From Natronolimnobius baerhuensis (GTDB taxonomy: Archaea > Halobacteriota > Halobacteria > Halobacteriales > Natrialbaceae): 64,000 nucleotides of DNA. The stretch is taken from positions 5,955 to 69,954 of the forward strand of contig NZ_MWPH01000006.1 in the NCBI RefSeq assembly GCF_002177135.1, given 5' to 3'. The notes beneath the pieces were generated by a model. It searched no databases. It had not been told where the DNA came from and saw nothing but the letters and a program-made list of their open reading frames with translations. Positions 1-64,000 of the stretch are shown one piece after another (position 1 is the stretch's first letter; the number at the start of each line of letters is the position of its first letter). Both the position numbers and the translations under genes were made by a program.

Positions 1-21
1 TCTCAAAGCAATACGACATTA

Positions 22-702
22 ATGGATGGATTAAAACCCTTCGACACATATTCCTCTTTCACCCATATATTTTTGTACCTTTTGGGCATCCCTCTTTGGA
101 TATTAGTATACTCTGGCATGAGTCGAATAGTAGTTGGAGACGGGGTGGTGATCGCTACCTATGCAGCAATCAGTGCTGCATTAGTGATGGGCATATATTA
201 TTGCGTTCTATTTATTATGGGTGTTGGTTCACCGGTAGGAAATATCCTCGCACCGGCAGGTATTACGCTTGCTATGCCAGGAGTTGTTTACCGTACACTA
301 CTGCCAGGTGGCGTAGTGAACCAGAACTCCGTGGTGCCAATTTTAGAAGGTGAGGTAGGGATGCTAGCTTTTGCGATTGGTCTTGGATTCCCGCTTCTTA
401 TATTACCATTATATTATTTCTTCCATTCAAAACCATCTCAGTGGGAGAAAGAAGTAATGCCAGATGGATTTAGTTTTATTGAATATGTGCTTACCACTGG
501 ATCAGACACATCGATACAGAATATTGTGTCAATCCATCCAAAAGCAGGTACTGTTGGTCTTCCACTATTCTTTCTTCTTTTGTTCTCTCTTGGATTCACG
601 CTAATACTCGTCTCAGATCAATATTACATCAATGCCGGAGATTTTACTGGACTATATATGGTTATTTTTAGTATAATATTTATACTAGTAGTTAGAGAAT
701 AA
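22..702 (+). CDS. hypothetical multipass membrane protein (AT-rich island)
   Basis: 226-aa ORF with 5-6 hydrophobic helices. Low-GC codon usage differs from the rest of the window. Confidence 0.5.
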   Translation: MDGLKPFDTYSSFTHIFLYLLGIPLWILVYSGMSRIVVGDGVVIATYAAISAALVMGIYYCVLFIMGVGSPVGNILAPAGITLAMPGVVYRTLLPGGVVNQNSVVPILEGEVGMLAFAIGLGFPLLILPLYYFFHSKPSQWEKEVMPDGFSFIEYVLTTGSDTSIQNIVSIHPKAGTVGLPLFFLLLFSLGFTLILVSDQYYINAGDFTGLYMVIFSIIFILVVRE

Positions 703-847
703 ATTGTGCCCTATGGGTTAGTATTTTCCATTTTACATTGGTCATATTAGTTGAGGATCACAACAAATAATATTCAGGAGAAAATAATATGAGAAAATAA
801 ATTGATATCTGTGTCACTCGATATTGGGAGATAATATATTCACCAAT

Positions 848-1168
848 TCAAATATCTGCTTTTTTTGCACGGTTAAGATAAGATTCAATAGAATCAATGT
901 CCGATACACATGATGCTTGCGCTGAATTTGGTATCTTATTCAATGAATTGACCAGTCCGTAGAGTCCATTGAGCCAGGTGATGTTCTGTTCAATCTGCTC
1001 GTTTGCATCTACTTCATTTATTTTCCCTTCCTCAATCTTTTCCACTAAATCTTTCAGATCAGTTGTGTCGTCTGTGGCGTCGCCCCTGAATAAGCGACCA
1101 TCTCGAAGGGGAATATCGACCGTTATACGCGTACTGTCACCTTGATCACCGTCCGGTCTTGTTTCCAT
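848..1168 (-). CDS. hypothetical small acidic protein
   Basis: 106-aa ORF in the AT-rich island. No recognisable domain. Confidence 0.3.
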   Translation of the reverse strand: METRPDGDQGDSTRITVDIPLRDGRLFRGDATDDTTDLKDLVEKIEEGKINEVDANEQIEQNITWLNGLYGLVNSLNKIPNSAQASCVSDIDSIESYLNRAKKADI

Positions 1169-1363
1169 TATGAAAGATACTTTACACTACCAGTTAACCA
1201 TTATTCACTCCAACAAGTGAGTGTGGATTCATAGCAACTGTTTACAAGATATTATGTAAACTAAAAAGAATATTTATGCATAATGGTTACTGAAAATCCT
1301 GAAGAGTTAGCCTGAGCAGGAATTAATAAGACTGCAGTGAAACACTATACCGAGACATAACTG

Positions 1364-1993
1364 ATGGAATTTTTAGACAGTGGTGACATTCGGATAAATC
1401 GAGATTTGAACGCGCTCGACGTCTTAGCGGGTGATGTGAGCTCGGCATTATCTGAGCAGGGAATTGAGCACGTCCTTGTCAGTGGCTATATGGTCGTTTT
1501 AATGGGTCGATCTCGAGGGACAGAAGACATTGACACTCTGATCGGGATAAGTGACATCTCAACAGAGACGATTGAAGCCTTGGCTGATGAACTCGAGAAT
1601 CGTGGCTATTGGGGATCAGCAATGCCTCTTTCGAGTATGAACGAGATGTTCCAGCATGGAGATCCGATTCGAGTCGCTCGTGACGGCAAGCGAATTCCAT
1701 CTGTCGAATTGAAACCGACGGATCTTAGTCACGTATCGTTTCAAAACCAGCGGAGAGCAATCATTGGATTAGATGACGGTGACCAAATCCATCTTCCGAT
1801 AGTAGCCCCTGAGGTGCAGATTGCCTACAAACTCGATATGGGAGGGAACGTGGATTTCGAGGATGCATACTATCTGTTCAAGATCTGTAAAGGCGAATTG
1901 AATAGCGAACTTTTAGAAGGAATGGTCTCTAAGTATGGTGTAGAAGGTGAATTCCATGAGCTCAAACGCCAAGCAGAAAACGGATCGGTCTAA
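1364..1993 (+). CDS. hypothetical protein, possible nucleotidyltransferase-fold
   Basis: 209-aa ORF. Segment 'VSGYMVVLMGRSRGTEDIDTLIG' resembles the G[SG]x9-13DxD signature of minimal nucleotidyltransferases. Weak. Confidence 0.45.
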   Translation: MEFLDSGDIRINRDLNALDVLAGDVSSALSEQGIEHVLVSGYMVVLMGRSRGTEDIDTLIGISDISTETIEALADELENRGYWGSAMPLSSMNEMFQHGDPIRVARDGKRIPSVELKPTDLSHVSFQNQRRAIIGLDDGDQIHLPIVAPEVQIAYKLDMGGNVDFEDAYYLFKICKGELNSELLEGMVSKYGVEGEFHELKRQAENGSV

Positions 1994-2222
1994 CAGACAT
2001 ATCGATCCTGATCGTCTGGCGCGACGGCTCGACGCGATTGATCAGTGGGTAGCGCATATCAATTCGACCCCTGCCCCAGAATGGGGTGCAGAACTGAACA
2101 GTTTAATAAACTCACAGGTTAGCGGGGCAGAAGCACTCTCAGAGGCTCGAGGAGAGGATTTCCCACAATTTGATCACTTCGACCCAGACGCAATTCGCGC
2201 AGCGGGTCAGTCAACTGATTGA
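1947..2222 (+). CDS. hypothetical protein
   Basis: 91-aa ORF overlapping the 3' end of the previous gene. No domain recognised. Confidence 0.25.
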   Translation: MNSMSSNAKQKTDRSNRHIDPDRLARRLDAIDQWVAHINSTPAPEWGAELNSLINSQVSGAEALSEARGEDFPQFDHFDPDAIRAAGQSTD

Positions 2223-2531
2223 TCTGCAAATATAGAATTGCCGTGCCTGCTCAGTAAGACACCGACCGTCTCGCTGCCCACTCACTCATTTTGTCTGTGA
2301 TGACGTTATCGCCGTTCTGTGAGCACGTTAACACTTTGGTCCCACCTATGTGATTTGATTGGAGTTTGTCTGAAGCGATTGGCTATTCTACGTTTACAGC
2401 CCGCACGTCGCTGCTCCCTCGGTGTGCTTACGGCTCACTGCATTCGCCGTTCGCCTCGGATGACATCGTAGTCGAGGCCAGTCTGCACGAGCATATTCAT
2501 CGCTGCAGTAACTGACGAACGAGGATGTCAT

Positions 2532-3140
2532 TCACTTCGCGAATCCGGATTGAACGATAGCTCGATAATCTCTCCAGCTTCGAGTTCTGTCTGCTCCAGC
2601 AATTGGAGGAACTGCCTCTCCCTCTCCGCCACTCAGCACGCGAGCTCTGACGGTCTTGTCGGACTGCTCGAGTTTTGCATCGATAGCGTCGAGTCGAGCG
2701 AGGAGTTCGGCCTCGAGCGACTGTTCTTCGAGTGAATCAGTCTCAGCCACCGACTCTTGTTCGCCAGTTGTGACGGCATCGGAACTCGTGGATACATATG
2801 GATCTGCCGCAGTCCGTGCAAACGTCGCCTTGAGGGCGTCGAGGTTAACGCCTTCGGCCTCGAGAGTGATCGGTTTGCGTCGGATGACATCCAGTGAGGT
2901 ATCCACCTCGAGAGTCTGTTCCTGTAGCGCCTCCAACTGGCGTCTGCGAATCCGAGTTGCAGTTGCCTCCGCGATCCACCCAGGGGCGTTCCAGCGTCCA
3001 TCTTCGTAGAGTCGGTGGACATTCAGGTCATTCGTGCCCCAGGTGAAACATCGATCAAAGCGGCATTGGAACCGGTTGAGCGGATCGCCTCTCGCGTGCT
3101 TGATGAGGCCGATCAACTTGACAGTCTCGAGGTTGTCCAC
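2532..3140 (-). CDS. hypothetical protein (uncertain; antisense to Orc1 remnant)
   Basis: 202-aa ORF. Its 5' end overlaps the Orc1/Cdc6 pseudogene on the opposite strand. No motifs. Confidence 0.25.
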   Translation of the reverse strand: MDNLETVKLIGLIKHARGDPLNRFQCRFDRCFTWGTNDLNVHRLYEDGRWNAPGWIAEATATRIRRRQLEALQEQTLEVDTSLDVIRRKPITLEAEGVNLDALKATFARTAADPYVSTSSDAVTTGEQESVAETDSLEEQSLEAELLARLDAIDAKLEQSDKTVRARVLSGGEGEAVPPIAGADRTRSWRDYRAIVQSGFAK

Positions 3141-3757
3141 GAGTTGTATGCCGTCAATGGGCTGATGTTGATGTCATTTCGAACAAGCCGTGGCAGGCAT
3201 CCAACCCAGAGAATCCGCGGCTGAACTCGCGTGTTGGTTCGCTTCAAGAGATTCCGTTTAGCGCCTACAGCGATTCACAGCTCGTCTCAATTCTCGAGCA
3301 GCGCACACAGGCCGGAATCGAACCGGGTGTGGTCTCACAGGATAACCTCGAGTATATCGCCCGGCGCGTGGATGGGGATGCGCGGCAGGCAATCTCGCTG
3401 TTGTATCACAGTGTTCGGAACCTCCAATTTGGCGACCGGGTGGAACTCACCGAAGCGGCGATCAACGATGCCGAACCCGATGCAACCCGCCATATCGTTC
3501 GGTCGCGTCTCTTGTCGCTGTCGCGCGACCAACGCATTGCGCTTGAGTGTCTAGGAGAAAACGGGCCGTCAACGAGCGGTGAGTTGTATGTGTGCTACCG
3601 CGACCGGGTTGACGATCCGTGTACGAAACCCACTGTTCGGGGCTGGATGCCGAAATTCGGGGGGTATGAGTTAGTCGTCAACAAAGGGCCGTCGCACGCG
3701 CCGCGTTATCGCGTGTGTGAGCAGGTACTCGAGGAATTGGACTACAAACCAATATGA
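3015..3757 (+). pseudogene. Orc1/Cdc6 remnant (N-terminally truncated, frameshifted)
   Basis: Frame 0 (3015-3224) gives 'VLDEADQLDSLE...LYAVNG' (Walker-B/sensor region). Frame 2 from ~3122 gives 'SNKPWQASN...RVGSLQEIPFSAYSDSQLVSILEQR...RRVDGDARQAISLLYHSV' then a winged-helix C-terminus. This is collinear with the intact Orc1 at 42436-43770 ('SNVGSRAVSSFTPEDVHFNDYDANQLREILYHR...HGDARKAIDLMRTAG'). No Walker A lies upstream. Confidence 0.7.
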
Positions 3758-3782
3758 GGTGATGTGATCAGTAGAGTTACTA

Positions 3783-4268
3783 TTACATATGTGGGAGAAA
3801 GAGAATTATCAATGAGATTGAATTAACAACAATTGTTGTGACGATGATGCCGATAAGAGACCAAAATACAAAACTCCCAGCTTGAGCTGGTGCAATACTC
3901 CACTGATGATCAAACACAAAATATGGGGCCGTGCTAAGGATTGCGACACATGACACTATAAGAAGGAACGATATTATTGTTAGACCTATATTTTTACTAG
4001 CCAATAGCCACCTCAATCCTGTTTCTGACTGTTTGGTTCGAGTCTGGGTTATCACATATATATGAATTATCGCATAGAGTGATATTGATCCAACAAAAAA
4101 AGTTACTCCAATTACGAATGGAACATCAGTTGCTGAATTGGAATATCCTAGTCTGTCCATAGTATACCAGGCGATAAACGATACGAGTCCAGCAATAAGG
4201 ACAGAGGTTGCGAGTTTCTTTATATTTAATGAAGATGCCATTTTGAGATTTGTAGCCATTTTATTCAA
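3783..4268 (-). CDS. hypothetical membrane protein (AT-rich)
   Basis: 161 aa with 4 predicted TM helices. Low GC. Confidence 0.45.
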   Translation of the reverse strand: MNKMATNLKMASSLNIKKLATSVLIAGLVSFIAWYTMDRLGYSNSATDVPFVIGVTFFVGSISLYAIIHIYVITQTRTKQSETGLRWLLASKNIGLTIISFLLIVSCVAILSTAPYFVFDHQWSIAPAQAGSFVFWSLIGIIVTTIVVNSISLIILFLPHM

Positions 4269-4474
4269 TCTAATTGAAAGATTATTCCTATATAGTATTT
4301 ATTGTTGAGATAGTTCCATTAAATATCTGATGTGAAGGGTCATAAAGTATGGGATATTGTCACAGCTTGTCTTTATTTTAAGTTCGTTTTATAATAAAAA
4401 GTATAAGTCGAATTTGTACTTCTATCAAATCTAGAAAATCTAAGAGTGATCTTAGTTAATTAATCATCATTTCA

Positions 4475-5020
4475 ATGGTGTTGTTAATGGTGAGTTCTGT
4501 GGTATCAATGCCGGCGCTCGCAAATTCCGGATCTCCAGCTGTCAATTTAGAGAATACTCCACTTGGTCACGATAACGGAGGCCCAGGACATACTCCACCC
4601 GGCCACGATAACGGAACCCACAATGAATATTCTATCCCAGAAAGTAATCTCACAGTCCCCTCACACATTGAAAACGCTACCATAGATGATGTTGAAAACT
4701 TGACTCCGTTGGAGAAACGAGTCTGGGCTGTTATGAAACTCGAGACAACTAAACCATCAAATAACAAAGCGGCTCAGCAATTAAAGCGAGCACATGAAAG
4801 TGTGAATGGATCACTTGAACGATTCAAACGCACAGAGACGCCCTTCTCGAGGTTCTCGACGAGCAGGAGAGAGGACAGTGACGCTCGAGGGGTCAGTCGA
4901 ACGAGAGCAATTGCACGACGACGTGGTGAAGATCCAATTGCAAAAACACATACAAGATATCGATGCCTCAGTTGCGGTAATCCTCGGTATCGACGACTTT
5001 CTTCGTTTCGTCGTGGGTGA
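4475..5020 (+). CDS. hypothetical secreted protein
   Basis: N-terminal signal-like 'MVLLMVSSVVSMPALANSG'. Repeated 'GHDNG(G)PGHTPPGHDNGTHN'. The 3' end overlaps vapC and may be shorter. Confidence 0.35.
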   Translation: MVLLMVSSVVSMPALANSGSPAVNLENTPLGHDNGGPGHTPPGHDNGTHNEYSIPESNLTVPSHIENATIDDVENLTPLEKRVWAVMKLETTKPSNNKAAQQLKRAHESVNGSLERFKRTETPFSRFSTSRREDSDARGVSRTRAIARRRGEDPIAKTHTRYRCLSCGNPRYRRLSSFRRG

Positions 5021-5369
5021 GGTCGCCATCTGTTGAGACGACTGGTGCATCCAATTCTCGGCCGACCGCTGCCACAATCGCGTCGACACCGTCAAGGAAC
5101 GGTCCCTCTGGCCCGATCTCGTCAGCGATCTCTCCAGCGAGAACGGCCGTGTGTTCGTCAACTGCGTGCTTTTCGGTCCACGCGAGATCTGCGCGAGCAC
5201 CTTCGACATCCCCAGCTGGGAGATTCCCCTCACCAACTAATACCTCGGCGTACGCTGGAACAGGAACAACCCACTGTTCGGACTCGTCGCCGTTAGCTTC
5301 GTAAAACTCTTTGACCGCCTCATCGCCTTTGAGGTAGTCGATAAGAAAATTCGCGTCGAGAACCTTCAT
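4968..5369 (-). CDS. vapC: PIN-domain toxin (VapC family)
   Basis: 133 aa. 'MKVLDANFLIDYL' N-terminal acidic residue plus conserved D/E pattern, and C-terminal 'VVSTDGDL', are typical of PIN ribonucleases. ATGA start/stop overlap with the upstream antitoxin. Confidence 0.8.
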   Translation of the reverse strand: MKVLDANFLIDYLKGDEAVKEFYEANGDESEQWVVPVPAYAEVLVGEGNLPAGDVEGARADLAWTEKHAVDEHTAVLAGEIADEIGPEGPFLDGVDAIVAAVGRELDAPVVSTDGDLTHDETKKVVDTEDYRN

Positions 5370-5629
5370 GCGTCCGCGTCCTCACCCGCATCGCCGGCCA
5401 GTCGTCGCATTCGCGCTTTCCGCTTCTCCTTTGCCTGTTCTCGCTGCTCGCGAACGCGCTCGGCCTGGTCATCTGACCACCGGCCAAAACCATCGTAGAA
5501 GTCACCCTCATTGTCTTCGTCGAGGACACGCTCGAGAACGTCGTTATAGGACTCTCCCTCGTGACGGCGTCGATCAAGGATGCGCTTCACTCGATCGCTG
5601 ACTCGGATCTGTTCATCGGCGGTTGCCAT
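5366..5629 (-). CDS. vapB: antitoxin partner of VapC (ribbon-helix-helix-like)
   Basis: 87-aa charged protein immediately upstream, with a 4-bp overlap with vapC (5366-5369). This is the usual haloarchaeal VapBC arrangement. Confidence 0.65.
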   Translation of the reverse strand: MATADEQIRVSDRVKRILDRRRHEGESYNDVLERVLDEDNEGDFYDGFGRWSDDQAERVREQREQAKEKRKARMRRLAGDAGEDADA

Positions 5630-6252
5630 GTCACGTCAACGTTCGCGTTGACAGGATTTAGTCGTTGGGTTGGTCCTCCGAAAGAGAACGCCACTGTGAC
5701 AGCTCTACCCGTCTTTCCAAACTCACTTTTGCTATTTTTCACCTCCTGTACAGCTATTGTTCCTGTTGTATACGAATCCACAGGCCGTCCTCGAGTTTAA
5801 ATACGAATACGGGGCCAATTCCTATAGCTCACTGGATCAGAGAGAACAGGCTCACAGAGAATTGCGTCCACGTGGAGAAGCGCTTCCTGCTAACGATCCC
5901 GAACTCGAGGAGGCTCAGGAAAGTACACGGAACGTCGGTTGGTGCTGCCCGCCGATGCAGCAATCCCGGGTGAAACGGGAGGTGAAGAATAAGAGCCGGT
6001 GACAGCTGGTGTCTTCGGGTGACCGGGGACAGTGGGTTCCAGGACGCCTCGAGAGAGGCCTAGTGACTCTCTGAGAAAACTAACTGACAGGACGAACGCG
6101 GGTTGTACGAGGGTTGGTTACATTCGCCGAGTAGTAGCGTATTCGTCTGTCAGTAACCCACGACTGAAGTCGTGGGCTTCCTCCTTGCATTTCTGTGAAC
6201 CGCCTCGGATTCAAATCCCCAGACACTTGGCCTGCTCCGCCTGTAGAGTACA

Positions 6253-6294
6253 GCGCACACCTCTCTCAGTAGTGCGCACACCTCTCTCAGTAGT
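6253..6294. repeat. perfect tandem duplication of 21-bp unit gcgcacacctctctcagtagt (x2)
   Basis: Read directly: 6253-6273 and 6274-6294 are identical. They sit in a 680-bp non-coding stretch. Confidence 0.9.
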
Positions 6295-6310
6295 GGGGAG
6301 TTCGTGCGCG

Positions 6311-7351
6311 TCAACTCCGGTTCTCTAGGAGGTCTTGGATCGCGTAGTACGCGGGCTTAGGATTGAAGTTTTCGTCGAAGAGCAGTGGGTCGGCCGTCAC
6401 GTCGTAGCGATTCTGAAGCCAAGTACCCGCGTCGTGGACGCCCCACGTGACGAGCGTGTTACAGCCGTTGTCGAGACACGCCTCGAGGACATCCCGATAG
6501 TACTGTGCCTGGTGTTCGAGGCGATCGTCGAACTCCTCGTCGGGACCGTACGCGACGTCCATCTCGGTGACCTGGACGTCCAAGCCGAGGTCTTTGAAAC
6601 GACGGATGTTTGCGCCGACCGCTTCGGGATCTTCTCGAGTGTGTTGATACGACGGAAGGGAGTGCATCTGGATCCCAACGCCGTCGATCGGCACACCACG
6701 CTCGAGCAGACGTTCCAGGAGGTCGTAGACGGCGTCGGCCTTGTCGTTGTCTGACGCGATCTCGTAGTCATTGTAGTAGAGATCGGCGTCCGGCGCGACG
6801 TCGTTTGCCCACTCGAAGGCCTTGTCGAGATACTCCTCACCCATTGCCTCGTACCACATCGTCTCGCGCATCGACCCGTCATCGGCCACCGCTTCGTTCA
6901 CGACGTCCCAGACGTCCACCTTGTCGTGATACCGGCCGGCCACCGTGTGAATATGATCCCGGACGAACGCCTCTAACTGGTCGTCGGTGTAGTCCCAGGC
7001 GAGGAACCACTCCGGGGTTTGCTTGTGCCAGAGCAACGTGTGTCCCCGGACGGTCATGTCGTTCTCGACGCCGAAGTTCACGATCGCGTCGGCGTCATCG
7101 AAATCGTAGACCTTGGGTTCGGGGCGCAACGGCCCCATCTTCAGCGCGTTCGCTGTCGTAACCGCGTTGAACTCTCGCTTGAGCGTCTGTGCGAGTGTCG
7201 GATCGTCAGGATACTGTCTGAATGATCGAGCGGGAACGCCTGCCCCAATCGTCACGCCGTTCTCGTCGGCCAGTTCGCGGAGTGTCTTGTCACTGGACAT
7301 TCGCAGATACGCGAGCGCGAGGCGACAAAGCCGTATGGATACCGGAAACAA
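6311..7351 (-). CDS. glycoside hydrolase family 10 endo-1,4-beta-xylanase (no signal peptide; likely cytoplasmic)
   Basis: GH10 hallmarks: 'TLLWHKQTPEWF', catalytic 'VTEMDV', 'TWGVHD'. The likely true start is 'MSSDK' at ~7300. Confidence 0.8.
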   Translation of the reverse strand: MFPVSIRLCRLALAYLRMSSDKTLRELADENGVTIGAGVPARSFRQYPDDPTLAQTLKREFNAVTTANALKMGPLRPEPKVYDFDDADAIVNFGVENDMTVRGHTLLWHKQTPEWFLAWDYTDDQLEAFVRDHIHTVAGRYHDKVDVWDVVNEAVADDGSMRETMWYEAMGEEYLDKAFEWANDVAPDADLYYNDYEIASDNDKADAVYDLLERLLERGVPIDGVGIQMHSLPSYQHTREDPEAVGANIRRFKDLGLDVQVTEMDVAYGPDEEFDDRLEHQAQYYRDVLEACLDNGCNTLVTWGVHDAGTWLQNRYDVTADPLLFDENFNPKPAYYAIQDLLENRS

Positions 7352-7512
7352 TATTGTTACAGATGAACCCTTGTGGGATTAGTCCGAGGAAAGAATGACA
7401 GTTGACAGTCCCCTCTGCTTGACCTCCTCCCGCGCCTAAAGTCGCGGGAATCCCACCATGGAATTTCAGGCCGAGCGCGGCCCTAAGGTTTCAAGACGCA
7501 TACTGACGAGAA

Positions 7513-10500
7513 TCATCGATTCTCGAACCACTTACCCTCGGGGCGATTCGGATCTCGGAACCGCTGGCCAGCGGCGAGGGAGACGACGATTGCCAGTAAC
7601 GTGATGCCAACACTGAACCCTGGTGTCCCATCCTCAACAGCGTCGGTCGTACCATCCTGATCGTTATCGCCGGCGCTCGAGTCATCACCATCTGCATCCA
7701 CGTCGGACGCCTCATCAGCATCCGTGTCGTCGGCAGTCGAGTCGGGATCGTCCACGTCAGGCGTGCCGACACCGACCCCAAACTGCGAGAAGCCGTCGAC
7801 AGCGGCACTGAAGCGTATGTTGTTATCCGCCTCGTCGAGTACTGTCGTCTCGAGTGGCCGCCACTCAGTAGTGTCTGAATCGAAGTGATACAGTGAGACC
7901 GCATCGATGTCACCGTCGGCGGTCTCGAGCGCTTCGGTCGGAATAGTAAACTCGATTGTCGCCGATTCGAGCTGGTCGGATTCGAAGTCGGTGGTGATCT
8001 GGAGGTAGCCACCCGCCTCGAGACCCAGATCCAGGTCGCGAACGTCGTCGGTGGTCGGGGTGCTGGCCTCACGGATCGTTAACGCCGTGTCGATCGAGTC
8101 GGAGAGTTCAATGTCGAGTTGCTCGGTCGTCGCTACTGGGCGGTCCTCGGCTGTAGTGTCGTCAGTGAAGAACCGGAGTTCGATCGTTCGGGTATTGCTG
8201 AATTCAAGGTGTGATTCGGAGATACCGTCGCTAACGGAGGGAGTGATGTCTGCTCGAAGCTCATCACCCACAGTGCGAACCGATGTCGTCTCATCGCTGT
8301 CTACTGCTGTGCTGGGGCTGCTCGTCGCGCTTCCGGTGGAGGGCACAGCTTCGACGGTCACCGTTGTCGGAGCGGATTCAACCTCGTTCAGTTCAGCAGT
8401 CACCTCGTATTCGCCAGCGGCAGTTCCCTCGAACGTGCCGTTGTCTGCGTTCGTCCAGTTGAACGCGGTGTCGTCATCTTCGACGACGTTCCCGAATTCG
8501 TCGAAGGCAGTCGCCACGAAATCGACGGTCTCACCAGCGTCGATTGTCTGTTCTGCGGCCGGATCGAGTTCGACCGACGCTACGTCTCCGGGCTCAAAGG
8601 TGACAGATCCCGTAGCGTCGATTGTGGTCTGCTGTTCGGTAAAGACGATTTCGACGGCGTCCTGTGCCGTCGTCGAATTCACCGCGAAGGTAACCTCGCC
8701 GTCAGCGTCGGTGGATGCAGTCGTCGTCGTCTCGTCGCCGTTGAGATGAAGATCGGAACCATCACTGCCATCGGCTTCGACGTCGACGTTTGCGACCGGG
8801 TTGTCGTTCGCGTCAGTGATGACGACGGTGTAGGTGATCGCGCTCTCGCCGTCGGCGGCGATTGTCTCGTTGGCGGGATCGGCAGCAATTGCAACGTCAG
8901 CGGGGTCGCCCGATTCGAACGTTACGGTGGCGTCTGCAGTTCCCGCATCGGACTCGCTGAACTCGAGAGTGTACACACCGGCGTCACTTGAGGTCGCGGT
9001 GAACACTGCCTTACCGTCTGAATCGGTCTCACTGGTCTCGCCAGTAAGATCTTCGAGCCCATCGGCGTCGTCTACCTCGACAGTTGCCGCTTCGACGGGG
9101 CTTTCGAACGCGTCCGCAACGGTCACCTCAATCTCGACTTCTTCATCGTTGTCGGCAACCGCCCCGTCAACGGTCACGGTCGCGTCGATCTGCTGGGGGA
9201 TGGTTTCGACGGTCACCACCTCGCTGTCAGTGTCGTCGCCGCTCGTCACGGTCACGCTTCCCGTGCCGGCGTCGCTGACTACGGTGTCCCATCGTAGGGT
9301 ACGTTTTTCGGAGTCACCGCTCTCGAGTGTGATCGCTTTGGTGTCCTGTTCGTCGCCGTCGAAATCACGCAGTTCGACAGTCCGGTCGCCGTCTGCACCC
9401 CAGTTGGTGACCTCGGAGGTCACCTCGAGGGTGTCGCCCTCGCCGACTGGTGCGTTGGTATCGGTGACGTTCACCCCGTAGAACGGCTCGATGTCTTGCC
9501 AGGCGAGCGCCGGGTAGGTGTTGGTGGCATGCCAGGTGCCATCGGTGCTCTCAGCGGGGAACTCGAAGTCGGACATGAGCGCGGTAGCGTTTTCGCCGGT
9601 CATCTGGGCGGTGGTGAAGCCTTCCCCACCCCCGGCCGAGTCGTCTTGGCCAGTCGTTTCAGTGTCCCAGTAGGAGTCTTCGACATCGCTTTCGGTGTCG
9701 TGGAAGCCAACCAGCCCGCCGGCCGTCGTTCCGTTGACAGCGCCAGTGGCGTACGACTCGCTGACTGTGCCTTCGGTGTTGTAGCCGACCAGCCCGCCGA
9801 CAAAGTTTCCGTCGACAGTGCCAGTGGCGTACGACTTGCTGACTATGCCATCGTTGTAGCTGATCAGCCCACCAACAACTTCCCCACTTCCTTTGACATC
9901 ACCGGTTACGTACGACTCGCTGATCACGCCATTGTTATAGCCAACCAGCCCGCCGACATAGTTTTGACCGTGAATGTCGACATCTTCGAGTCCAACCTTC
10001 TCGATGGTTGCATCGTCTGTGTACCCAAACAGGCCTATAACGTCCTCGTCGCGGTCAATTGTGAGATTCGAAATCGTGTACTCGCTGCCGTTGAACCAGC
10101 CCGTGAACTCCTCGCCGTCCTCACCAATTGATTCGAATCCGTGACCATTGTTAACCGCTGCATCGGCCACGTCGTCGTAGCCAGCCGTCTCCGTGTCAAG
10201 GTCGTTCGTCAGCGTGAAGTTCGAATCGAGGTTCTCGCGCACGTTGTCGAGATGGTACCAGTCTTCGATTACGTAGGGGTCATCCTCGCCGTCGCCGTCC
10301 GCGTATAGCGTGGCGTTCGGTGCTGGGTCCTGTGGATTGTCTTGGAGGGTAGGATAGTACTCGAGGGCTCCGTCGGCAGAATCACCCTCGGATACGTCCC
10401 ACGACTCCTCAAAGTCAAATTCCATGCTGTCTTCGGCCCTGTCGCCAGTCATCTCCACAGTGGTGAGTCCCTCACCGTTGCCGCCAGATATTGATTGACC

Positions 10501-11553
10501 TGTGCTCTGTGTATCCCAGTAGGAGTCGGAGACGGTACCACCGTCGTCGGTCCCGACGAGTCCACCAAGCGTCGTAACGCCGTCGACGGCCCCAATTGCG
10601 TACGAGCCCTCGATCGCTCCGTTGTCGTTGAGGCCGACAAGTCCGCCAGCACCGGTGGGCCTCAAATCGGTATCGCTGTCACTGGAAACCGTGCCTGTCG
10701 CGTAGGAGTGAGACACTGTCCCCTCATTCGCGCCGACGAGTCCACCCAGATCGTAGCTCCCATCGACATCGGTGCTGGCGACGGATTCCGTTATCGTCCC
10801 GCGGTTATTGCCAGCGATGCCACCCTGTGTATGGAAGGAGCCATCTATATTTCCAGAAACCGTCGTTCCTGTCACTTCTCCCGAAGCAAGTCGTCCGACC
10901 ACTCCCCCCACTATTGAGGACCCATCGACGCTGATTTCTACGGTCACGTTGGTTATCGACGACCCCCGGGCACGCCCCGCGAGACCTCCAGTACGTGCGT
11001 TGCCATCGACGGATCCCTGAATGGAGACGTCCGTCACCTCCGTATCGACCGCCAACCCGACGAGTCCGCCGGTGTCCCACTGGCCGCCGGAGACATCAAT
11101 CACTTCGAGGTGAACGTTCGTTATCTCCGCCCCATTGGTGGCCCCGAACAGTCCAGTCTCGTCCTCACCGCTGTCGATGATTAGATTCGAAATCGTGTGG
11201 CCGTCACCATCGAACTCACCCTCGAACGGATTGTCTTGACAAGAGATGCCTCCGCACTCACCGATCGGCTCGAAGCCATCGCCGTCGTTCCAGTCGGCCG
11301 TTGCGCCCGCGTCGATGTCGCTTACAAGCACATAGTTCTCGTCGAGTCCCGGCCCGTGCTTCTCGTCGCCGATACACTGTAGTTGGGTAACGTTCTCGAC
11401 CTCGTAGTACCCCAAACTGTTCGTCTCGTACGCCACGGTGCTACAATCCGGCGCGGAAGTCTCGTCGGCAGCCGCGGCCCCCGTCGCCGCCGCTACCCCG
11501 ACTGTAAGAACGACCAGCACGAGCAAACCAATGCCAACACGACGCGGATTCAT
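7513..11553 (-). CDS. giant secreted cell-surface protein with GLUG-motif repeats, Ig-like domains and PGF-CTERM archaeosortase signal
   Basis: Signal peptide 'MNPRRVGIGLLVLVVLTVGVAAATGAAAA'. More than 12 GLUG-type repeats ('GGLVG', 'GGLAG', 'GGVVG'). D/E-rich linker. C-terminal 'GTPGFSVGITLLAIVVSLAAGQRFRD' matches the PGF + TM + basic pattern of PGF-CTERM. Confidence 0.85.
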   Translation of the reverse strand: MNPRRVGIGLLVLVVLTVGVAAATGAAAADETSAPDCSTVAYETNSLGYYEVENVTQLQCIGDEKHGPGLDENYVLVSDIDAGATADWNDGDGFEPIGECGGISCQDNPFEGEFDGDGHTISNLIIDSGEDETGLFGATNGAEITNVHLEVIDVSGGQWDTGGLVGLAVDTEVTDVSIQGSVDGNARTGGLAGRARGSSITNVTVEISVDGSSIVGGVVGRLASGEVTGTTVSGNIDGSFHTQGGIAGNNRGTITESVASTDVDGSYDLGGLVGANEGTVSHSYATGTVSSDSDTDLRPTGAGGLVGLNDNGAIEGSYAIGAVDGVTTLGGLVGTDDGGTVSDSYWDTQSTGQSISGGNGEGLTTVEMTGDRAEDSMEFDFEESWDVSEGDSADGALEYYPTLQDNPQDPAPNATLYADGDGEDDPYVIEDWYHLDNVRENLDSNFTLTNDLDTETAGYDDVADAAVNNGHGFESIGEDGEEFTGWFNGSEYTISNLTIDRDEDVIGLFGYTDDATIEKVGLEDVDIHGQNYVGGLVGYNNGVISESYVTGDVKGSGEVVGGLISYNDGIVSKSYATGTVDGNFVGGLVGYNTEGTVSESYATGAVNGTTAGGLVGFHDTESDVEDSYWDTETTGQDDSAGGGEGFTTAQMTGENATALMSDFEFPAESTDGTWHATNTYPALAWQDIEPFYGVNVTDTNAPVGEGDTLEVTSEVTNWGADGDRTVELRDFDGDEQDTKAITLESGDSEKRTLRWDTVVSDAGTGSVTVTSGDDTDSEVVTVETIPQQIDATVTVDGAVADNDEEVEIEVTVADAFESPVEAATVEVDDADGLEDLTGETSETDSDGKAVFTATSSDAGVYTLEFSESDAGTADATVTFESGDPADVAIAADPANETIAADGESAITYTVVITDANDNPVANVDVEADGSDGSDLHLNGDETTTTASTDADGEVTFAVNSTTAQDAVEIVFTEQQTTIDATGSVTFEPGDVASVELDPAAEQTIDAGETVDFVATAFDEFGNVVEDDDTAFNWTNADNGTFEGTAAGEYEVTAELNEVESAPTTVTVEAVPSTGSATSSPSTAVDSDETTSVRTVGDELRADITPSVSDGISESHLEFSNTRTIELRFFTDDTTAEDRPVATTEQLDIELSDSIDTALTIREASTPTTDDVRDLDLGLEAGGYLQITTDFESDQLESATIEFTIPTEALETADGDIDAVSLYHFDSDTTEWRPLETTVLDEADNNIRFSAAVDGFSQFGVGVGTPDVDDPDSTADDTDADEASDVDADGDDSSAGDNDQDGTTDAVEDGTPGFSVGITLLAIVVSLAAGQRFRDPNRPEGKWFENR

Positions 11554-12130
11554 CGGGTACTCCGTCGAAGCGCATCTGTCGCGACCGCTCGATGTGGGAG
11601 TTCCCGCCCGTACATCCGTTCTGTCGTTCGGTCGCCGCCCCTAGCGCTCGAGCCCCGTTCAGTCACCAGTTCCCCCCGTCGCATCGGCCTCGACGGCCGG
11701 GTGATCCCGTGTAGCATGTGTGTGTATTCCGTTCGACTCGCATTCTCGGGTCGTACCTTTCACCCGAATCACTTAGCCGAGATACCAGTGCATGGTGGTA
11801 CGGAGGGAAATCGACCGGAGAGTCGATTGTGATAGTAACAACTGCAACGAGGCACACACTGATCGCGCAGCCGTCGTGCGATCAGGTGTGCATTGGCTTG
11901 CAGCGACTACTATAGTTGCCCGTGGAAACTCGTTGGAGACCAAATCGTCTGTCGGAAGGCTGTGCCGGTGGCATACGACCCTGTGTTGACAGAACGAATA
12001 CCAACGAGTAGTGGTGTGTCGAGAAATGGCACTCCGAGAAAGTCGTCGGGGGCCGGTTGATCAATTCGTTTGCGAACAAATTCGAACCGATAGAGTGGTA
12101 CTGGCTGGCGTACAAAACAATCACAGACTC

Positions 12131-14059
12131 ATGTATATCGCCGGGCTGATCGCCTACGCCGGGTCGGCACTCATCGGCGGTCTGCTGGCGGTCGCGCTGC
12201 TGACAAAATACGACCGCCGACAGCCCTCCTTTACCTTCGGTCTGTTTCTGCTCGTCATCGGCTTCTGGGCGGCGGCGTACGTCGGCTATCTGGTCGCCTC
12301 GAGCGAGCAGTGGCTCCTGTTTTTCATCCAGCTGTCGTATCTCTCAGTCGTCTCTGCGCCCATCGTCTGGCTCGTCTTCGCACTCCAGTACACCGATCAC
12401 GAGGCCTGGCTCTCGAGGCGACGGATCGCCCTGCTGTCGGTTGTTCCTGCGGGCGTCCTCACACTTGTCTGGACCGCACCATCTCACTCGCTGTTCTACG
12501 TCGACACCGTGGTCACGATAGTCGACGGCGTCGCCCTGCTCGACACGCCGCCCGCGGTCGGCCACCGAATTAATATCGTGTACGGCTACGGGCTGCTCCT
12601 GATCGGCACCGCCCTGATCGTCGCCGAAATCTTCACCACAAACCGGCTCTACCGTCGACAGTCGCTGGTGCTTTTGGCCTGTCTGAGCGCGCCGTGGTTC
12701 GCAAACGGCGTATTCCACCTCGGCGTACAACCGATTCCGACAGCGGATCTCACCCCGGTCGTCTTCGTTCTCGCCGGCATCCCACTGGCGGTGATCGTCC
12801 AGCGCGCCGAACTCACCGGCTTCGTCCCGGTCGCCCACGAACGCGTCTTTCACACCCTCGACGATCCCGTGTTCGTTCTCACCGACTCGAATCGGATCCT
12901 CGATGTCAACCGCGCTGCTCGCATCCTGGTCGACGCCGACGCCACCGTCACACCCATCGAAGGCAGCGATATTACCGACCTGCTCCCAGAAGCACTGCTC
13001 GACGACGATGACCTCCATCCCGATCTCGAGACTGCCATGGGCTGTGTGATTGACGTCGACGGCAGGCCCCGACAGTACATCGCCCGCGTTCGCGCCATCG
13101 ATCCGGGCCTGCAGGATCCACGCGGTTCTATCGTTTCCCTGACGGACATTACGGTTCAAAAACGCCAGCAAGCAAACCTCGAGGCCAAAAACGAACAGCT
13201 CGAGCGCCTCGCCAGCGTCGTCTCGCACGATCTCGCGACGCCGCTTGCAACCGGCGAGAGCCTGGTCCACCTCATCCGTGCCGATGTCGACGATGGAGAT
13301 CCGGAACTCGAGCAGTCGCTCGACGATCTCGAGGCCGTCCACGCCCGGTTGCGGGAGTTCGCCGAGGCGCTCCCCGAACTCGCACGGGAAAGCACCGACG
13401 TTGCGTCACCGGTCGAGTGCGATCTCGAGTCCGTCGCGCACGCGGCGTGGGACGTCGTAGACACTGGCGAGTTGACCCTCGTGATCGAGTCAACACGGAC
13501 AATAAGGGGAGATCCACGGCGGCTGCAGCAGGCGTTCGAAAACCTGTTCCAGAATACCGTAGCGCACGGCTCTACGAACCCTGCTTCACAGACCCAGCAG
13601 GATACCGTCGAACACGGTTCACCGGAATATCGCCCGGACGACTCCAAGATCGCCGTCGACGCTGACGTCGTCGAGCAGAACCAGAATCGGGAGGAATGCT
13701 GGGCGGGCAAAATTGCCCCTCCCAGCGAGCAGACCAGCGGGGCAGGGGAAGCGGACGACACTCGAGTCACGACGGTTCGAGTCGGAACAGTCGGGGCGGC
13801 CGTCGACGACAGGGATGTAGGGGCCGACTCCACCGCTCGAGAAATCGCCCGGAAACGCGGCTTCTACGTCGAGGACGACGGCCGCGGAATCCCGCCCGAA
13901 CGACGCGAGCACCTTCTCGAGTTCGGGGTTAGTACGGGCTCCGGTGCGGGCTACGGGCTTGCCATCGTTCGAACCATCGTCGAAGCACACGGCTGGTCCC
14001 TCGAGATCGGCGAGTCGGCCGAGGGTGGGGCGCGGTTCGAAATCCTCGAGGGCGACTGA
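12131..14059 (+). CDS. membrane sensor histidine kinase (6-7 TM, PAS, HisKA, HATPase_c with large insertion)
   Basis: N-terminal TM bundle. H-box 'SHDLATPL'. G-boxes 'GFYVEDDGRGIP' and 'GSGAGYGLAIV'. A ~90-aa acidic insertion lies between the N-box and G1. Likely start is ATG 12131 (MYIAGL). Confidence 0.8.
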   Translation: MYIAGLIAYAGSALIGGLLAVALLTKYDRRQPSFTFGLFLLVIGFWAAAYVGYLVASSEQWLLFFIQLSYLSVVSAPIVWLVFALQYTDHEAWLSRRRIALLSVVPAGVLTLVWTAPSHSLFYVDTVVTIVDGVALLDTPPAVGHRINIVYGYGLLLIGTALIVAEIFTTNRLYRRQSLVLLACLSAPWFANGVFHLGVQPIPTADLTPVVFVLAGIPLAVIVQRAELTGFVPVAHERVFHTLDDPVFVLTDSNRILDVNRAARILVDADATVTPIEGSDITDLLPEALLDDDDLHPDLETAMGCVIDVDGRPRQYIARVRAIDPGLQDPRGSIVSLTDITVQKRQQANLEAKNEQLERLASVVSHDLATPLATGESLVHLIRADVDDGDPELEQSLDDLEAVHARLREFAEALPELARESTDVASPVECDLESVAHAAWDVVDTGELTLVIESTRTIRGDPRRLQQAFENLFQNTVAHGSTNPASQTQQDTVEHGSPEYRPDDSKIAVDADVVEQNQNREECWAGKIAPPSEQTSGAGEADDTRVTTVRVGTVGAAVDDRDVGADSTAREIARKRGFYVEDDGRGIPPERREHLLEFGVSTGSGAGYGLAIVRTIVEAHGWSLEIGESAEGGARFEILEGD

Positions 14060-14244
14060 TCAGCCTGCGGCGCACCAGCGCATAGTGGTATGCGTTTTAG
14101 TATGTCCGGTGCCGACCTCTGAGCAGTGATATCGACAGCGCGACCGACAAATCGACTCGCCTCCCCACAAAAGGGGTGCCAGATCGGTCGCGACGGTCCC
14201 CCACCGACGGGAGACACCACAGCGGGCGGTGAGAAGACACCCCA

Positions 14245-15942
14245 ATGACAGCACTGAACACAGACACTAGATTGAACGACCGATACGCCCCGCCCGGGAC
14301 GGTCGACGCCCTGCTCGTCGACGACGACGAAACGTGGGCCAGAACCCAACGACGAGTCCTCGAGCGGCACTACGACGCCGTCTCAGTCTCGACGACCCAC
14401 ACGCTTCAGGACGCCCTCTACGCCCTCGAGACGGGGTCGCCAGATTGTCTCATCTGTGACTACCAACTCGGCGACGGCACCGGGCTCGAATTGCTAGAAG
14501 CGATCAGACGTGACCACCCGAAGCTGCCGTTCGTACTCGTCACCGGACAGGGGGACGAATCGGTCGCGAGCGCGGCAATCCGAGAGCACGTTACCGACTA
14601 CGTTAGAAAGGACGAACTGGCGAGTCAACCTGACCTCCTCGCCACGCGGGTCGCGTCCGTCGTGGAGGCCTATCGGACAGAGCAAGCGCTCGAGCGCGAA
14701 CGGCGGAGCAAAGAGGCGCTCCGTAGACTGGTGACCGCCAGCACAACCAGACAGGAACTCGGCCAAGGCGTTTGCCAACATTTCGTCGACGAGCACCGGT
14801 ACGCATTCGCGTGGATCGGCGTCCTCAATCGCAACGGCGCGGTCGTCCCGTTCGCCACGGCCGGCGACGACAGCTACCTCGAAGCAGTCCTCGAGCCGGG
14901 GACGAAACCTGACGACGGGGCCGAGCCAGCGGTGACGTCGCTGGCGTGTGGCGACACAGTCGTCGAATCACCGATAGACCCCGTCGGCGAAACACCAGTG
15001 TCAGTCGATGCTGAATCAAGAATCGAAGACGCAAAATTGGGCCCCGATTCCAGCGAAGAGATCGACGGGGACCAGAGCGGAGCGCAGTGGCGACACGCGG
15101 CGCTCGAGCACGGTATCGGCTCCGCGATGGCTGTCCCCATCGAGCACAACGGCGTCCATTTCGGCGTCCTCGCCGTCTACAACGACGAGGTCTCGTTCGA
15201 CGGCCAAGCGAGGGAGTTGCTCTCCGAGTACGCCGAAACGATTGGCTACGCCTTCCAGGCAACGGAGTGGCGACGGGCACTGTTCTCTTCGGCTATCACC
15301 CCCCTCGAGATCACCGTCGCGGACGAATTCTCAGCCCTCGTAGCGCTCTCCCGCAAACTGACGCGAACGGCAACAATCGAGGTCGAAACCGTCATTCCCA
15401 GAAATGACGATGAAGTGCTTTATTTGGCCTCGATCTCGGGTGCGTCCGCGAACTCGCTCGAGGACGCCGGCGAAGCCGTTGTATCCGTACGCTCGCTCGA
15501 GGTGTATGAGACCGGCGACCCTGTGCGATGCGGACTCATCGTGGAGACGCCGGTGCCGGAAACGGTCCTCGTTGAGGTGGGCAGTCGATTCCGACGAACC
15601 GTCGTTGCCGACGGTCAGATGCGTATCTTCGCGTCCGTTCAGGCTACAGAGGCGGTTCGCCCCGTAATCGATCGTCTTGAGGACGCGTTCGCCGATGCAT
15701 CGGTGACGGCGGTCTGGTCCGACCACTCACACCCAGAGGACACCGACGGGGGTGGACTGGAACGACTGACGGACCGGCAGCGTCAGGTGCTGGAACTGGC
15801 GCTCGATGCAGGATACTTCGAACGACCACGCCGGCACAACACCGGCGAACTCGCGGCGATGCTCGATATCTCTCGAGCGACCTTCACTCAGCATCTTCGT
15901 GCTGCACAGTCAAAGGTGTTCGAGGACCTGATATCTGAGTGA
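14245..15942 (+). CDS. response-regulator transcription factor (REC - GAF-like - HTH_10/Bat-type)
   Basis: REC: 'DALLVDDDE...D' (phospho-acceptor in 'ICDYQLGDGTG') and 'LVTG'. C-terminal 'LTDRQRQVLELALDAGYFERPRR...ELAAMLDISRATFTQHLRAAQSKV' is a canonical HTH_10. Confidence 0.8.
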   Translation: MTALNTDTRLNDRYAPPGTVDALLVDDDETWARTQRRVLERHYDAVSVSTTHTLQDALYALETGSPDCLICDYQLGDGTGLELLEAIRRDHPKLPFVLVTGQGDESVASAAIREHVTDYVRKDELASQPDLLATRVASVVEAYRTEQALERERRSKEALRRLVTASTTRQELGQGVCQHFVDEHRYAFAWIGVLNRNGAVVPFATAGDDSYLEAVLEPGTKPDDGAEPAVTSLACGDTVVESPIDPVGETPVSVDAESRIEDAKLGPDSSEEIDGDQSGAQWRHAALEHGIGSAMAVPIEHNGVHFGVLAVYNDEVSFDGQARELLSEYAETIGYAFQATEWRRALFSSAITPLEITVADEFSALVALSRKLTRTATIEVETVIPRNDDEVLYLASISGASANSLEDAGEAVVSVRSLEVYETGDPVRCGLIVETPVPETVLVEVGSRFRRTVVADGQMRIFASVQATEAVRPVIDRLEDAFADASVTAVWSDHSHPEDTDGGGLERLTDRQRQVLELALDAGYFERPRRHNTGELAAMLDISRATFTQHLRAAQSKVFEDLISE

Positions 15943-16045
15943 TTCTGGACGGATCAGCAACTTCCTCGGGTACACTGCTACTGGGTAGATTATGTCAGTT
16001 TGATATCAACGTCGGTATCAAACAGTGGCTTCAGCGTCGCTATCT

Positions 16046-16168
16046 CCGCTAAATGCTGAGTCGATGGATCAACATGGACGTGCGTGATCGCAACGTCGTC
16101 CGCTCGTTCTCCCAGGCTTCGTTGAAATCCGTGACGTAGCTCTCGCTGAGCAGGTCTGCGAGTTTCAT
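16046..16168 (-). mobile_element. IS6-family transposase N-terminal remnant
   Basis: Translates to 'MKLADLLSESYVTDFNEAWENERTT...'. This matches the N-terminus of the IS6 fragment at 56349 ('MQFADLLSESYAAEFDEVWERERT'). Similarity is also visible at DNA level. Confidence 0.5.
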
Positions 16169-16306
16169 TCCAAAGTGACTCAACAGTCTGTTCATTTCGC
16201 GAACTGACTCGACAAGACAGGACTGTAAAACTCTCTGCTTCCGTTCTATAATTTAGTGTCTACTTACTAAATGTAAGATTGACTCATAAGTACAGATTAG
16301 TGTCAT

Positions 16307-16318
16307 CGAAAGTATAAA
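16307..16318 (+). promoter_or_regulatory. BRE/TATA promoter 'cgaaagtataaa' for kinase 1 (leaderless)
   Basis: Lies ~30 bp upstream of ATG 16347. The identical element sits upstream of paralog 3 (23270-23282). Confidence 0.55.
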
Positions 16319-16346
16319 CATCCCACCAGAGACAGTGTGCACGTAC

Positions 16347-19300
16347 ATGGAATTCGATGGAGGGAACCACAGTTGGGTTACAACCGATGGGAAATACTTT
16401 CTTTACAGTATACTGGCACTGATCGTCACCCCAATACTGCTTCTTCTCGGCGGAATTTGGTATGTCGTCCTTGCTATTCCAGGGGCGATCATTGACTGGC
16501 TGATACTAACTATACTCGGTGACGGACTGATTCACGGGTTTTATACTGTTCTTATGATATTCGTGATCATCGTCGGTTTCGTTGCGATCTTTGGAGCCAT
16601 CGCCACTATGTTTATTGGAACAAATCCAACGCCTGAACTACCAACAGGGGTTAGAAGTGGTCTCTGGTGGCTTGGACTGCCAGTGATTGGCGCAGCGGGT
16701 CTTCTGTACGGTTTACTCTCGGGTTTTGTGATTGACTCGACAACTCAATTTCTTGTCACTCTCCCTGTATTTATTTTTGTTACACTTCTTATTGCAACGC
16801 GAACCTTGAGCGTTGTTCGACAGTCGAAATCGTCGGAGGATGTAGCGTTGACCGCAACGACAGTGCTCGCGGGTTATGTAATCGTCGCTGGCGTCCTCGA
16901 CTCGATGGCGCTGGTTGCGGTCGTTCCAGCTGTATTGGATCCAATCAGCGGATGGCCGGGTCTAGGCGCTGTGTATCTTCCGGTGTTGTTGCTCCTCTTC
17001 GTTATCCTCTCCCCACTCGAGCGACTCGGGGCAGTAGACGTGAGCGGGAGCGGAACGCTATCGGCAATTGACTCAGGTTCAATCGAAGAGTTGCCGACAC
17101 ATCTGCCGCTGTTTTTTGATGCCGAGTCCGGTGACGGGTTATTCGCTGCTCTAGCCATTGCGTTTGTACTCGTTCCCGCTGCCAGTGCACTCATCGAATC
17201 ATCGTGGCATGGGTATCGAGTCGGGACCGATATCCGTACTCAAAAACACAAACTCGGATCACGAAAACACAGGTTCGAAAAGGCCCGCAACGAGTACCGT
17301 ACCGCTGTCGAGAACGCTGAAGCCGCACTCAAGGACGACCGCTACGACGAAGCCGAACAACTCGTTACCGATGTCGCCCAACCCAAGCTGAACGCGTGCC
17401 AACGACTGCACAAAAGCTACGAAATTTCGAAGTCCACTCCCGACAGCAATCGATTGGAGAATCTCAAGTATGAGCTAGAACGATACGAAGCCGATCAAAA
17501 ACTTGAGGACCTGATTCAGCAACAGGAAGAGATCGTCGACGAATATTACCAGCACCGCGACGCGGCCAACCACGAGAAGGCGGTTGAAGCCCTGCGACAA
17601 GCAAAGTCGATCGCACGTGACTGTACAAACACAGCTTCAGGATACAATCTTGGATATGACCTCGAAGACTTGCTGTCCATGTCGACAGACGAGATTGACG
17701 CCGCGATGGCCGACCTCGAGGCAGTACAATCGAAGGCCACGCTCGAGAACATTGTAACAAAATACGTGACGACTCTCGCAGCCTTCGACGATGCGGTTTG
17801 GGACGGTAACCTCGAACGCTGCGAGACGCTATTCGAGGCGCTGCGTCAGAAACGCTCGCGGATCGAGCAACTCGAGCAAGAACTTGGAACCAACGCCAAG
17901 GCCCTCTCAGATGCTGATCGTGATCTCGATGGTCGGATCCACCACGTCACTCAGCAGGCGATTAGATCGAAATTTAACGAGGATATTGAGACCGGTGACT
18001 GCCACGGGGCGTTTGCCTGGCCCGAGGCGAAGGCACGTTACCTGCTCGCTTCGGGAACACAGGCTGCCGAAAACGGCAACTATCGAGACGCAATCGTACG
18101 AGCAGAGACTGTCTCAGATTATCTCTTACAGCACCTCGATGCCGGATCTCCAGACGATCGGAATCGAGATGCGTTGAGCAACCTACTCGGAACCGCCCGC
18201 GATCAGAAAGGGAAGTGGGAACGGCAGTTGATCGTACAACAGATCAACGACGCGGTCGACAGGGAACCGGACGAGTACGAAGAAGCGAGCAAAATCCTCA
18301 CGCGTGCGCTATCGCGGATCGATCAGACGAACGCGTTTGACGAGGAGGAGCGAGCGATCATCGAGCAGGATACCCGCAAAGCGTACGCCACCGTTCACTC
18401 GGATGGGGCATCTGCGCTCGTCGATAGCGGTAACGAACGACTCGAAGCTGGAGACGAATCGTCTGCTGTCACCTTTTACGAGAGGGCGATGACGGTTCTC
18501 GAGGATCTCAGCGATGCAGTCGCGGATTGGAACGACGTCACTAATGAACCCATTAATGAACAGTACGACGCAGTCGAACAGAAATACGTCGAGGCACAGA
18601 CGACACTTCTTGAGGAACGTATTCGTCTGGGAATCGATCAGTTCGACGCCGGTGAGTACGACGCCGCTCTCGAAACGTTCCGAGACGTGACAAACGAGAC
18701 CGAGACTGTCCGCGAGCGTGTTGAGAACGAATACGATCGTCTGCTGTATCTCCAAGACCTCACCGAAGCGAACGCGAAGACGACCCAACGAACCTCACTG
18801 GGTATTGGGACCGGATCGAAATCCCTCCAAGAACCCGAAGATGATGCGGCTGGCACAACCCAGCAAGATCATATCGATTCGAGTGCCAGTGCCACCTCAC
18901 AGGCTGCTGGTGCACCCGGAAACGACATATTCGACGCGGTTGAGGCATCGCTTCCAGATGAGATAGACTACATGCAACTCGAGAAGGACGCGGTGCTTGG
19001 GTCAGGTGGAAATGCGACCGTTCATAAAGCCAGGCTGGATGGCGACGAAACCAAGCATATCGCTCTCAAAGAGCCTCAGGTTCCTGAGGGAACAGTCGAC
19101 AAGGCACTGTTCGACCGATTCAGAGACGAAGCAGAAAACTGGGAAGAAGTCGACGATCATCCCCACGTCGTCAGCATCCTTGATCATGGTATGCACACGC
19201 TTCCCTGGATTGCGATGGAATATCTCGACGGCGGCCATCTCGGTGACCGTGTCGGGAAACTTGGAACTGAGCAGGCGTTATGGACCGCACTGGGTATCAC

Positions 19301-19802
19301 CAGAGCGATCAAACATGCTCACCGGCCTGGCATCACCCACCTCGACATCAAGCCTGAGAACATCCTCTTCAAATCGGTTGATGGGTACTGGGATATTCCC
19401 AAAGTCGCCGATTGGGGGCTAGCGAACCACCTTCTCGATCGTCCGGACGGCGTCGAAGGACTGTCGCCACAGTACGCTGCTCCGGAACAGTTTGATCCCG
19501 ATATCTTTGGCGACACCGACCTCGAGACGGACATCTACCAGCTCGGGGTCGTTTTCTACGAACTGTTTACGGGAACCCTGCCGTACGAGGGTGACCGCTA
19601 CAACGTGTTGCAGAACGATCCGGACCGAAAACCAACGCCTCCGAGTGAAATCGCAGACGTGCCACCAGAACTCGACGACGTGCTTCTGAAAGCGCTCGCT
19701 CCGGAGAAAGCAGACAGGTACGAGAATGTCGCCTTCCTCGAACAGGAATTAGAAGTGCTCTTCGAGTCGCTGGTCGAGGACATGAATCCTCCACAACGCT
19801 AG
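16347..19802 (+). CDS. membrane-anchored Hanks-type Ser/Thr protein kinase, paralog 1 (N-terminal multipass TM + ~650-aa helical/TPR-like region + C-terminal kinase)
   Basis: Kinase motifs: 'LGSGGNATV' (Gly loop), 'IALKEP' (Lys), 'HRPGITHLDIKPENILF' (catalytic loop), 'DWGLA' (DFG variant), 'SPQYAAPEQ' (APE). The six-frame track starts at GTG 16335. ATG 16347 fits the TATA spacing. Confidence 0.85.
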   Translation: MEFDGGNHSWVTTDGKYFLYSILALIVTPILLLLGGIWYVVLAIPGAIIDWLILTILGDGLIHGFYTVLMIFVIIVGFVAIFGAIATMFIGTNPTPELPTGVRSGLWWLGLPVIGAAGLLYGLLSGFVIDSTTQFLVTLPVFIFVTLLIATRTLSVVRQSKSSEDVALTATTVLAGYVIVAGVLDSMALVAVVPAVLDPISGWPGLGAVYLPVLLLLFVILSPLERLGAVDVSGSGTLSAIDSGSIEELPTHLPLFFDAESGDGLFAALAIAFVLVPAASALIESSWHGYRVGTDIRTQKHKLGSRKHRFEKARNEYRTAVENAEAALKDDRYDEAEQLVTDVAQPKLNACQRLHKSYEISKSTPDSNRLENLKYELERYEADQKLEDLIQQQEEIVDEYYQHRDAANHEKAVEALRQAKSIARDCTNTASGYNLGYDLEDLLSMSTDEIDAAMADLEAVQSKATLENIVTKYVTTLAAFDDAVWDGNLERCETLFEALRQKRSRIEQLEQELGTNAKALSDADRDLDGRIHHVTQQAIRSKFNEDIETGDCHGAFAWPEAKARYLLASGTQAAENGNYRDAIVRAETVSDYLLQHLDAGSPDDRNRDALSNLLGTARDQKGKWERQLIVQQINDAVDREPDEYEEASKILTRALSRIDQTNAFDEEERAIIEQDTRKAYATVHSDGASALVDSGNERLEAGDESSAVTFYERAMTVLEDLSDAVADWNDVTNEPINEQYDAVEQKYVEAQTTLLEERIRLGIDQFDAGEYDAALETFRDVTNETETVRERVENEYDRLLYLQDLTEANAKTTQRTSLGIGTGSKSLQEPEDDAAGTTQQDHIDSSASATSQAAGAPGNDIFDAVEASLPDEIDYMQLEKDAVLGSGGNATVHKARLDGDETKHIALKEPQVPEGTVDKALFDRFRDEAENWEEVDDHPHVVSILDHGMHTLPWIAMEYLDGGHLGDRVGKLGTEQALWTALGITRAIKHAHRPGITHLDIKPENILFKSVDGYWDIPKVADWGLANHLLDRPDGVEGLSPQYAAPEQFDPDIFGDTDLETDIYQLGVVFYELFTGTLPYEGDRYNVLQNDPDRKPTPPSEIADVPPELDDVLLKALAPEKADRYENVAFLEQELEVLFESLVEDMNPPQR

Positions 19803-19940
19803 GCTGCTCGCCGAGGCCCGGCCGAGCCGGGTACGTGGTCAATCTTGTTTCCAGTTCCTCCAAATCTGTTACTGAGAGCGATCTTTCTTCAAGGAAAGAA
19901 TCCCGCCGTTCATGGCGAGGAGGAAGTCACCAAAGCAGGA

Positions 19941-22900
19941 CTACTCCTGCTGATACTGGTCATCGTATAGTTCCTGCAGCGCGTCCCGCAGGTAGAGAAC
20001 CGACTCATACCGGTCGACCTTCTCTTTTGCCATGGCTGTTAACAGAATCTCGTCGAGTTCCGGCGGGACATCTGCGAGTTCGCTCGGCGGCTGCGGCGCT
20101 TCTGTGAGCACCTTGTTCATCACACGAGCCGGTTGTCCCTCGAACGGCGGCCGGCCCGTGAACAATTCATAGTAGACTGAGCCGAGTTGGCACACATCCG
20201 TAATATCGTCAGCCGACCCGTAGTTATCGTCGAACTGCTCGGGAGCTGCATAGTGTGGAGACAATCCTTCGATACTCTTGGAGTGCTCGAGCAGGTGTTT
20301 CGAGAGTCCCCAATCGGCTACTTTCGGGACATCCCAACCGTCTGTGACCGATCGAAAGAGGATGTTTTCGGGTTTTAAATCGAGGTGGGCGACGCCCCGT
20401 CGGTGAGCGTGTCGCACTGCCTCTGCCGTGACGATCGCCGTCCACAACGCGTGATCAAACGGCATTTCTCCGGCCCGATCGCCAACATGGCCGCCGTCCA
20501 TGTGCTCCATGGCGATCCACGGCAACGGTTGTGACCCCCAGTCAATTACGCCAACGATGTGATCGTGGTCGTCGAGTTTCGCCCATGTCTCGGCCTCCTG
20601 TGTGAATTCCTCAACGACTTGGGTACCGATCGTTCCCTGAATACGCGGCTCTTTGAGTGCAACCGTGTGAGTAGTACCGTCGACTGTGACAGTCGCGCAA
20701 TAAACGTCGGCATTACCCCCTCTGCCAATAGACTCATCCCGATCTAGTCGGTCGTATGCGAACTCAAGGTCTGGTGCGCCAGGGATCTCGGTCGCTATCG
20801 TCGAACCGACTGCCGAGACAATCGTTTCCGTCGCCTGTATCCGAGCACCGCTGGACTGGTGGCGGGCGTCCGGCTGCTCGAGCGCAACCGTTGCGACCTG
20901 ATTCGGCTCTCTCATCGTGGGATTTTCAGTTCCGATTCCCAGTGACGCACGCTGTGCTTTGCGAGCGTTGTCGCTTGCCACGCTCTGGAGGTGAGCGAGT
21001 TGATCCGCGTCGTCTGGATCTGCGATTTCGCCCTGAATCTCAACAGTCTCCTCGCCGACAGCTGTGAACGTCTCATATGCGGATTCGTACGATCCGTCCT
21101 CGAACGCCGCGATGCCATCACCGATCCGTTCGTTGATCCGAGTGACTTCTACTTCGGCTTTCCTTGTTTCAACCATCGAAGCGACTGCAGTCAACTCATC
21201 CGTCTCGATGTCGTCCCACGGTTTAGCTCTCGTAGCGGCCGTGGCAGCGACCTCAGCTGCCTCGTCGAATGCATCTGTCGCACGAGCGTATGCCTCGGAC
21301 TCAAGGTGCCGCTCGCCTTCCTCGAGCAGGTACGTTGTACCCTGAATACTGACCGAGAGGTACGCCTCGCGTGCCTCTTGTTTCAGGAAGTCCAGCTGAT
21401 GATCGTCGACTAATCGAACTTCCGAGAACTGTCCCAACACGGAGCCTAACTGTTCCAATGCGTCGTCGTATCCAGCTGGCTCCGCATTGAGAGCCGAGTT
21501 GATACGAGTAACCAGCATTTTCTGTTCCCAATCTGATCCGTTTTCGACAAGTTGCTTGCGGAACCGCTGGTACGGTTCTGTTTCGTAGTCGTGTTCGTTC
21601 GCATGTTCGACAGCCTGGTCCAGTGATGCGTTCGCGCTCCGAACATGCTCGACGGCGTTCCGGTAGTTTCCATGGTCAGCTTCGTCCGTCGCTCGCTGGA
21701 GTGAGTTCTCAACCAGCGTCGAGAGCAGATCGAACTCGAGTTCTCGAGCGGTATCCCATTGATCTTCTACCTCTTTGACGTGTGTCCTCAGATTGGGCTG
21801 TTTAGCCCAGTCGACTGCGGCGTTGAGATTCTTGAGTGCCTCCCGTATAGATGGCAGTGCAGCGGAGGGTGACTCCTTGGATGCCGTGTATTTGCCGTCT
21901 GCTAACGCCTTCACTCCGATTTGTCGTAGCGATGTAAACTTCACTTCCGAAAGTGATTTCCTCAGGTCGAATATCTCCGATTGGTCTATCGTAGAAACGA
22001 GGTGTACTGATTCCTCAACATCTTCTAATTCGGAGAGACCCACTTCGGCGTGTTCCAATGCTAGATGATAGTCGCCGGTACGTTCGGCGTCCTTTCCCTC
22101 CTGATAGCAGTTGTCTGCTACCTTGTATCCGCCGATTTTCGCCTCCAGAATTTGCTCTTGTATATATTCTTTTGCTTCGCCAACTTCATCTTGATTCTCC
22201 TGCGGTGCAAAGCTATATTGGGTTCCATCGTCGAGTTCGAATGATAGCTTATCGAAAAATATCGGTTTTTTCGAGGACGGATTTTGTATTTCCTCGTAGT
22301 CAAAGTACTGGATTTCGTCTCCCTTTTTCCTGCCAATGAGATAGATAAGACGTTCGTTCGTGACGATAAGATGCCGACTTCCTTCCTCATCGTCGCTAAA
22401 TGAGACATGATGCGGCGTTACCTCGCGCCCGCCAGGCTTCGTAATTCGAAATCCTTTTGTCTGATTCCTGAAGAAAAATTCGGGACGCTCCGCAGGTTCA
22501 AAAATCTTGATCGGGGGTTTATCGTACAGATGTTGAGTGAGGAACCCACCAGTATGTGTCAGTTGTTTCGATTGTATTGTCCCGCTCGCAGCCGCTGCTA
22601 GTTCTTCTGGTGTTGAGGGCGTTGGCTGTGGCTTGTCCTGAACGTCTTTCGAGAACGATTCAACCGATGATTCCATTGACGAATCTGTATCGTCATCGAC
22701 TCCATCTCGAGCGTACAGATAATATAGTGGATAGAAACCAATCGTTAGAAAGGTCAGCGTCAGTGTGATGATCCAATGTCGCTCAGTGACTTCGTTTGAG
22801 TGTTGGCTGAGTTGCTGCTTGTCTGTAGCGATATAGTATCCCGCAACAGGTAATCCGAAAAGAAACATGACACCCAGTAGAGGCACTAGTCCAGGAACAA

Positions 22901-22979
22901 TCACAGCACTGATCCACGACGCGAAGTACAGCGCGACCGTCCATTTGACATAGCGGTATGCACTGTCCGTTTCAGTCAT
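19941..22979 (-). CDS. membrane-anchored Hanks-type Ser/Thr protein kinase, paralog 2
   Basis: N-terminal TM helices and long helical middle. C-terminal 'IGRGGNADVYCATV', 'VALKEP', 'HRRGVAHLDLKPENILF', 'DWGLSKHLL', 'SPHYAAPEQF'. Confidence 0.85.
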   Translation of the reverse strand: MTETDSAYRYVKWTVALYFASWISAVIVPGLVPLLGVMFLFGLPVAGYYIATDKQQLSQHSNEVTERHWIITLTLTFLTIGFYPLYYLYARDGVDDDTDSSMESSVESFSKDVQDKPQPTPSTPEELAAAASGTIQSKQLTHTGGFLTQHLYDKPPIKIFEPAERPEFFFRNQTKGFRITKPGGREVTPHHVSFSDDEEGSRHLIVTNERLIYLIGRKKGDEIQYFDYEEIQNPSSKKPIFFDKLSFELDDGTQYSFAPQENQDEVGEAKEYIQEQILEAKIGGYKVADNCYQEGKDAERTGDYHLALEHAEVGLSELEDVEESVHLVSTIDQSEIFDLRKSLSEVKFTSLRQIGVKALADGKYTASKESPSAALPSIREALKNLNAAVDWAKQPNLRTHVKEVEDQWDTARELEFDLLSTLVENSLQRATDEADHGNYRNAVEHVRSANASLDQAVEHANEHDYETEPYQRFRKQLVENGSDWEQKMLVTRINSALNAEPAGYDDALEQLGSVLGQFSEVRLVDDHQLDFLKQEAREAYLSVSIQGTTYLLEEGERHLESEAYARATDAFDEAAEVAATAATRAKPWDDIETDELTAVASMVETRKAEVEVTRINERIGDGIAAFEDGSYESAYETFTAVGEETVEIQGEIADPDDADQLAHLQSVASDNARKAQRASLGIGTENPTMREPNQVATVALEQPDARHQSSGARIQATETIVSAVGSTIATEIPGAPDLEFAYDRLDRDESIGRGGNADVYCATVTVDGTTHTVALKEPRIQGTIGTQVVEEFTQEAETWAKLDDHDHIVGVIDWGSQPLPWIAMEHMDGGHVGDRAGEMPFDHALWTAIVTAEAVRHAHRRGVAHLDLKPENILFRSVTDGWDVPKVADWGLSKHLLEHSKSIEGLSPHYAAPEQFDDNYGSADDITDVCQLGSVYYELFTGRPPFEGQPARVMNKVLTEAPQPPSELADVPPELDEILLTAMAKEKVDRYESVLYLRDALQELYDDQYQQE

Positions 22980-23269
22980 AGTGATATCACCTATTCAGAT
23001 TTGCTACATATAATACTTTACTTTGTGATAAGTTATTAGATGGCTACATCGAGAGAACAGCAAATCGACTGCGAGACTGACTTCCCATAGGTGTGTTCCG
23101 TGCGGGGACTGTTACGACCTGTCCACCAGGTATTGCCGGAAAATGATTCTCTGCAAACCGATGGAGCATCTATCATTTATACTTATATTAATGGAAGCTC
23201 ATATTAAAGAACGGAAATAAGCCCCCCAGAGCCCTGTAATGCTGACTTTGCCGATTATCATAATTTCAT

Positions 23270-23282
23270 CGAAAGTATAAAT
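23270..23282 (+). promoter_or_regulatory. BRE/TATA promoter 'cgaaagtataaat' for kinase 3 (leaderless)
   Basis: 28 bp upstream of ATG 23310. Context 'tcatcgaaagtataaa' is conserved with 16301-16318. Confidence 0.55.
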
Positions 23283-23309
23283 AGATCCGTACTTCCAATT
23301 ATCCTGTAT

Positions 23310-26300
23310 ATGGGGATCGACGAACGCGATCAACACTGGTTCACTGCCGATATCACGCACTTTGTGTATAGTATCTTTTCGCCAATTACAGTTCCATTTG
23401 TCCTCCTAGCGGCGATGATTTGGCTACTCATTGTTGGCATTCCAGGTTTTATGCTCGAGTGGATTATCAAGCTTATTTTCACGGAGAACGGACTCGTTCA
23501 CTCACTCTATATGATCGTTTTCCTGTTTGTGATAGTCGTCGTTTTTGTCGGCTATTTCGCATTCGCTCTCATCGAATATCTCACCGCAGAGCCGATGCCG
23601 GACCAAATGCCAACGAGCACGGCCGGCTATTGCTGGTGGATTGGTCTTCCTGTTCTCGCTGCCGTCGCCGTGCTTGCCGGCCTCGCCGCCGGTGTCGAGA
23701 TTGAGTCGACAAGACAGTTCCTCGTCCTAGTCCCGCTATTCGTGTTCGGTTCAGTGCTCCTGATGACGCGAACGCTAAGTGTCGTTCGACGGTCGAAATC
23801 CTCGGCCGACGTCACCGTCACCGTCACTACCGTCGTCATCGCCTACATACTCGTCGCTGGCGTCCTCGAGGCGGTCGGCCTGTTCGTGGTTGCCCCGTTC
23901 CTCTTCGAACCAATAAGCGAGTGGCCCGGCATGGCATCGGTGTATGTTCCGCTGTTGCTTGTCCTCCTCGTCATAATCGAACCGCTCGACGCACTCGGAC
24001 TGCTGGATTCATCCTCGACTGACGGCTCCACTGATCCCGGTGAAATGGCGGCGAATGTCCCAGTTTTGTTCGACGCTGAAACGGGAGAAGGCCTGTTTAT
24101 GTCGCTAGCGCTCACGTTTGTCGTCCTTCCCGCTCTCGTCGCAGTCGTCGAATCATCGTGGCATGGATATCAAATCACATCCGAGATACGTGCCCGGAAA
24201 AACAGGCTCAAGGCGCGGAAACGTAAATTCGAAGAGACTTCTAGGGAGTTCAACTCCGCCATCGAAGATGCCGAAGCTGCACTCGAGGACGACCGTTACG
24301 ACGAAGTCGAACGGCTGGTCATCGACGTTGCACAGGCCAAGCTGGATCGGTGCCAGCGACTGCACAAGAACTACGATATTCCGGAGTCCGTTCCTGCCAG
24401 TGCTCGAATCGAGAATTTGAAGATTAAACTGAAGCGACACGAGGCCAAACAAGAACTCGAAGACCTGATCCAACGACAAGAGGAACTCATCGAGGAGTAC
24501 CGCCAGAACCGCGATGCAGCCAACTACGAGAAGGCGAAAGGATCGCTGCGTCGAGCAAAGTCGGTCGCAAGCGACTGTACAAACACAGCGCGGGAACACG
24601 GCCTCAAGTACTCGCTACCAATGTCGAGCAATGACATTGACGCCGCGATAGCTACCCTCGAGGCGACAGAGACCGAAGCCGAACTCGAAGACATCGTCGC
24701 CGAATACGAGTCCCATCTGTCGACGTTCGACGACGCGATTTGGAGCGGTGACCTGGATCGCTGCGATACGCTGTTTGAGACGCTACGTCAGAAACGCTCG
24801 CAGATCGAGCAACTCGAGCACAAACTAGGGACCAATGCCGAGGCGCTCTCGAGTGCTGATCGGGATCTCGCTGACCGGATTCACCACGCAGCCCAGCAGA
24901 CGATTAGGACGAAATTCGATGTGGGTGTTGGGACCGGTGAGTGCGACGGCGCGTTTGCCTGGCCCGAGGCAAGAGCACGCTACCTGCTCGCTTCGGGGAG
25001 ACAAGCTGCTGAAAATGGCGAGTATCGAGACGCAATCTCGCGAGCAGAGACCGTCGCCACCGACCTCTTACAGCACCTCGACGACGGGTCCCCCAGCGAA
25101 CGGAATCGAGACTCACTGGGAGACCTGATAGGGACCGCCCGAGATCACAAGGGAGAGTGGGAACGACAGTTGATCGTCCGACAGATCAACGACGCGGTCG
25201 ACAGAGAACCGGACGAGTACGAGGAGGCGAGCAAAATCCTCACAAGTGCACTGTCGCGGATCGATCAGACGAATGCGTTTAGCGAGGAAGAGCGAGCGAT
25301 CATCGAGCAGGATACACGCAAAGCGTATGTTACCGTTCGCTCGGACGGGGCATCTGCGCTCGTCGATAACGGTAACGAGCGGCTCGAAGTTGGCGACGAA
25401 TCGTCTGCAGCCACCCATTATGAGGACGCGATGACAACTCTTGGGGACCTCGGCGATACAGTCGCAGAGTGGAACGACGTTAACAATGAACCCATTGATG
25501 AACAGTACAACGCAGTCGAACAGAAATACGTTGAAACACAGACGACACTGCTTGAGGAACGTATCCGGCTGGGAATCGACCAGTTCGACGCCGACGAGTA
25601 TGACGCTGCTCTCGAGACGTTCCGAAACGTGACGAACGAGACCGAGACTGTCCGCGAGCGTGTCGAGACCGAATATGATCGTCTATTGTACCTCCAAGAC
25701 CTCACCGAAGCGAACGCGAAGACGACCCAGCGCACCTCGCTGGGTATTGGGACCGGATCGAAATCCCTACAAGAACCCGAACAGGATGCGGCTGGCACAA
25801 CCCACCGGGAGCATATGGACTCGAGCATCAACTCCACCTCACAGGCCGCCGGCGCACCCGGAAACGACATATTTGACTCGATTGAGGCATCGCTTCCCGA
25901 CGAGATAGACTACATGCAACTCGAGAAAGAGACGGTGCTTGGGTCGGGTGGAAACGCGACCGTCCACAAAGCCAGGCTGGATAGCGATGAAACCCAGTAT
26001 ATCGCCCTCAAAGAGCCCCAGGTTCCTGAAGGAACAGTCGACAAGGCACTGTTCGACCGATTCAGAGACGAAGCGGAAAACTGGAAGCAAGTCGACGATC
26101 ACCCTCATATCGTCAGCGTCCTCGATCACGGTATGCACACGCTGCCCTGGATCGCAATGGAGTATCTCGACGGCGGTCATCTCGGTGACCGCGTCGGACA
26201 ACTCGAGACTGAGCACGCGTTGTGGACCGCACTAGCAGTCACCAGAGCGATCAAACATGCTCATCGACCTGGCATTACCCACCTCGACATCAAACCTGAA

Positions 26301-26741
26301 AACATCCTCTTCAAATCGGTCGATGGATACTGGGACATTCCCAAAGTGGCCGACTGGGGGCTAGCGAATCATTTGCTCGACCGTCCGGATGCCGTCGAAG
26401 GACTGTCACCGCAGTACGCTGCTCCGGAACAGTTTGATCCCGATATCTTTGGCGACACCGATCTCGAGACGGATATCTATCAACTCGGAGTCGTCTTCTA
26501 CGAACTGTTTACCGGAACGCTGCCGTACGAGGGTGACCGGTACAAGGTGTTGCAGAACGAACCGGAGAGAACGCCAACGCCTCCGAGTGAACTCGCAGAC
26601 GTACCACCAGAACTCGACGACGTGCTTCTGAAAGCACTGGCCCCGGAGAAAGCGGACAGGTACGAGAACGTCGCCTTCCTCGAGCAGGAATTAGAAGTGC
26701 TCTTTGAATCGCTGGTCAACGACGCGAGTCCCCAGCGTTGA
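23310..26741 (+). CDS. membrane-anchored Hanks-type Ser/Thr protein kinase, paralog 3 (recent duplicate of paralog 1)
   Basis: Same architecture as paralog 1. The C-terminal ~800 aa are ~90% identical to 16347-19802. The kinase domain is near-identical. Confidence 0.85.
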   Translation: MGIDERDQHWFTADITHFVYSIFSPITVPFVLLAAMIWLLIVGIPGFMLEWIIKLIFTENGLVHSLYMIVFLFVIVVVFVGYFAFALIEYLTAEPMPDQMPTSTAGYCWWIGLPVLAAVAVLAGLAAGVEIESTRQFLVLVPLFVFGSVLLMTRTLSVVRRSKSSADVTVTVTTVVIAYILVAGVLEAVGLFVVAPFLFEPISEWPGMASVYVPLLLVLLVIIEPLDALGLLDSSSTDGSTDPGEMAANVPVLFDAETGEGLFMSLALTFVVLPALVAVVESSWHGYQITSEIRARKNRLKARKRKFEETSREFNSAIEDAEAALEDDRYDEVERLVIDVAQAKLDRCQRLHKNYDIPESVPASARIENLKIKLKRHEAKQELEDLIQRQEELIEEYRQNRDAANYEKAKGSLRRAKSVASDCTNTAREHGLKYSLPMSSNDIDAAIATLEATETEAELEDIVAEYESHLSTFDDAIWSGDLDRCDTLFETLRQKRSQIEQLEHKLGTNAEALSSADRDLADRIHHAAQQTIRTKFDVGVGTGECDGAFAWPEARARYLLASGRQAAENGEYRDAISRAETVATDLLQHLDDGSPSERNRDSLGDLIGTARDHKGEWERQLIVRQINDAVDREPDEYEEASKILTSALSRIDQTNAFSEEERAIIEQDTRKAYVTVRSDGASALVDNGNERLEVGDESSAATHYEDAMTTLGDLGDTVAEWNDVNNEPIDEQYNAVEQKYVETQTTLLEERIRLGIDQFDADEYDAALETFRNVTNETETVRERVETEYDRLLYLQDLTEANAKTTQRTSLGIGTGSKSLQEPEQDAAGTTHREHMDSSINSTSQAAGAPGNDIFDSIEASLPDEIDYMQLEKETVLGSGGNATVHKARLDSDETQYIALKEPQVPEGTVDKALFDRFRDEAENWKQVDDHPHIVSVLDHGMHTLPWIAMEYLDGGHLGDRVGQLETEHALWTALAVTRAIKHAHRPGITHLDIKPENILFKSVDGYWDIPKVADWGLANHLLDRPDAVEGLSPQYAAPEQFDPDIFGDTDLETDIYQLGVVFYELFTGTLPYEGDRYKVLQNEPERTPTPPSELADVPPELDDVLLKALAPEKADRYENVAFLEQELEVLFESLVNDASPQR

Positions 26742-26833
26742 GGGGTCTTTCGCCGGTGGGTCTCGAACCGACTCGTCCAGACCGTCCCGACGTAGTCCTT
26801 GGAGACGGTTCACCTGCTGAATTGACGGTGGTG

Positions 26834-28372
26834 CTACGGTTCAATCGTTCCGAACAAACCAACCGCTTTGCGTCGCCGATAGAGATATAATAGGAACGTC
26901 AATGCATAGGCGATAAGGCCGATGTAATAGAGGTAGCGCCGCGGCGACCACTCGATCCGCTCACTCTGTTGAAACAGTACCATCTCCTTGTTCCAAGCGT
27001 AGAAGAATCCGATGATAGAACCAAGTATGATCACTGCACCGCCGTCAGTGCCGCTTGCGCCGCCAAGGATGAAGGCCGGGAACGACCCGTATAGTATATG
27101 ATGCGTATGAAGCGTACCGAAATCGGTCTCGATTACTGCTGACGAAACGCGTTGTGCTGGCGTGGGTTCGGTTGGTGATTGTTGCGAGGGCGATTCGGAC
27201 GTAGAACGCGAGTTCGGTTGTTCAACACCGGTGTCAGCTCCCGTATTGGGACGGGTTGTATCACGCCTGTCTGTTTCTTTGTCATTATTCGAAACCGATG
27301 GATCACCAGGATTCGTTATCGTCGTTCCACTGTTCGTGCCGGCCTGATCGGTTGATGAAACTGTACCGCGCTGAGTTGAAGTGGACGCTGATGTCGAGTC
27401 GCTGGTGTTCTGTGAAGGTGTACTTCGAGGAGCTGCCATCGATTCGGCCGGGTCGTTGCCGAGTGCCAACTCGAGCAAACGGTTGAGTTCGCGTTTGAAG
27501 TCAAGAATTGACTCGTACCGATCAGATTTGTCCTTTGTGAGTGCGCGCATGAGCGCGCTGTCGGTTCCCTCGGGGAGACCATCAACTCGTTCACTGGGTG
27601 GTATCGGTTCCGACTCGAGGACGTCATGCATGACGGTCGCGGCAGATCCAGTAAACGGTGGTTCGCCGACGAGCGCGGCGTACACAACCGCACCAGTTGC
27701 ATAGATATCTGTGTAGTCGTCGGTATGCCCGTAGGTTTCGTCATCGAACTGTTCGGGGGCGGCATAGTGTGGCGACAGTCCTTCGATGCTCTGAGAGTGT
27801 TCAAGCAGCATCTTCGCAAGTCCCCAATCAGCGACTTTTGGAACATCCCACGAACCCGGCTCCGTCTCTGCGAACAAGACGTTTTCCGGTTTGAGATCGA
27901 GATGGGCAATACCTCGCCTGTGAGCGTGACGGACCGCACGAGCGATGCAGACGCCGATCCACAGCGCTTCTGCGGGCTCGAGATCGCCGAGTCGCGCATC
28001 GAGACTGCCGCCATCCATGTATTCCAGTGCAATCCATGGGAGCGGCTGACTCTCATAACCGAGCACGCTGACGATGTGATCGTGGTCGTCGAGTTTCTCC
28101 CACGTCTCCGCCTCTGCAGTGAACTGTGAAAGGGATTCGACGTCTAGTGTCCCCTGCATTCGTGGCTGTTTCAGCGCACAGATGTCAGGCCCCTCACCCT
28201 TGAATTGAACCTTGGTGACATCGGCGTTCCCCCCTGATCCAATCGCCTCGAGTTCTTCGAAATCTGTGAAGTCAGCGTCGATCCGGACAGGATCGGTATC
28301 AGCAACGTCCGGACGTAAATCCTTGTGTACCCCCGAAGACATATCTCTGTTCTCGAATACTGAGAGAACCAT
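26834..28372 (-). CDS. Hanks-type Ser/Thr protein kinase with inverted architecture (N-terminal kinase, S/T/P-rich linker, C-terminal TM helices)
   Basis: 'IGSGGNADVTKV', 'ALKQP', 'HRRGIAHLDLKPENVLF', 'DWGLAKMLL', 'SPHYAAPEQF'. Low-complexity STP/Q linker. Two or three C-terminal hydrophobic helices. Confidence 0.85.
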   Translation of the reverse strand: MVLSVFENRDMSSGVHKDLRPDVADTDPVRIDADFTDFEELEAIGSGGNADVTKVQFKGEGPDICALKQPRMQGTLDVESLSQFTAEAETWEKLDDHDHIVSVLGYESQPLPWIALEYMDGGSLDARLGDLEPAEALWIGVCIARAVRHAHRRGIAHLDLKPENVLFAETEPGSWDVPKVADWGLAKMLLEHSQSIEGLSPHYAAPEQFDDETYGHTDDYTDIYATGAVVYAALVGEPPFTGSAATVMHDVLESEPIPPSERVDGLPEGTDSALMRALTKDKSDRYESILDFKRELNRLLELALGNDPAESMAAPRSTPSQNTSDSTSASTSTQRGTVSSTDQAGTNSGTTITNPGDPSVSNNDKETDRRDTTRPNTGADTGVEQPNSRSTSESPSQQSPTEPTPAQRVSSAVIETDFGTLHTHHILYGSFPAFILGGASGTDGGAVIILGSIIGFFYAWNKEMVLFQQSERIEWSPRRYLYYIGLIAYALTFLLYLYRRRKAVGLFGTIEP

Positions 28373-28540
28373 CTTTAATCTTTATCTGAATTTTCAACAG
28401 CGAGTTATTAGTGAATTAATGTCTCAAAGATAGAGCAGATTGGATGTGATGATCGGTCAGAAGACGCAACATCCCTGCTACCGCAAACCTTCGCTGTTTG
28501 ATTACTTGAAATAGAAGCAGTCACCGAGCAGTGCGTTCTC

Positions 28541-29257
28541 TCAGAGTGAACTAAGGAGGACACTCACATTGTCACTTCCGCCGTTTTCGTTCGCTCGTTC
28601 AACGAGCAGGTCAGCGCCCTTTGCGAGTGTCGGCGCTTCGTGGATGAGTTCGTGGATTGTTTCGTCGGCGACTTCCTCGGTCAACCCATCCGAACAGAGC
28701 AATAGCGTGTCTGCTCCAGAAACTTCGTAAAAATCTGGCTCAACCGTCTCATCTGTTCCAAGTGCTTGTGAGATTACGTTTCGCTGTGGATGCTCCGCAG
28801 CTTCTTCCGACGTGAGTTTCCCTTGATCGACCAACTCTTGGACTAACGACTGATCAGTGGTTACCTGCTCGATTGAACTCTCGGTGAGGGTGTATGCCCG
28901 ACTGTCGCCAACGTTCGCGAGGAGTACCTCACCGCTCCGAACGAGTGCAACGACCACTGTTGTTCCCATTCGTGAACGCTCGTTACACTGGTCGTGGATC
29001 GCTCGATTGGCGTCCACAATTGCTGATTCCAACAGATCCTTCCACTCGGTCCGTGGTGGTATCGAATCGCCACCAAGCGTCTCTTCGAGCGTGTCGATTG
29101 CCAGTTGACTCGCGACGTCGCCAGCGGCGTGGCCGCCCATCCCGTCAGCGACCGCGAGGAGTTTCGTATTATCTGTCAGCTGCGTTCCAAACAGGGTATC
29201 CTCGTTGTGTTCGCGTTGACGGCCGACGTCAGTTCGGGTTACAAAAGTCTCGTTCAT
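28541..29257 (-). CDS. PP2C-family (PPM) Ser/Thr protein phosphatase
   Basis: 'GRQREHNEDTLF', 'LLAVADGMGGHAAGDVASQLAI', 'GDSRAY', 'LLLCSDGLT' and the C-terminal 'GGSDNVSVL' are canonical PPM motifs. Confidence 0.85.
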   Translation of the reverse strand: MNETFVTRTDVGRQREHNEDTLFGTQLTDNTKLLAVADGMGGHAAGDVASQLAIDTLEETLGGDSIPPRTEWKDLLESAIVDANRAIHDQCNERSRMGTTVVVALVRSGEVLLANVGDSRAYTLTESSIEQVTTDQSLVQELVDQGKLTSEEAAEHPQRNVISQALGTDETVEPDFYEVSGADTLLLCSDGLTEEVADETIHELIHEAPTLAKGADLLVERANENGGSDNVSVLLSSL

Positions 29258-29269
29258 ATCACAGAGGTA

Positions 29270-30085
29270 TTAATTAGAGTTTGCTGGGTCACAGTGCGGA
29301 CAGGCATCCTCATAGGCCAGATCGTGAACCTGACAGAACTGTTTCGTGGCGGTTTCGGACGGTGCTGTATCGCCACCCGGTTCCGATGGCTGGTTCGAAC
29401 CGAGGTCGTACCCGCAGTTAGGACAGTACAATGCAGTGGCGCTGATCTCGCTCCCACATTTGATGCAAAACTGTGTATCGCTCGTGGTCTCTTCGGACCC
29501 CGGTTGCGGTTCGGGAGTAGACGTCTGATTGTTGACCGAGATCGTATCCGACGGGTTCGACTCGCTTCCGATGCTCGAGCGATTGAAGACATTATCGTCG
29601 CCGACCTCGGCCGGTTCTTCGCCACCGATGTCCGTACGGTTAAAGACGTTGTCGTCACCGACGGTAGTACTGTTATCCTCACCCACCACGATTTTCCCGT
29701 CCCCGGTGTTGACAAATTTCGCATCTCGCTCGGTCGTCAACTGTAACGTAGTCTGGTAGCCAATCGAGATCGTAGCGTCGCTCGAGACCGTCTCAATACG
29801 TCCGTTGGCGACCTCTCGCTCCATACCTTTCGAAGTGACGGTGATGCCGTTAGAGTTCCCGTTGTTGTGAATCTCGATCCGTTCCTCGCGTGGCTTGAAC
29901 GCGACTGGCGCGGTATCTCCCTTTTTACGAGAGACAGTAATGTCAGCGACACCCAATGGCACGACTTTACCGTCTACTTCGGCAACGACTTGTTCGCCTC
30001 GTTCAGGGTCGCGATACACCTCTGTCCATGATTCGACAGAAATTTTCCCCGTATCCGACGAATCGATTGTTACGTACCCCCTCAT
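29270..30085 (-). CDS. zinc-ribbon protein with degenerate FHA-like N-terminal domain
   Basis: C-terminal 'FCIKCGSEISATALYCPNCG' and 'FCQVHD...CPHCD' are CxxC pairs. The N-terminal beta-rich region ('ITVSRKKGD...IEIHNNGNSNGITVTS') loosely matches the FHA 'SR.HA...S.NGT.VNG' pattern. Internal repeat 'VGDDNVFNR(T/S)(D/S)IG' x2. Confidence 0.55.
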   Translation of the reverse strand: MRGYVTIDSSDTGKISVESWTEVYRDPERGEQVVAEVDGKVVPLGVADITVSRKKGDTAPVAFKPREERIEIHNNGNSNGITVTSKGMEREVANGRIETVSSDATISIGYQTTLQLTTERDAKFVNTGDGKIVVGEDNSTTVGDDNVFNRTDIGGEEPAEVGDDNVFNRSSIGSESNPSDTISVNNQTSTPEPQPGSEETTSDTQFCIKCGSEISATALYCPNCGYDLGSNQPSEPGGDTAPSETATKQFCQVHDLAYEDACPHCDPANSN

Positions 30086-30317
30086 CGATTACCACCCATG
30101 TTTACAAGTCAACCCATTAATAACTACGGAATCTCCAGCAGACGTTCGCCGATGATGGAATCCCAGTCGCGCTACTCTGCCACATCGGCACTGTGGTGAT
30201 TGTCGTTGCAACCGCCACAATTGGCCCACCAGAGTCACGGACTCCAAAATGCGTTGCTGTTCAAACAAGCACCCGGTCGCGCCCGTTCTAACGTGATCGA
30301 GTGGTCTCACGGTCTTC

Positions 30318-31112
30318 TCACCCACTCCGTTCGTGCAGTCGCCGGATGCGCGTTGCAAGTTCACGCACGCGTTTCTGGCGATCCTCAGCAAGGGAGTTGT
30401 CCGCGGGTACAATTTCGAGTTGCTCGACGACCCCATCGACCTCCTCATAGAGTTCATCGTAGGCGGCATCAGAGACTGGATTAGCCGCCAGAAAGTCGCG
30501 CAGTTCTGTTGCTCGCTGGTGGCAGGCTTCCGGTGATTCTCCGGCAGCGGCCTCGAGATGCTCGGCTAGCGAGACTCCGAGGTAGCCAACGGCGTTTCCA
30601 ACGTCGTCGGTCTCCGTTTCATCAGTGCCCGAACCAGTACCTGCACTACCAGCACTATTTTCGATAGTAACATCCTGTAATCGCTGACGTGCACGTCGTC
30701 GCTCGTCTTCGTACGTGGCATTTCCAGCGATTTCAGCGAGCGTCTGGCCGATACGCTCTTGCTCGGTTGCCTTGATCTCAGGATACAATCCCCGAAGCGT
30801 ATCGATGGCGTCGAGTCGTTCGCTCGTATTAGTTCCGTCCTCGGCAAGCGTACAGAAGAGCGGAACAACGACCGACGCAGCAACGGTTGGATCCCGATCG
30901 AAAAGCGACTGCAGCGTCTTGCGTGCGAGTTCCCGCTCAGCGCGTCCCGTCGAGTCGGTCACTGTCGTTCGCAGCGTCTCGAGGATGCGGCGTCGCTCGC
31001 GCTCGTCAGCCGTCGGATACAGCGTCGCGAGCGATTCGATTGCCTCCTGTCGGTCCTGCGAATACGGTGATTCGAGGGCCGTCTCTCGGTGGGTATCGAT
31101 TGCTTCCTGCAT
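30318..31112 (-). CDS. HEAT/PBS-lyase-like repeat protein
   Basis: Repeating helix-pair units of ~30 aa ('AIESLATLYP', 'ILETLRTTVTD', 'AIDTLRGLYPE'). ATGA overlap with the upstream gene at 31112. Confidence 0.6.
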   Translation of the reverse strand: MQEAIDTHRETALESPYSQDRQEAIESLATLYPTADERERRRILETLRTTVTDSTGRAERELARKTLQSLFDRDPTVAASVVVPLFCTLAEDGTNTSERLDAIDTLRGLYPEIKATEQERIGQTLAEIAGNATYEDERRRARQRLQDVTIENSAGSAGTGSGTDETETDDVGNAVGYLGVSLAEHLEAAAGESPEACHQRATELRDFLAANPVSDAAYDELYEEVDGVVEQLEIVPADNSLAEDRQKRVRELATRIRRLHERSG

Positions 31113-32890
31113 CAGATGTTCTCCCCGCAGTTCGTACAGAAATCGTTCTCGGCCGGTACCGCCGTCTCACAGCTGGGACAGACGACATCCGTCTCGGAGG
31201 TGGTGCCGCTGCCGCTATTGCTACCACCGCCGTCACCACCCTGGACAATGGTGGTATCGCCGCCGCTGCTGCCACCTGCGTCCGGAATAATAACATTATC
31301 TGACGTGTCCTCTGCAGCCGCGCGGCCAGTCTCGCCCATGTTATCCATGGCCGACTCAGTCGTCTCCTGCATCCGATCCATCGAGTCGCCCATCATCTCT
31401 TTCATCTCCTCACGGAATTCCTTCTGGTCATCGACGCGCTGGCGTTCTTTCTCGGCACTGTTTGCCTCCTGGCGGGCCTTCGCGAGTTCGTCGCTATCTT
31501 GGGCACCCAGTGCTTCGAGTTGGGCGGGCGAGAGATTCCCGGCCTTTTCCATCTCAGCTAACTCCGCAACTGACTCATCAACGCCATCCATGCTCGCGAG
31601 CGTACCAAGGTCGACGTCGTCGCGGGCTTCCAGTTGCTCCTTCTCGACTTCGACCTCGTGGCGCTCCTTTTCCATCTCGAGGTCTTGCTCGCGTTGCTCG
31701 CGGTCGAGTTTCTGTTGGTCTTTCTTCGACTTGACGTCGATCAGATCTTCGATTTCGGTGATGTCCTGCTCGTGTTCAAGGTCGCGGCGGTCGACTTCGT
31801 TCTCCTTGCGCGTGGTCTTGGCGTGTTCTTCGTGTTCGACTTGCTCGCGCTCGGCTGTATGTCGGTGCCGGCGCTGCATGTCGTCTTTCTCGTGGTCGTA
31901 CTCGAGATCCTGGGTCTCAATCTGGTGGTCAGCGGATTGTTTCGTGGTTTCGCGCCGGACCCGCTGTTTCTCGTCGTGGACCGTATCGCTGGTGTCACGC
32001 TCGCGTTCGCGACGGTCGAGTTCCGCGCGGCGGTCCTCAAGGTCTTCCGTCTCGGCACGGATCTCAACGTCTTTCTTCCCCTCGCGAATCTCGTCTCGGT
32101 CATCCTCATACTCAAACGACCGTAGGTCGACCAGCGCCAGTCCGTTGCGCTCGAAAATCGCCTGACACTGCTGAGCGACATCCGATTGCAGCGTTGCCGT
32201 CAGTTCGCGATTTCCGTACAATTCCTCATGCTCGTATGAAGAAAGCGTCGCCGCCAACTCCCCCCGAACGGCGTCGCCGAGCAACCGCTCAAGCGTATCA
32301 GTTGTAACCGCATCCCGATCCGTGACCATGCTGGTGAAGAACTGCTCGGTATCCTCGAGAGTGAAGACGAGTTCGACGGTCACATCGACGGGATACTCCG
32401 ACGCCGTCCGGACGCCCTCAATCGGTAGGGTCAAGACCGTGTTTCCATCTGGAACTAACACGACGGATCGATCTTGGCCAGTGCGGAAATCGACGATCTT
32501 CTGCCCGAGTGAGTCAAGCGTGTGGTTCCCTGGCCCGATCTCTTCGGTCACCGAACCGTCCTCGAGCAGGAGTGCCCGCGTTCCCTCTTCGATGCTGATC
32601 TCCTCTTTCTGACGCAGTCGGTTTAGGAAACCGCCAGATTGTAGCGCCGCACCGTCTACTCGTCGAGCCAGTTCCGTTGGCCGCAACTGGATTGGACCTG
32701 ACTCAGAATCGTTTGTCGATTTGTTATCGGACCGTGCGTCGAGGGACTCACCACAGCTCGGACAGAACGACCCACTTGCCGAAACGCTGTCACCGCAACT
32801 CGGGCAACTCTCGCTGACCGAACAGCCACAGTCGCGGCAGAAATTTGCCGCATCGGGGAGTTCGGTCCCACAGTCGGGACAGATCGTCAT
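31112..32890 (-). CDS. flotillin-like protein: N-terminal Zn-ribbons, SPFH/band-7 domain, ~270-aa charged coiled coil, C-terminal Zn-ribbon
   Basis: 'CPDCG...CRDCG...CPSCG...CPSCG' N-terminal. 'VVLVPDGNTVLTLPIEGVRTASEYPVDVTVELVF...TDTLERLLGDAVRGELAATL...LALVDLRSFEYED' matches the SPFH core. E/R/D/K-rich heptads follow. C-terminal 'CPSCE...CTNCG'. Confidence 0.7.
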   Translation of the reverse strand: MTICPDCGTELPDAANFCRDCGCSVSESCPSCGDSVSASGSFCPSCGESLDARSDNKSTNDSESGPIQLRPTELARRVDGAALQSGGFLNRLRQKEEISIEEGTRALLLEDGSVTEEIGPGNHTLDSLGQKIVDFRTGQDRSVVLVPDGNTVLTLPIEGVRTASEYPVDVTVELVFTLEDTEQFFTSMVTDRDAVTTDTLERLLGDAVRGELAATLSSYEHEELYGNRELTATLQSDVAQQCQAIFERNGLALVDLRSFEYEDDRDEIREGKKDVEIRAETEDLEDRRAELDRRERERDTSDTVHDEKQRVRRETTKQSADHQIETQDLEYDHEKDDMQRRHRHTAEREQVEHEEHAKTTRKENEVDRRDLEHEQDITEIEDLIDVKSKKDQQKLDREQREQDLEMEKERHEVEVEKEQLEARDDVDLGTLASMDGVDESVAELAEMEKAGNLSPAQLEALGAQDSDELAKARQEANSAEKERQRVDDQKEFREEMKEMMGDSMDRMQETTESAMDNMGETGRAAAEDTSDNVIIPDAGGSSGGDTTIVQGGDGGGSNSGSGTTSETDVVCPSCETAVPAENDFCTNCGENI

Positions 32891-33104
32891 CGTGCGACCT
32901 CCTCTCCCGCACTCGAGTCAGTTGTTGCGTCCGAGATTCCCGTTGCATCTGCGTTTGATAGCGGAGTCACACAGTCTCGACTCTGTGTATTTCTCGTTCG
33001 GCTGCCGGTTCCCCCCTGTTTAGTCGTCGAAATACGTGTGTACTTCATCGATTGTATGTAATCTGTTGTGAAAGACATTTCAATATTTGGGCATCAGTTA
33101 GCGC

Positions 33105-34307
33105 TTATTCATCCCAATCAGCGAGACTCGAGTCAACTGACTCGACTGCCGCTGTAAGGTGGTGCTGGGTTACTGGCTGGATCTCCGACTCATCGCGGGC
33201 CTCCTTGAGCGCGTCTCTAGCGGCCGTCGTCGCGACGAGCTCGAGGTCGCTCGCGGCGTAGCCCTCGGTTAGGCCTACGATTTCGTCCCAGTCAATCGTC
33301 TCAGTGAGGACCGGCCGATCACGGAGATGAACGCGCAAGATGGCTTCGCGTGCGGTCTCGTCCGGTGGCGGTACCTCAATTCGCTCGTCGAACCGGCCAG
33401 AGCGCTTGATAGCGTCATCGACAGCCTCCAGCAGATTCGTCGCCGCAAAAACAACGACGTCTTCGCCCTGGACATCTGAGAGTTCGGTCAGTAATTGATT
33501 GACCATCTGCTGTTGGCTTTGGGTCGTCTGTGCGCCGCCAGTTCGCTGACCAGCAATCGCATCGATTTCGTCGATGAAAACCAAACATGGCTGGTTCTCG
33601 CGGGCAACGGTGAACAACTCGGCGACGTTGTCTGCCGCTTCTCCGACTAAGGAACTTGACAGGTCTGACGGCGTCACCTCAATGAAATTGTAGCCGAGTT
33701 TACCAGCAAGTGCCTGTGTAATGTAGGTCTTGCCCGTCCCCGGCGGCCCGTACAACAACACGCCGTTGACGACGCCGAGTCCGTATTCCTCGTAGAGGTC
33801 GGGCCGCTCGAGTGGGTCGACAATGGTGTCGATTACGGTTTGTTTCAAGTCAGTCATCCCGCCGACATCATCAAAATCCAACTCAGGTGGATCCTTCAGA
33901 TATGCCTTCGCGTCGACCTCTTTGTTCTCATCGCCGTTGCCGGTCCCACCTGGTGGGCTGGCGTTTGCAGTTCCACCTGGTTCAGGTCCGCCCGATTGAG
34001 TTCCGGACCGGTCATCAGAGAACTCCGCGGTAGTCTCACTCTCCCCATCAACGACACTCACCTCACCCGATGCAATTGCCTCGAGTGTGTCGGCAGCCTC
34101 ATCGAGGTTCTTTGCAAGTGATCGCCGTTTCTCAGCGAGTTTCTCGGCCGACTCAAGGTCAGCGATCTGATCGACAATCTCGGCAGTTTTACGGTAGTGT
34201 TCGGCAGCCTTGGCGGGTTCTTTCCGTTCACGGAATTTCTCTGCGAGTTGGCGGTGGCGCTCGTAGTCGTCCTCAAGGATTTCTTTGTGTGCCCCGTCTT
34301 CTAACAT
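33105..34307 (-). CDS. Vps4/CdvC-like AAA+ ATPase (MIT-like N-terminal helical domain, disordered linker, single classical AAA domain)
   Basis: Walker A 'GPPGTGKT'. Walker B 'LVFIDEIDAI'. SRH 'ATNLLEAVDDAIKRSGRFDERIEVPPPD'. The N-terminal 85 aa form a three-helix pattern with an A/Y/E periodicity reminiscent of MIT. Confidence 0.8.
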   Translation of the reverse strand: MLEDGAHKEILEDDYERHRQLAEKFRERKEPAKAAEHYRKTAEIVDQIADLESAEKLAEKRRSLAKNLDEAADTLEAIASGEVSVVDGESETTAEFSDDRSGTQSGGPEPGGTANASPPGGTGNGDENKEVDAKAYLKDPPELDFDDVGGMTDLKQTVIDTIVDPLERPDLYEEYGLGVVNGVLLYGPPGTGKTYITQALAGKLGYNFIEVTPSDLSSSLVGEAADNVAELFTVARENQPCLVFIDEIDAIAGQRTGGAQTTQSQQQMVNQLLTELSDVQGEDVVVFAATNLLEAVDDAIKRSGRFDERIEVPPPDETAREAILRVHLRDRPVLTETIDWDEIVGLTEGYAASDLELVATTAARDALKEARDESEIQPVTQHHLTAAVESVDSSLADWDE

Positions 34308-34402
34308 TGATTGCTTCCCTCCGAACCGTCTCCTGTCGATTCCACCATTTCTACGCCCCCACGAATTCAGTAATTCCCATCGCTCTCATCTGTCTCACTT
34401 GC

Positions 34403-35083
34403 TTAGATGTCGAACTCCTGTTCGTCGATTTCGACTTCCTCGAGGTCGAGGTCATCCTCGATTGCAGCGTCATCGCTGGTGTCAGCGGAGACTTCGGCTT
34501 CCATCTCGATGTCGACTTGCTCTTCTGAGATTTCGGAGGCAGCCATCTCTTGCATCAACTGCTCTTCTTCGCTGACGTCCATTGCGATGTCGTCTTCCAT
34601 GATGGGGATATCCAGTGCCTCCTGAATCTCTTCCATGTCCTCCATCTCGATGCCGAACGCAGCCATCCGCTCCATGATCTCGCTTTGGATCTCTTGAGCA
34701 TCAGCGTCATCCATCGCATTATCGAGCGCGATGTCGTCCTCGTTTTGTACTTCCATGATCTCGCGCATTCCCTGAATAGAAAGGATAGTACCGAGTTTGA
34801 CGCTGTTTGCGCGATACTTCTTTTTCTTGATCGCATACTTTTTCTTCTCAAATTTGGCTTTCTGTGCGTACTTTTTACGCTTGAGATCACTCACCTCCGC
34901 ACCTTCTTTGAGGAGTTTCTTGTATGTCCGACTATGTTGATCCATCTCATTCTCGAGTTTTTTCAGCTTGTGCTCGAGTTTCGTGATGTCTTTTCGGATG
35001 TCGGTATGACTGTAGACATCCTCGTCGAGGAGCGTCTGTCCTGTGCCGCCGAATCGGTCTTGAACCCAATTTCGAAGTTCCAT
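34403..35083 (-). CDS. Snf7/ESCRT-III-like (or PspA/Vipp1 superfamily) coiled-coil protein
   Basis: Basic N-terminal helical hairpin ('LKRKKYAQKAKFEKKKYAIKKKKY' resembles CHMP4 'LKRKKRYEKQLAQ'). Strongly acidic C-terminal half ('DIALDNAMDDADAQEIQSEIMERM' resembles CHMP4 'DIDKVDELMQDIADQQELAEEIS'). Adjacent to the Vps4-like ATPase. Confidence 0.55.
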   Translation of the reverse strand: MELRNWVQDRFGGTGQTLLDEDVYSHTDIRKDITKLEHKLKKLENEMDQHSRTYKKLLKEGAEVSDLKRKKYAQKAKFEKKKYAIKKKKYRANSVKLGTILSIQGMREIMEVQNEDDIALDNAMDDADAQEIQSEIMERMAAFGIEMEDMEEIQEALDIPIMEDDIAMDVSEEEQLMQEMAASEISEEQVDIEMEAEVSADTSDDAAIEDDLDLEEVEIDEQEFDI

Positions 35084-35414
35084 GAATATCGTCTTATGTC
35101 GTCGCGAATATTATCATTCGCATACCTGTTTAGTGGTCGCCACGTCCTTCTCTCTCGCCGGTTGCGTGGTCCGGTGCACACCGAATCGATCTACCCGGCC
35201 GTTGACCCAGTTGGCCACCATCAGTCCATATTCGCTGCAACGGGAAGACCTACCACTCAGAATGAAACGCCGGTATCGACGTCTTACAGCCTCGAATCGG
35301 GCACGTTCCTCGATTTGAGCAGTAGACAATCTGGTGGACATTCTCGTTTGACGACCCGTATTGACACATGTCCCTCCCTCCGACTTAAACCTTTGTACAT
35401 TTCGTAATATCTGC

Positions 35415-35537
35415 TGAGTCTCCATAATGGAGTGTGTATGAGACTCAACAAAATCCCCTTATGTGTTGTAACACGCGCTATTGGGACGGTATTGAGTTAC
35501 AACCCTCTAGTGACAGGATGAGTCTCCAATATGGAAA
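35415..35537. promoter_or_regulatory. two copies of palindromic motif GAGTCTCCA(TA/AT)ATGGA in divergent intergenic region
   Basis: 35415-35432 'tgagtctccataatggag' (with flanking inverted 'gagactca' at 35440-35447) and 35518-35537 'gatgagtctccaatatggaa'. The core TCCAnnnnTGGA dyad is a candidate operator. Confidence 0.4.
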
Positions 35538-35704
35538 AAAATATGGTGCTACAAGATGGTAGTAGGTGTAGAGGATGAGCGCAACAACGAATCGACGACC
35601 AGATGACCCTCCCTCCGTTCCGTCAACAAACCGATTCGGGACGCGTCGTTCGCGGGCACAACCGCGTGAGAAGACCCGCCAAGACCGTTCAGTCACTACG
35701 ACCG

Positions 35705-36253
35705 ATGTCTAACACTGACCCATCGAGCGACGAGACGTCCACCGACACGGAGTATCTGTTCGTCGTCGACTACGAGGACGACGCCGAGCGAAAGCGCATC
35801 GAGTATCTCTTCAATAACTGGGACGACGGCGAAATCGCAAAACCAAGCGGGCTGGTTCGTGTCGGTCAATCGGTATCCCACGACGAACTGTACCAAGATC
35901 TCGTCGCGAAGGTACCCGAAGAGCAAGTCCAGTCGTATCGTCTCGAACCGGTCGAGACAGACGTCGCCCCGGAGACGCTCACCGTTGAACAATCGATTGA
36001 TGCACCAGCAGATGCAGTCGAAACGTTCGTCGAATACATATTCTCGAAAAGAAAAGCAGTCCTCCAGTCGGCGCCACATAATGAGTACGAGGTCTACACA
36101 AAAAAAGGACGTGCGGACGTAACGTACCGACTGGACGCAGACGATGAATCAACCGACGTAACTGTCACGATCACCGGCCACGCTCCCGCACCCGGCTTCC
36201 TCGCCAACTTCTTCGAGACAGAACTCAAGGCATACGCGGACAGTCAATCCTAA
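35705..36253 (+). CDS. hypothetical acidic protein
   Basis: 182 aa from ATG 35705 (the track ORF starts at 35603). No recognised motifs. Co-directional with the next gene, 14-bp gap. Confidence 0.5.
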   Translation: MSNTDPSSDETSTDTEYLFVVDYEDDAERKRIEYLFNNWDDGEIAKPSGLVRVGQSVSHDELYQDLVAKVPEEQVQSYRLEPVETDVAPETLTVEQSIDAPADAVETFVEYIFSKRKAVLQSAPHNEYEVYTKKGRADVTYRLDADDESTDVTVTITGHAPAPGFLANFFETELKAYADSQS

Positions 36254-36267
36254 CCAACACTCCACTC

Positions 36268-38268
36268 ATGAACTGTGCACGACGATTTCAGGATCTTGTT
36301 CGGGACCGAGACGTTGTTCTCGAGGAAGATCTGGCAGCGCTGAAACGCCAAAGTGAACGAGGACGTATCGAGCGGTACAATACGATCAAATCCGATGAGG
36401 CGACGTTCCAGTCGGCATTTACTGGCGACTGCCGAGAGTTTCTGACGCAGTCCGAGCGCAACCGCGCCCGCGGAGAATTCCGCCTTGCACGGTTGCTCAT
36501 TGCAGCCAGTTTCTACGACGATGATGAGAACCAATTCCCGCCGTCGATGGCCGACGACTTCGCGAACGCTGCCCTCGAGGCAGTCGTGGACTTTGAACGG
36601 TTCAAGCGCTTCGACGCGCTCTCGACGAACCAGATCGAAGAGCACATCCGGCGGATGGACGGCGAAGTGTACGAACTTGTTGTCGAGTACACATCGACGC
36701 AGCTAGCGACTGTCGAAGAGTTGCTCGAAGAGCCCGATGTCCAGCAGGACCTGATCGAGCGACTGCTTACACGCTACGAAGAGCGTCGCGAGAAAATTCG
36801 GCAAGGCTTTTTCACCTACGTCGAGACTCACGGTCTCGAGCACATGGTCGCCGAAATCGAGGCGGCCGTCGAGGCCGTCGCCAACGCCTCTGACACACGA
36901 GAAACGATCCACGAGCAACGCCAGGATGGCCCAGGGGACACATCATTGCGTCTCGACGGCAACCTGCGGCGTCGCACGCGAAAACTGGAGTCAGAATTGG
37001 GAGCTGCCGAAGCCGGTCTCGACGGTCAAAGCGACATCGACCACCTCCGTAAGCAGGTTGCTAACCTCACCGACACGCAGCAAACGGCGGTGACAGAACT
37101 CGAGGACCGCATCGACAAGGCGAGTGACCTCAAAGATCGCATCGACGCAGAGATTGAACGCCTCCAACAGACGCACGGTGATGTCGCCGACGCTAATCGC
37201 AAGGAGGTCGCCGACGCGACAGCCGACCTCATCGAGACCGAACTCGAGAATCTCGAAGCCGAGCGTGATGATCTTCTGACGGAGATTGATCACCTCAAGC
37301 GCGAGCGTGAGTTGCTTGAAGCGACTCGTAGTCGTCTGGACGAACGCCAAGGAACACTTACAGAGCCAATCGATAGTGATGTCGAAGCCGCGCTTGGACC
37401 CAACGTGGAGACCGGACTGGACGGCGACGATGTTGTTACCGCATCGGTTGCGTGTCTGCAGGAACTGGACTACCTCGGTCGCTTCGATATCTCGATGCGG
37501 GATGCCACGAGCATCACAACTGACGCGTCCGGCACCGAGTTTGAGGTTCCTGATAATTACTGGGACGACCGGAGCGAGCGGCGCAACGAACGGACACGAC
37601 TGGCAGATCTGCTCGAGGATGGCGACCCAACCGCCGTCGAGCAGTACCCCGTCAACCGGAGCGCGCGCTACGAGATCACCAACTCTCAGTACTTCGGTTT
37701 CGCCCGCGAAACAGAGATGATACTCGAAGCGCGAGTCTGTGCACATCTCATGGCGTACGCGACCACCGGGTTCGACGCGGCGCCGGCAGATCTCGACGAT
37801 GTGCTGTCCGTCCTCAACGACGTGATTTACGAAGCAGAGCAGCGGGACATCACGTATCTGCTCGGAATTGCATCCCCGACTGGCTGGACTGAGCGCGTTA
37901 TTGAACAACTGCAGGGAGAGGGGCAAAACGTGACCCGAACCCGAATGAGTCAAAACGTCGGTCTCTGTCTCGTCGATCTCCAAGACGGCTCCGTACTGTA
38001 CGACAAATCAGATTCCGTTGTCGCGGAGAACGCTCACCTCTTCGAACCACCACTTGAGAGCGAGCGTGTCACAAACTGTGTCTCAACCCTCCGCACCGAG
38101 TACGTTGACGATCTCGGCTGTGAGACAGTACTGCTGTGTGACATCGTTGAACACCACGACTATGACCCACACATTGTCGACCGAGCGTTTGACAAGCTAG
38201 AGCGTGATGGAACCGGCCACCAATTCTACGTCGAGGAGCTCGGATTGGCGTTAGCCGTCGGAACCTAG
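36268..38268 (+). CDS. hypothetical large acidic coiled-coil protein with globular C-terminal domain
   Basis: 666 aa. Central ~250-aa E/R/D-rich heptad region ('LEAERDDLLTEIDHLKRERELLEATRSRLDERQ'). No enzymatic motifs recognised. Confidence 0.55.
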   Translation: MNCARRFQDLVRDRDVVLEEDLAALKRQSERGRIERYNTIKSDEATFQSAFTGDCREFLTQSERNRARGEFRLARLLIAASFYDDDENQFPPSMADDFANAALEAVVDFERFKRFDALSTNQIEEHIRRMDGEVYELVVEYTSTQLATVEELLEEPDVQQDLIERLLTRYEERREKIRQGFFTYVETHGLEHMVAEIEAAVEAVANASDTRETIHEQRQDGPGDTSLRLDGNLRRRTRKLESELGAAEAGLDGQSDIDHLRKQVANLTDTQQTAVTELEDRIDKASDLKDRIDAEIERLQQTHGDVADANRKEVADATADLIETELENLEAERDDLLTEIDHLKRERELLEATRSRLDERQGTLTEPIDSDVEAALGPNVETGLDGDDVVTASVACLQELDYLGRFDISMRDATSITTDASGTEFEVPDNYWDDRSERRNERTRLADLLEDGDPTAVEQYPVNRSARYEITNSQYFGFARETEMILEARVCAHLMAYATTGFDAAPADLDDVLSVLNDVIYEAEQRDITYLLGIASPTGWTERVIEQLQGEGQNVTRTRMSQNVGLCLVDLQDGSVLYDKSDSVVAENAHLFEPPLESERVTNCVSTLRTEYVDDLGCETVLLCDIVEHHDYDPHIVDRAFDKLERDGTGHQFYVEELGLALAVGT

Positions 38269-38573
38269 CAGTAGTTCTGAATTTGAGCGCTATATTTCAG
38301 TCGCATAGACTAACTCGTCAGCGGAGACCACGAAATACACTCGGGAGATCAGCACCGAGCAAAAGATGCGGACGGTCACCGAAGCTGCTGCTGAGTATAT
38401 GGAACTCGCGATACCGCACATCGACTTTGGTCGTGATCCGGACGCACCCAACTACCAATATCCTCCAGAGTCGTTTTACCGCCTCTTAGCTCACGAAACG
38501 AGGTAGTTCAGTTGGAAGCAGCCACACCGTCAAGGAACGGTTGTATACATGAAGGTGGAACCACCTTCTGATT

Positions 38574-39635
38574 TTATGGCCCTTCCTCCCAGACAAAACT
38601 CATCATTTCTACGTCCGCTTTGTCAAAAAATTCTGTTTGCAATTTTTCAGCATTTTCAGCCAACCTTTCCATTTCCTCCCCTTCCTCTAAGAACCGATAT
38701 GAAACATGGTCTACTAACCAATTATATAGTTCATCTATCGCATTATCATAGTCTACGATTGCTTCACTAATGATAACGTTATTCTCCCAACTATCTACGT
38801 ATCCTTTTGCTCTTGTTGACCATTCATTGCTCGATAGCACATACTCTTTATCTAATGCAAAAGAGTACCGTTCCTCCTCAGACATATGTATAGTGAAATC
38901 TATCGGCTCATGGTGAACAATGTAATTTCGAAGACTAGTGAAAAACGGTTCATACAAATCAAGGTTACATTTTTTCACTTTTACATCATACAACTCGCTT
39001 ATCAGCGGATCCGATGAACAGTACTCATCTAACTCAGAAACTATCCTCTCAGTGTAGTTTTCTGCATTTTTCATAGATCCAATATAATTGGACAATAGGC
39101 GCATGAACTCTTTTGAGGATTCATTGACTTGCTTCCAATATATTTCCTCAGTTGTCTCACATCTGGCAATCAAGTGAATGAGTTCAGTATAGTTTCTGTG
39201 ACAAATATGGTTTATCGCATTCATCAATGTCAGGATGCAATTTCCAATATAATAGCCAGGAGAACTCTCCCATTCTCGTGTTGCTTCCATTGCTGCGTGA
39301 AATACTTCTTTTTCCTCTTCAGAATCAATACTGTCAGAATATGTTTTTAGTAGACCAAGTGACTCTGGAGGCATGATAGTCACTGTTAACATCTCAATTA
39401 CAAAATATCTTTCAGCCCTCTCTGCCTTTTCCCCTACCACCCCTTGGGGCCACACGTCGGCAAAACACGTTTCTCGAATATGCACACGAACTCCTGTTTT
39501 CTGTGTGCAGATCCAGATACTGCCTCTCGAGTCAATCTGAGGGCCTTCCATTGGGGACTTCAGATAAAATAGACCTCGAGAGAACAATGCAAACCACGAG
39601 AAGAGCCAGTCTGTGATCACAACCCCGCCAAACAA
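38574..39635 (-). CDS. hypothetical protein (AT-rich island; W/Y/C-rich, no TM)
   Basis: 353-aa ORF in a ~38% GC segment. Compositionally foreign. Confidence 0.45.
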   Translation of the reverse strand: MFGGVVITDWLFSWFALFSRGLFYLKSPMEGPQIDSRGSIWICTQKTGVRVHIRETCFADVWPQGVVGEKAERAERYFVIEMLTVTIMPPESLGLLKTYSDSIDSEEEKEVFHAAMEATREWESSPGYYIGNCILTLMNAINHICHRNYTELIHLIARCETTEEIYWKQVNESSKEFMRLLSNYIGSMKNAENYTERIVSELDEYCSSDPLISELYDVKVKKCNLDLYEPFFTSLRNYIVHHEPIDFTIHMSEEERYSFALDKEYVLSSNEWSTRAKGYVDSWENNVIISEAIVDYDNAIDELYNWLVDHVSYRFLEEGEEMERLAENAEKLQTEFFDKADVEMMSFVWEEGP

Positions 39636-39674
39636 GTCTGCTACACCAACTCTATTTACTTAACCAACAAAATT

Positions 39675-40034
39675 ATGCTCTCGAGAATTGTGTTGGTTAA
39701 CAGGGAGACCATGTCCGACGAACCACCGGAACCGCCAGCAGAACTCCCAAACGATTTGGTCGACACAATTGCTGACTACTCAACCGATCAACTTCGTCAC
39801 ATAGCTCGCTACGGCGAAGCACTTGCTGAATACAAGGAACGTGAGGAACGGCTTGCTGAGAAATCAGATGACGATGACATCGAAAAATCCGCTGCCGATC
39901 TACCAGACGACGTCCCGGCGAAAGCGACACCGACGATCAAGGAAATCAACGACAATCGGTACTACTACTGGCAGTGGAGAGATGGGGACCAGATTAAGTC
40001 CAAATACAAAGGGCCAGTCAATCCTGACGAGTAG
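39675..40034 (+). CDS. hypothetical acidic protein (a partial copy of it lies at 42060-42170)
   Basis: 119 aa. 'LRHIARYGEALAEYKEREERLAEK' is duplicated in degraded form inside the ORB cluster. Confidence 0.45.
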   Translation: MLSRIVLVNRETMSDEPPEPPAELPNDLVDTIADYSTDQLRHIARYGEALAEYKEREERLAEKSDDDDIEKSAADLPDDVPAKATPTIKEINDNRYYYWQWRDGDQIKSKYKGPVNPDE

Positions 40035-40351
40035 ACTGGCGGGGAAGCGACCATGGGTTGACACCCCAGTGCGTCCAGTGTCTTTACCCACACTCCGTGT
40101 GCAAAGTGAATTGATTCAGGACTCGAGAAGCGTGATACCAGAGATCAATACAACACGGTCCGACAACAGAGTGGAATGCGGCGATCAGTGTTTAGGCCGC
40201 GGGGCAGTTTCGTACCGAGAGATATCATCACGCTTCTCAATCCGGTCGTAGGTTTCCTGAAGTGTCTCTTTGGCACGGAGGAGTTTGTGCTCCTCAAGGA
40301 ATTGCCGACCACTCTCACTAAAGGCCAATGGAACATTCCTATTAGAGTGGG

Positions 40352-40945
40352 TTATGTATCGGTGTGCAATTCCATCAAAATAGATAGACTTGTGACGTCT
40401 TCGTCCTGTTGTCCATATCTCATTAAACTCTCCATCTGGTATTCTCCAGTAGGAAAGCACCCATCAGCAGATGGGTCGTCAGCGATAATATATTCATTAG
40501 AAATTGTTTCGCCTGGTTCAAGATCCGGTGTTTGAACTCCTTCTAGTGTCCAGTTAATATCTTCATTAGATGCACATTCTGGAGCAGAGTCAACAGATAG
40601 ACTATCTGCAGCAGCAAGAGAATAAATAATTATGCCAGCTGAACCATGATTGGAACTTGGCATTTTATAAAATGGTATTCGTGCCCCCACTACGGATTGA
40701 GAGTCGTTTGTTATACTTATCTCGAAAGTCGCACTATGTTGGGAATTTATCTCATTTTCTAATGTGACAACATCAAGTGTATAGGGAGAATCATTATCGT
40801 CCTGCTCGAGTTCGTGAATTGATAATTTCCGCTCAAAGTCATCGGTCATTTGATTACCTAATCCTAAGCAGCCTGCTGTTGAAGTGAAAGCTATTAAACC
40901 ACTTGTGGCAAGTATATTTCTTCTATTCATTAAGATAATTGTCAT
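40352..40945 (-). CDS. hypothetical secreted protein / lipoprotein (Tat-like signal plus lipobox-like AGC)
   Basis: 'MNRRNILATSGLIAFTSTAGCLG' N-terminus. AT-rich. Confidence 0.5.
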   Translation of the reverse strand: MTIILMNRRNILATSGLIAFTSTAGCLGLGNQMTDDFERKLSIHELEQDDNDSPYTLDVVTLENEINSQHSATFEISITNDSQSVVGARIPFYKMPSSNHGSAGIIIYSLAAADSLSVDSAPECASNEDINWTLEGVQTPDLEPGETISNEYIIADDPSADGCFPTGEYQMESLMRYGQQDEDVTSLSILMELHTDT

Positions 40946-41732
40946 ACCTGATTGAATATATACTTTTGGTACCCCCGTTACACTGGATTTAATCAGGAGA
41001 ATTGCAGAGTACTTCTGTCACCTCATCGAGCACGACCTCGTCGAGATCGCTACCCCTGACACTGTTAACTCCGATATCGACCGATTCAGAGATGTGATGG
41101 TTGCTAATGGAACCGTCCTACGGTTGCACGCCCAACTCATACTCCACGAACTCAGCGAATATCTCGGCTACTCGCCGCCACCGCTCCTCTACCGACTGAC
41201 CGAAGATGCACAGAAGATCCACCAGCAACAGCCAGTGTTACAAGAGACGCTCGCTACCGCTACGCAACCGAGGTGTGAGTCTTAGCTAAAGAGGAATAAT
41301 GCAAATCTCAGGTCACTCGAGTTAAAATCTCAAAGATGCTGCAGACACCTCTATCGATTTGTTTTTCGCGAGTACGTTGCTAGCGCCATCAATCCTTGGC
41401 ACCCCAGTACGTCCAGTGTTGATCAACCAGGATACCAAACACCCCCCGCCATGTCCAGTGTCTCGAGAAACAATTTCACTACACCCCACCATGTCCAATG
41501 TCTTTGTCTTTCCAAGGCTGCTGCAGACACCCCTATCGATTTGTTCGAAACAGGGCAAACCATCACGCATACACTCCACCCGTCGAGTGTAAACCGGCGA
41601 ATATTCAGAGTACAGACCGTCTCTGTGACGGTCAAAAAAGAGGTTTGCTTGAATCCGGTGAGCTGACAATCTAAGAAGAGCAGATGATAGAAAGTTAGTA
41701 CAGAGGATCTCGCGGAAGACGTGGCCATCTCG

Positions 41733-41750
41733 AGATGATGATGATGATGA
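41733..41750. repeat. (GAT)6 microsatellite
   Basis: 'gatgatgatgatgatgat' read directly. Confidence 0.9.
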
Positions 41751-42059
41751 TGGTTCCCACGGTTATATAAATACCTCTGTAACCGACACTCAATGCACCT
41801 ACTGGAGAAATCCCTCGTTCAAAGTCCTATACAATCCCTGCTGTAAGGCAGCTATCTACGCACAATTTCGGGAATTTACACTCGACAGGTGGGGTGTTCC
41901 TTGAACTCAGTGTACATGTTAGTCGATACACTCGACGCTTGGGGTCCCAGATGCCTGAGTTTGGAATTCTGTTTTTATTTTAATTCTATTTGGTTAATAG
42001 GGAGTCTATAGTCGGTGTATTTGAGGTCTTACACTCGACAACCGGGGTGATATGAGTGA

Positions 42060-42170
42060 CTCTATGCGCATCCTATGTCAGATTTCTTTGAAGACCTACT
42101 TCGACACGCAACTCGCTACGGCGAAACGCTTGCTGAGTACAAAGAGTGTTAGGAGCGCCTCGCGAACGAT
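42060..42170 (+). pseudogene. degraded partial copy of gene 39675-40034
   Basis: 'LRHATRYGETLAEYKEC*ERLAN' versus 'LRHIARYGEALAEYKEREERLAE'. About 80% nucleotide identity over ~85 bp. Confidence 0.35.
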
Positions 42171-42435
42171 ACCTAGTTTAATCTATATAATTATATTAAC
42201 TTCTGTTCTTCTACCACCTTGAGGATGTTGCGGACACCTCTATCGATTTGTTTTTCGCAAGTACGTTGCTAGTGTCGTCAATGATTTAGCACCCACCACG
42301 GACAGTGTCTTTGTTTCCCTAATGACGCCAGATTCTGTTGTTTTACCCCTCAAAGAGACTGGAGACACCTCTATCGATTTGTTCTACACAGTCCAGACCA
42401 CTACGCACACACCCCTATCGATTTGTTTTTCGCAA

Positions 42436-43770
42436 TTACTGAGATTGCTTACGGAGTTGAGCTTGAACCACCGCTTGGAGTTCGTCATCATGCACATCAT
42501 CAAACCGAGAGTCTTCACGAAGCGTATCCATGATTGTTTCTGGACTTTCAGCAAACGAAAACTCGAGATAGCTCCCTGAGTGTGGACCTTGGCTTTTGCG
42601 TTCGGATTCCACGAGAGAGTACGTCGTCAACTCCTTCATCTTGTTGACATAGGTCTCTTGATGATACTGATCTACATTGAGCGTGTCTGTGAGATATCGA
42701 TAGACAGTGTAGCCATTCGGGCTTTTTGCAGTCCCGTTGCCAGCTTGTTGAGCTACCGCCGCTGTTGCCAGTAAACAGAGTTTTTTCTGAGTACTGATTC
42801 CACGCGTGACCTCCAGTACGCGGTTCTTCTCGACTTTATCTTGGGCTTTTCGTACGTGAGTTTCACTTACCTGATCTGCAGCCTCACGTTCAGCAATGGA
42901 CCCTGCTGTCCGCATCAAGTCGATTGCCTTTCGAGCATCACCGTGAGTTTGGGCAGCGAATGCAGCTGCAAGTGGGATCACATCTTCACTGAGTGCATCC
43001 TCATAGAACGCATCCGTCCGATGGTAGAGAATTTCCCGAAGCTGGTTCGCGTCATAATCATTGAAATGGACATCCTCAGGAGTAAACGAACTCACTGCAC
43101 GGCTCCCGACATTGGACATCATTGTGGCATCGTTTGTAATCGCTGTCACTGAAACGTTTGCCCTCGTATCGTCAGTACTTCCAGCCCGAGAGAGTTGGTA
43201 CAACAATCGCGAAAACGCAGGTTCATCGATATCCCGACGGCCAACCAGCATATCGAGTTCATCGAGAATAACAACTACAGTGTCGTAGTGTTCATCAATC
43301 AACCGATACAGCTCACGCCATTTCTTTTTTGTTGGGATACCGTGCTCAGGCACTTCGACCGTAACGCCAGCATCAGTAGCAACCTTCCGCGCGAGTTCAT
43401 AAACTGCAGAACCAAGCGTACCGACATTTTGGCAGTTCATGTGGATAACGCCAAAGCGAATGTCTCGAGTCTCGCATAGCTCAAGGATGTTTTTACAGAC
43501 TGCGTTGATGATCAACGATTTTCCTGTACCTGATGGACCATAGAGGAAGAGATTAGGTGGTCGTTCACCGTTGATAGCAACGCGAAGATGCTGAGTGATC
43601 TCTGTAAGCTGTGAATCTCGCCCAACAATGCGGCCTTCATCAACAATCTCGTTAGGCTCCAAGAGAGGCCGGTTCCGGATAAGACTCGCAGATTCCTCCT
43701 GATCGAGAATAAGATCCTTAATAGAACCCGTCTCACCAGGCGGGGTCCCTGAATCTGGATCTTTTGACAT
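42436..43770 (-). CDS. orc1: Orc1/Cdc6 replication initiator (AAA+ plus winged helix)
   Basis: Walker A 'GPSGTGKS', Walker B 'VVVILDELDML', sensor 'HGDARKAIDLMRTAG', C-terminal WH domain. Flanked on both sides by ORB-like repeats. Confidence 0.9.
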   Translation of the reverse strand: MSKDPDSGTPPGETGSIKDLILDQEESASLIRNRPLLEPNEIVDEGRIVGRDSQLTEITQHLRVAINGERPPNLFLYGPSGTGKSLIINAVCKNILELCETRDIRFGVIHMNCQNVGTLGSAVYELARKVATDAGVTVEVPEHGIPTKKKWRELYRLIDEHYDTVVVILDELDMLVGRRDIDEPAFSRLLYQLSRAGSTDDTRANVSVTAITNDATMMSNVGSRAVSSFTPEDVHFNDYDANQLREILYHRTDAFYEDALSEDVIPLAAAFAAQTHGDARKAIDLMRTAGSIAEREAADQVSETHVRKAQDKVEKNRVLEVTRGISTQKKLCLLATAAVAQQAGNGTAKSPNGYTVYRYLTDTLNVDQYHQETYVNKMKELTTYSLVESERKSQGPHSGSYLEFSFAESPETIMDTLREDSRFDDVHDDELQAVVQAQLRKQSQ

Positions 43771-43908
43771 ACAAAGGCCCTCACAGTCAATTGACTAAAA
43801 GGTTCCCCTATCGATATGTATTTTCTCAGTAGAGGTGTTAGGAAGGGGGTTTGTGGGTTTTTCAGTTATAGGTTCGGAAACCTACAACGACTTGTTACAG
43901 GACAGTCT

Positions 43909-44270
43909 CACACCCCTATCGATTTGTTCGAGCCGGAAGAGGGGTGGAGTCCTAAAAGCAAGAAGAGTTGACCAAGATAGCGGAAGACGAGTAGATGCAG
44001 TTGATGCATTTGTTATTCTAGGTTTCTAGTCTAGAACTAGAATAGAACACACTCCTATCGATTTGTTCAACTTGACACCAGCAACAATGTTTCACCTCTG
44101 ATCTACTCGATATGATCGGTCGGCGAACCATTATTAATCTATAATCTAATCCCTCTAACACCACATTTCCTCGTTGAAAGAGCGTCTGCTGATAAATATT
44201 GAATTGAATCCCCAGTCCTACAGCTCCCAGTCTATTTTGAGCAAAAACAAATCGATAGGGGTGTCTGTGT
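43909..44270. repeat. origin-recognition-box-like repeats, cluster B (3 copies; one inverted) upstream of orc1
   Basis: 43909-43930 'cacacccctatcgatttgttcg' (+), 44048-44068 'cacactcctatcgatttgttc' (+), 44244-44270 'aaacaaatcgataggggtgtctgtg' (inverted). Confidence 0.6.
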
Positions 44271-44541
44271 ACTACACATCAAAATACTCATCAATCCATT
44301 GGTTGTGCTGTTCCTCTGCACCGACTAATTCGATTACCCATCTCGAAATCGATCAGATTTCACTTGGAAAAATAACGGACTGACTTGATGCGCGGCAGCA
44401 GACTCGAGGCACTAGGTGCCATCTTATTAATCCGGAGATCCGTGGAAAAATCGGTGGAGAATATAAACAGCATGAACTAGAATATCTGGTTGAGAGTGTA
44501 GGAGCACAGTTATCAGTGCATTCGGGAAATTGACATGACCT

Positions 44542-44612
44542 CACTACTTCCGCTGTTAGCCATGAATAACTGTAGCACTCATTGCATCCTTAGTGTAACA
44601 GCGGAAGTAGTG
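44542..44612. repeat. 17-bp perfect inverted repeat (cactacttccgctgtta / taacagcggaagtagtg) separated by 37 nt
   Basis: Read directly. Could form a long hairpin in RNA or a cruciform in DNA. Confidence 0.8.
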
Positions 44613-45060
44613 GGGTGGGGGTGCCTCAGGTTCGTGGAATGATGTCTTCTCGCTTTTTCCTGCCAAGTGTATTTTGACACCCTCTGTTCCCTTCAGAATG
44701 CCTTTAACCAACAACATGGACCAGAAGCTCGGCGTTGGTTAACAACAAGACCATATCCTACGAGTCATCGGAACCGTCAGCAGATACGCCAACAGTAAAA
44801 ATAATCAGAACTCTAACAAGTAATGTCTGGCACAGATATCCGATCAATGGCTGTATCAATTGCTTCTGTAAGGTTGAGGATGGTAGGCCATCGATCAGGA
44901 TCTCAGACGTCCGTCTTCAACGTAGTTGAAACGACAGCTTTCATTGTCGTAACTCGCTATGAGTGTAATAACTGACCTCTACTGTCCTGACTACTGATGT
45001 TCATTGTGATAAATATTAGAAATACATACGTTTAACTATCTCTGATAGTGGCGTCACATT

Positions 45061-48000
45061 ATGGGAATTAATCCCAAAGAGAGACAGTCAGTGTTCGGAC
45101 GTCGCGGTTTCATGGCACTAACTGGGACGGCACTCGGAACGACGTTTACGGGCGTCGGCCGTCGGTCCGCTGCACCGTCCCCGGTCGACGAAACTGGTAT
45201 CGATGCGCTTTCGTTTTACTCCGCTGCGAGCCAGATCGCAGCTGATGGTGAGAGTGAACTCGCAGACGATGAGACCGTCGTCGTCTGGGCGGAGCCGACA
45301 GCCTATAACTTCGAGTCGACGGACGACGGGCCGGAAACGGTTGTCTACGACGACAATCCCATTCCGTTGGTCTCTGAGGACGGTCCTGTCGTCGGCCTCG
45401 GAACAGTCGACTTCGTCAGCGACGATCAGGGTGGGTTCGACGTCGACAACGAGGCGTTCCTGCTCAACCTCTTCGACGCCAAGATCGGCGGCGAAGGAAC
45501 GGTTCTCTGGGACGAGGGCCACGACCAATTCCACGAACTGGGGCTTGATTACTACCATTCCTTCGACCAGTACGCCGCGGACGCAGGCTACGACCTGACG
45601 GCGACGACGAACATTCTTGGCGGGACGGAACTGCTGTTTCCTTCGACGGCGAGCCAAGTCGCGGCGGGTGGCGGCCCACTTACGGATCCTTCACACGTCG
45701 TCGTCTGGGCTGAATCGACCGCACAGAACGTCGACGACGCGGGGGATGAAGCGTCGTATATCTACAGCGACGGCGAAGACATTCCGCTCGTCTCCCGCGA
45801 CGGCACCGTCGTCGGTATCGGGACGCCGGAACTGCTCGAGGCCGGCTTCCGGTTCAACTCGGATCAGGTAATCGACGAAGAGAACAGCGGTTGGGCCCCG
45901 TTCGTGGTCCGGACGACGAACTTCAACGAGGCGTTCGACTTCTTCAGCGAGGGTGGTGACGATGAGTCCGCTGTCGACGCTGCCGACGCGGTTATCATTC
46001 CGTCGCCCGCCGACCCGTACACCGACACAGAGCTCGAGGCGCTCGCAGATCACGTCGCCGGCGGCGGCGCGGTGTTCCTCCTCGACGAGTCGGAGTTTAC
46101 CAACGAGGAGACGGCGAACCTCAACGCCATCGCCGAGGAACTCGACCTCGCGTTCCGGTTCAACGCTGATCAAGTCGAAGACGAGACGCACAACGACGGC
46201 GTCGAGTTCGTTCCAACAACGTCGAACTTCAACGAGGGATTCGACGTCTTCCATGGACTGGATGGGGCCGGCCTCGAGGACGCTGACGGCCTGGTTGTCA
46301 CGTCGCCGACTGCAGCGTTCACGGAGGCGGAACTCGAGGCACTCGAGAACTTCGTGGCTGACGGTGGAGCCGTGTTCCTGTTCGACGAGTCCGACTTCGG
46401 CGGCCAAGGCAACACCAACTTCGGCTTCGACGAGACGGAAAATCTCAACGCTATCGCGGACGCACTCGATCTTTCCTTCCGGTTCAACTCGGATCAGGTG
46501 AACGACGGCGACGGGGAGTTTGATATCACGACGACGAACTTCAACACCGCCTTCGATTACTTTGCGGAGCGTGAGAACTCCATTGGAATCGATTTCAATT
46601 CCGACGAGGAATACTACGGCCGCGTTGTGCGGGTGTTCGACGGCGACACCTTCGAGGTTGAGTTCGACAGCGAGTACGACTATCGCGACGTGGTCCGCCA
46701 CCTCGGATTCGATACGGCCGAGACAGGTGACGCCGAAAACGAGATCCACGAGTGGTTCGGCATCGAGGATCTCGAACACCTTGACGAGTGGGGAACGAAG
46801 GCGACCGAGTTCGCGCTCGATCGCATGACGCCAGAGGGGACCGGTGCGGGCGACACCGACGTGGAGGGACGCCGGATCAAACTTACATTCGACGATGTCG
46901 AGCCGATCCGCGGCAACTACGGCCGATTGCTCGGTTACATGCAGTATGATCCGGATGACTTCGACGCTGACCCCGAAACAGACACGTACTCAGTCGACTA
47001 CAATCTCGAGATGGTCGAGGAGGGGTATGCTCGCGTCTACTCCTCGGGCTTCGCCCGCCACGACGAGTTCGCAGCCGCCGAAGAGGATGCGCTCGCCGAC
47101 GGCCGCGGCGTCTGGTCGGCGTCCGATTTCGACGCAGTTCCGGAACATCGCAACGACCCCGTCGAGGATGTCTTTGTCCCGCACGCGTCGAGCGTGACCA
47201 CCGAGTCTGGCCCGCTCGCCGACGAACGGGTTCCCGTCGTTGCCGGGCCGACGGCCGAACAGGAGCCGCTGGGTGACGATGAGAACGAGTTCGACGCGTA
47301 CGATGATGCGCCACTGATCGGAATCGACCGTGACAACCGCGTTGCGATGGTCGGCGGACTGCTGTTCAACGAAGCCTACGAAGAGCTGGAGGGATTCCCG
47401 GCCGATACCAGCGAGTACGGCAACTTCCCGCTGTTGACCAACCTCGCACGCTATCTCTCGACCAACGACGGCGACTTCCTCATCGAGGGCGGACACGCAC
47501 AGTTCGATGTCTCGGGTTCGCTTTCCTTAGAGCGGACACAGTATTACCTGCGCTACCTCGAAGGTGTCGGGCTCCGTCTTCGCCAGTTCAACGATGTCGT
47601 GAACACGCTTCCCGAAGAGGACGATCCGACCGTAGTGTTCCTCACCGCACCGGGACGAGCCTACACTGACGCCGAACTCGAGACACTCCGCGAGTACCGT
47701 GACGCCGGGGGTGCGGTGATTCTGATCGGTTCGACCGGTGCGAACTCCGACCATCGCGGGAACCTCGACGCGGTCGCCGCCGGACTGGGTTCGGATCTCC
47801 GGCTTAACGACGACCGCGTCGTCGACGCTGAGGACAACCTTGCGGACGACCCGGCGCTTCCGGTGACGAGTGGATTCAACTCTTCGTTCCCGCTATTTTC
47901 ACCGGTCGGTGACGGCCAGTTCGACCACCTCGAGCCCGAACAACGAGCGTACCTCGAGCTAATCGCCGACGATAGCGGGACCGTTAGTCGCGAGGCGGTC

Positions 48001-48102
48001 GACGGAGCCATCGAAGACTGGTCGGCCGGTCGAATCGAACGCGAGACGCTCGACGCGACAATCCAGGCGTGGTCGCAGGACCTTCAGGTGATCGCCCCAT
48101 GA
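45061..48102 (+). CDS. Tat-secreted multidomain protein with staphylococcal/micrococcal nuclease (SNase) domain and repeated 'FRFN(S/A)DQV' modules
   Basis: Tat motif 'GRRGFMALTG'. The SNase-like core 'GRVVRVFDGDTFEVEF...VRHLGFDTAETGD...GRLLGYMQYD...EMVEEGYARVY...ADGRGVWS' contains the conserved Ca/active-site D/E/R pattern. Four repeats of ~130 aa. Confidence 0.75.
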   Translation: MGINPKERQSVFGRRGFMALTGTALGTTFTGVGRRSAAPSPVDETGIDALSFYSAASQIAADGESELADDETVVVWAEPTAYNFESTDDGPETVVYDDNPIPLVSEDGPVVGLGTVDFVSDDQGGFDVDNEAFLLNLFDAKIGGEGTVLWDEGHDQFHELGLDYYHSFDQYAADAGYDLTATTNILGGTELLFPSTASQVAAGGGPLTDPSHVVVWAESTAQNVDDAGDEASYIYSDGEDIPLVSRDGTVVGIGTPELLEAGFRFNSDQVIDEENSGWAPFVVRTTNFNEAFDFFSEGGDDESAVDAADAVIIPSPADPYTDTELEALADHVAGGGAVFLLDESEFTNEETANLNAIAEELDLAFRFNADQVEDETHNDGVEFVPTTSNFNEGFDVFHGLDGAGLEDADGLVVTSPTAAFTEAELEALENFVADGGAVFLFDESDFGGQGNTNFGFDETENLNAIADALDLSFRFNSDQVNDGDGEFDITTTNFNTAFDYFAERENSIGIDFNSDEEYYGRVVRVFDGDTFEVEFDSEYDYRDVVRHLGFDTAETGDAENEIHEWFGIEDLEHLDEWGTKATEFALDRMTPEGTGAGDTDVEGRRIKLTFDDVEPIRGNYGRLLGYMQYDPDDFDADPETDTYSVDYNLEMVEEGYARVYSSGFARHDEFAAAEEDALADGRGVWSASDFDAVPEHRNDPVEDVFVPHASSVTTESGPLADERVPVVAGPTAEQEPLGDDENEFDAYDDAPLIGIDRDNRVAMVGGLLFNEAYEELEGFPADTSEYGNFPLLTNLARYLSTNDGDFLIEGGHAQFDVSGSLSLERTQYYLRYLEGVGLRLRQFNDVVNTLPEEDDPTVVFLTAPGRAYTDAELETLREYRDAGGAVILIGSTGANSDHRGNLDAVAAGLGSDLRLNDDRVVDAEDNLADDPALPVTSGFNSSFPLFSPVGDGQFDHLEPEQRAYLELIADDSGTVSREAVDGAIEDWSAGRIERETLDATIQAWSQDLQVIAP

Positions 48103-50801
48103 AAGTGGACCGACACGTCACGCTCTCGCTCATAGTCGTGTCAATACTGGTCGTCGGTGCATTAGCAGTGTCTCCCGCGGTACTGGGGCTCGTCGCTGCC
48201 GACGACGTGAGTCTGACCGTCGAAGACGACGAAGCCGGCGCGGCGACGTCACACACCTGGACGTTCGACGACGTCGACTACGAGGGCGAAGTGGAGACGA
48301 TCACCGTCGACTACCCAGTTGGAACGAGCTTCAATGGACTCGACAATGATGACGTGTCCGTCGCGATAACCCGGGACGGAGAGAGTGAACCCACGGATAT
48401 CAGCGTCAACGCCAACACCTACAGCGGCTCGCAGGCAACGTTCGATCTCAGTGGGATCTACAACACTGACATCGACGGCCCGGTGACCGTCGCGGTCGAC
48501 GGCCTCGAGAATCCGTCGGCTGGTGACCACGAGGCGACGCTTACGTTCGAGGGTGACGACACCGTGACCACCAACACAGTGTTTACCGTGACGGAGTCGG
48601 AAAACACGGAACCGACTGAGCCTGCCGAGGCAGATCTGACGCTCGATCCCGAACTGGAAGGGGCGGCGTCCACGCACACTTGGGCGTTCGACGATGTCGA
48701 TTACGACGGTGAAGTTGATTCGATCACCGTCGACTACCCCGACAGCACGAGTTTCGACGGACTCGACGACGATGACGTGTCCGTCGCGATAACCCGTGAC
48801 GGGGAACGCGAGCCAACTGAGATCGATGTCAACAGCGATACCTACGGCGGCTCGCAGGCGACGTTCGACCTCAGCGGGATCTACAACACCGACATCGACG
48901 GGACGGTGAGTATCGCGATCGATGGCATCGAGAATCCGCCGGCGGGTGACCACGAGGCGACGCTCACATTCGAGGGTGATGACACGGTCACCACAGAGAC
49001 CGCATTCACTGTCGCCGCCGATGGCGAGGACGGCGACAACACCGACGAGACGCTCGTTGCAGAGATCGTCGACACCGATGGTGACGTCCTCGAAAACACG
49101 GACATCGTCGTCGAACTCGAGGGTCCGAGCGAGGACGTGACGTTCGTAACGACCGACGCCGGTGGCGTCGCCGAGATCGACGTTCCCGAGGCGGGTACGT
49201 ACGACGTCACGATCACGAGTCAGGAGGCCGGTACTGTGACTGACACCGTGGACGTTTCGGGCACGACCGAGTCACTGTTTGCGCTCGAGTCGCCGGAAAC
49301 CGGTGCCATCGACGCACTGATCACCGACATGGATGGCGACACGCTCCCCGAAGGAACGTGGGTAACCCTAAGCGGCGGTGACGACTTCGGTGCCGACCGA
49401 ACCGGCCTGCTCGAGGTCGACGGGACGGTTTTGCTCGAGGGCATCGAGCCCGGAACGTACGATCTGTCCGCGACGACCAGCGCCAGCGGTGAGACTGATA
49501 CGACCACGGTGACGGTTTCGGCCAACGAGACGACTGCCACCGAACTGACCTACGGCGACGCGCCGACGAGTGCAACACTCGAGGGCACGGTCTCGACGCC
49601 GGACGGTGATGCGCTCGCTGACGAGACGGCCGTCGTCGAGTACGACGGTCCCGAATCGGGCGTCTCCATCGTTGATACCGATGCCGACGGCAACTTCGCA
49701 GTTCACCGCGTCGCGGCCGGAACTTACGAGGTGACGGTCACGGCAGCGGCGTACGATTCGAGCGACCCCGTACTGGTCGATGCCGAAGCGGGCGATACTG
49801 CCGAAGTCGCTCTGAACGATCCCGAGAGCGGTTCGATCGCTGGAACCGTTACCGATGCGGACGGCGAACCGCTCCCCGACGGAACGTGGGTCTCGTTCAG
49901 CGCGGACGGCTTCGAGACTGACAAAACCGTCCAGATCGACGACAATGGACAATTCCTGCTCGAGGGAATTGAGCCCGGAAGCTACGAGGTCACCGCCGAG
50001 ACGCTGGCCTTCGGTGAGACCGACGCGGTCACCGTCGATGTCACGGCCGACGAGACAGCTGGTGTCGCGTTCACGTACGCCCAGGATGACGCTGACGTGC
50101 CCGAAGACCGCGGCGAGGACGTTACAGAACTTCGCTTCCAGAGCGACACCGTCGACGAGGATGTCGTCATTCACGGCGACGTCGAGGGCGACGTCGTGCT
50201 TGCGGGCAACACCCAGATCGACGGCGAGATTCTGATTGCGGGCGATGTCGAGGGTGATGTCGTGGTTCGTGGTGCGTCCTCCGTCGACCGGATCCTTGTC
50301 GCGGGTGATGTCGACGGGGACATCCGACTGCTCGGTAGCGGAACCGTCGCCGGAAACGTTACCGTCGGCTCCGCAGAGACTGTCGCAGTTCGGGGCAACG
50401 CAGCGCTCGAGGGAACCCTCACTTCCGACGATATCGGTACCGTCGAGGTCGTCGGCTCCGGATCGGTCGGCGAAATCGCTATCGACGGTCCGGCGAGCAA
50501 TATCGAACTGACCGGTGGATCGACTGTGGGGAGCGTTACCGTTGCGGGTGATATCGATACGTTCGAAGCCCGTGGTGGCGCGACCGTCGACGGGTCAGTA
50601 ACTCTTGAAACGGCTGAGACGATTCGTCTCAGTGGTGGCATCACTGTCTTTGGAGATATCATCGCCGACGAAATCACCGAGACGCTTGATGCACCGTCCC
50701 GCCTTGTTGATGGCGAGATTCTAATCGAGGAGTCACCTGGCGATGGAGCGCCCAGTCACGGCTCAGCCAATAGAGCAGGGGTGATGGTTACCGCGTTCTG
50801 A
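48099..50801 (+). CDS. cell-surface protein with two ~180-aa tandem repeats, carboxypeptidase-regulatory-like domains and C-terminal right-handed beta-helix-like 'GDV(E/D)GD' repeats
   Basis: N-terminal TM/signal 'LSLIVVSILVVGALAVSPAVLG'. The repeat 'TSHTWTFDDVDYEGEVETITVDYP...ATLTFEGDDTVTT' occurs twice (48240-48600 and 48660-49020, ~85% identity). 'GDVEGDVVLAGNTQIDGEILIAGDVEGDVVVRG' bactofilin/beta-helix-like. ATGA overlap with the upstream gene at 48099-48102. The track ORF begins at 48069. Confidence 0.7.
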   Translation: MKVDRHVTLSLIVVSILVVGALAVSPAVLGLVAADDVSLTVEDDEAGAATSHTWTFDDVDYEGEVETITVDYPVGTSFNGLDNDDVSVAITRDGESEPTDISVNANTYSGSQATFDLSGIYNTDIDGPVTVAVDGLENPSAGDHEATLTFEGDDTVTTNTVFTVTESENTEPTEPAEADLTLDPELEGAASTHTWAFDDVDYDGEVDSITVDYPDSTSFDGLDDDDVSVAITRDGEREPTEIDVNSDTYGGSQATFDLSGIYNTDIDGTVSIAIDGIENPPAGDHEATLTFEGDDTVTTETAFTVAADGEDGDNTDETLVAEIVDTDGDVLENTDIVVELEGPSEDVTFVTTDAGGVAEIDVPEAGTYDVTITSQEAGTVTDTVDVSGTTESLFALESPETGAIDALITDMDGDTLPEGTWVTLSGGDDFGADRTGLLEVDGTVLLEGIEPGTYDLSATTSASGETDTTTVTVSANETTATELTYGDAPTSATLEGTVSTPDGDALADETAVVEYDGPESGVSIVDTDADGNFAVHRVAAGTYEVTVTAAAYDSSDPVLVDAEAGDTAEVALNDPESGSIAGTVTDADGEPLPDGTWVSFSADGFETDKTVQIDDNGQFLLEGIEPGSYEVTAETLAFGETDAVTVDVTADETAGVAFTYAQDDADVPEDRGEDVTELRFQSDTVDEDVVIHGDVEGDVVLAGNTQIDGEILIAGDVEGDVVVRGASSVDRILVAGDVDGDIRLLGSGTVAGNVTVGSAETVAVRGNAALEGTLTSDDIGTVEVVGSGSVGEIAIDGPASNIELTGGSTVGSVTVAGDIDTFEARGGATVDGSVTLETAETIRLSGGITVFGDIIADEITETLDAPSRLVDGEILIEESPGDGAPSHGSANRAGVMVTAF

Positions 50802-51151
50802 CCGCAGGAACGTGGGCATTCTCGATCTCGAGAGTCCTTTCGCATATTCCGAATACAAATACTATACCTTGTTTGAACGCATGATTTCACGGATGTGAGT
50901 CCTCGATGGCGCGTTCGATGTTGCGGACGGCAGATTTCATGACAAGTTCACGGAATTGCCCGAACCAAGTTCTCGACCAGAGCGTATCGCCGTATCTGCG
51001 TCGAAGGCCGAAAAACACCGATTCAGCGTTTGAACGCTGGTGATACGCTCAATCCTTGATTGAGCATGTCTGTCGCAAGTTGATGAGAACAGGTCGTCTG
51101 GAGGAGTTGTCCGAGCGGTTCTTGGAACCGTCTTTTTTCGAGTGCTGTAGA

Positions 51152-51712
51152 CTACATTGATTGACGACGAACGTCTGCAATTGCATCCGGCAGTTCGTCG
51201 ATATGTTCGATTGCAACTTTCAAAATTGCATCGTGAATCTCTCGCGTCTCCTCATCGCGGATTCCCATCCGACGAAGTTCGGGCGTCACCGTAATTCCAA
51301 GTTCGTCCTCGAGTTCGTTCCACGTCGAATCACGTGCGTACAGTGGCTTTTGTCGGACTTCACTGTACTCGAATGCCGGACCAGTCTCGGCTGCATCCGG
51401 TTCATCATCATTGGTGGTGTCAGTCTCGGTTTCACCCGTGACAGCTTCGGCATCTGTGACTGGGGCGGTCTCCTCCGAAGCCTCAGCACGCGATTCTGGT
51501 TCAGCATGGTGCATTGCCGGCGACTCCGAAGATGATTCCACAGGGGGTGAGACATCATCCGTCGATTCCGGTTCCGTGGATGTCGACGAATCCGCCACTG
51601 GTTCTGAAGCCGGTGTCTCAGTACCAGTCGGTGCACTTGAGTCAGTCTTACCCTCGATCTCGTCCGCGTCGTTCTCGTCACCAGCTTTGAGATCATCGAA
51701 CGGGTTGCTCAT
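51152..51712 (-). CDS. acidic protein translationally coupled to parA (candidate centromere-binding/ParB-analog)
   Basis: 186 aa with an extremely acidic N-terminal half and a basic/helical C-terminal 60 aa. ATGA overlap with parA at 51709-51712. Confidence 0.5.
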   Translation of the reverse strand: MSNPFDDLKAGDENDADEIEGKTDSSAPTGTETPASEPVADSSTSTEPESTDDVSPPVESSSESPAMHHAEPESRAEASEETAPVTDAEAVTGETETDTTNDDEPDAAETGPAFEYSEVRQKPLYARDSTWNELEDELGITVTPELRRMGIRDEETREIHDAILKVAIEHIDELPDAIADVRRQSM

Positions 51713-52629
51713 CGATTAATCCCTCCGGCCGCAACGATTTCGGCGAGTTCCTCGTAGTGTTCAATCTGGTCACTTTCGCTCTCGTAATCCTGCAACGGTT
51801 GGTTGTGCTGAAGCGACCGGGAGAGTGCCGACCGGTGCCGGATGCCCGGCTTCGGCGCAGTCATCTCACCGGAGTCAATCGACTCGAATTCGGATGCCGT
51901 GATTCGGGCGAACTCCGGCACCGCATCCTGGAGTGGCTGGCCAGGGTTGACCTCATAGGTTGCCGTGTTGAGATTCTCGAGGAGTTCCCGGTCTTCGGTC
52001 TGTTGATCGATCCGATCTGAGAGCTTGTTCGGGATCACCGCAAGGACGTCAACGTCGATATACTCGCGAGCCGGTTCGATCAATCGCTCCATCGTTCGCT
52101 TGTAGCCACCGATTGCACTCGAGCCAGGTTCGATTGGGATCATCACGTTGCCCGTCGCGACGAGTGCATTATTGTTCAACATGCCCGGATATGCCGGACA
52201 ATCAAAAACGATGTACTCGTACTCCTCCCCAAGCAGCGGATCGACAATGTTTGACTTGACTCGCGCCGACCCTTGCATCGCACCCGCGAGATCTTTCTCG
52301 ACATCCTCGAGCGTGTTCGAGGAGGGGAGGAGATCGAACTCGTAGTCAGTCGGTTGGATGAGATCGTGTGGTGTGGCATCCCCATCGAGAATCACGTCGC
52401 CGAGATTGACGTCTGCCTGATAGGCGTCGGTGAATCCGAGTCCGTTTGTCGCGTGCCCATTTGGATCGAGATCCGCGAACAGGACTCGCCCGCGTTCTGC
52501 GAGTTGGCGCGCGAGATTCATCGAGGTTGTTGATTTTCCGACACCGCCTTTCAAGATGACTACGCTTACAGCGCGTGGGGAAGTTGTTGCTGACATTGTT
52601 GGCGCTGCCCGCTTCGATTTAATAGGCAC
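51709..52629 (-). CDS. parA: ParA/Soj-family partition ATPase
   Basis: Deviant Walker A 'ILKGGVGKSTT', 'FADLDPNG' and 'VFDCPA' motifs. The start may be the internal 'MSATTSPR'. Confidence 0.85.
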   Translation of the reverse strand: MPIKSKRAAPTMSATTSPRAVSVVILKGGVGKSTTSMNLARQLAERGRVLFADLDPNGHATNGLGFTDAYQADVNLGDVILDGDATPHDLIQPTDYEFDLLPSSNTLEDVEKDLAGAMQGSARVKSNIVDPLLGEEYEYIVFDCPAYPGMLNNNALVATGNVMIPIEPGSSAIGGYKRTMERLIEPAREYIDVDVLAVIPNKLSDRIDQQTEDRELLENLNTATYEVNPGQPLQDAVPEFARITASEFESIDSGEMTAPKPGIRHRSALSRSLQHNQPLQDYESESDQIEHYEELAEIVAAGGINR

Positions 52630-52689
52630 CTATTGTACCATGAATGCCAGTCTTAGCGGACAGTACACACATATAATCAGTTCTACTTA

Positions 52690-53050
52690 GTTGTACCGCA
52701 GGTAGGCTCAGTAGGTGGCTTAGGTCCAATAGGTGAAATAGGTAACTCAGAAAAGGTAGGTGAGTTGAACGAGGCACCTATTGTAGCTAACTTGTGTAGA
52801 GAGAGTTAGCAGGTACAACAGCAAAGAGAGGTGCAATAGGCACCGTAGCTACAATAGAATAGGTAGCTGAGTTAGCTATTGCACCTAGAGAAGCGGATTG
52901 TGATGGAGTTACGTAGAAGAGAGGCTGGCTACGTAAGAGAAGAAACAATAGGTGGGCCAGGCGGGGAAGGTGAAATAGGTAGAATAGGGGAGATAGGTGG
53001 GTAAAAAGGAGAACCGAGAGAGACGGGAGACGGAATAGAACAGTTCGCGA
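52690..53050. repeat. iteron array of (A)ATAGGT(G) hexamers upstream of parA (candidate centromere/parS-like site)
   Basis: More than 15 copies of ATAGGT / AGGTAG in both orientations within ~360 bp, e.g. 'ccaataggtgaaataggtaac' and 'ggtgaaataggtagaataggggagataggtgggt'. Confidence 0.6.
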
Positions 53051-53178
53051 TCCCAGAGCACTTTGCACCCAGACAGCAAAGATATGAGGGTCTTTGTCGA
53101 AAGAGAGAGACAGCAAGAACGCTTCGAAGGTTGACCTCGAAATACTTTCCCCTCACCTGATCGAGACATACACACCGC

Positions 53179-53591
53179 ATTTCCGGTGAAAATGGTTGAG
53201 ACTGTGTTTGTCTTTTCTCCAAAGATGAACTCTTTTGAACTGCTTCTCCCCCTAGTTATATATAGCATGTGTGAGTAAAACTCATTAAGTTAATCACAAA
53301 CAAGAAAGAAGTAGCATCACTTCGTGTCCCCAGTTGAATTCATCCTTCACTCCTTCTCAAACGTCTATTCTTAGTATCTGTTTTTTGTTTGTCTCTGCTG
53401 TCGCACGATGTTTCCGGTGAAAATCAACCTCCGTTTCCCGTGAACACCACACTCTCTCGAATCCACTTTCACCGGAAACGTGGTGTGTGTGTCGGCGAAA
53501 CGTTCAAGAGATTTCACCGGAAACGTGGTGTGTCTTCAAAATGCGTACGACACTGCTCGGTGAGTATGTAGACACCGTATTTCCGGTGAGA
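53179..53591. repeat. five copies of dyad element TTTCACCGGAAA(C) (two with G-rich tail 'GTGGTGTGTG'); mini-ORB-like
   Basis: 53179-53190 (-), 53411-53422 (-), 53467-53491 (+, 'tttcaccggaaacgtggtgtgtgtg'), 53512-53534 (+), 53580-53590 (-). 'tttccggtgaaa' is the reverse complement of 'tttcaccggaaa'. Confidence 0.55.
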
Positions 53592-53615
53592 TGACGCGGG
53601 TTCGTCGTGGAGACA

Positions 53616-55541
53616 TCACGCCGAAGATGCCCAGGTCACACCACTAAATTCGAATCGTGCGCCGCCGGACGTTCTTTCCGTAACACGTACCGTCCAGCCG
53701 TGGGCGTCGGCGATTTGCTGAACGATTGTCAACCCAAATCCGGTCCCATCTGACCCAGTATACCCCGACTCAAAAAACATTTCTCGCTGGTCATTGGGGA
53801 GGCCCTCACCAGTGTCTTCGACGTAGAAGCCGCTTTTGTCAGCTGTAGTGACTTCACCAACACGAACAGTCACAGCGGAACCACCGTGTTCAATCGCGTT
53901 CCGAAACAGGTTCTCGAGGATATGCCGAACCCGACTTGGATCACAGCGAAGTGGCTTCTCGGTTTGGATCTCGAGTGTTGCAGCCTCGGTGTCTACGGTG
54001 TGCCAGCATTCTCGACTGAGTTCGTCAAGGCAGACGTCTGTGAGCTTATCGACGAGCTGTCCATTGCGGGCCAGCGTTAGCGTTTCGTCGACAATTGACT
54101 TCATTCGTGAGAGTGCCTGTTCAGCCTCTGTCAGTGAATGAGAGTCATAATTTTCCTGTGCGAGTTGCAGGTGGCCTTCCGCCACGTTGAGCGGATTTCG
54201 AAGGTCATGGGAAACGATTCGGGTAAACTCTTCGAGACGGTTGTTTTGATGTCGTAACTGCTGCTCACGCTCAAGTCGGTCCAGTGCACTTGTCGTGTGA
54301 CTGATGAGGAGTTCACCGAGTTCGAGATCGGTTTTATCGAATGCGTTAGGATCTTCTGAAACCGCCTGAAATACTCCGTGAGATCCAATTGGAATACTAA
54401 TCGCTGAGTGATACGGCCCCTCTGGCTTTGCCTCTGGATGCGCTGAAATGTCGTCAACGAGGATTGAGTCGCCAGTTCGGTACGTTTTTCCAGCAATTCC
54501 TTCATCGACTGGCATTGTAATTGCATGCACCTCCGGGATGTCTTCGGAAATTGCTGCTTTCGAAAGCATGCCATCCTCTTCGATGTCGATCACACTGAGA
54601 TCGAACTGAAGAAGTTCCTTACTGGCGTCGATACTCCGTTTACAGATTCCTTCGACCGTCTCATACGTATCGAGATCGACCGCAACGTTGTTGAGTGCAG
54701 TGAGGACTTGTTCTCGGTCTTTCCGCTCAGAGATGTCGGTTATTGCACCGACCATCACCGTTGGTGTATTCCCTTCGAGTACGAGTCTGCCACGCCACAG
54801 ACAGTCGATATACGACCCATCCTGGCGCTGCCAGCGACACTGCTCGGAGACGTATCCATGGTCGTCCTCGAGCGTTTCAAAGATGGCTGGATCACAAGCC
54901 AACATCGCATCGGTCTGGTCACGGATGGTCTCGCGATCATCTGGATGAACTCGCTCGAGCCACCACTCGAGGCCTGTTGTGACCTGTGTTTGGTGATAGC
55001 CGAACTCTTCGAACCCAGTTTCGAGCTGTAGTGTCTCCGTGGAGACGTTGTATGTAAAGAATGCATCTGTCGACGCGCGTGTCGCGAGTTCGTACCGGCG
55101 CTCGAGTTCAGTAATGCGTTTTTCCGCTTGGTAGGTTTCGACGGCGTGTTGGATTCGGTTGGAAAGCACTGAATACTGAAGCGTCTTGGTGTCTATATGC
55201 AGATACTCGGTGACACCAGCGCGAATCGATTCTGTTTCGAGATCGGTGCTATCCGCGCGTGTCAGTAGAAAAAACGGGATATCTAGATTGTGGGTTCGGA
55301 CAGTCCGCAATAACTCGAGTCCAGTCGTGCTGTCCAGCGTATTGGTACTGAGGACACAGTCGGCCGGGGTGTCCTTGATGACAGGTATTGCCTGCTCGAA
55401 ACTGGTTGCCATCTGTATCGAGAAGCTATCCGAATGGTGGGTGAGGCCAGTCTCAATCCGATCGAGAAATGCCGGATCATCATCGACCACAACGATTTTA
55501 ATTCGGTCTACTGACGTGTCACCCATACCCAACGATACCAC
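53616..55541 (-). CDS. hybrid sensor histidine kinase (N-terminal REC, PAS, GAF, HisKA, HATPase_c)
   Basis: REC 'IVVVDDDPAFL...' N-terminal. H-box 'SHDLRNPLN'. 'GFYVEDTGEGLP' and 'GTGFGLTIV' G-boxes. Confidence 0.8.
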   Translation of the reverse strand: MVSLGMGDTSVDRIKIVVVDDDPAFLDRIETGLTHHSDSFSIQMATSFEQAIPVIKDTPADCVLSTNTLDSTTGLELLRTVRTHNLDIPFFLLTRADSTDLETESIRAGVTEYLHIDTKTLQYSVLSNRIQHAVETYQAEKRITELERRYELATRASTDAFFTYNVSTETLQLETGFEEFGYHQTQVTTGLEWWLERVHPDDRETIRDQTDAMLACDPAIFETLEDDHGYVSEQCRWQRQDGSYIDCLWRGRLVLEGNTPTVMVGAITDISERKDREQVLTALNNVAVDLDTYETVEGICKRSIDASKELLQFDLSVIDIEEDGMLSKAAISEDIPEVHAITMPVDEGIAGKTYRTGDSILVDDISAHPEAKPEGPYHSAISIPIGSHGVFQAVSEDPNAFDKTDLELGELLISHTTSALDRLEREQQLRHQNNRLEEFTRIVSHDLRNPLNVAEGHLQLAQENYDSHSLTEAEQALSRMKSIVDETLTLARNGQLVDKLTDVCLDELSRECWHTVDTEAATLEIQTEKPLRCDPSRVRHILENLFRNAIEHGGSAVTVRVGEVTTADKSGFYVEDTGEGLPNDQREMFFESGYTGSDGTGFGLTIVQQIADAHGWTVRVTERTSGGARFEFSGVTWASSA

Positions 55542-55689
55542 AATATCTTATATATAGACACTGGTTATTTCCACACGTCACAGTGGAGAAATCGGATGCC
55601 CACATCGTCTCTCAGTTTGACCGGTTATTTGAATTGAACTGATACCAAGTGGCACTACTTTTATGACAATCGACGATAGTTGAATATTA

Positions 55690-56190
55690 TTGCCTAAAAT
55701 CACGTTTATCGGGGCCGGAAGTATGGTCTTCGCCAAGAATCTTGTTGGCGATATTCTCTCGTTCGAGGCACTCGTGGACTGTACACTCGCGCTCATGGAT
55801 ATCAACGAGCAGCGATTGGCACAGACGACTGCCGTCGCTGAGGCGATGGTCGAAAACGGCGATGTTGGGGCAACCATCGAGTCAACGACAGACCGACGCG
55901 ATGCACTCGAGGGAGCCGATTACGTCCTCAACATGATCAACGTCGGCAGGACGGAGCCGTTCGAGAACGAAATTCGCATTCCCGAGCGTTACGGTGTCGA
56001 ACAGGCAATCGGCGATACGCTCGGCCCGGGTGGCATTTTCAGGGGCCTGCGGGCGATCCCGACAATGCTCGAGATTGCCGCGGATATGGAGGCTGACCCG
56101 CCGAGGGCAAAACTCTCGCGGGTCGGGAACGCTGTTAGCCAGCCGACGTACCCAATTCCAAACTGCCCCATAAGAGCGTTCAACGCCTAA
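55690..56190 (+). pseudogene. glycoside hydrolase family 4 (alpha-glucosidase/galactosidase) N-terminal fragment truncated by IS6 insertion
   Basis: 'MPKITFIGAGSMVFAKNL...LMDINEQRL...TTDRRDALEGADYVLNMINVG...GIFRGLRAIPTMLEIAADME' is a GH4 NAD-binding N-terminus. Homology stops at ~56104 where IS6 sequence begins. Full-length GH4 is ~440 aa. Confidence 0.6.
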
Positions 56191-56349
56191 TTCAGCGAGA
56201 ATAGTTGTTGTCTCACGAAGCGAACATCCAGTCGCGTGGAGACGGACGGCGAACACCCTGGCGGGTGGCGCCGTCCGCTCACGCTCCCAAACTTCATCAA
56301 ATTCCGCCGCGTATGACTCGCTGAGCAGGTCTGCGAACTGCATGATCAA
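56110..56349 (-). mobile_element. IS6-family transposase N-terminal fragment
   Basis: 'MQFADLLSESYAAEFDEVWERERTAPPARVFAVRLHATGCSLRETTTILAELGVERSYGAVWNWVRRLA' is collinear with residues 1-70 of the intact transposase at 57122-57775. Confidence 0.55.
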
Positions 56350-56724
56350 ACCAACTCTACGACCTGCTCACTTCTCAAACCACGCTAACTAGGCGGTGCC
56401 GGGCAGCCTTTTCGACCAGTCATGACCCGTTTTCGACAGAGATTGTCGCGTCTCCGTGAACGTTTTCACCGGCATTCGCAACAACACGTTTTCGGGATCT
56501 ACCACCGCTACAAACGAGATCAGAGAGAAGTTAGCTCGATTTGAGACCGTTATATCTGAATCGGCTGGTGTAGTTCACCGATGACCAGTGATATTCAGCA
56601 AACGACGGCTCTTTATGCAAAATCTCGCGGAGAGTACGAGCACTATGGCTCGCCGCAAGTGGACTGGGTTGCCAGGAATCCCCCCTCTGACTATGTTCTC
56701 GTCGGAGGGTGACCCAAGACGCGC

Positions 56725-57102
56725 ATGATTCAGTTCGAACAGGAGTTGACGGCGCTACTCATGCATGGATATGGATACAACTCTACTCGAGGTGGCGATT
56801 ATACGGAACTGAATCTCCACTGTTCGCCCCCACATGATCCGACCGATACCACTCCAGAATTAGCCAATGCACTAGCCACGGTGGACCATGATGAACTGTC
56901 GAAGTTTGGCGAGGCGTTACTGAACGGGGACGTAGAAAACAAAATCACAGAGGATACTCCCCGGCTTGTCCGACGTAACTCGCTAAAAGAAGGGCGCGTA
57001 GGTCGCACCAGCTCTTGCTCTATAGCGACACCAATGGAGCAGAGAAAGACGCCCGTCGCGAACTTGAGGACCGGCTCGGCGACGACGGTCGTGTTTAGTT
57101 AA
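56725..57102 (+). CDS. hypothetical protein between IS copies
   Basis: 125-aa ORF. No motifs. Confidence 0.25.
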   Translation: MIQFEQELTALLMHGYGYNSTRGGDYTELNLHCSPPHDPTDTTPELANALATVDHDELSKFGEALLNGDVENKITEDTPRLVRRNSLKEGRVGRTSSCSIATPMEQRKTPVANLRTGSATTVVFS

Positions 57103-57783
57103 CGCTGAAGGATGAGACGAGGTGATTTTCAGCTGGTCTATGGCGAAAACCGTTCGTCTCAGTGGTCGTAGCGACTGGATTGAATTAGACTTTGTGGAGC
57201 GAGAGCGGACACCGCGCCAGCTGATGAAGCTCGGTATTCGGCTACATCTTGCGGGATTATCGCCTTCGAATACCGTTCGAGAATTAGAGAAGTTCGGTGT
57301 CGAACGGTCGCGGAAAGCTGTTCACGACTGGGTACAGAAAGCAGATCTACAGCCAGCCAGCAACGCGAGTCCGGATCACGTTGCGCTCGACAAGACGGTG
57401 ATCCGAATCAACGGCCAACAGTTCTGGCTGTATGCTGCGGTCGATCCCGACACAAACGATTTCCTGCACGCAAGGCTGTTTACAACGACTACGACGGCAT
57501 TAACACAGCGGTTCCTGCAAGAACTTTGTGAGAAACACGACGTCGATGACGCCGTGTTTCTCGTCGATCATGCCCATCATCTAGCGACAGCACTCCAGCG
57601 AATCGGGCTCCGATTTCGACTCGAACGACACGGAAATTGGAACGCTATCGAACGTGTCTTTCGAGAGGTAAAACGACGAACCTCCTTGTTCAGTAATAGC
57701 TTCGGCCACGTCGATCCATCAACCGCCGAAACGTGGTTACAAGCCTTCGCCGTCTGGTGGAATTCGCGTAACTAAACACGATG
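57089..57783 (+). mobile_element. IS6-family insertion sequence (ISH-type) with imperfect ~17-bp terminal inverted repeats
   Basis: Left 'tcgtgtttagttaacgc' (57089-57105) and right 'gcgtaactaaacacga' (57768-57783), one indel apart. They enclose a single 217-aa transposase. Confidence 0.7.
57122..57775 (+). CDS. IS6-family DDE transposase
   Basis: 217 aa. N-terminal HTH 'LGIRLHLAGLS...TVRELEKFGVERSRKAVHDWV'. DDE region 'WLYAAVDPDTNDFLHARLF...AVFLVDHAHHL...ERVFREVKRR'. Confidence 0.85.
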   Translation: MIFSWSMAKTVRLSGRSDWIELDFVERERTPRQLMKLGIRLHLAGLSPSNTVRELEKFGVERSRKAVHDWVQKADLQPASNASPDHVALDKTVIRINGQQFWLYAAVDPDTNDFLHARLFTTTTTALTQRFLQELCEKHDVDDAVFLVDHAHHLATALQRIGLRFRLERHGNWNAIERVFREVKRRTSLFSNSFGHVDPSTAETWLQAFAVWWNSRN

Positions 57784-57984
57784 CTTGTGGCCCAGATAAA
57801 CTATATTTGATATACGAGTGTACGTCTGTAAATTTGGTGTTGATGATATTGTCTAGCCCGAGCGTTGCGTTGTTCCACAGAGACAATTGCAGATCCTTCA
57901 CCATGGTATCTCGGTGGCAGCCAGCGTCGGATCGAATGCCACGATCTACGGGATCGATTATACGGAATCGGCTGCTCACTCTCG

Positions 57985-58770
57985 TTAGCGAGAGTCCATA
58001 TTGAGATCGACTTCGATGATATTCGCCGTCCGTGTAATGGCTTCCGGGACGTGTTTGCGGAACTCGTCTCCTTTGATCCGGCTAGTGGGTCCGGAAATAC
58101 TGATCGCACCGAGCACGCGTCCACTTTTGTCACGGATCGGTGCTCCGACCGCGCGTAGCCCCTCAATTTGCTCTTCGTTGTTGTACGCATACCCCTCTGA
58201 CCGAATCGTTTCGAGTTCCTCCCGGAGGGCGTCTGGCGCGGTGATCGTATTCTCGGTTTTACGAACTAAGTCACTTTGCTGGATAATTTCTTCTCGTCGG
58301 GTCTCCGGGAGGTGGGCGAGAATCGCTTTTCCAGTCGCAGTGTAATGAAGTCGATCCGTCTCCTGCATCTTGTTTTTCTGAAATCGTTGCCCAACCGCGT
58401 GTTCGCCTTTCACCTTCCAGATATGGATTAACCGACCGTGTTCTTCAGTCGAGAGATGGGTGTACTCACCCGTGTTTTCAGCTAGTTCGACAAGTCGCGG
58501 TCGCGCGGTCACATATACTCGATTCTTATTTCGTACAAACTCTCCCAAACGTAAAAATTCCAGACTGAGAGAATAACGATCTTCCTCTTGGACAATGTAG
58601 CCATGCTGCTTGAGCGTTGTAAGATGATTGTACACCGCGCTCTTCGAAAGATCCAGATCAGACATCAACTCGACAGCCGTCGCCTCATCGAGCCGTTCGA
58701 GCGCATCGATAATTCGAAACGTTGTCGATACCGTCGACAAAGTACGGGAAGAGGGTTTGTCTGCATTCAT
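57985..58770 (-). CDS. IclR-family transcriptional regulator
   Basis: N-terminal wHTH 'TVSTTFRIIDALERLDEATAVELMSDLDLSKSAVYNHLTTLKQHGYI'. C-terminal effector domain. Confidence 0.8.
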   Translation of the reverse strand: MNADKPSSRTLSTVSTTFRIIDALERLDEATAVELMSDLDLSKSAVYNHLTTLKQHGYIVQEEDRYSLSLEFLRLGEFVRNKNRVYVTARPRLVELAENTGEYTHLSTEEHGRLIHIWKVKGEHAVGQRFQKNKMQETDRLHYTATGKAILAHLPETRREEIIQQSDLVRKTENTITAPDALREELETIRSEGYAYNNEEQIEGLRAVGAPIRDKSGRVLGAISISGPTSRIKGDEFRKHVPEAITRTANIIEVDLNMDSR

Positions 58771-59078
58771 CTATGGCGTGATCTAGCTAGCCAACACATA
58801 GCTGTTTTCCTATGGAGCAAAATTCACCGTTTCATTTCTTCGGATCCACTACCTCCACTCAGGTGCTGGTAATCGGAACCCACGTTTGTCTCAGAGAGAC
58901 AACGCTACAACCTCTATCGGTTGTGACCGTGGGATGGGCAGTATAGGGTGCTGACGCTGTACTATTTAGGGTGGTCCGTCTTATCGGATATGTATCCGTT
59001 GCACCTCTCGAGCACCACCGGGATTCCAGGATAACTAATGAGAACAGTATCAGCATATCCAGCCCGTTCAGGCGGAAA

Positions 59079-60359
59079 CTACTCTGCTTCGGCTAGCGTC
59101 TCGATGGCGCCCGTGAGGATCTGTGTCGCAGCTACACAATCATCCCAGTCCGTCCATTCCAGTGGTGTATGAGAGAGTCCATCGTGGGAGGGGGCAAATA
59201 GCATGCTAGCATCGGTGACTTTGGCGACGCGCATGGTATCGTGGGCAGCTCTCGACTCAAGTTCAACCACTGGTATGTCGTGATTCGTAGCGGCGTCTTG
59301 AAGCGCGATTCGACATCGCTCGTTCATCGTTTGCGGCGGTCGATCTGCGGACCGGTTAAACGAGGTTTTGACGCCACGTTCGGACTCGAGTCGGGCAAGA
59401 CTCGTCTTTGCTCTGTCGACGAGATACTCCATTGTGCTGTAGTTGGTGTCCCGAACATCGACCGTCAGCGTGACGGCTCCGGGAACAACGTTTGGTGCGT
59501 TCGGTGAGACGACGGAATGGCCAACAGTCGCAACGGGTGCCGAAGAGTCCACGGCTAAACGCTCGGAGGCTGCTCGCTCGATGTCGAGCACAAACTCACT
59601 TGCTGCGGTGAGGGCATCTGTTCGGTCTCTCATAGACGTCGTTCCCGCGTGGTTCGCTTCGCCTTCGATGGATGCTTCGCAGCGCGTGATTCCAGTGATT
59701 GCTGAAATGATCCCAGCTTGGGCGCCTTTGTTGATGAGCGTCTCAGCCTGCTCAATATGGAGTTCGAGCCATGAATCCCAGGTTTCCGGGTTGATCGTGT
59801 CAGACCCAGAAAAGCCGATTCGTTGGAGCGCCTCTTCGAGTGATACTCCCTCATCGTCTTCGCGAGTGAGGGCCCACTCGGTTGAGACGTCGCCCACTGC
59901 GACGGCCGAGCCGAGTGCACCGTAATCGAATCGCTGCCCTTCTTCTCCGGTAAAGCAGACGACGTCGATGGGACGTTCCAGCGGCACTTCGGCGTCCTGC
60001 AGCGCACGTACGCTCTCGAGAGCTGCGTACACGCCGAGTGGTCCGTCGAAGATTCCACCGTTTGGGACGGAATCAAGGTGGCTACCGAGTGCGACTGGTG
60101 CCGTCATCGGATCCGCACTATCGGGGACCCAACGACCAGCGATGTTCCCGACAGGGTCGACGCGAACCTCCAGGTTGCGCTCTTCGAGGCGATCAACGAA
60201 GTACTCGCGAGCGCGTCGGTCGGCGTCAGTTCCGGTCAGTACCGTTCTTCCATGGCCCTCTTCGACGTTCACCGCGCCGAACGTGGCATTGGTGAGGAGG
60301 TCCTCTCGAAGGCGTCGCCGCTGAACCTGCATGATATTACACTCGTCCACAATTACCAC
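59079..60359 (-). CDS. M20-family Zn-dependent amidohydrolase (allantoate amidohydrolase / N-carbamoyl-amino-acid hydrolase type)
   Basis: 'GSHLDSVPNGGIFDGPLGV', 'VVCFTGEEGQRF' and 'GANHAGTT' motifs. Confidence 0.8.
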   Translation of the reverse strand: MVIVDECNIMQVQRRRLREDLLTNATFGAVNVEEGHGRTVLTGTDADRRAREYFVDRLEERNLEVRVDPVGNIAGRWVPDSADPMTAPVALGSHLDSVPNGGIFDGPLGVYAALESVRALQDAEVPLERPIDVVCFTGEEGQRFDYGALGSAVAVGDVSTEWALTREDDEGVSLEEALQRIGFSGSDTINPETWDSWLELHIEQAETLINKGAQAGIISAITGITRCEASIEGEANHAGTTSMRDRTDALTAASEFVLDIERAASERLAVDSSAPVATVGHSVVSPNAPNVVPGAVTLTVDVRDTNYSTMEYLVDRAKTSLARLESERGVKTSFNRSADRPPQTMNERCRIALQDAATNHDIPVVELESRAAHDTMRVAKVTDASMLFAPSHDGLSHTPLEWTDWDDCVAATQILTGAIETLAEAE

Positions 60360-60450
60360 GGTCTACTTGACTGTACCGTCTTTGGCCACATATGTAACTG
60401 AACATATGGTTATCCATAGTATTATACCTACGGTTCACCCTGCAATCGCT

Positions 60451-61725
60451 ATGGGCCAACTCGATAGCTTGTCTCTCACAGAGATCCGTCGGGACCTGCA
60501 CAGATATCCTGAAAGCGGTTGGAAGGAGTTTCGGACAACCGCACTCCTTGCCGAAGAACTCGATGAGCGCGGGTTTGACCTGTTTTTTGGAGGCGAAGCG
60601 CTTGACGAGACGGCTCGTCTTGGTGTTCCACCCGCTGACGAAATATCGGCAGCACGAAAGCGGGCACGCAGGAACGGGGCACCAGCATGCTACCTCGACC
60701 AAATGGACGGCATTACCGGACTTGTCGCCGAAAAACGGTACGGATCGGCAGGACCGACGGTTGGGGTTCGGATCGATATCGACGCTCTTGAGATTCGGGA
60801 AGCGTCCGACGACGACCACAGACCCGCTCGACTCGGGTTTGCGAGCGAGTATTCGAACACGATGCACGCGTGTGGCCACGACGGTCACACATCTATCGGC
60901 CTTGGACTTGCGCGCGCAATCGACGAGGAAGGAGGATTCGATGGAACGCTTAAACTGTTCTTTCAGCCGGCAGAGGAAGGAGGACGCGGCGGAAAGCCGA
61001 TGTCTCGGTCAGGACACCTGGATGATGTGGAGTACTTCTTTGCGTTACATCTCGGATTGGGGAACGAAACCGGGACGATCATCGCGGGTTACGAGCATCC
61101 CCAACCAAATGCGAAACTCGATGTGACTTTTTCCGGCGAGTCAAGTCATGCAGGAAAAGCACCAGAAGACGGGCGGAATGCACTCCAGGCACTTTCGGCC
61201 GCGATCCAGAACCTCTATGCCATCCCTCGCCACAGCGACGGCGTCACGCGGATCAATATTGGGCATGTTGAATCACCAAACCCACAGAGTGTAGTTTCCG
61301 ACGCAGCCACGATGCGAATCGAAGTCCGTGGAGGTAGCATCGACCTCAAGGAATATATGCTGGAGCGAGCCGAACGCACCGTTCGTCATGCTGGCGCAAT
61401 GCACTCGGTTGACGTGGAGACCGACCGGTACGGTGAAACGACAACGTTTACCGCCGACGACGAACTCATCGACCTGGTTGCGACCGCCGCGGCTGATGTT
61501 CCTACCGTCGATCGGATCACCCGGCGCCAGACGTTTGCTGCGAGCGAAGACGCTTCATATCTCATCAGACGAGTCCAGAACAGCGGTGGTGTAGCAACGT
61601 ATCTCGGTATCGGAGCAAGCAATGTCGCTGGCCATCATAATTCGCACTTCGATATTGACGAAACCGCCCTCGAACTTGGGGTAGCCGTTCTCGCTGCTTC
61701 GATCCGCTCGCTCGACGGCGACTGA
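60451..61725 (+). CDS. M20D-family amidohydrolase (aminoacylase/hippurate-hydrolase type)
   Basis: 'MHACGHDGHTSIGLG' and 'FQPAEEGGRGG' metal-binding motifs. Start set at ATG 60451 to avoid overlap with the divergent gene. Confidence 0.8.
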   Translation: MGQLDSLSLTEIRRDLHRYPESGWKEFRTTALLAEELDERGFDLFFGGEALDETARLGVPPADEISAARKRARRNGAPACYLDQMDGITGLVAEKRYGSAGPTVGVRIDIDALEIREASDDDHRPARLGFASEYSNTMHACGHDGHTSIGLGLARAIDEEGGFDGTLKLFFQPAEEGGRGGKPMSRSGHLDDVEYFFALHLGLGNETGTIIAGYEHPQPNAKLDVTFSGESSHAGKAPEDGRNALQALSAAIQNLYAIPRHSDGVTRINIGHVESPNPQSVVSDAATMRIEVRGGSIDLKEYMLERAERTVRHAGAMHSVDVETDRYGETTTFTADDELIDLVATAAADVPTVDRITRRQTFAASEDASYLIRRVQNSGGVATYLGIGASNVAGHHNSHFDIDETALELGVAVLAASIRSLDGD

Positions 61726-61767
61726 ATGGCGGATCGGACGAGTCCGCACTGGCGATCGCGACAATCG

Positions 61768-62493
61768 TCAGTACTTGATCTCCGAATCGAGCATCTCTTC
61801 CGGATATGTACCCAGTTGCTCGGCGAGACGCCCCGGTAGTTCATCGGTGACTCGCTTTGTGTGCTCGAGCAGTTCACGAAGATCGGTAACGGGGTCGTCG
61901 GACAGGTCGACTCGGAGATTGTGGTATCGCTGGGGGACCGGCGCGTGGACCAGCAGAGCCGCACTTACCTTTCCACGTTTGTCGCCACCGGCTTCCTGGC
62001 CCGCTTCGAGAGCAGTCACCAGCCGATCAACCAATTTTCCGTCCGCGTCAACGAAGGCTTCGGTAACCGCATCGAGAACTGCCTCGCCGGCGAGCATGTT
62101 TCCTGCGACTGTGTGTGTTTCTTGTGAACAGCCACCGTTCCATGAAACGCAGTCGTCTCCGGTGTGGACGAACGTCGTGCCGTCGGTCTGGATCCCGTGG
62201 AGTTGTCGATAACTGGCGTATTCGTCGGCGTCGAGCAACACTTCACATGCTGCGTCAAGCGGGATACCGCGATCAACGAATTCGAGCGCATTAGCGCCGT
62301 GAGAGGTCTTTGTGAACGACTGGGTTACGACCGCGGCCCGATCACTCACGTACGGACACACTGCACCGACGCCAGCTGTACCTGTCGTCACTGCGACTCC
62401 CGTCTGGGAGGTTTCAGGATCGGTTGCGGCAATCGAGAACGTTCCGGGTGCAAAGCCAGTCTGCCAGGTGTTGGCATCAATGTCGGCCATCAT
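61768..62493 (-). CDS. DUF1028-family protein (Ntn-hydrolase-like)
   Basis: The N-terminal 'GTFSIAATDPETSQTGVAVTTGTAGVGAVCPYVSDRAAVVTQS' is the characteristic DUF1028 start. Confidence 0.55.
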   Translation of the reverse strand: MMADIDANTWQTGFAPGTFSIAATDPETSQTGVAVTTGTAGVGAVCPYVSDRAAVVTQSFTKTSHGANALEFVDRGIPLDAACEVLLDADEYASYRQLHGIQTDGTTFVHTGDDCVSWNGGCSQETHTVAGNMLAGEAVLDAVTEAFVDADGKLVDRLVTALEAGQEAGGDKRGKVSAALLVHAPVPQRYHNLRVDLSDDPVTDLRELLEHTKRVTDELPGRLAEQLGTYPEEMLDSEIKY

Positions 62494-62642
62494 CTGGTAA
62501 TGAGTTGCAAGTTGAATAAATAACTACTGATCAGCAAATCTTTTACACGATTGTGTTGACGTTTGGTTTCTGATTACTCATTCTGGTGCCCGAACAAAAA
62601 ATTATATATACTGGTACTGAGTTGTGGGTGTTGTGTTAGTCA

Positions 62643-64000
62643 ATGACGCCCGGAGATAAGTATACAATTCTGAAATCGGCGGCGGACTTCGACGAAGCAG
62701 GAACTGATCGCAGAGAGTTCATGAGCCGTCTTGCGGCCGGTGGCGGTGCCGTGATGCTCGGATCTTCGCTTGCAGGTTGTCTCGGATCGGACGACGAGGA
62801 GATGCCGAACGAACTGACCGTTCTCCGGGCAGGGGATTCCGACATGCTAGATCCCCACCGTACGACGCTCGCGTACTCGAGTATGGTCATGACATGGTTG
62901 TATGATTCCTTGCTGAAAATTGATTTTGATGGGAATATGCAGCCTGGACTCGCGACTGATTGGGAGTACAACGATGACGGAACAGAGTGGACAGTCGAAC
63001 TTCGTGACGGAGTCACTTGGCACGACGGTTCCGAATTCACTGCAGAAGACGTCGAATTCACCTATACTCGTGGCGCCGACATATCCGGCTGGTCGTGGGC
63101 GTTTGGCCCCCTTGAGGATGTCGAGATCATCGACGATCACCAGGTCACATTCGTCTTCGATGACCCATACTTCCCTTGGGAAAACTACTATGCCGGGGCG
63201 AACGACGGCTTCTTTGACGTTATTCCGAAGGGACCGGTCGAAGCGGACGAGGACGGGTTTAGCGCGAATCCCATCGGAACTGGACCGTACGAGTTCGATG
63301 AATGGGTTCGCGACGACCATATTACTCTGGTCCGAAACGACGACTGGGCAGTCCCACCGCTCCCAGAGGTCGAATCGGAAGACGCGCCCCTGCCCGAAAA
63401 GATCACGTTCCGAACGATCGCGGAGGAGACACCGCTGGTCCAAGAACTAATCCAGGGGAACGCGGATGTGCTATACAGTCGTGACTTCCCTCATCGCGAG
63501 CGCGACACAATCGAGAACGCTGACGGAACGCGGATTGAGCGGCAGGTCGGGGAAACCGCAGGGTACGTGGTCTTTAATATGGATCGCGAGCCAACCGACG
63601 AGATCGAGGTGCGTCAAGCACTCGCTCACGCTATCGATAAAGATCGAATTATCAACGATATTTTCTACGGTCTTGGACAGGAAAATTGGGTTCCGTTCTC
63701 TGAAAATGTCGAGTATTGGGCCGGCGATACGGTTCGGGAGGAAGTACCGCTCGAGTTCGATCCGGATCGGTCCCGTGAACTCCTTGAAAACGCTGGATGG
63801 GAGGACACTGGCGGCGAGTTCAGGGAACGAGATGGAGAAGAGTTGCGTTTGGATCTCCTCTCGGTCAACACGCCTGCACCGGTCTTGCAACTGTCCGAGG
63901 AAATGGTTTCAATGTTCGCTGATGTCGGTGTGAACGCGGATCTCAACGCCCTCGAGTACGGGACGGCGTACTCCCAGGGATCCGAAGGCGTGCACAACGT
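62643..64000 (+). CDS. ABC transporter substrate-binding protein, family 5 (peptide/nickel), Tat-lipoprotein; 3' end beyond window
   Basis: Tat motif 'DRREFMSRLAAGGGAVMLGSSLAGCLG' with lipobox. 'LATDWEYNDDGTEWTVELRDGVTWHDGSEFTAEDV' is a SBP_bac_5 signature. The frame stays open to position 64000. Confidence 0.75.
   Translation, partial: MTPGDKYTILKSAADFDEAGTDRREFMSRLAAGGGAVMLGSSLAGCLGSDDEEMPNELTVLRAGDSDMLDPHRTTLAYSSMVMTWLYDSLLKIDFDGNMQPGLATDWEYNDDGTEWTVELRDGVTWHDGSEFTAEDVEFTYTRGADISGWSWAFGPLEDVEIIDDHQVTFVFDDPYFPWENYYAGANDGFFDVIPKGPVEADEDGFSANPIGTGPYEFDEWVRDDHITLVRNDDWAVPPLPEVESEDAPLPEKITFRTIAEETPLVQELIQGNADVLYSRDFPHRERDTIENADGTRIERQVGETAGYVVFNMDREPTDEIEVRQALAHAIDKDRIINDIFYGLGQENWVPFSENVEYWAGDTVREEVPLEFDPDRSRELLENAGWEDTGGEFRERDGEELRLDLLSVNTPAPVLQLSEEMVSMFADVGVNADLNALEYGTAYSQGSEGVHN

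Follow-up and report, generated by a model that had tools for sequence, protein, structure and literature searches.

Which DNA site does a haloarchaeal partition system of the HpaAB kind act upon? DNA segregation in archaea is poorly understood, and the HpaAB system, first described in November 2025, maintains and equipositions pHV3, a secondary replicon of Haloferax volcanii (bioRxiv 10.1101/2025.11.19.689047, November 2025 preprint). Copy number, focus formation and equipositioning of pHV3 depend on HpaB, its residue Y74, its N-terminus, and HpaA; the binding site of HpaB had not yet been found in that work (bioRxiv 10.1101/2025.11.19.689047). A 64-kb stretch of DNA from Natronolimnobius baerhuensis (the window) bears a locus on which this question can be asked. 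It is a real haloarchaeal DNA partition cassette, consisting of a ParA ATPase gene, a gene for a small adaptor and an upstream array of 9-bp repeats. This kind of system is already known from HpaAB; the new part is the prediction of the centromere. The locus is probably a two-gene partition operon of the HpaAB family with a cis-acting site; it resembles type Ib, and its array would serve as both centromere and operator. An earlier note on this DNA had proposed the same architecture of centromere, ParA and centromere-binding adaptor, and all the elements that it described were found where it had placed them.

The motor protein gene, parA (hpaA-like), is located on the minus strand, where its open reading frame in full spans 51709-52629. 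The ATG at 52596 is preferred as the start over the GTG at 52629, because the homologues align from this ATG (as seen when the upstream regions are aligned) and because the GTG would place the palindrome described below inside the gene. The coding region is thus 51709-52596, with the TGA stop at 51709-51711, and the product is a Walker-type partition ATPase of 295 aa. It contains a deviant Walker A motif (KGGVGKST) and matches the Pfam families AAA_31 (1e-29) and CbiA (3e-13). Identity to HpaA of pHV3 is 51% over 293 aa (BLASTP, E 4e-103), and to the ParA proteins of 42 related loci 73-89%. The nearest solved structures are those of ParA and Soj (8ray, 1wcv, 6iub).

The two genes are coupled. 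As the earlier note had read from the sequence, the parA stop and the start of the next gene share an ATGA at 51709-51712 (minus strand); gene overlaps in four H. volcanii operons are 4-8 nt (bioRxiv 10.1101/2025.11.19.689047). A gene of the DUF7970 family follows directly downstream of ParA in all 42 related loci. Annotations were retrieved for five haloarchaeal plasmid records (pHV4 and records from Halobaculum, Haloarcula, Halobacterium and Salinigranum), and in all of them the homologous genes are neighbors.

The downstream gene (51152-51712, minus strand) encodes the hpaB-like adaptor, a protein of 186 aa that is predicted to bind the centromere. It is 100% identical to a N. baerhuensis protein (P0001) with a precomputed match to PF25925 (DUF7970), an annotation carried by all 116 homologues too. 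Alignment of the DUF7970 family profile with HpaB (HVO_B0018) gives an hhalign probability of 98.4% (E 1e-14, 89 columns). In a local Pfam scan neither the protein nor three homologues gave a match, so the local copy of Pfam apparently did not include the PF25925 model. Nothing meaningful emerged when the full-length protein, its last 73 aa and the three homologues were scanned against Pfam and NCBIfam. In the PDB, adaptor profiles built from 91 and 137 sequences yielded no more than chance matches (e.g., TFIIE, proteasome subunits), and no relatives of the adaptor were found among viral contigs.

The architecture of the adaptor is conserved among homologues and comprises an N-terminal peptide, a variable acidic linker and a C-terminal domain. 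The peptide, MSNPFDDL (residues 1-8, 51689-51712, minus strand), is predicted to be the tail that contacts ParA. Across 51-91 homologues, N3, P4, F5, D6, D7 and L8 are either invariant or conserved to at least 90%, and the corresponding sequence of HpaB is MSEDPFGDL. Residues 2-12 of HpaB are needed for the HpaA-dependent ordering of foci (bioRxiv 10.1101/2025.11.19.689047). No conserved Arg or Lys is present in the alignment of this peptide, and K9 is variable. In this the peptide differs from the tails of ParG and of other activators of ParA, which bear an arginine finger, and the difference is counted against the reading proposed here. The linker (residues 9-110, 51383-51688, minus strand) is variable in length, has no conserved columns in the alignment and appears disordered, as the full-length AF2 model shows a pLDDT of about 50 and no secondary structure in this region. 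The hyper-acidic character that the earlier note assigned to the N-terminus is borne out, residues 1-110 containing 33 D/E vs. 3 K/R (pI 4.05). Its description of the C-terminus as basic does not hold: with 18 D/E vs. 10 K/R and a pI of 4.61, the C-terminal 76 residues are merely less acidic.

The conserved C-terminal domain (residues 111-186, 51155-51382, minus strand) consists of an extended segment, VRQKPLYAR, followed by helices. An AF2 model of residues 108-186 (pLDDT 85) shows coil at positions 1-20 and helices at 21-41, 49-62 and 64-78 (model numbering). This is a putative ribbon-helix-helix (RHH) domain, which would mediate DNA binding and dimerization. The tyrosine of the extended segment, Y125, is invariant in the subfamily of the window adaptor, which is mainly found in Natrialbaceae and is marked by the VRQKPLYAR segment, and its conservation reaches at least 90% across 137 diverse members of the family. 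It aligns with Y74 of HpaB, a residue in the predicted DNA-binding strand that is needed for focus formation (bioRxiv 10.1101/2025.11.19.689047). The strand residues Q-x-P-x-Y-x-R were considered as a source of binding specificity and set aside as uninformative, because a Halobacterium homologue shares the pattern and has a different repeat upstream.

The candidate centromere and operator is the repeat array at 52620-52998 (-24 to -402, counted from the parA ATG). The earlier note had described more than 15 ATAGGT hexamers here. The dense array is real (16 TAGG cores), but the exact hexamer occurs only 8 times, so that the higher count is true only if degenerate copies are included. Moreover, the repeating unit is not a simple hexamer: it is a 9-mer with the consensus CAATAGGTR, present in both direct and inverted orientation. 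The enrichment is pronounced. Exact ATAGGT is found 17 times in the 64 kb, and the 8 copies within 52628-52998 compare with an expectation of 0.06 based on the remaining sequence of the window; the 16 TAGG cores within 52600-53010 compare with 0.78 expected (Poisson P about 4e-16), about 20-fold over the window background. For CAATAGGT, the array contains 4 sites that match at 8/8 positions (0 expected), 10 that match at 7/8 or more (0.10 expected) and 16 that match at 6/8 or more (2.3 expected). No other cluster of the motif was found in the 64-kb window.

In total, the array comprises about 16-18 units, which form five separate phased clusters and together extend over 380 bp. The element closest to the promoter is a palindrome at 52620-52635, 24-39 nt upstream of the parA ATG, which reads CAATAGGTGCCTATTA on the minus strand and is predicted to be the operator. 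In sub-cluster 1 (52699-52762, plus strand), six units with a TAGG core share a single 9-bp register; their cores begin with the T at 52703, 52712, 52721, 52730, 52739 and 52757, and TRF reports a period of 9 at 52721-52743. The region 52772-52790 (minus strand) contains one perfect CAATAGGT at 52776-52783 together with a degenerate partner half-site. The motif scan places five units in sub-clusters 3 and 4 (52833-52891), on the plus strand at 52834, 52852 and 52857 and on the minus strand at 52874 and 52883. Sub-cluster 5 (52945-52998, plus strand) is again in one 9-bp register, with units at 52946, 52973, 52982 and 52991 and a degenerate one near 52964. A scan for bacterial sigma-70 promoters found nothing, this model not being relevant to an archaeon. 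The earlier note had raised the possibility that the array belongs to a coding sequence. This was rejected: the open reading frames of 109, 119 and 41 aa inside the array have no counterpart outside the species, and a 52-aa frame, also considered as coding sequence, gives only weak matches attributable to the conserved DNA motifs.

Different genera share, upstream of parA, the motif, its 9-bp phasing and the palindrome near the promoter. A position weight matrix for the CAATAGGTR unit was built from 468 sites in 41 related loci. TAGG cores are enriched upstream of ParA in the relatives (19.4 vs. 2.1 per kb), and same-strand motifs are spaced by 9, 18, 27 and 36 bp in 84, 89, 45 and 49 pairs, with no more than 10 pairs at any other lag. 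The palindrome is positionally conserved: in 36 of 42 loci, the window counted, CAATAGGnnCCTATTG is present with up to three mismatches at a distance of 30-69 nt upstream of ParA. In distant subfamilies the 9-bp period is kept and the motifs differ. The upstream repeat is TCTACTGTG in Halobacterium (six copies by TRF), ACAATTTGTA in pHV4 and ACCTAAG in Haloarcula, and the 260-bp region upstream in pHV3 contains only two copies of AGATTATT, at 9-bp spacing. A motif that changes where ParA is conserved is as expected of a centromere that co-evolves with its binding protein. These results, together with the HpaA/HpaB homology and the invariance of the operon in 42 loci, agree with the architecture proposed at the outset, in which the 186-aa protein is predicted to bind the array at 52620-52998. 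This array is a good candidate for the HpaAB centromere.

Could the array instead be a transcriptional control region only, bound for autorepression by the adaptor or by a host regulator, with the true centromere elsewhere on the replicon? Its most conserved element is a single palindrome right at the promoter, six Natronococcus-type loci contain merely two or three motif copies (a point also counted against the centromere reading as such), and some loci (L012, L013, L020, L041) have additional clusters of the motif, located 1.4-4.5 kb downstream from where ParA starts. However, an operator needs one or two sites, compared with the about 16-18 phased units found here, and the 64-kb window contains no second cluster of the motif. 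Besides, operator and centromere are formed by the same repeats in type Ib systems (parH of TP228, parS of pSM19035). An exclusively regulatory role is thus unlikely. A role as replication-origin iterons that are bound by an initiator, with the par operon merely adjoining the origin, is very improbable, even though an origin-like structure lies about 150 bp beyond the array (a 22-bp element that occurs five times, in either orientation, about an AT-rich stretch of roughly 190 bp), orc1 adjoins the operon in Halobacterium pHcu_235 and in pHV4, and operons of the HpaAB type are often near origins (bioRxiv 10.1101/2025.11.19.689047). The motif tracks the ParA-DUF7970 operon and not orc1, which occurs within 4 kb of the operon in only 9 of 42 loci; the neighboring 22-bp element is not common to the related loci; the repeats beside the window orc1 carry a G-run, unlike the motif; and no Rep-type initiator gene adjoins the array. 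By sequence, the array therefore appears to be linked to the par operon and not to replication genes.

The cassette might also be a remnant, no longer active in partition, of a plasmid that has integrated or is decaying, a reading to which we give little credence. A fragment of IS5 (50900-51065) abuts the 3' end of the operon, an IS6 transposase is located 4.5 kb away and a second assembly of the species has parA in two pieces. In the window, by contrast, both genes are intact, the N-terminal peptide and the invariant residues are kept, and the array retains four perfect units and its 9-bp phasing; apart from the split, parA of that other assembly (GCA_001316185.1) is 97-100% identical, consistent with an error in assembly. 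A further point counted against the reading of the locus as a partition cassette is that deletion of hpaA in H. volcanii leaves the copy number of pHV3 unchanged (bioRxiv 10.1101/2025.11.19.689047).

If the locus is a partition cassette with the array as its centromere, segregation may proceed as follows. The 186-aa HpaB-like protein would dimerize via its C-terminal, probably RHH, domain, and the dimers would bind cooperatively to the 9-bp units (CAATAGGTR) of 52620-52998 to give rise to a partition complex on the replicon. The palindrome at 52620-52635 would likewise be occupied, leading to autoregulation of the operon. The long acidic linker may present MSNPFDDL to ATP-bound ParA dimers, themselves associated non-specifically with nucleoid DNA, and this contact would stimulate ATP hydrolysis and the release of ParA. 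Copies of the replicon would then be spaced by a diffusion-ratchet process.

The closest known system is HpaAB of pHV3 (HVO_B0017/HVO_B0018), with which the window locus shares a homologous ParA and adaptor, the 4-nt gene overlap, an N-terminal PF(D/G)DL peptide, an acidic disordered linker and a C-terminal domain with the same tyrosine (Y74 in HpaB, Y125 in the window). The two differ in the upstream motif, two copies of AGATTATT in pHV3 vs. CAATAGGTR in the window subfamily. In function, the system resembles the bacterial type Ib systems ParF/ParG/parH (TP228) and δ/ω/parS (pSM19035). In both cases ParA is small and lacks an N-terminal HTH, and the repeats upstream of the operon are short, occur in direct and inverted orientation (16 units on both strands in the window) and likely act as centromere and operator. 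The adaptors are small proteins with a flexible N-terminal tail; dimer formation and the RHH fold of the C-terminal domain are putative for the window protein. The ω protein of pSM19035 binds 7-bp heptads in either orientation; the window unit is 9 bp. In contrast to type Ib, the window adaptor has no sequence similarity to the ParG, ω or CopG families detectable with Pfam, NCBIfam or PDB searches, its N-terminal tail is acidic and without conserved basic residues, its hyper-acidic linker extends over about 100 residues, and the host is an archaeon.

Other archaeal systems are more distant. SegAB (Sulfolobus/Saccharolobus) also combines a ParA-like ATPase with a small site-specific DNA-binding partner (a property predicted for the window adaptor), but SegA (7dut) matches the window ParA at the P-loop only (residues 10-56, E 6e-9), and the PDB profile searches with 91 and 137 sequences showed no similarity of SegB to the adaptor. 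SegA forms a non-sandwich dimer, and the SegAB partner has been compared with HpaB as an RHH protein (bioRxiv 10.1101/2025.11.19.689047). The AspA-ParB-ParA system of pNOB8 (Sulfolobus) is likewise an archaeal plasmid partition cassette with its site upstream of the operon. It has three genes, including the winged-HTH AspA and a ParB adaptor (bioRxiv 10.1101/2025.11.19.689047), whereas the window locus has two genes and no ParB/Srx domain. Canonical ParABS systems (type Ia or chromosomal) rely on a ParB that combines a ParB/Srx CTPase domain with an HTH, and on a 16-bp parS; neither window gene has a ParBc domain and the 9-bp unit is not parS.

A broader proposal, which we regard as somewhat better than even, is that phased 9-bp arrays upstream of parA are the centromere ('hpaS') throughout the HpaAB family. 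Each subfamily would use its own 9-mer: CAATAGGTR in that of the window, TCTACTGTG in Halobacterium plasmids, ACAATTTGT in pHV4 and AGATTATT in pHV3. The 9-bp register would correspond to one adaptor dimer per unit in a helical nucleoprotein filament, and ParA would be activated by an acidic N-terminal peptide without an arginine finger, as an archaeal, high-salt convergence on bacterial type Ib. The locus and its 42 relatives provide a concrete candidate for a site of the HpaB type, with a 9-bp unit in strict register, a conserved palindrome as predicted operator and subfamily-specific sequences, which makes the question of the HpaB site directly testable. This also suggests a way in which incompatibility may be specified between haloarchaeal replicons of the same cell. 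In annotation, the name HpaB-like partition adaptor can be given to DUF7970 proteins.

It is plausible that the contig is a secondary replicon or an integrated plasmid, as the earlier note had suggested. An orc1/cdc6 gene with inverted origin-type repeats is located 8.7 kb from the locus, in addition to the second origin-like repeat set near the array, and the window contains remnants of IS5 and IS6. No tRNAs or housekeeping genes were present among the open reading frames scanned in the window. When the locus was compared with PLSDB by megablast, the IS5 fragment (50900-51065) was the only part to match, hence this DNA search revealed no close relative among plasmids. The contig measures about 111-112 kb in two assemblies, and the locus may mark it as a plasmid or secondary replicon. 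Relatives are found on 72 PLSDB plasmids, where the gene often lies at the start of the record.

The partition genes lie on the minus strand of the window. The ORF of 306 codons (51709-52629, minus strand) encodes a ParA-type ATPase, with Pfam matches to AAA_31 (1e-29) and CbiA (3e-13) and a deviant Walker A motif, KGGVGKST; its best NCBIfam match, "ParA family partition ATPase", falls under the equivalog cut-off. Because the upstream regions of relatives align at the ATG at 52596, this codon is the predicted true start of parA, giving a product of 295 aa. The TGA stop of parA shares the tetranucleotide ATGA with the start of a 186-codon ORF (51152-51712, minus strand), an overlap pointed out in the earlier note that can be read straight from the sequence. 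Two further Natronolimnobius baerhuensis records, L001 (9118-10004, GCA_001316185.1) and L002, split parA into two genes (67 and 228 aa). The encoded segments match the window ParA at 97-100% identity, and the split probably stems from a frameshift error in these assemblies.

The product of the 186-codon ORF, the adaptor, has 100% identity to a protein of N. baerhuensis, a haloarchaeal member of the Natrialbaceae. It is assigned to DUF7970 (PF25925) by the precomputed annotation of this identical protein and of its 116 homologues. The family is small: among 1.84 billion representative proteins, profile searching recovered only 263 members, each 64 to ~210 aa long. Homologue alignments divide the adaptor into three parts: a near-invariant N-terminal peptide (MSNPFDDL), an acidic linker of variable length that cannot be aligned, and a conserved C-terminal domain of ~75 residues (GPAFEYSEVRQKPLYAR..TW......P.L....D.E.RE.HDA.L..A). 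Residues 1-110 have a pI of 4.05, bearing out the hyper-acidic N-terminus described in the earlier note; the basic C-terminus proposed there has to be dropped, since the C-terminal domain has a pI of 4.61 with 18 D/E vs. 10 K/R. AlphaFold2 leaves residues 1-120 of the whole protein disordered, and its model of residues 108-186 (pLDDT 85) is extended through VRQKPLYAR and continues into three helices. These models are compatible with a RHH fold of the C-terminal domain; fold searches with its monomer model gave no clear fold assignment.

Secondary replicons of Haloferax volcanii carry four operons in which ParA is followed by an unknown gene, with overlaps of 4-8 nt (bioRxiv 10.1101/2025.11.19.689047). 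HpaB (HVO_B0018), encoded on pHV3, is small and disordered, with a ribbon-helix-helix motif predicted by AF3; its residue Y74 is required for focus formation and for restored pHV3 copy number, ~12 N-terminal residues are required for the HpaA-dependent ordering of foci, and deletion of hpaB lowers pHV3 copy number (bioRxiv 10.1101/2025.11.19.689047). The preprint reports no HpaB binding site (bioRxiv 10.1101/2025.11.19.689047). The pHV3 and pHV4 sequences were fetched for protein comparison with the window. The window ParA is 51% identical to HpaA (E 4e-103), and the DUF7970 profile matches HpaB (hhalign probability 98.4%, E 1e-14). HpaB begins with MSEDPFGDL where the window adaptor has MSNPFDDL. 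Q121 and Y125 of the adaptor align with H70 and Y74 of HpaB, and a tyrosine at the latter position is at least 90% conserved among 137 diverse family members. On the ParA identity, the profile match and the shared tyrosine, the window locus is classified as another member of the already known HpaAB family; what the comparison adds is a specific prediction of the family's centromere and operator, with a 9-bp architecture.

Upstream of parA, the earlier note had described a dense array of more than 15 ATAGGT hexamers. The array is dense and real, but the hexamer count does not stand: 8 exact copies fall in 52628-52998 (0.06 expected), and the window total of 17 is unremarkable, being equalled or exceeded in 17 of 100 shuffles. 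In 52600-53010 there are 16 TAGG cores vs. 0.78 expected (Poisson P ~4e-16). A better consensus for scoring array sites is CAATAGGT: perfect sites number 4 (expected 0), sites matching ≥7/8 positions number 10 (expected 0.10), and those matching ≥6/8 number 16 (expected 2.3). The array consists of a palindrome, CAATAGGnnCCTATTG (52620-52635), followed by four or five sub-clusters with 9-bp phase inside each, the two clearest being 52699-52762 (six units) and 52945-52998; TRF returns a period of 9. A coding origin of the repeats, raised in the earlier note, was checked: ORFs within the array show no conservation outside the species, in keeping with a non-coding array.

Scanning one genome per species yielded 42 loci encoding an adaptor relative, 7 of them in records titled "plasmid" and none in records titled "chromosome". 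ParA lies directly upstream of the adaptor gene in all 42, with 73-89% identity to the window for ParA and only 46-81% for the adaptor C-terminal domain. CAATAG, AATAGG and ATAGGT are the dominant words in the 700 bp upstream of ParA in most loci; mapped motif words concentrate at about -30 to -400 and are scarce elsewhere. Across these loci and the window, TAGG cores reach 19.4/kb in the upstream 600 bp vs. 2.1/kb elsewhere. Same-strand core spacings are almost solely 9, 18, 27 and 36 bp (84, 89, 45 and 49 pairs), every other lag up to 40 bp giving at most 10 pairs. A matrix of 468 sites defines the 9-mer unit CAATAGGT(A/G), with flanks that echo the same pattern. In the palindrome, two head-to-head units keep the 9-bp register of the array; 36/42 loci, the window included, carry it 30-69 nt upstream of the ParA start. 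Aligned upstream regions also contain a conserved TATA-like element ~75-80 nt before the ParA ATG and a CTGAAA(C/T)AG element directly upstream of the palindrome.

Loci of the closest ParA clade have the proximal palindrome enclosed by another inverted repeat (GTCCGCTG ... CAGCGGAC), at ~52602-52665 in the window and at -20 to -70 in relatives (e.g., L004, L006, L022, L036), with symmetric changes in both arms in L009 and L036. A lenient screen for any flanking 7-nt inverted pair, one mismatch allowed, is positive in 28/36 loci; the GTCCGC-type repeat itself is confined to the subset closest to the window and is not universal. Candidate roles for this repeat are a second protein site, a promoter element and a hairpin. 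Some relatives (L012, L013, L020, L041) carry further small CAATAGGT clusters, with units 9 or 18 bp apart, downstream of the operon at 1.4-4.5 kb from the ParA start, a hint that a replicon may have several centromere clusters.

By tblastn, 72 PLSDB plasmids of numerous haloarchaeal genera encode the adaptor domain, often within 2 kb of the record start, and "ParA family protein" is followed by "hypothetical protein" in all five plasmid records with fetched annotation. In distant subfamilies the upstream repeats differ and the period is retained: five of the six regions examined show autocorrelation at lag 9, and only Salinigranum departs from this, its AGCTACCTA-type units giving peaks at lags 14, 23 and 27. 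Halobacterium pHcu_235 has six tandem copies of TCTACTGTG with period 9, and Haloarcula pHsi139 has ACCTAAG units. Upstream of hpaA on pHV3 (8262-8522) are two AGATTATT sites 9 bp apart plus CATAATTATT; upstream of parA on pHV4 (1900-2310) are several ACAATTTGTA or GAAATTGTA sites, one ACAATTTGTA-type site lying ~35-50 nt before the start. These repeats are candidate binding sites of the H. volcanii systems that have been studied by experiment. The combination seen here, in which the ATPase is conserved, the adaptor evolves fast and the cis-repeat varies with the adaptor subfamily, is the classic signature of a partition system; the correspondence between subfamily and repeat is qualitative. 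The Halobacterium adaptor retains the Q-x-P-x-Y-x-R pattern of the window yet faces a different repeat; therefore this pattern does not reveal the specificity determinants.

The homology to HpaA and HpaB, the conserved operon and the conserved phased array support the arrangement of centromere, ParA and centromere-binding adaptor put forward in the earlier note. A partition function is quite probable, and the array is fairly likely to be the site bound by the adaptor. It is possible that the array serves as an operator only, but its 16-18 units in five clusters exceed an operator's needs, and the 64-kb window has no other motif cluster. Against replication iterons, the motif tracks the par operon and not orc1 (orc1 lies within 4 kb in only 9/42 loci), and the neighboring origin-like 22-bp repeats (ACACACCRCRTTTCCGGTGAAA) are not shared with related loci of other species. 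That the cassette is a relic is unlikely: genes and array are intact, and misassembly would account for the split parA in another assembly.

In the proposed partition mechanism, adaptor dimers would load cooperatively onto the 9-bp units, whether these are direct or inverted, to form the partition complex, and the proximal palindrome in the promoter region may mediate autoregulation of the operon. The acidic linker would offer the N-terminal peptide to nucleoid-bound ParA-ATP dimers; ATP hydrolysis would free ParA, and a diffusion ratchet, as proposed for HpaAB (bioRxiv 10.1101/2025.11.19.689047), would space the replicon copies. The closest functional counterpart is the bacterial type Ib class (ParF/ParG/parH, δ/ω/parS). 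Set beside this class, the window adaptor has no sequence similarity to type Ib adaptors, its N-terminal peptide is acidic and without a conserved basic residue, its linker spans ~100 residues, and the system has a 9-bp unit.

The adaptor gene occurs on a ~111-112-kb contig in two N. baerhuensis assemblies. An orc1/cdc6 gene (42436-43770, minus strand; Pfam Cdc6_lid, Cdc6_C) is preceded by an AT-rich intergenic region (43800-44270) in which CACAC(C/T)CCTATCGATTTGTTC, a repeat with a G-run on its complement, occurs three times directly and once inverted; here probably lies the replicon's canonical origin of replication beside orc1. An IS5-family fragment (50900-51065) lies directly downstream of the par operon, and an IS6-type (DDE_Tnp_IS240) transposase ORF at 57122-57775. 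No tRNA genes were found in the window, and the ORFs scanned are accessory only, e.g., kinases, regulators and secreted proteins. Orc1 with its repeats, the IS remnants, the lack of tRNA genes and this accessory content fit a plasmid, a secondary replicon or an integrated element. Plasmids of Natrinema, Haloterrigena and Natronorubrum carry copies with 89-94% identity to the IS5-family fragment. Only ~150 bp past the distal end of the par array, the ~22-bp element ACACACCRCRTTTCCGGTGAAA occurs five times (53165-53593; plus strand at 53170, 53404 and 53572; minus strand at 53467-53488 and 53512-53533, these two identical), flanking a ~190-bp AT-rich stretch (53200-53400). The set looks like an archaeal origin, with inverted ORB-like repeats around an unwinding element; no orc1 is adjacent to it. 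Four large eukaryotic-type Ser/Thr protein kinase genes (1155, 1012, 1143, and 512 aa) cluster at 16335-28372, adjoined by a 7TM histidine kinase and a Bat-type HTH_10 regulator (12011-15942).
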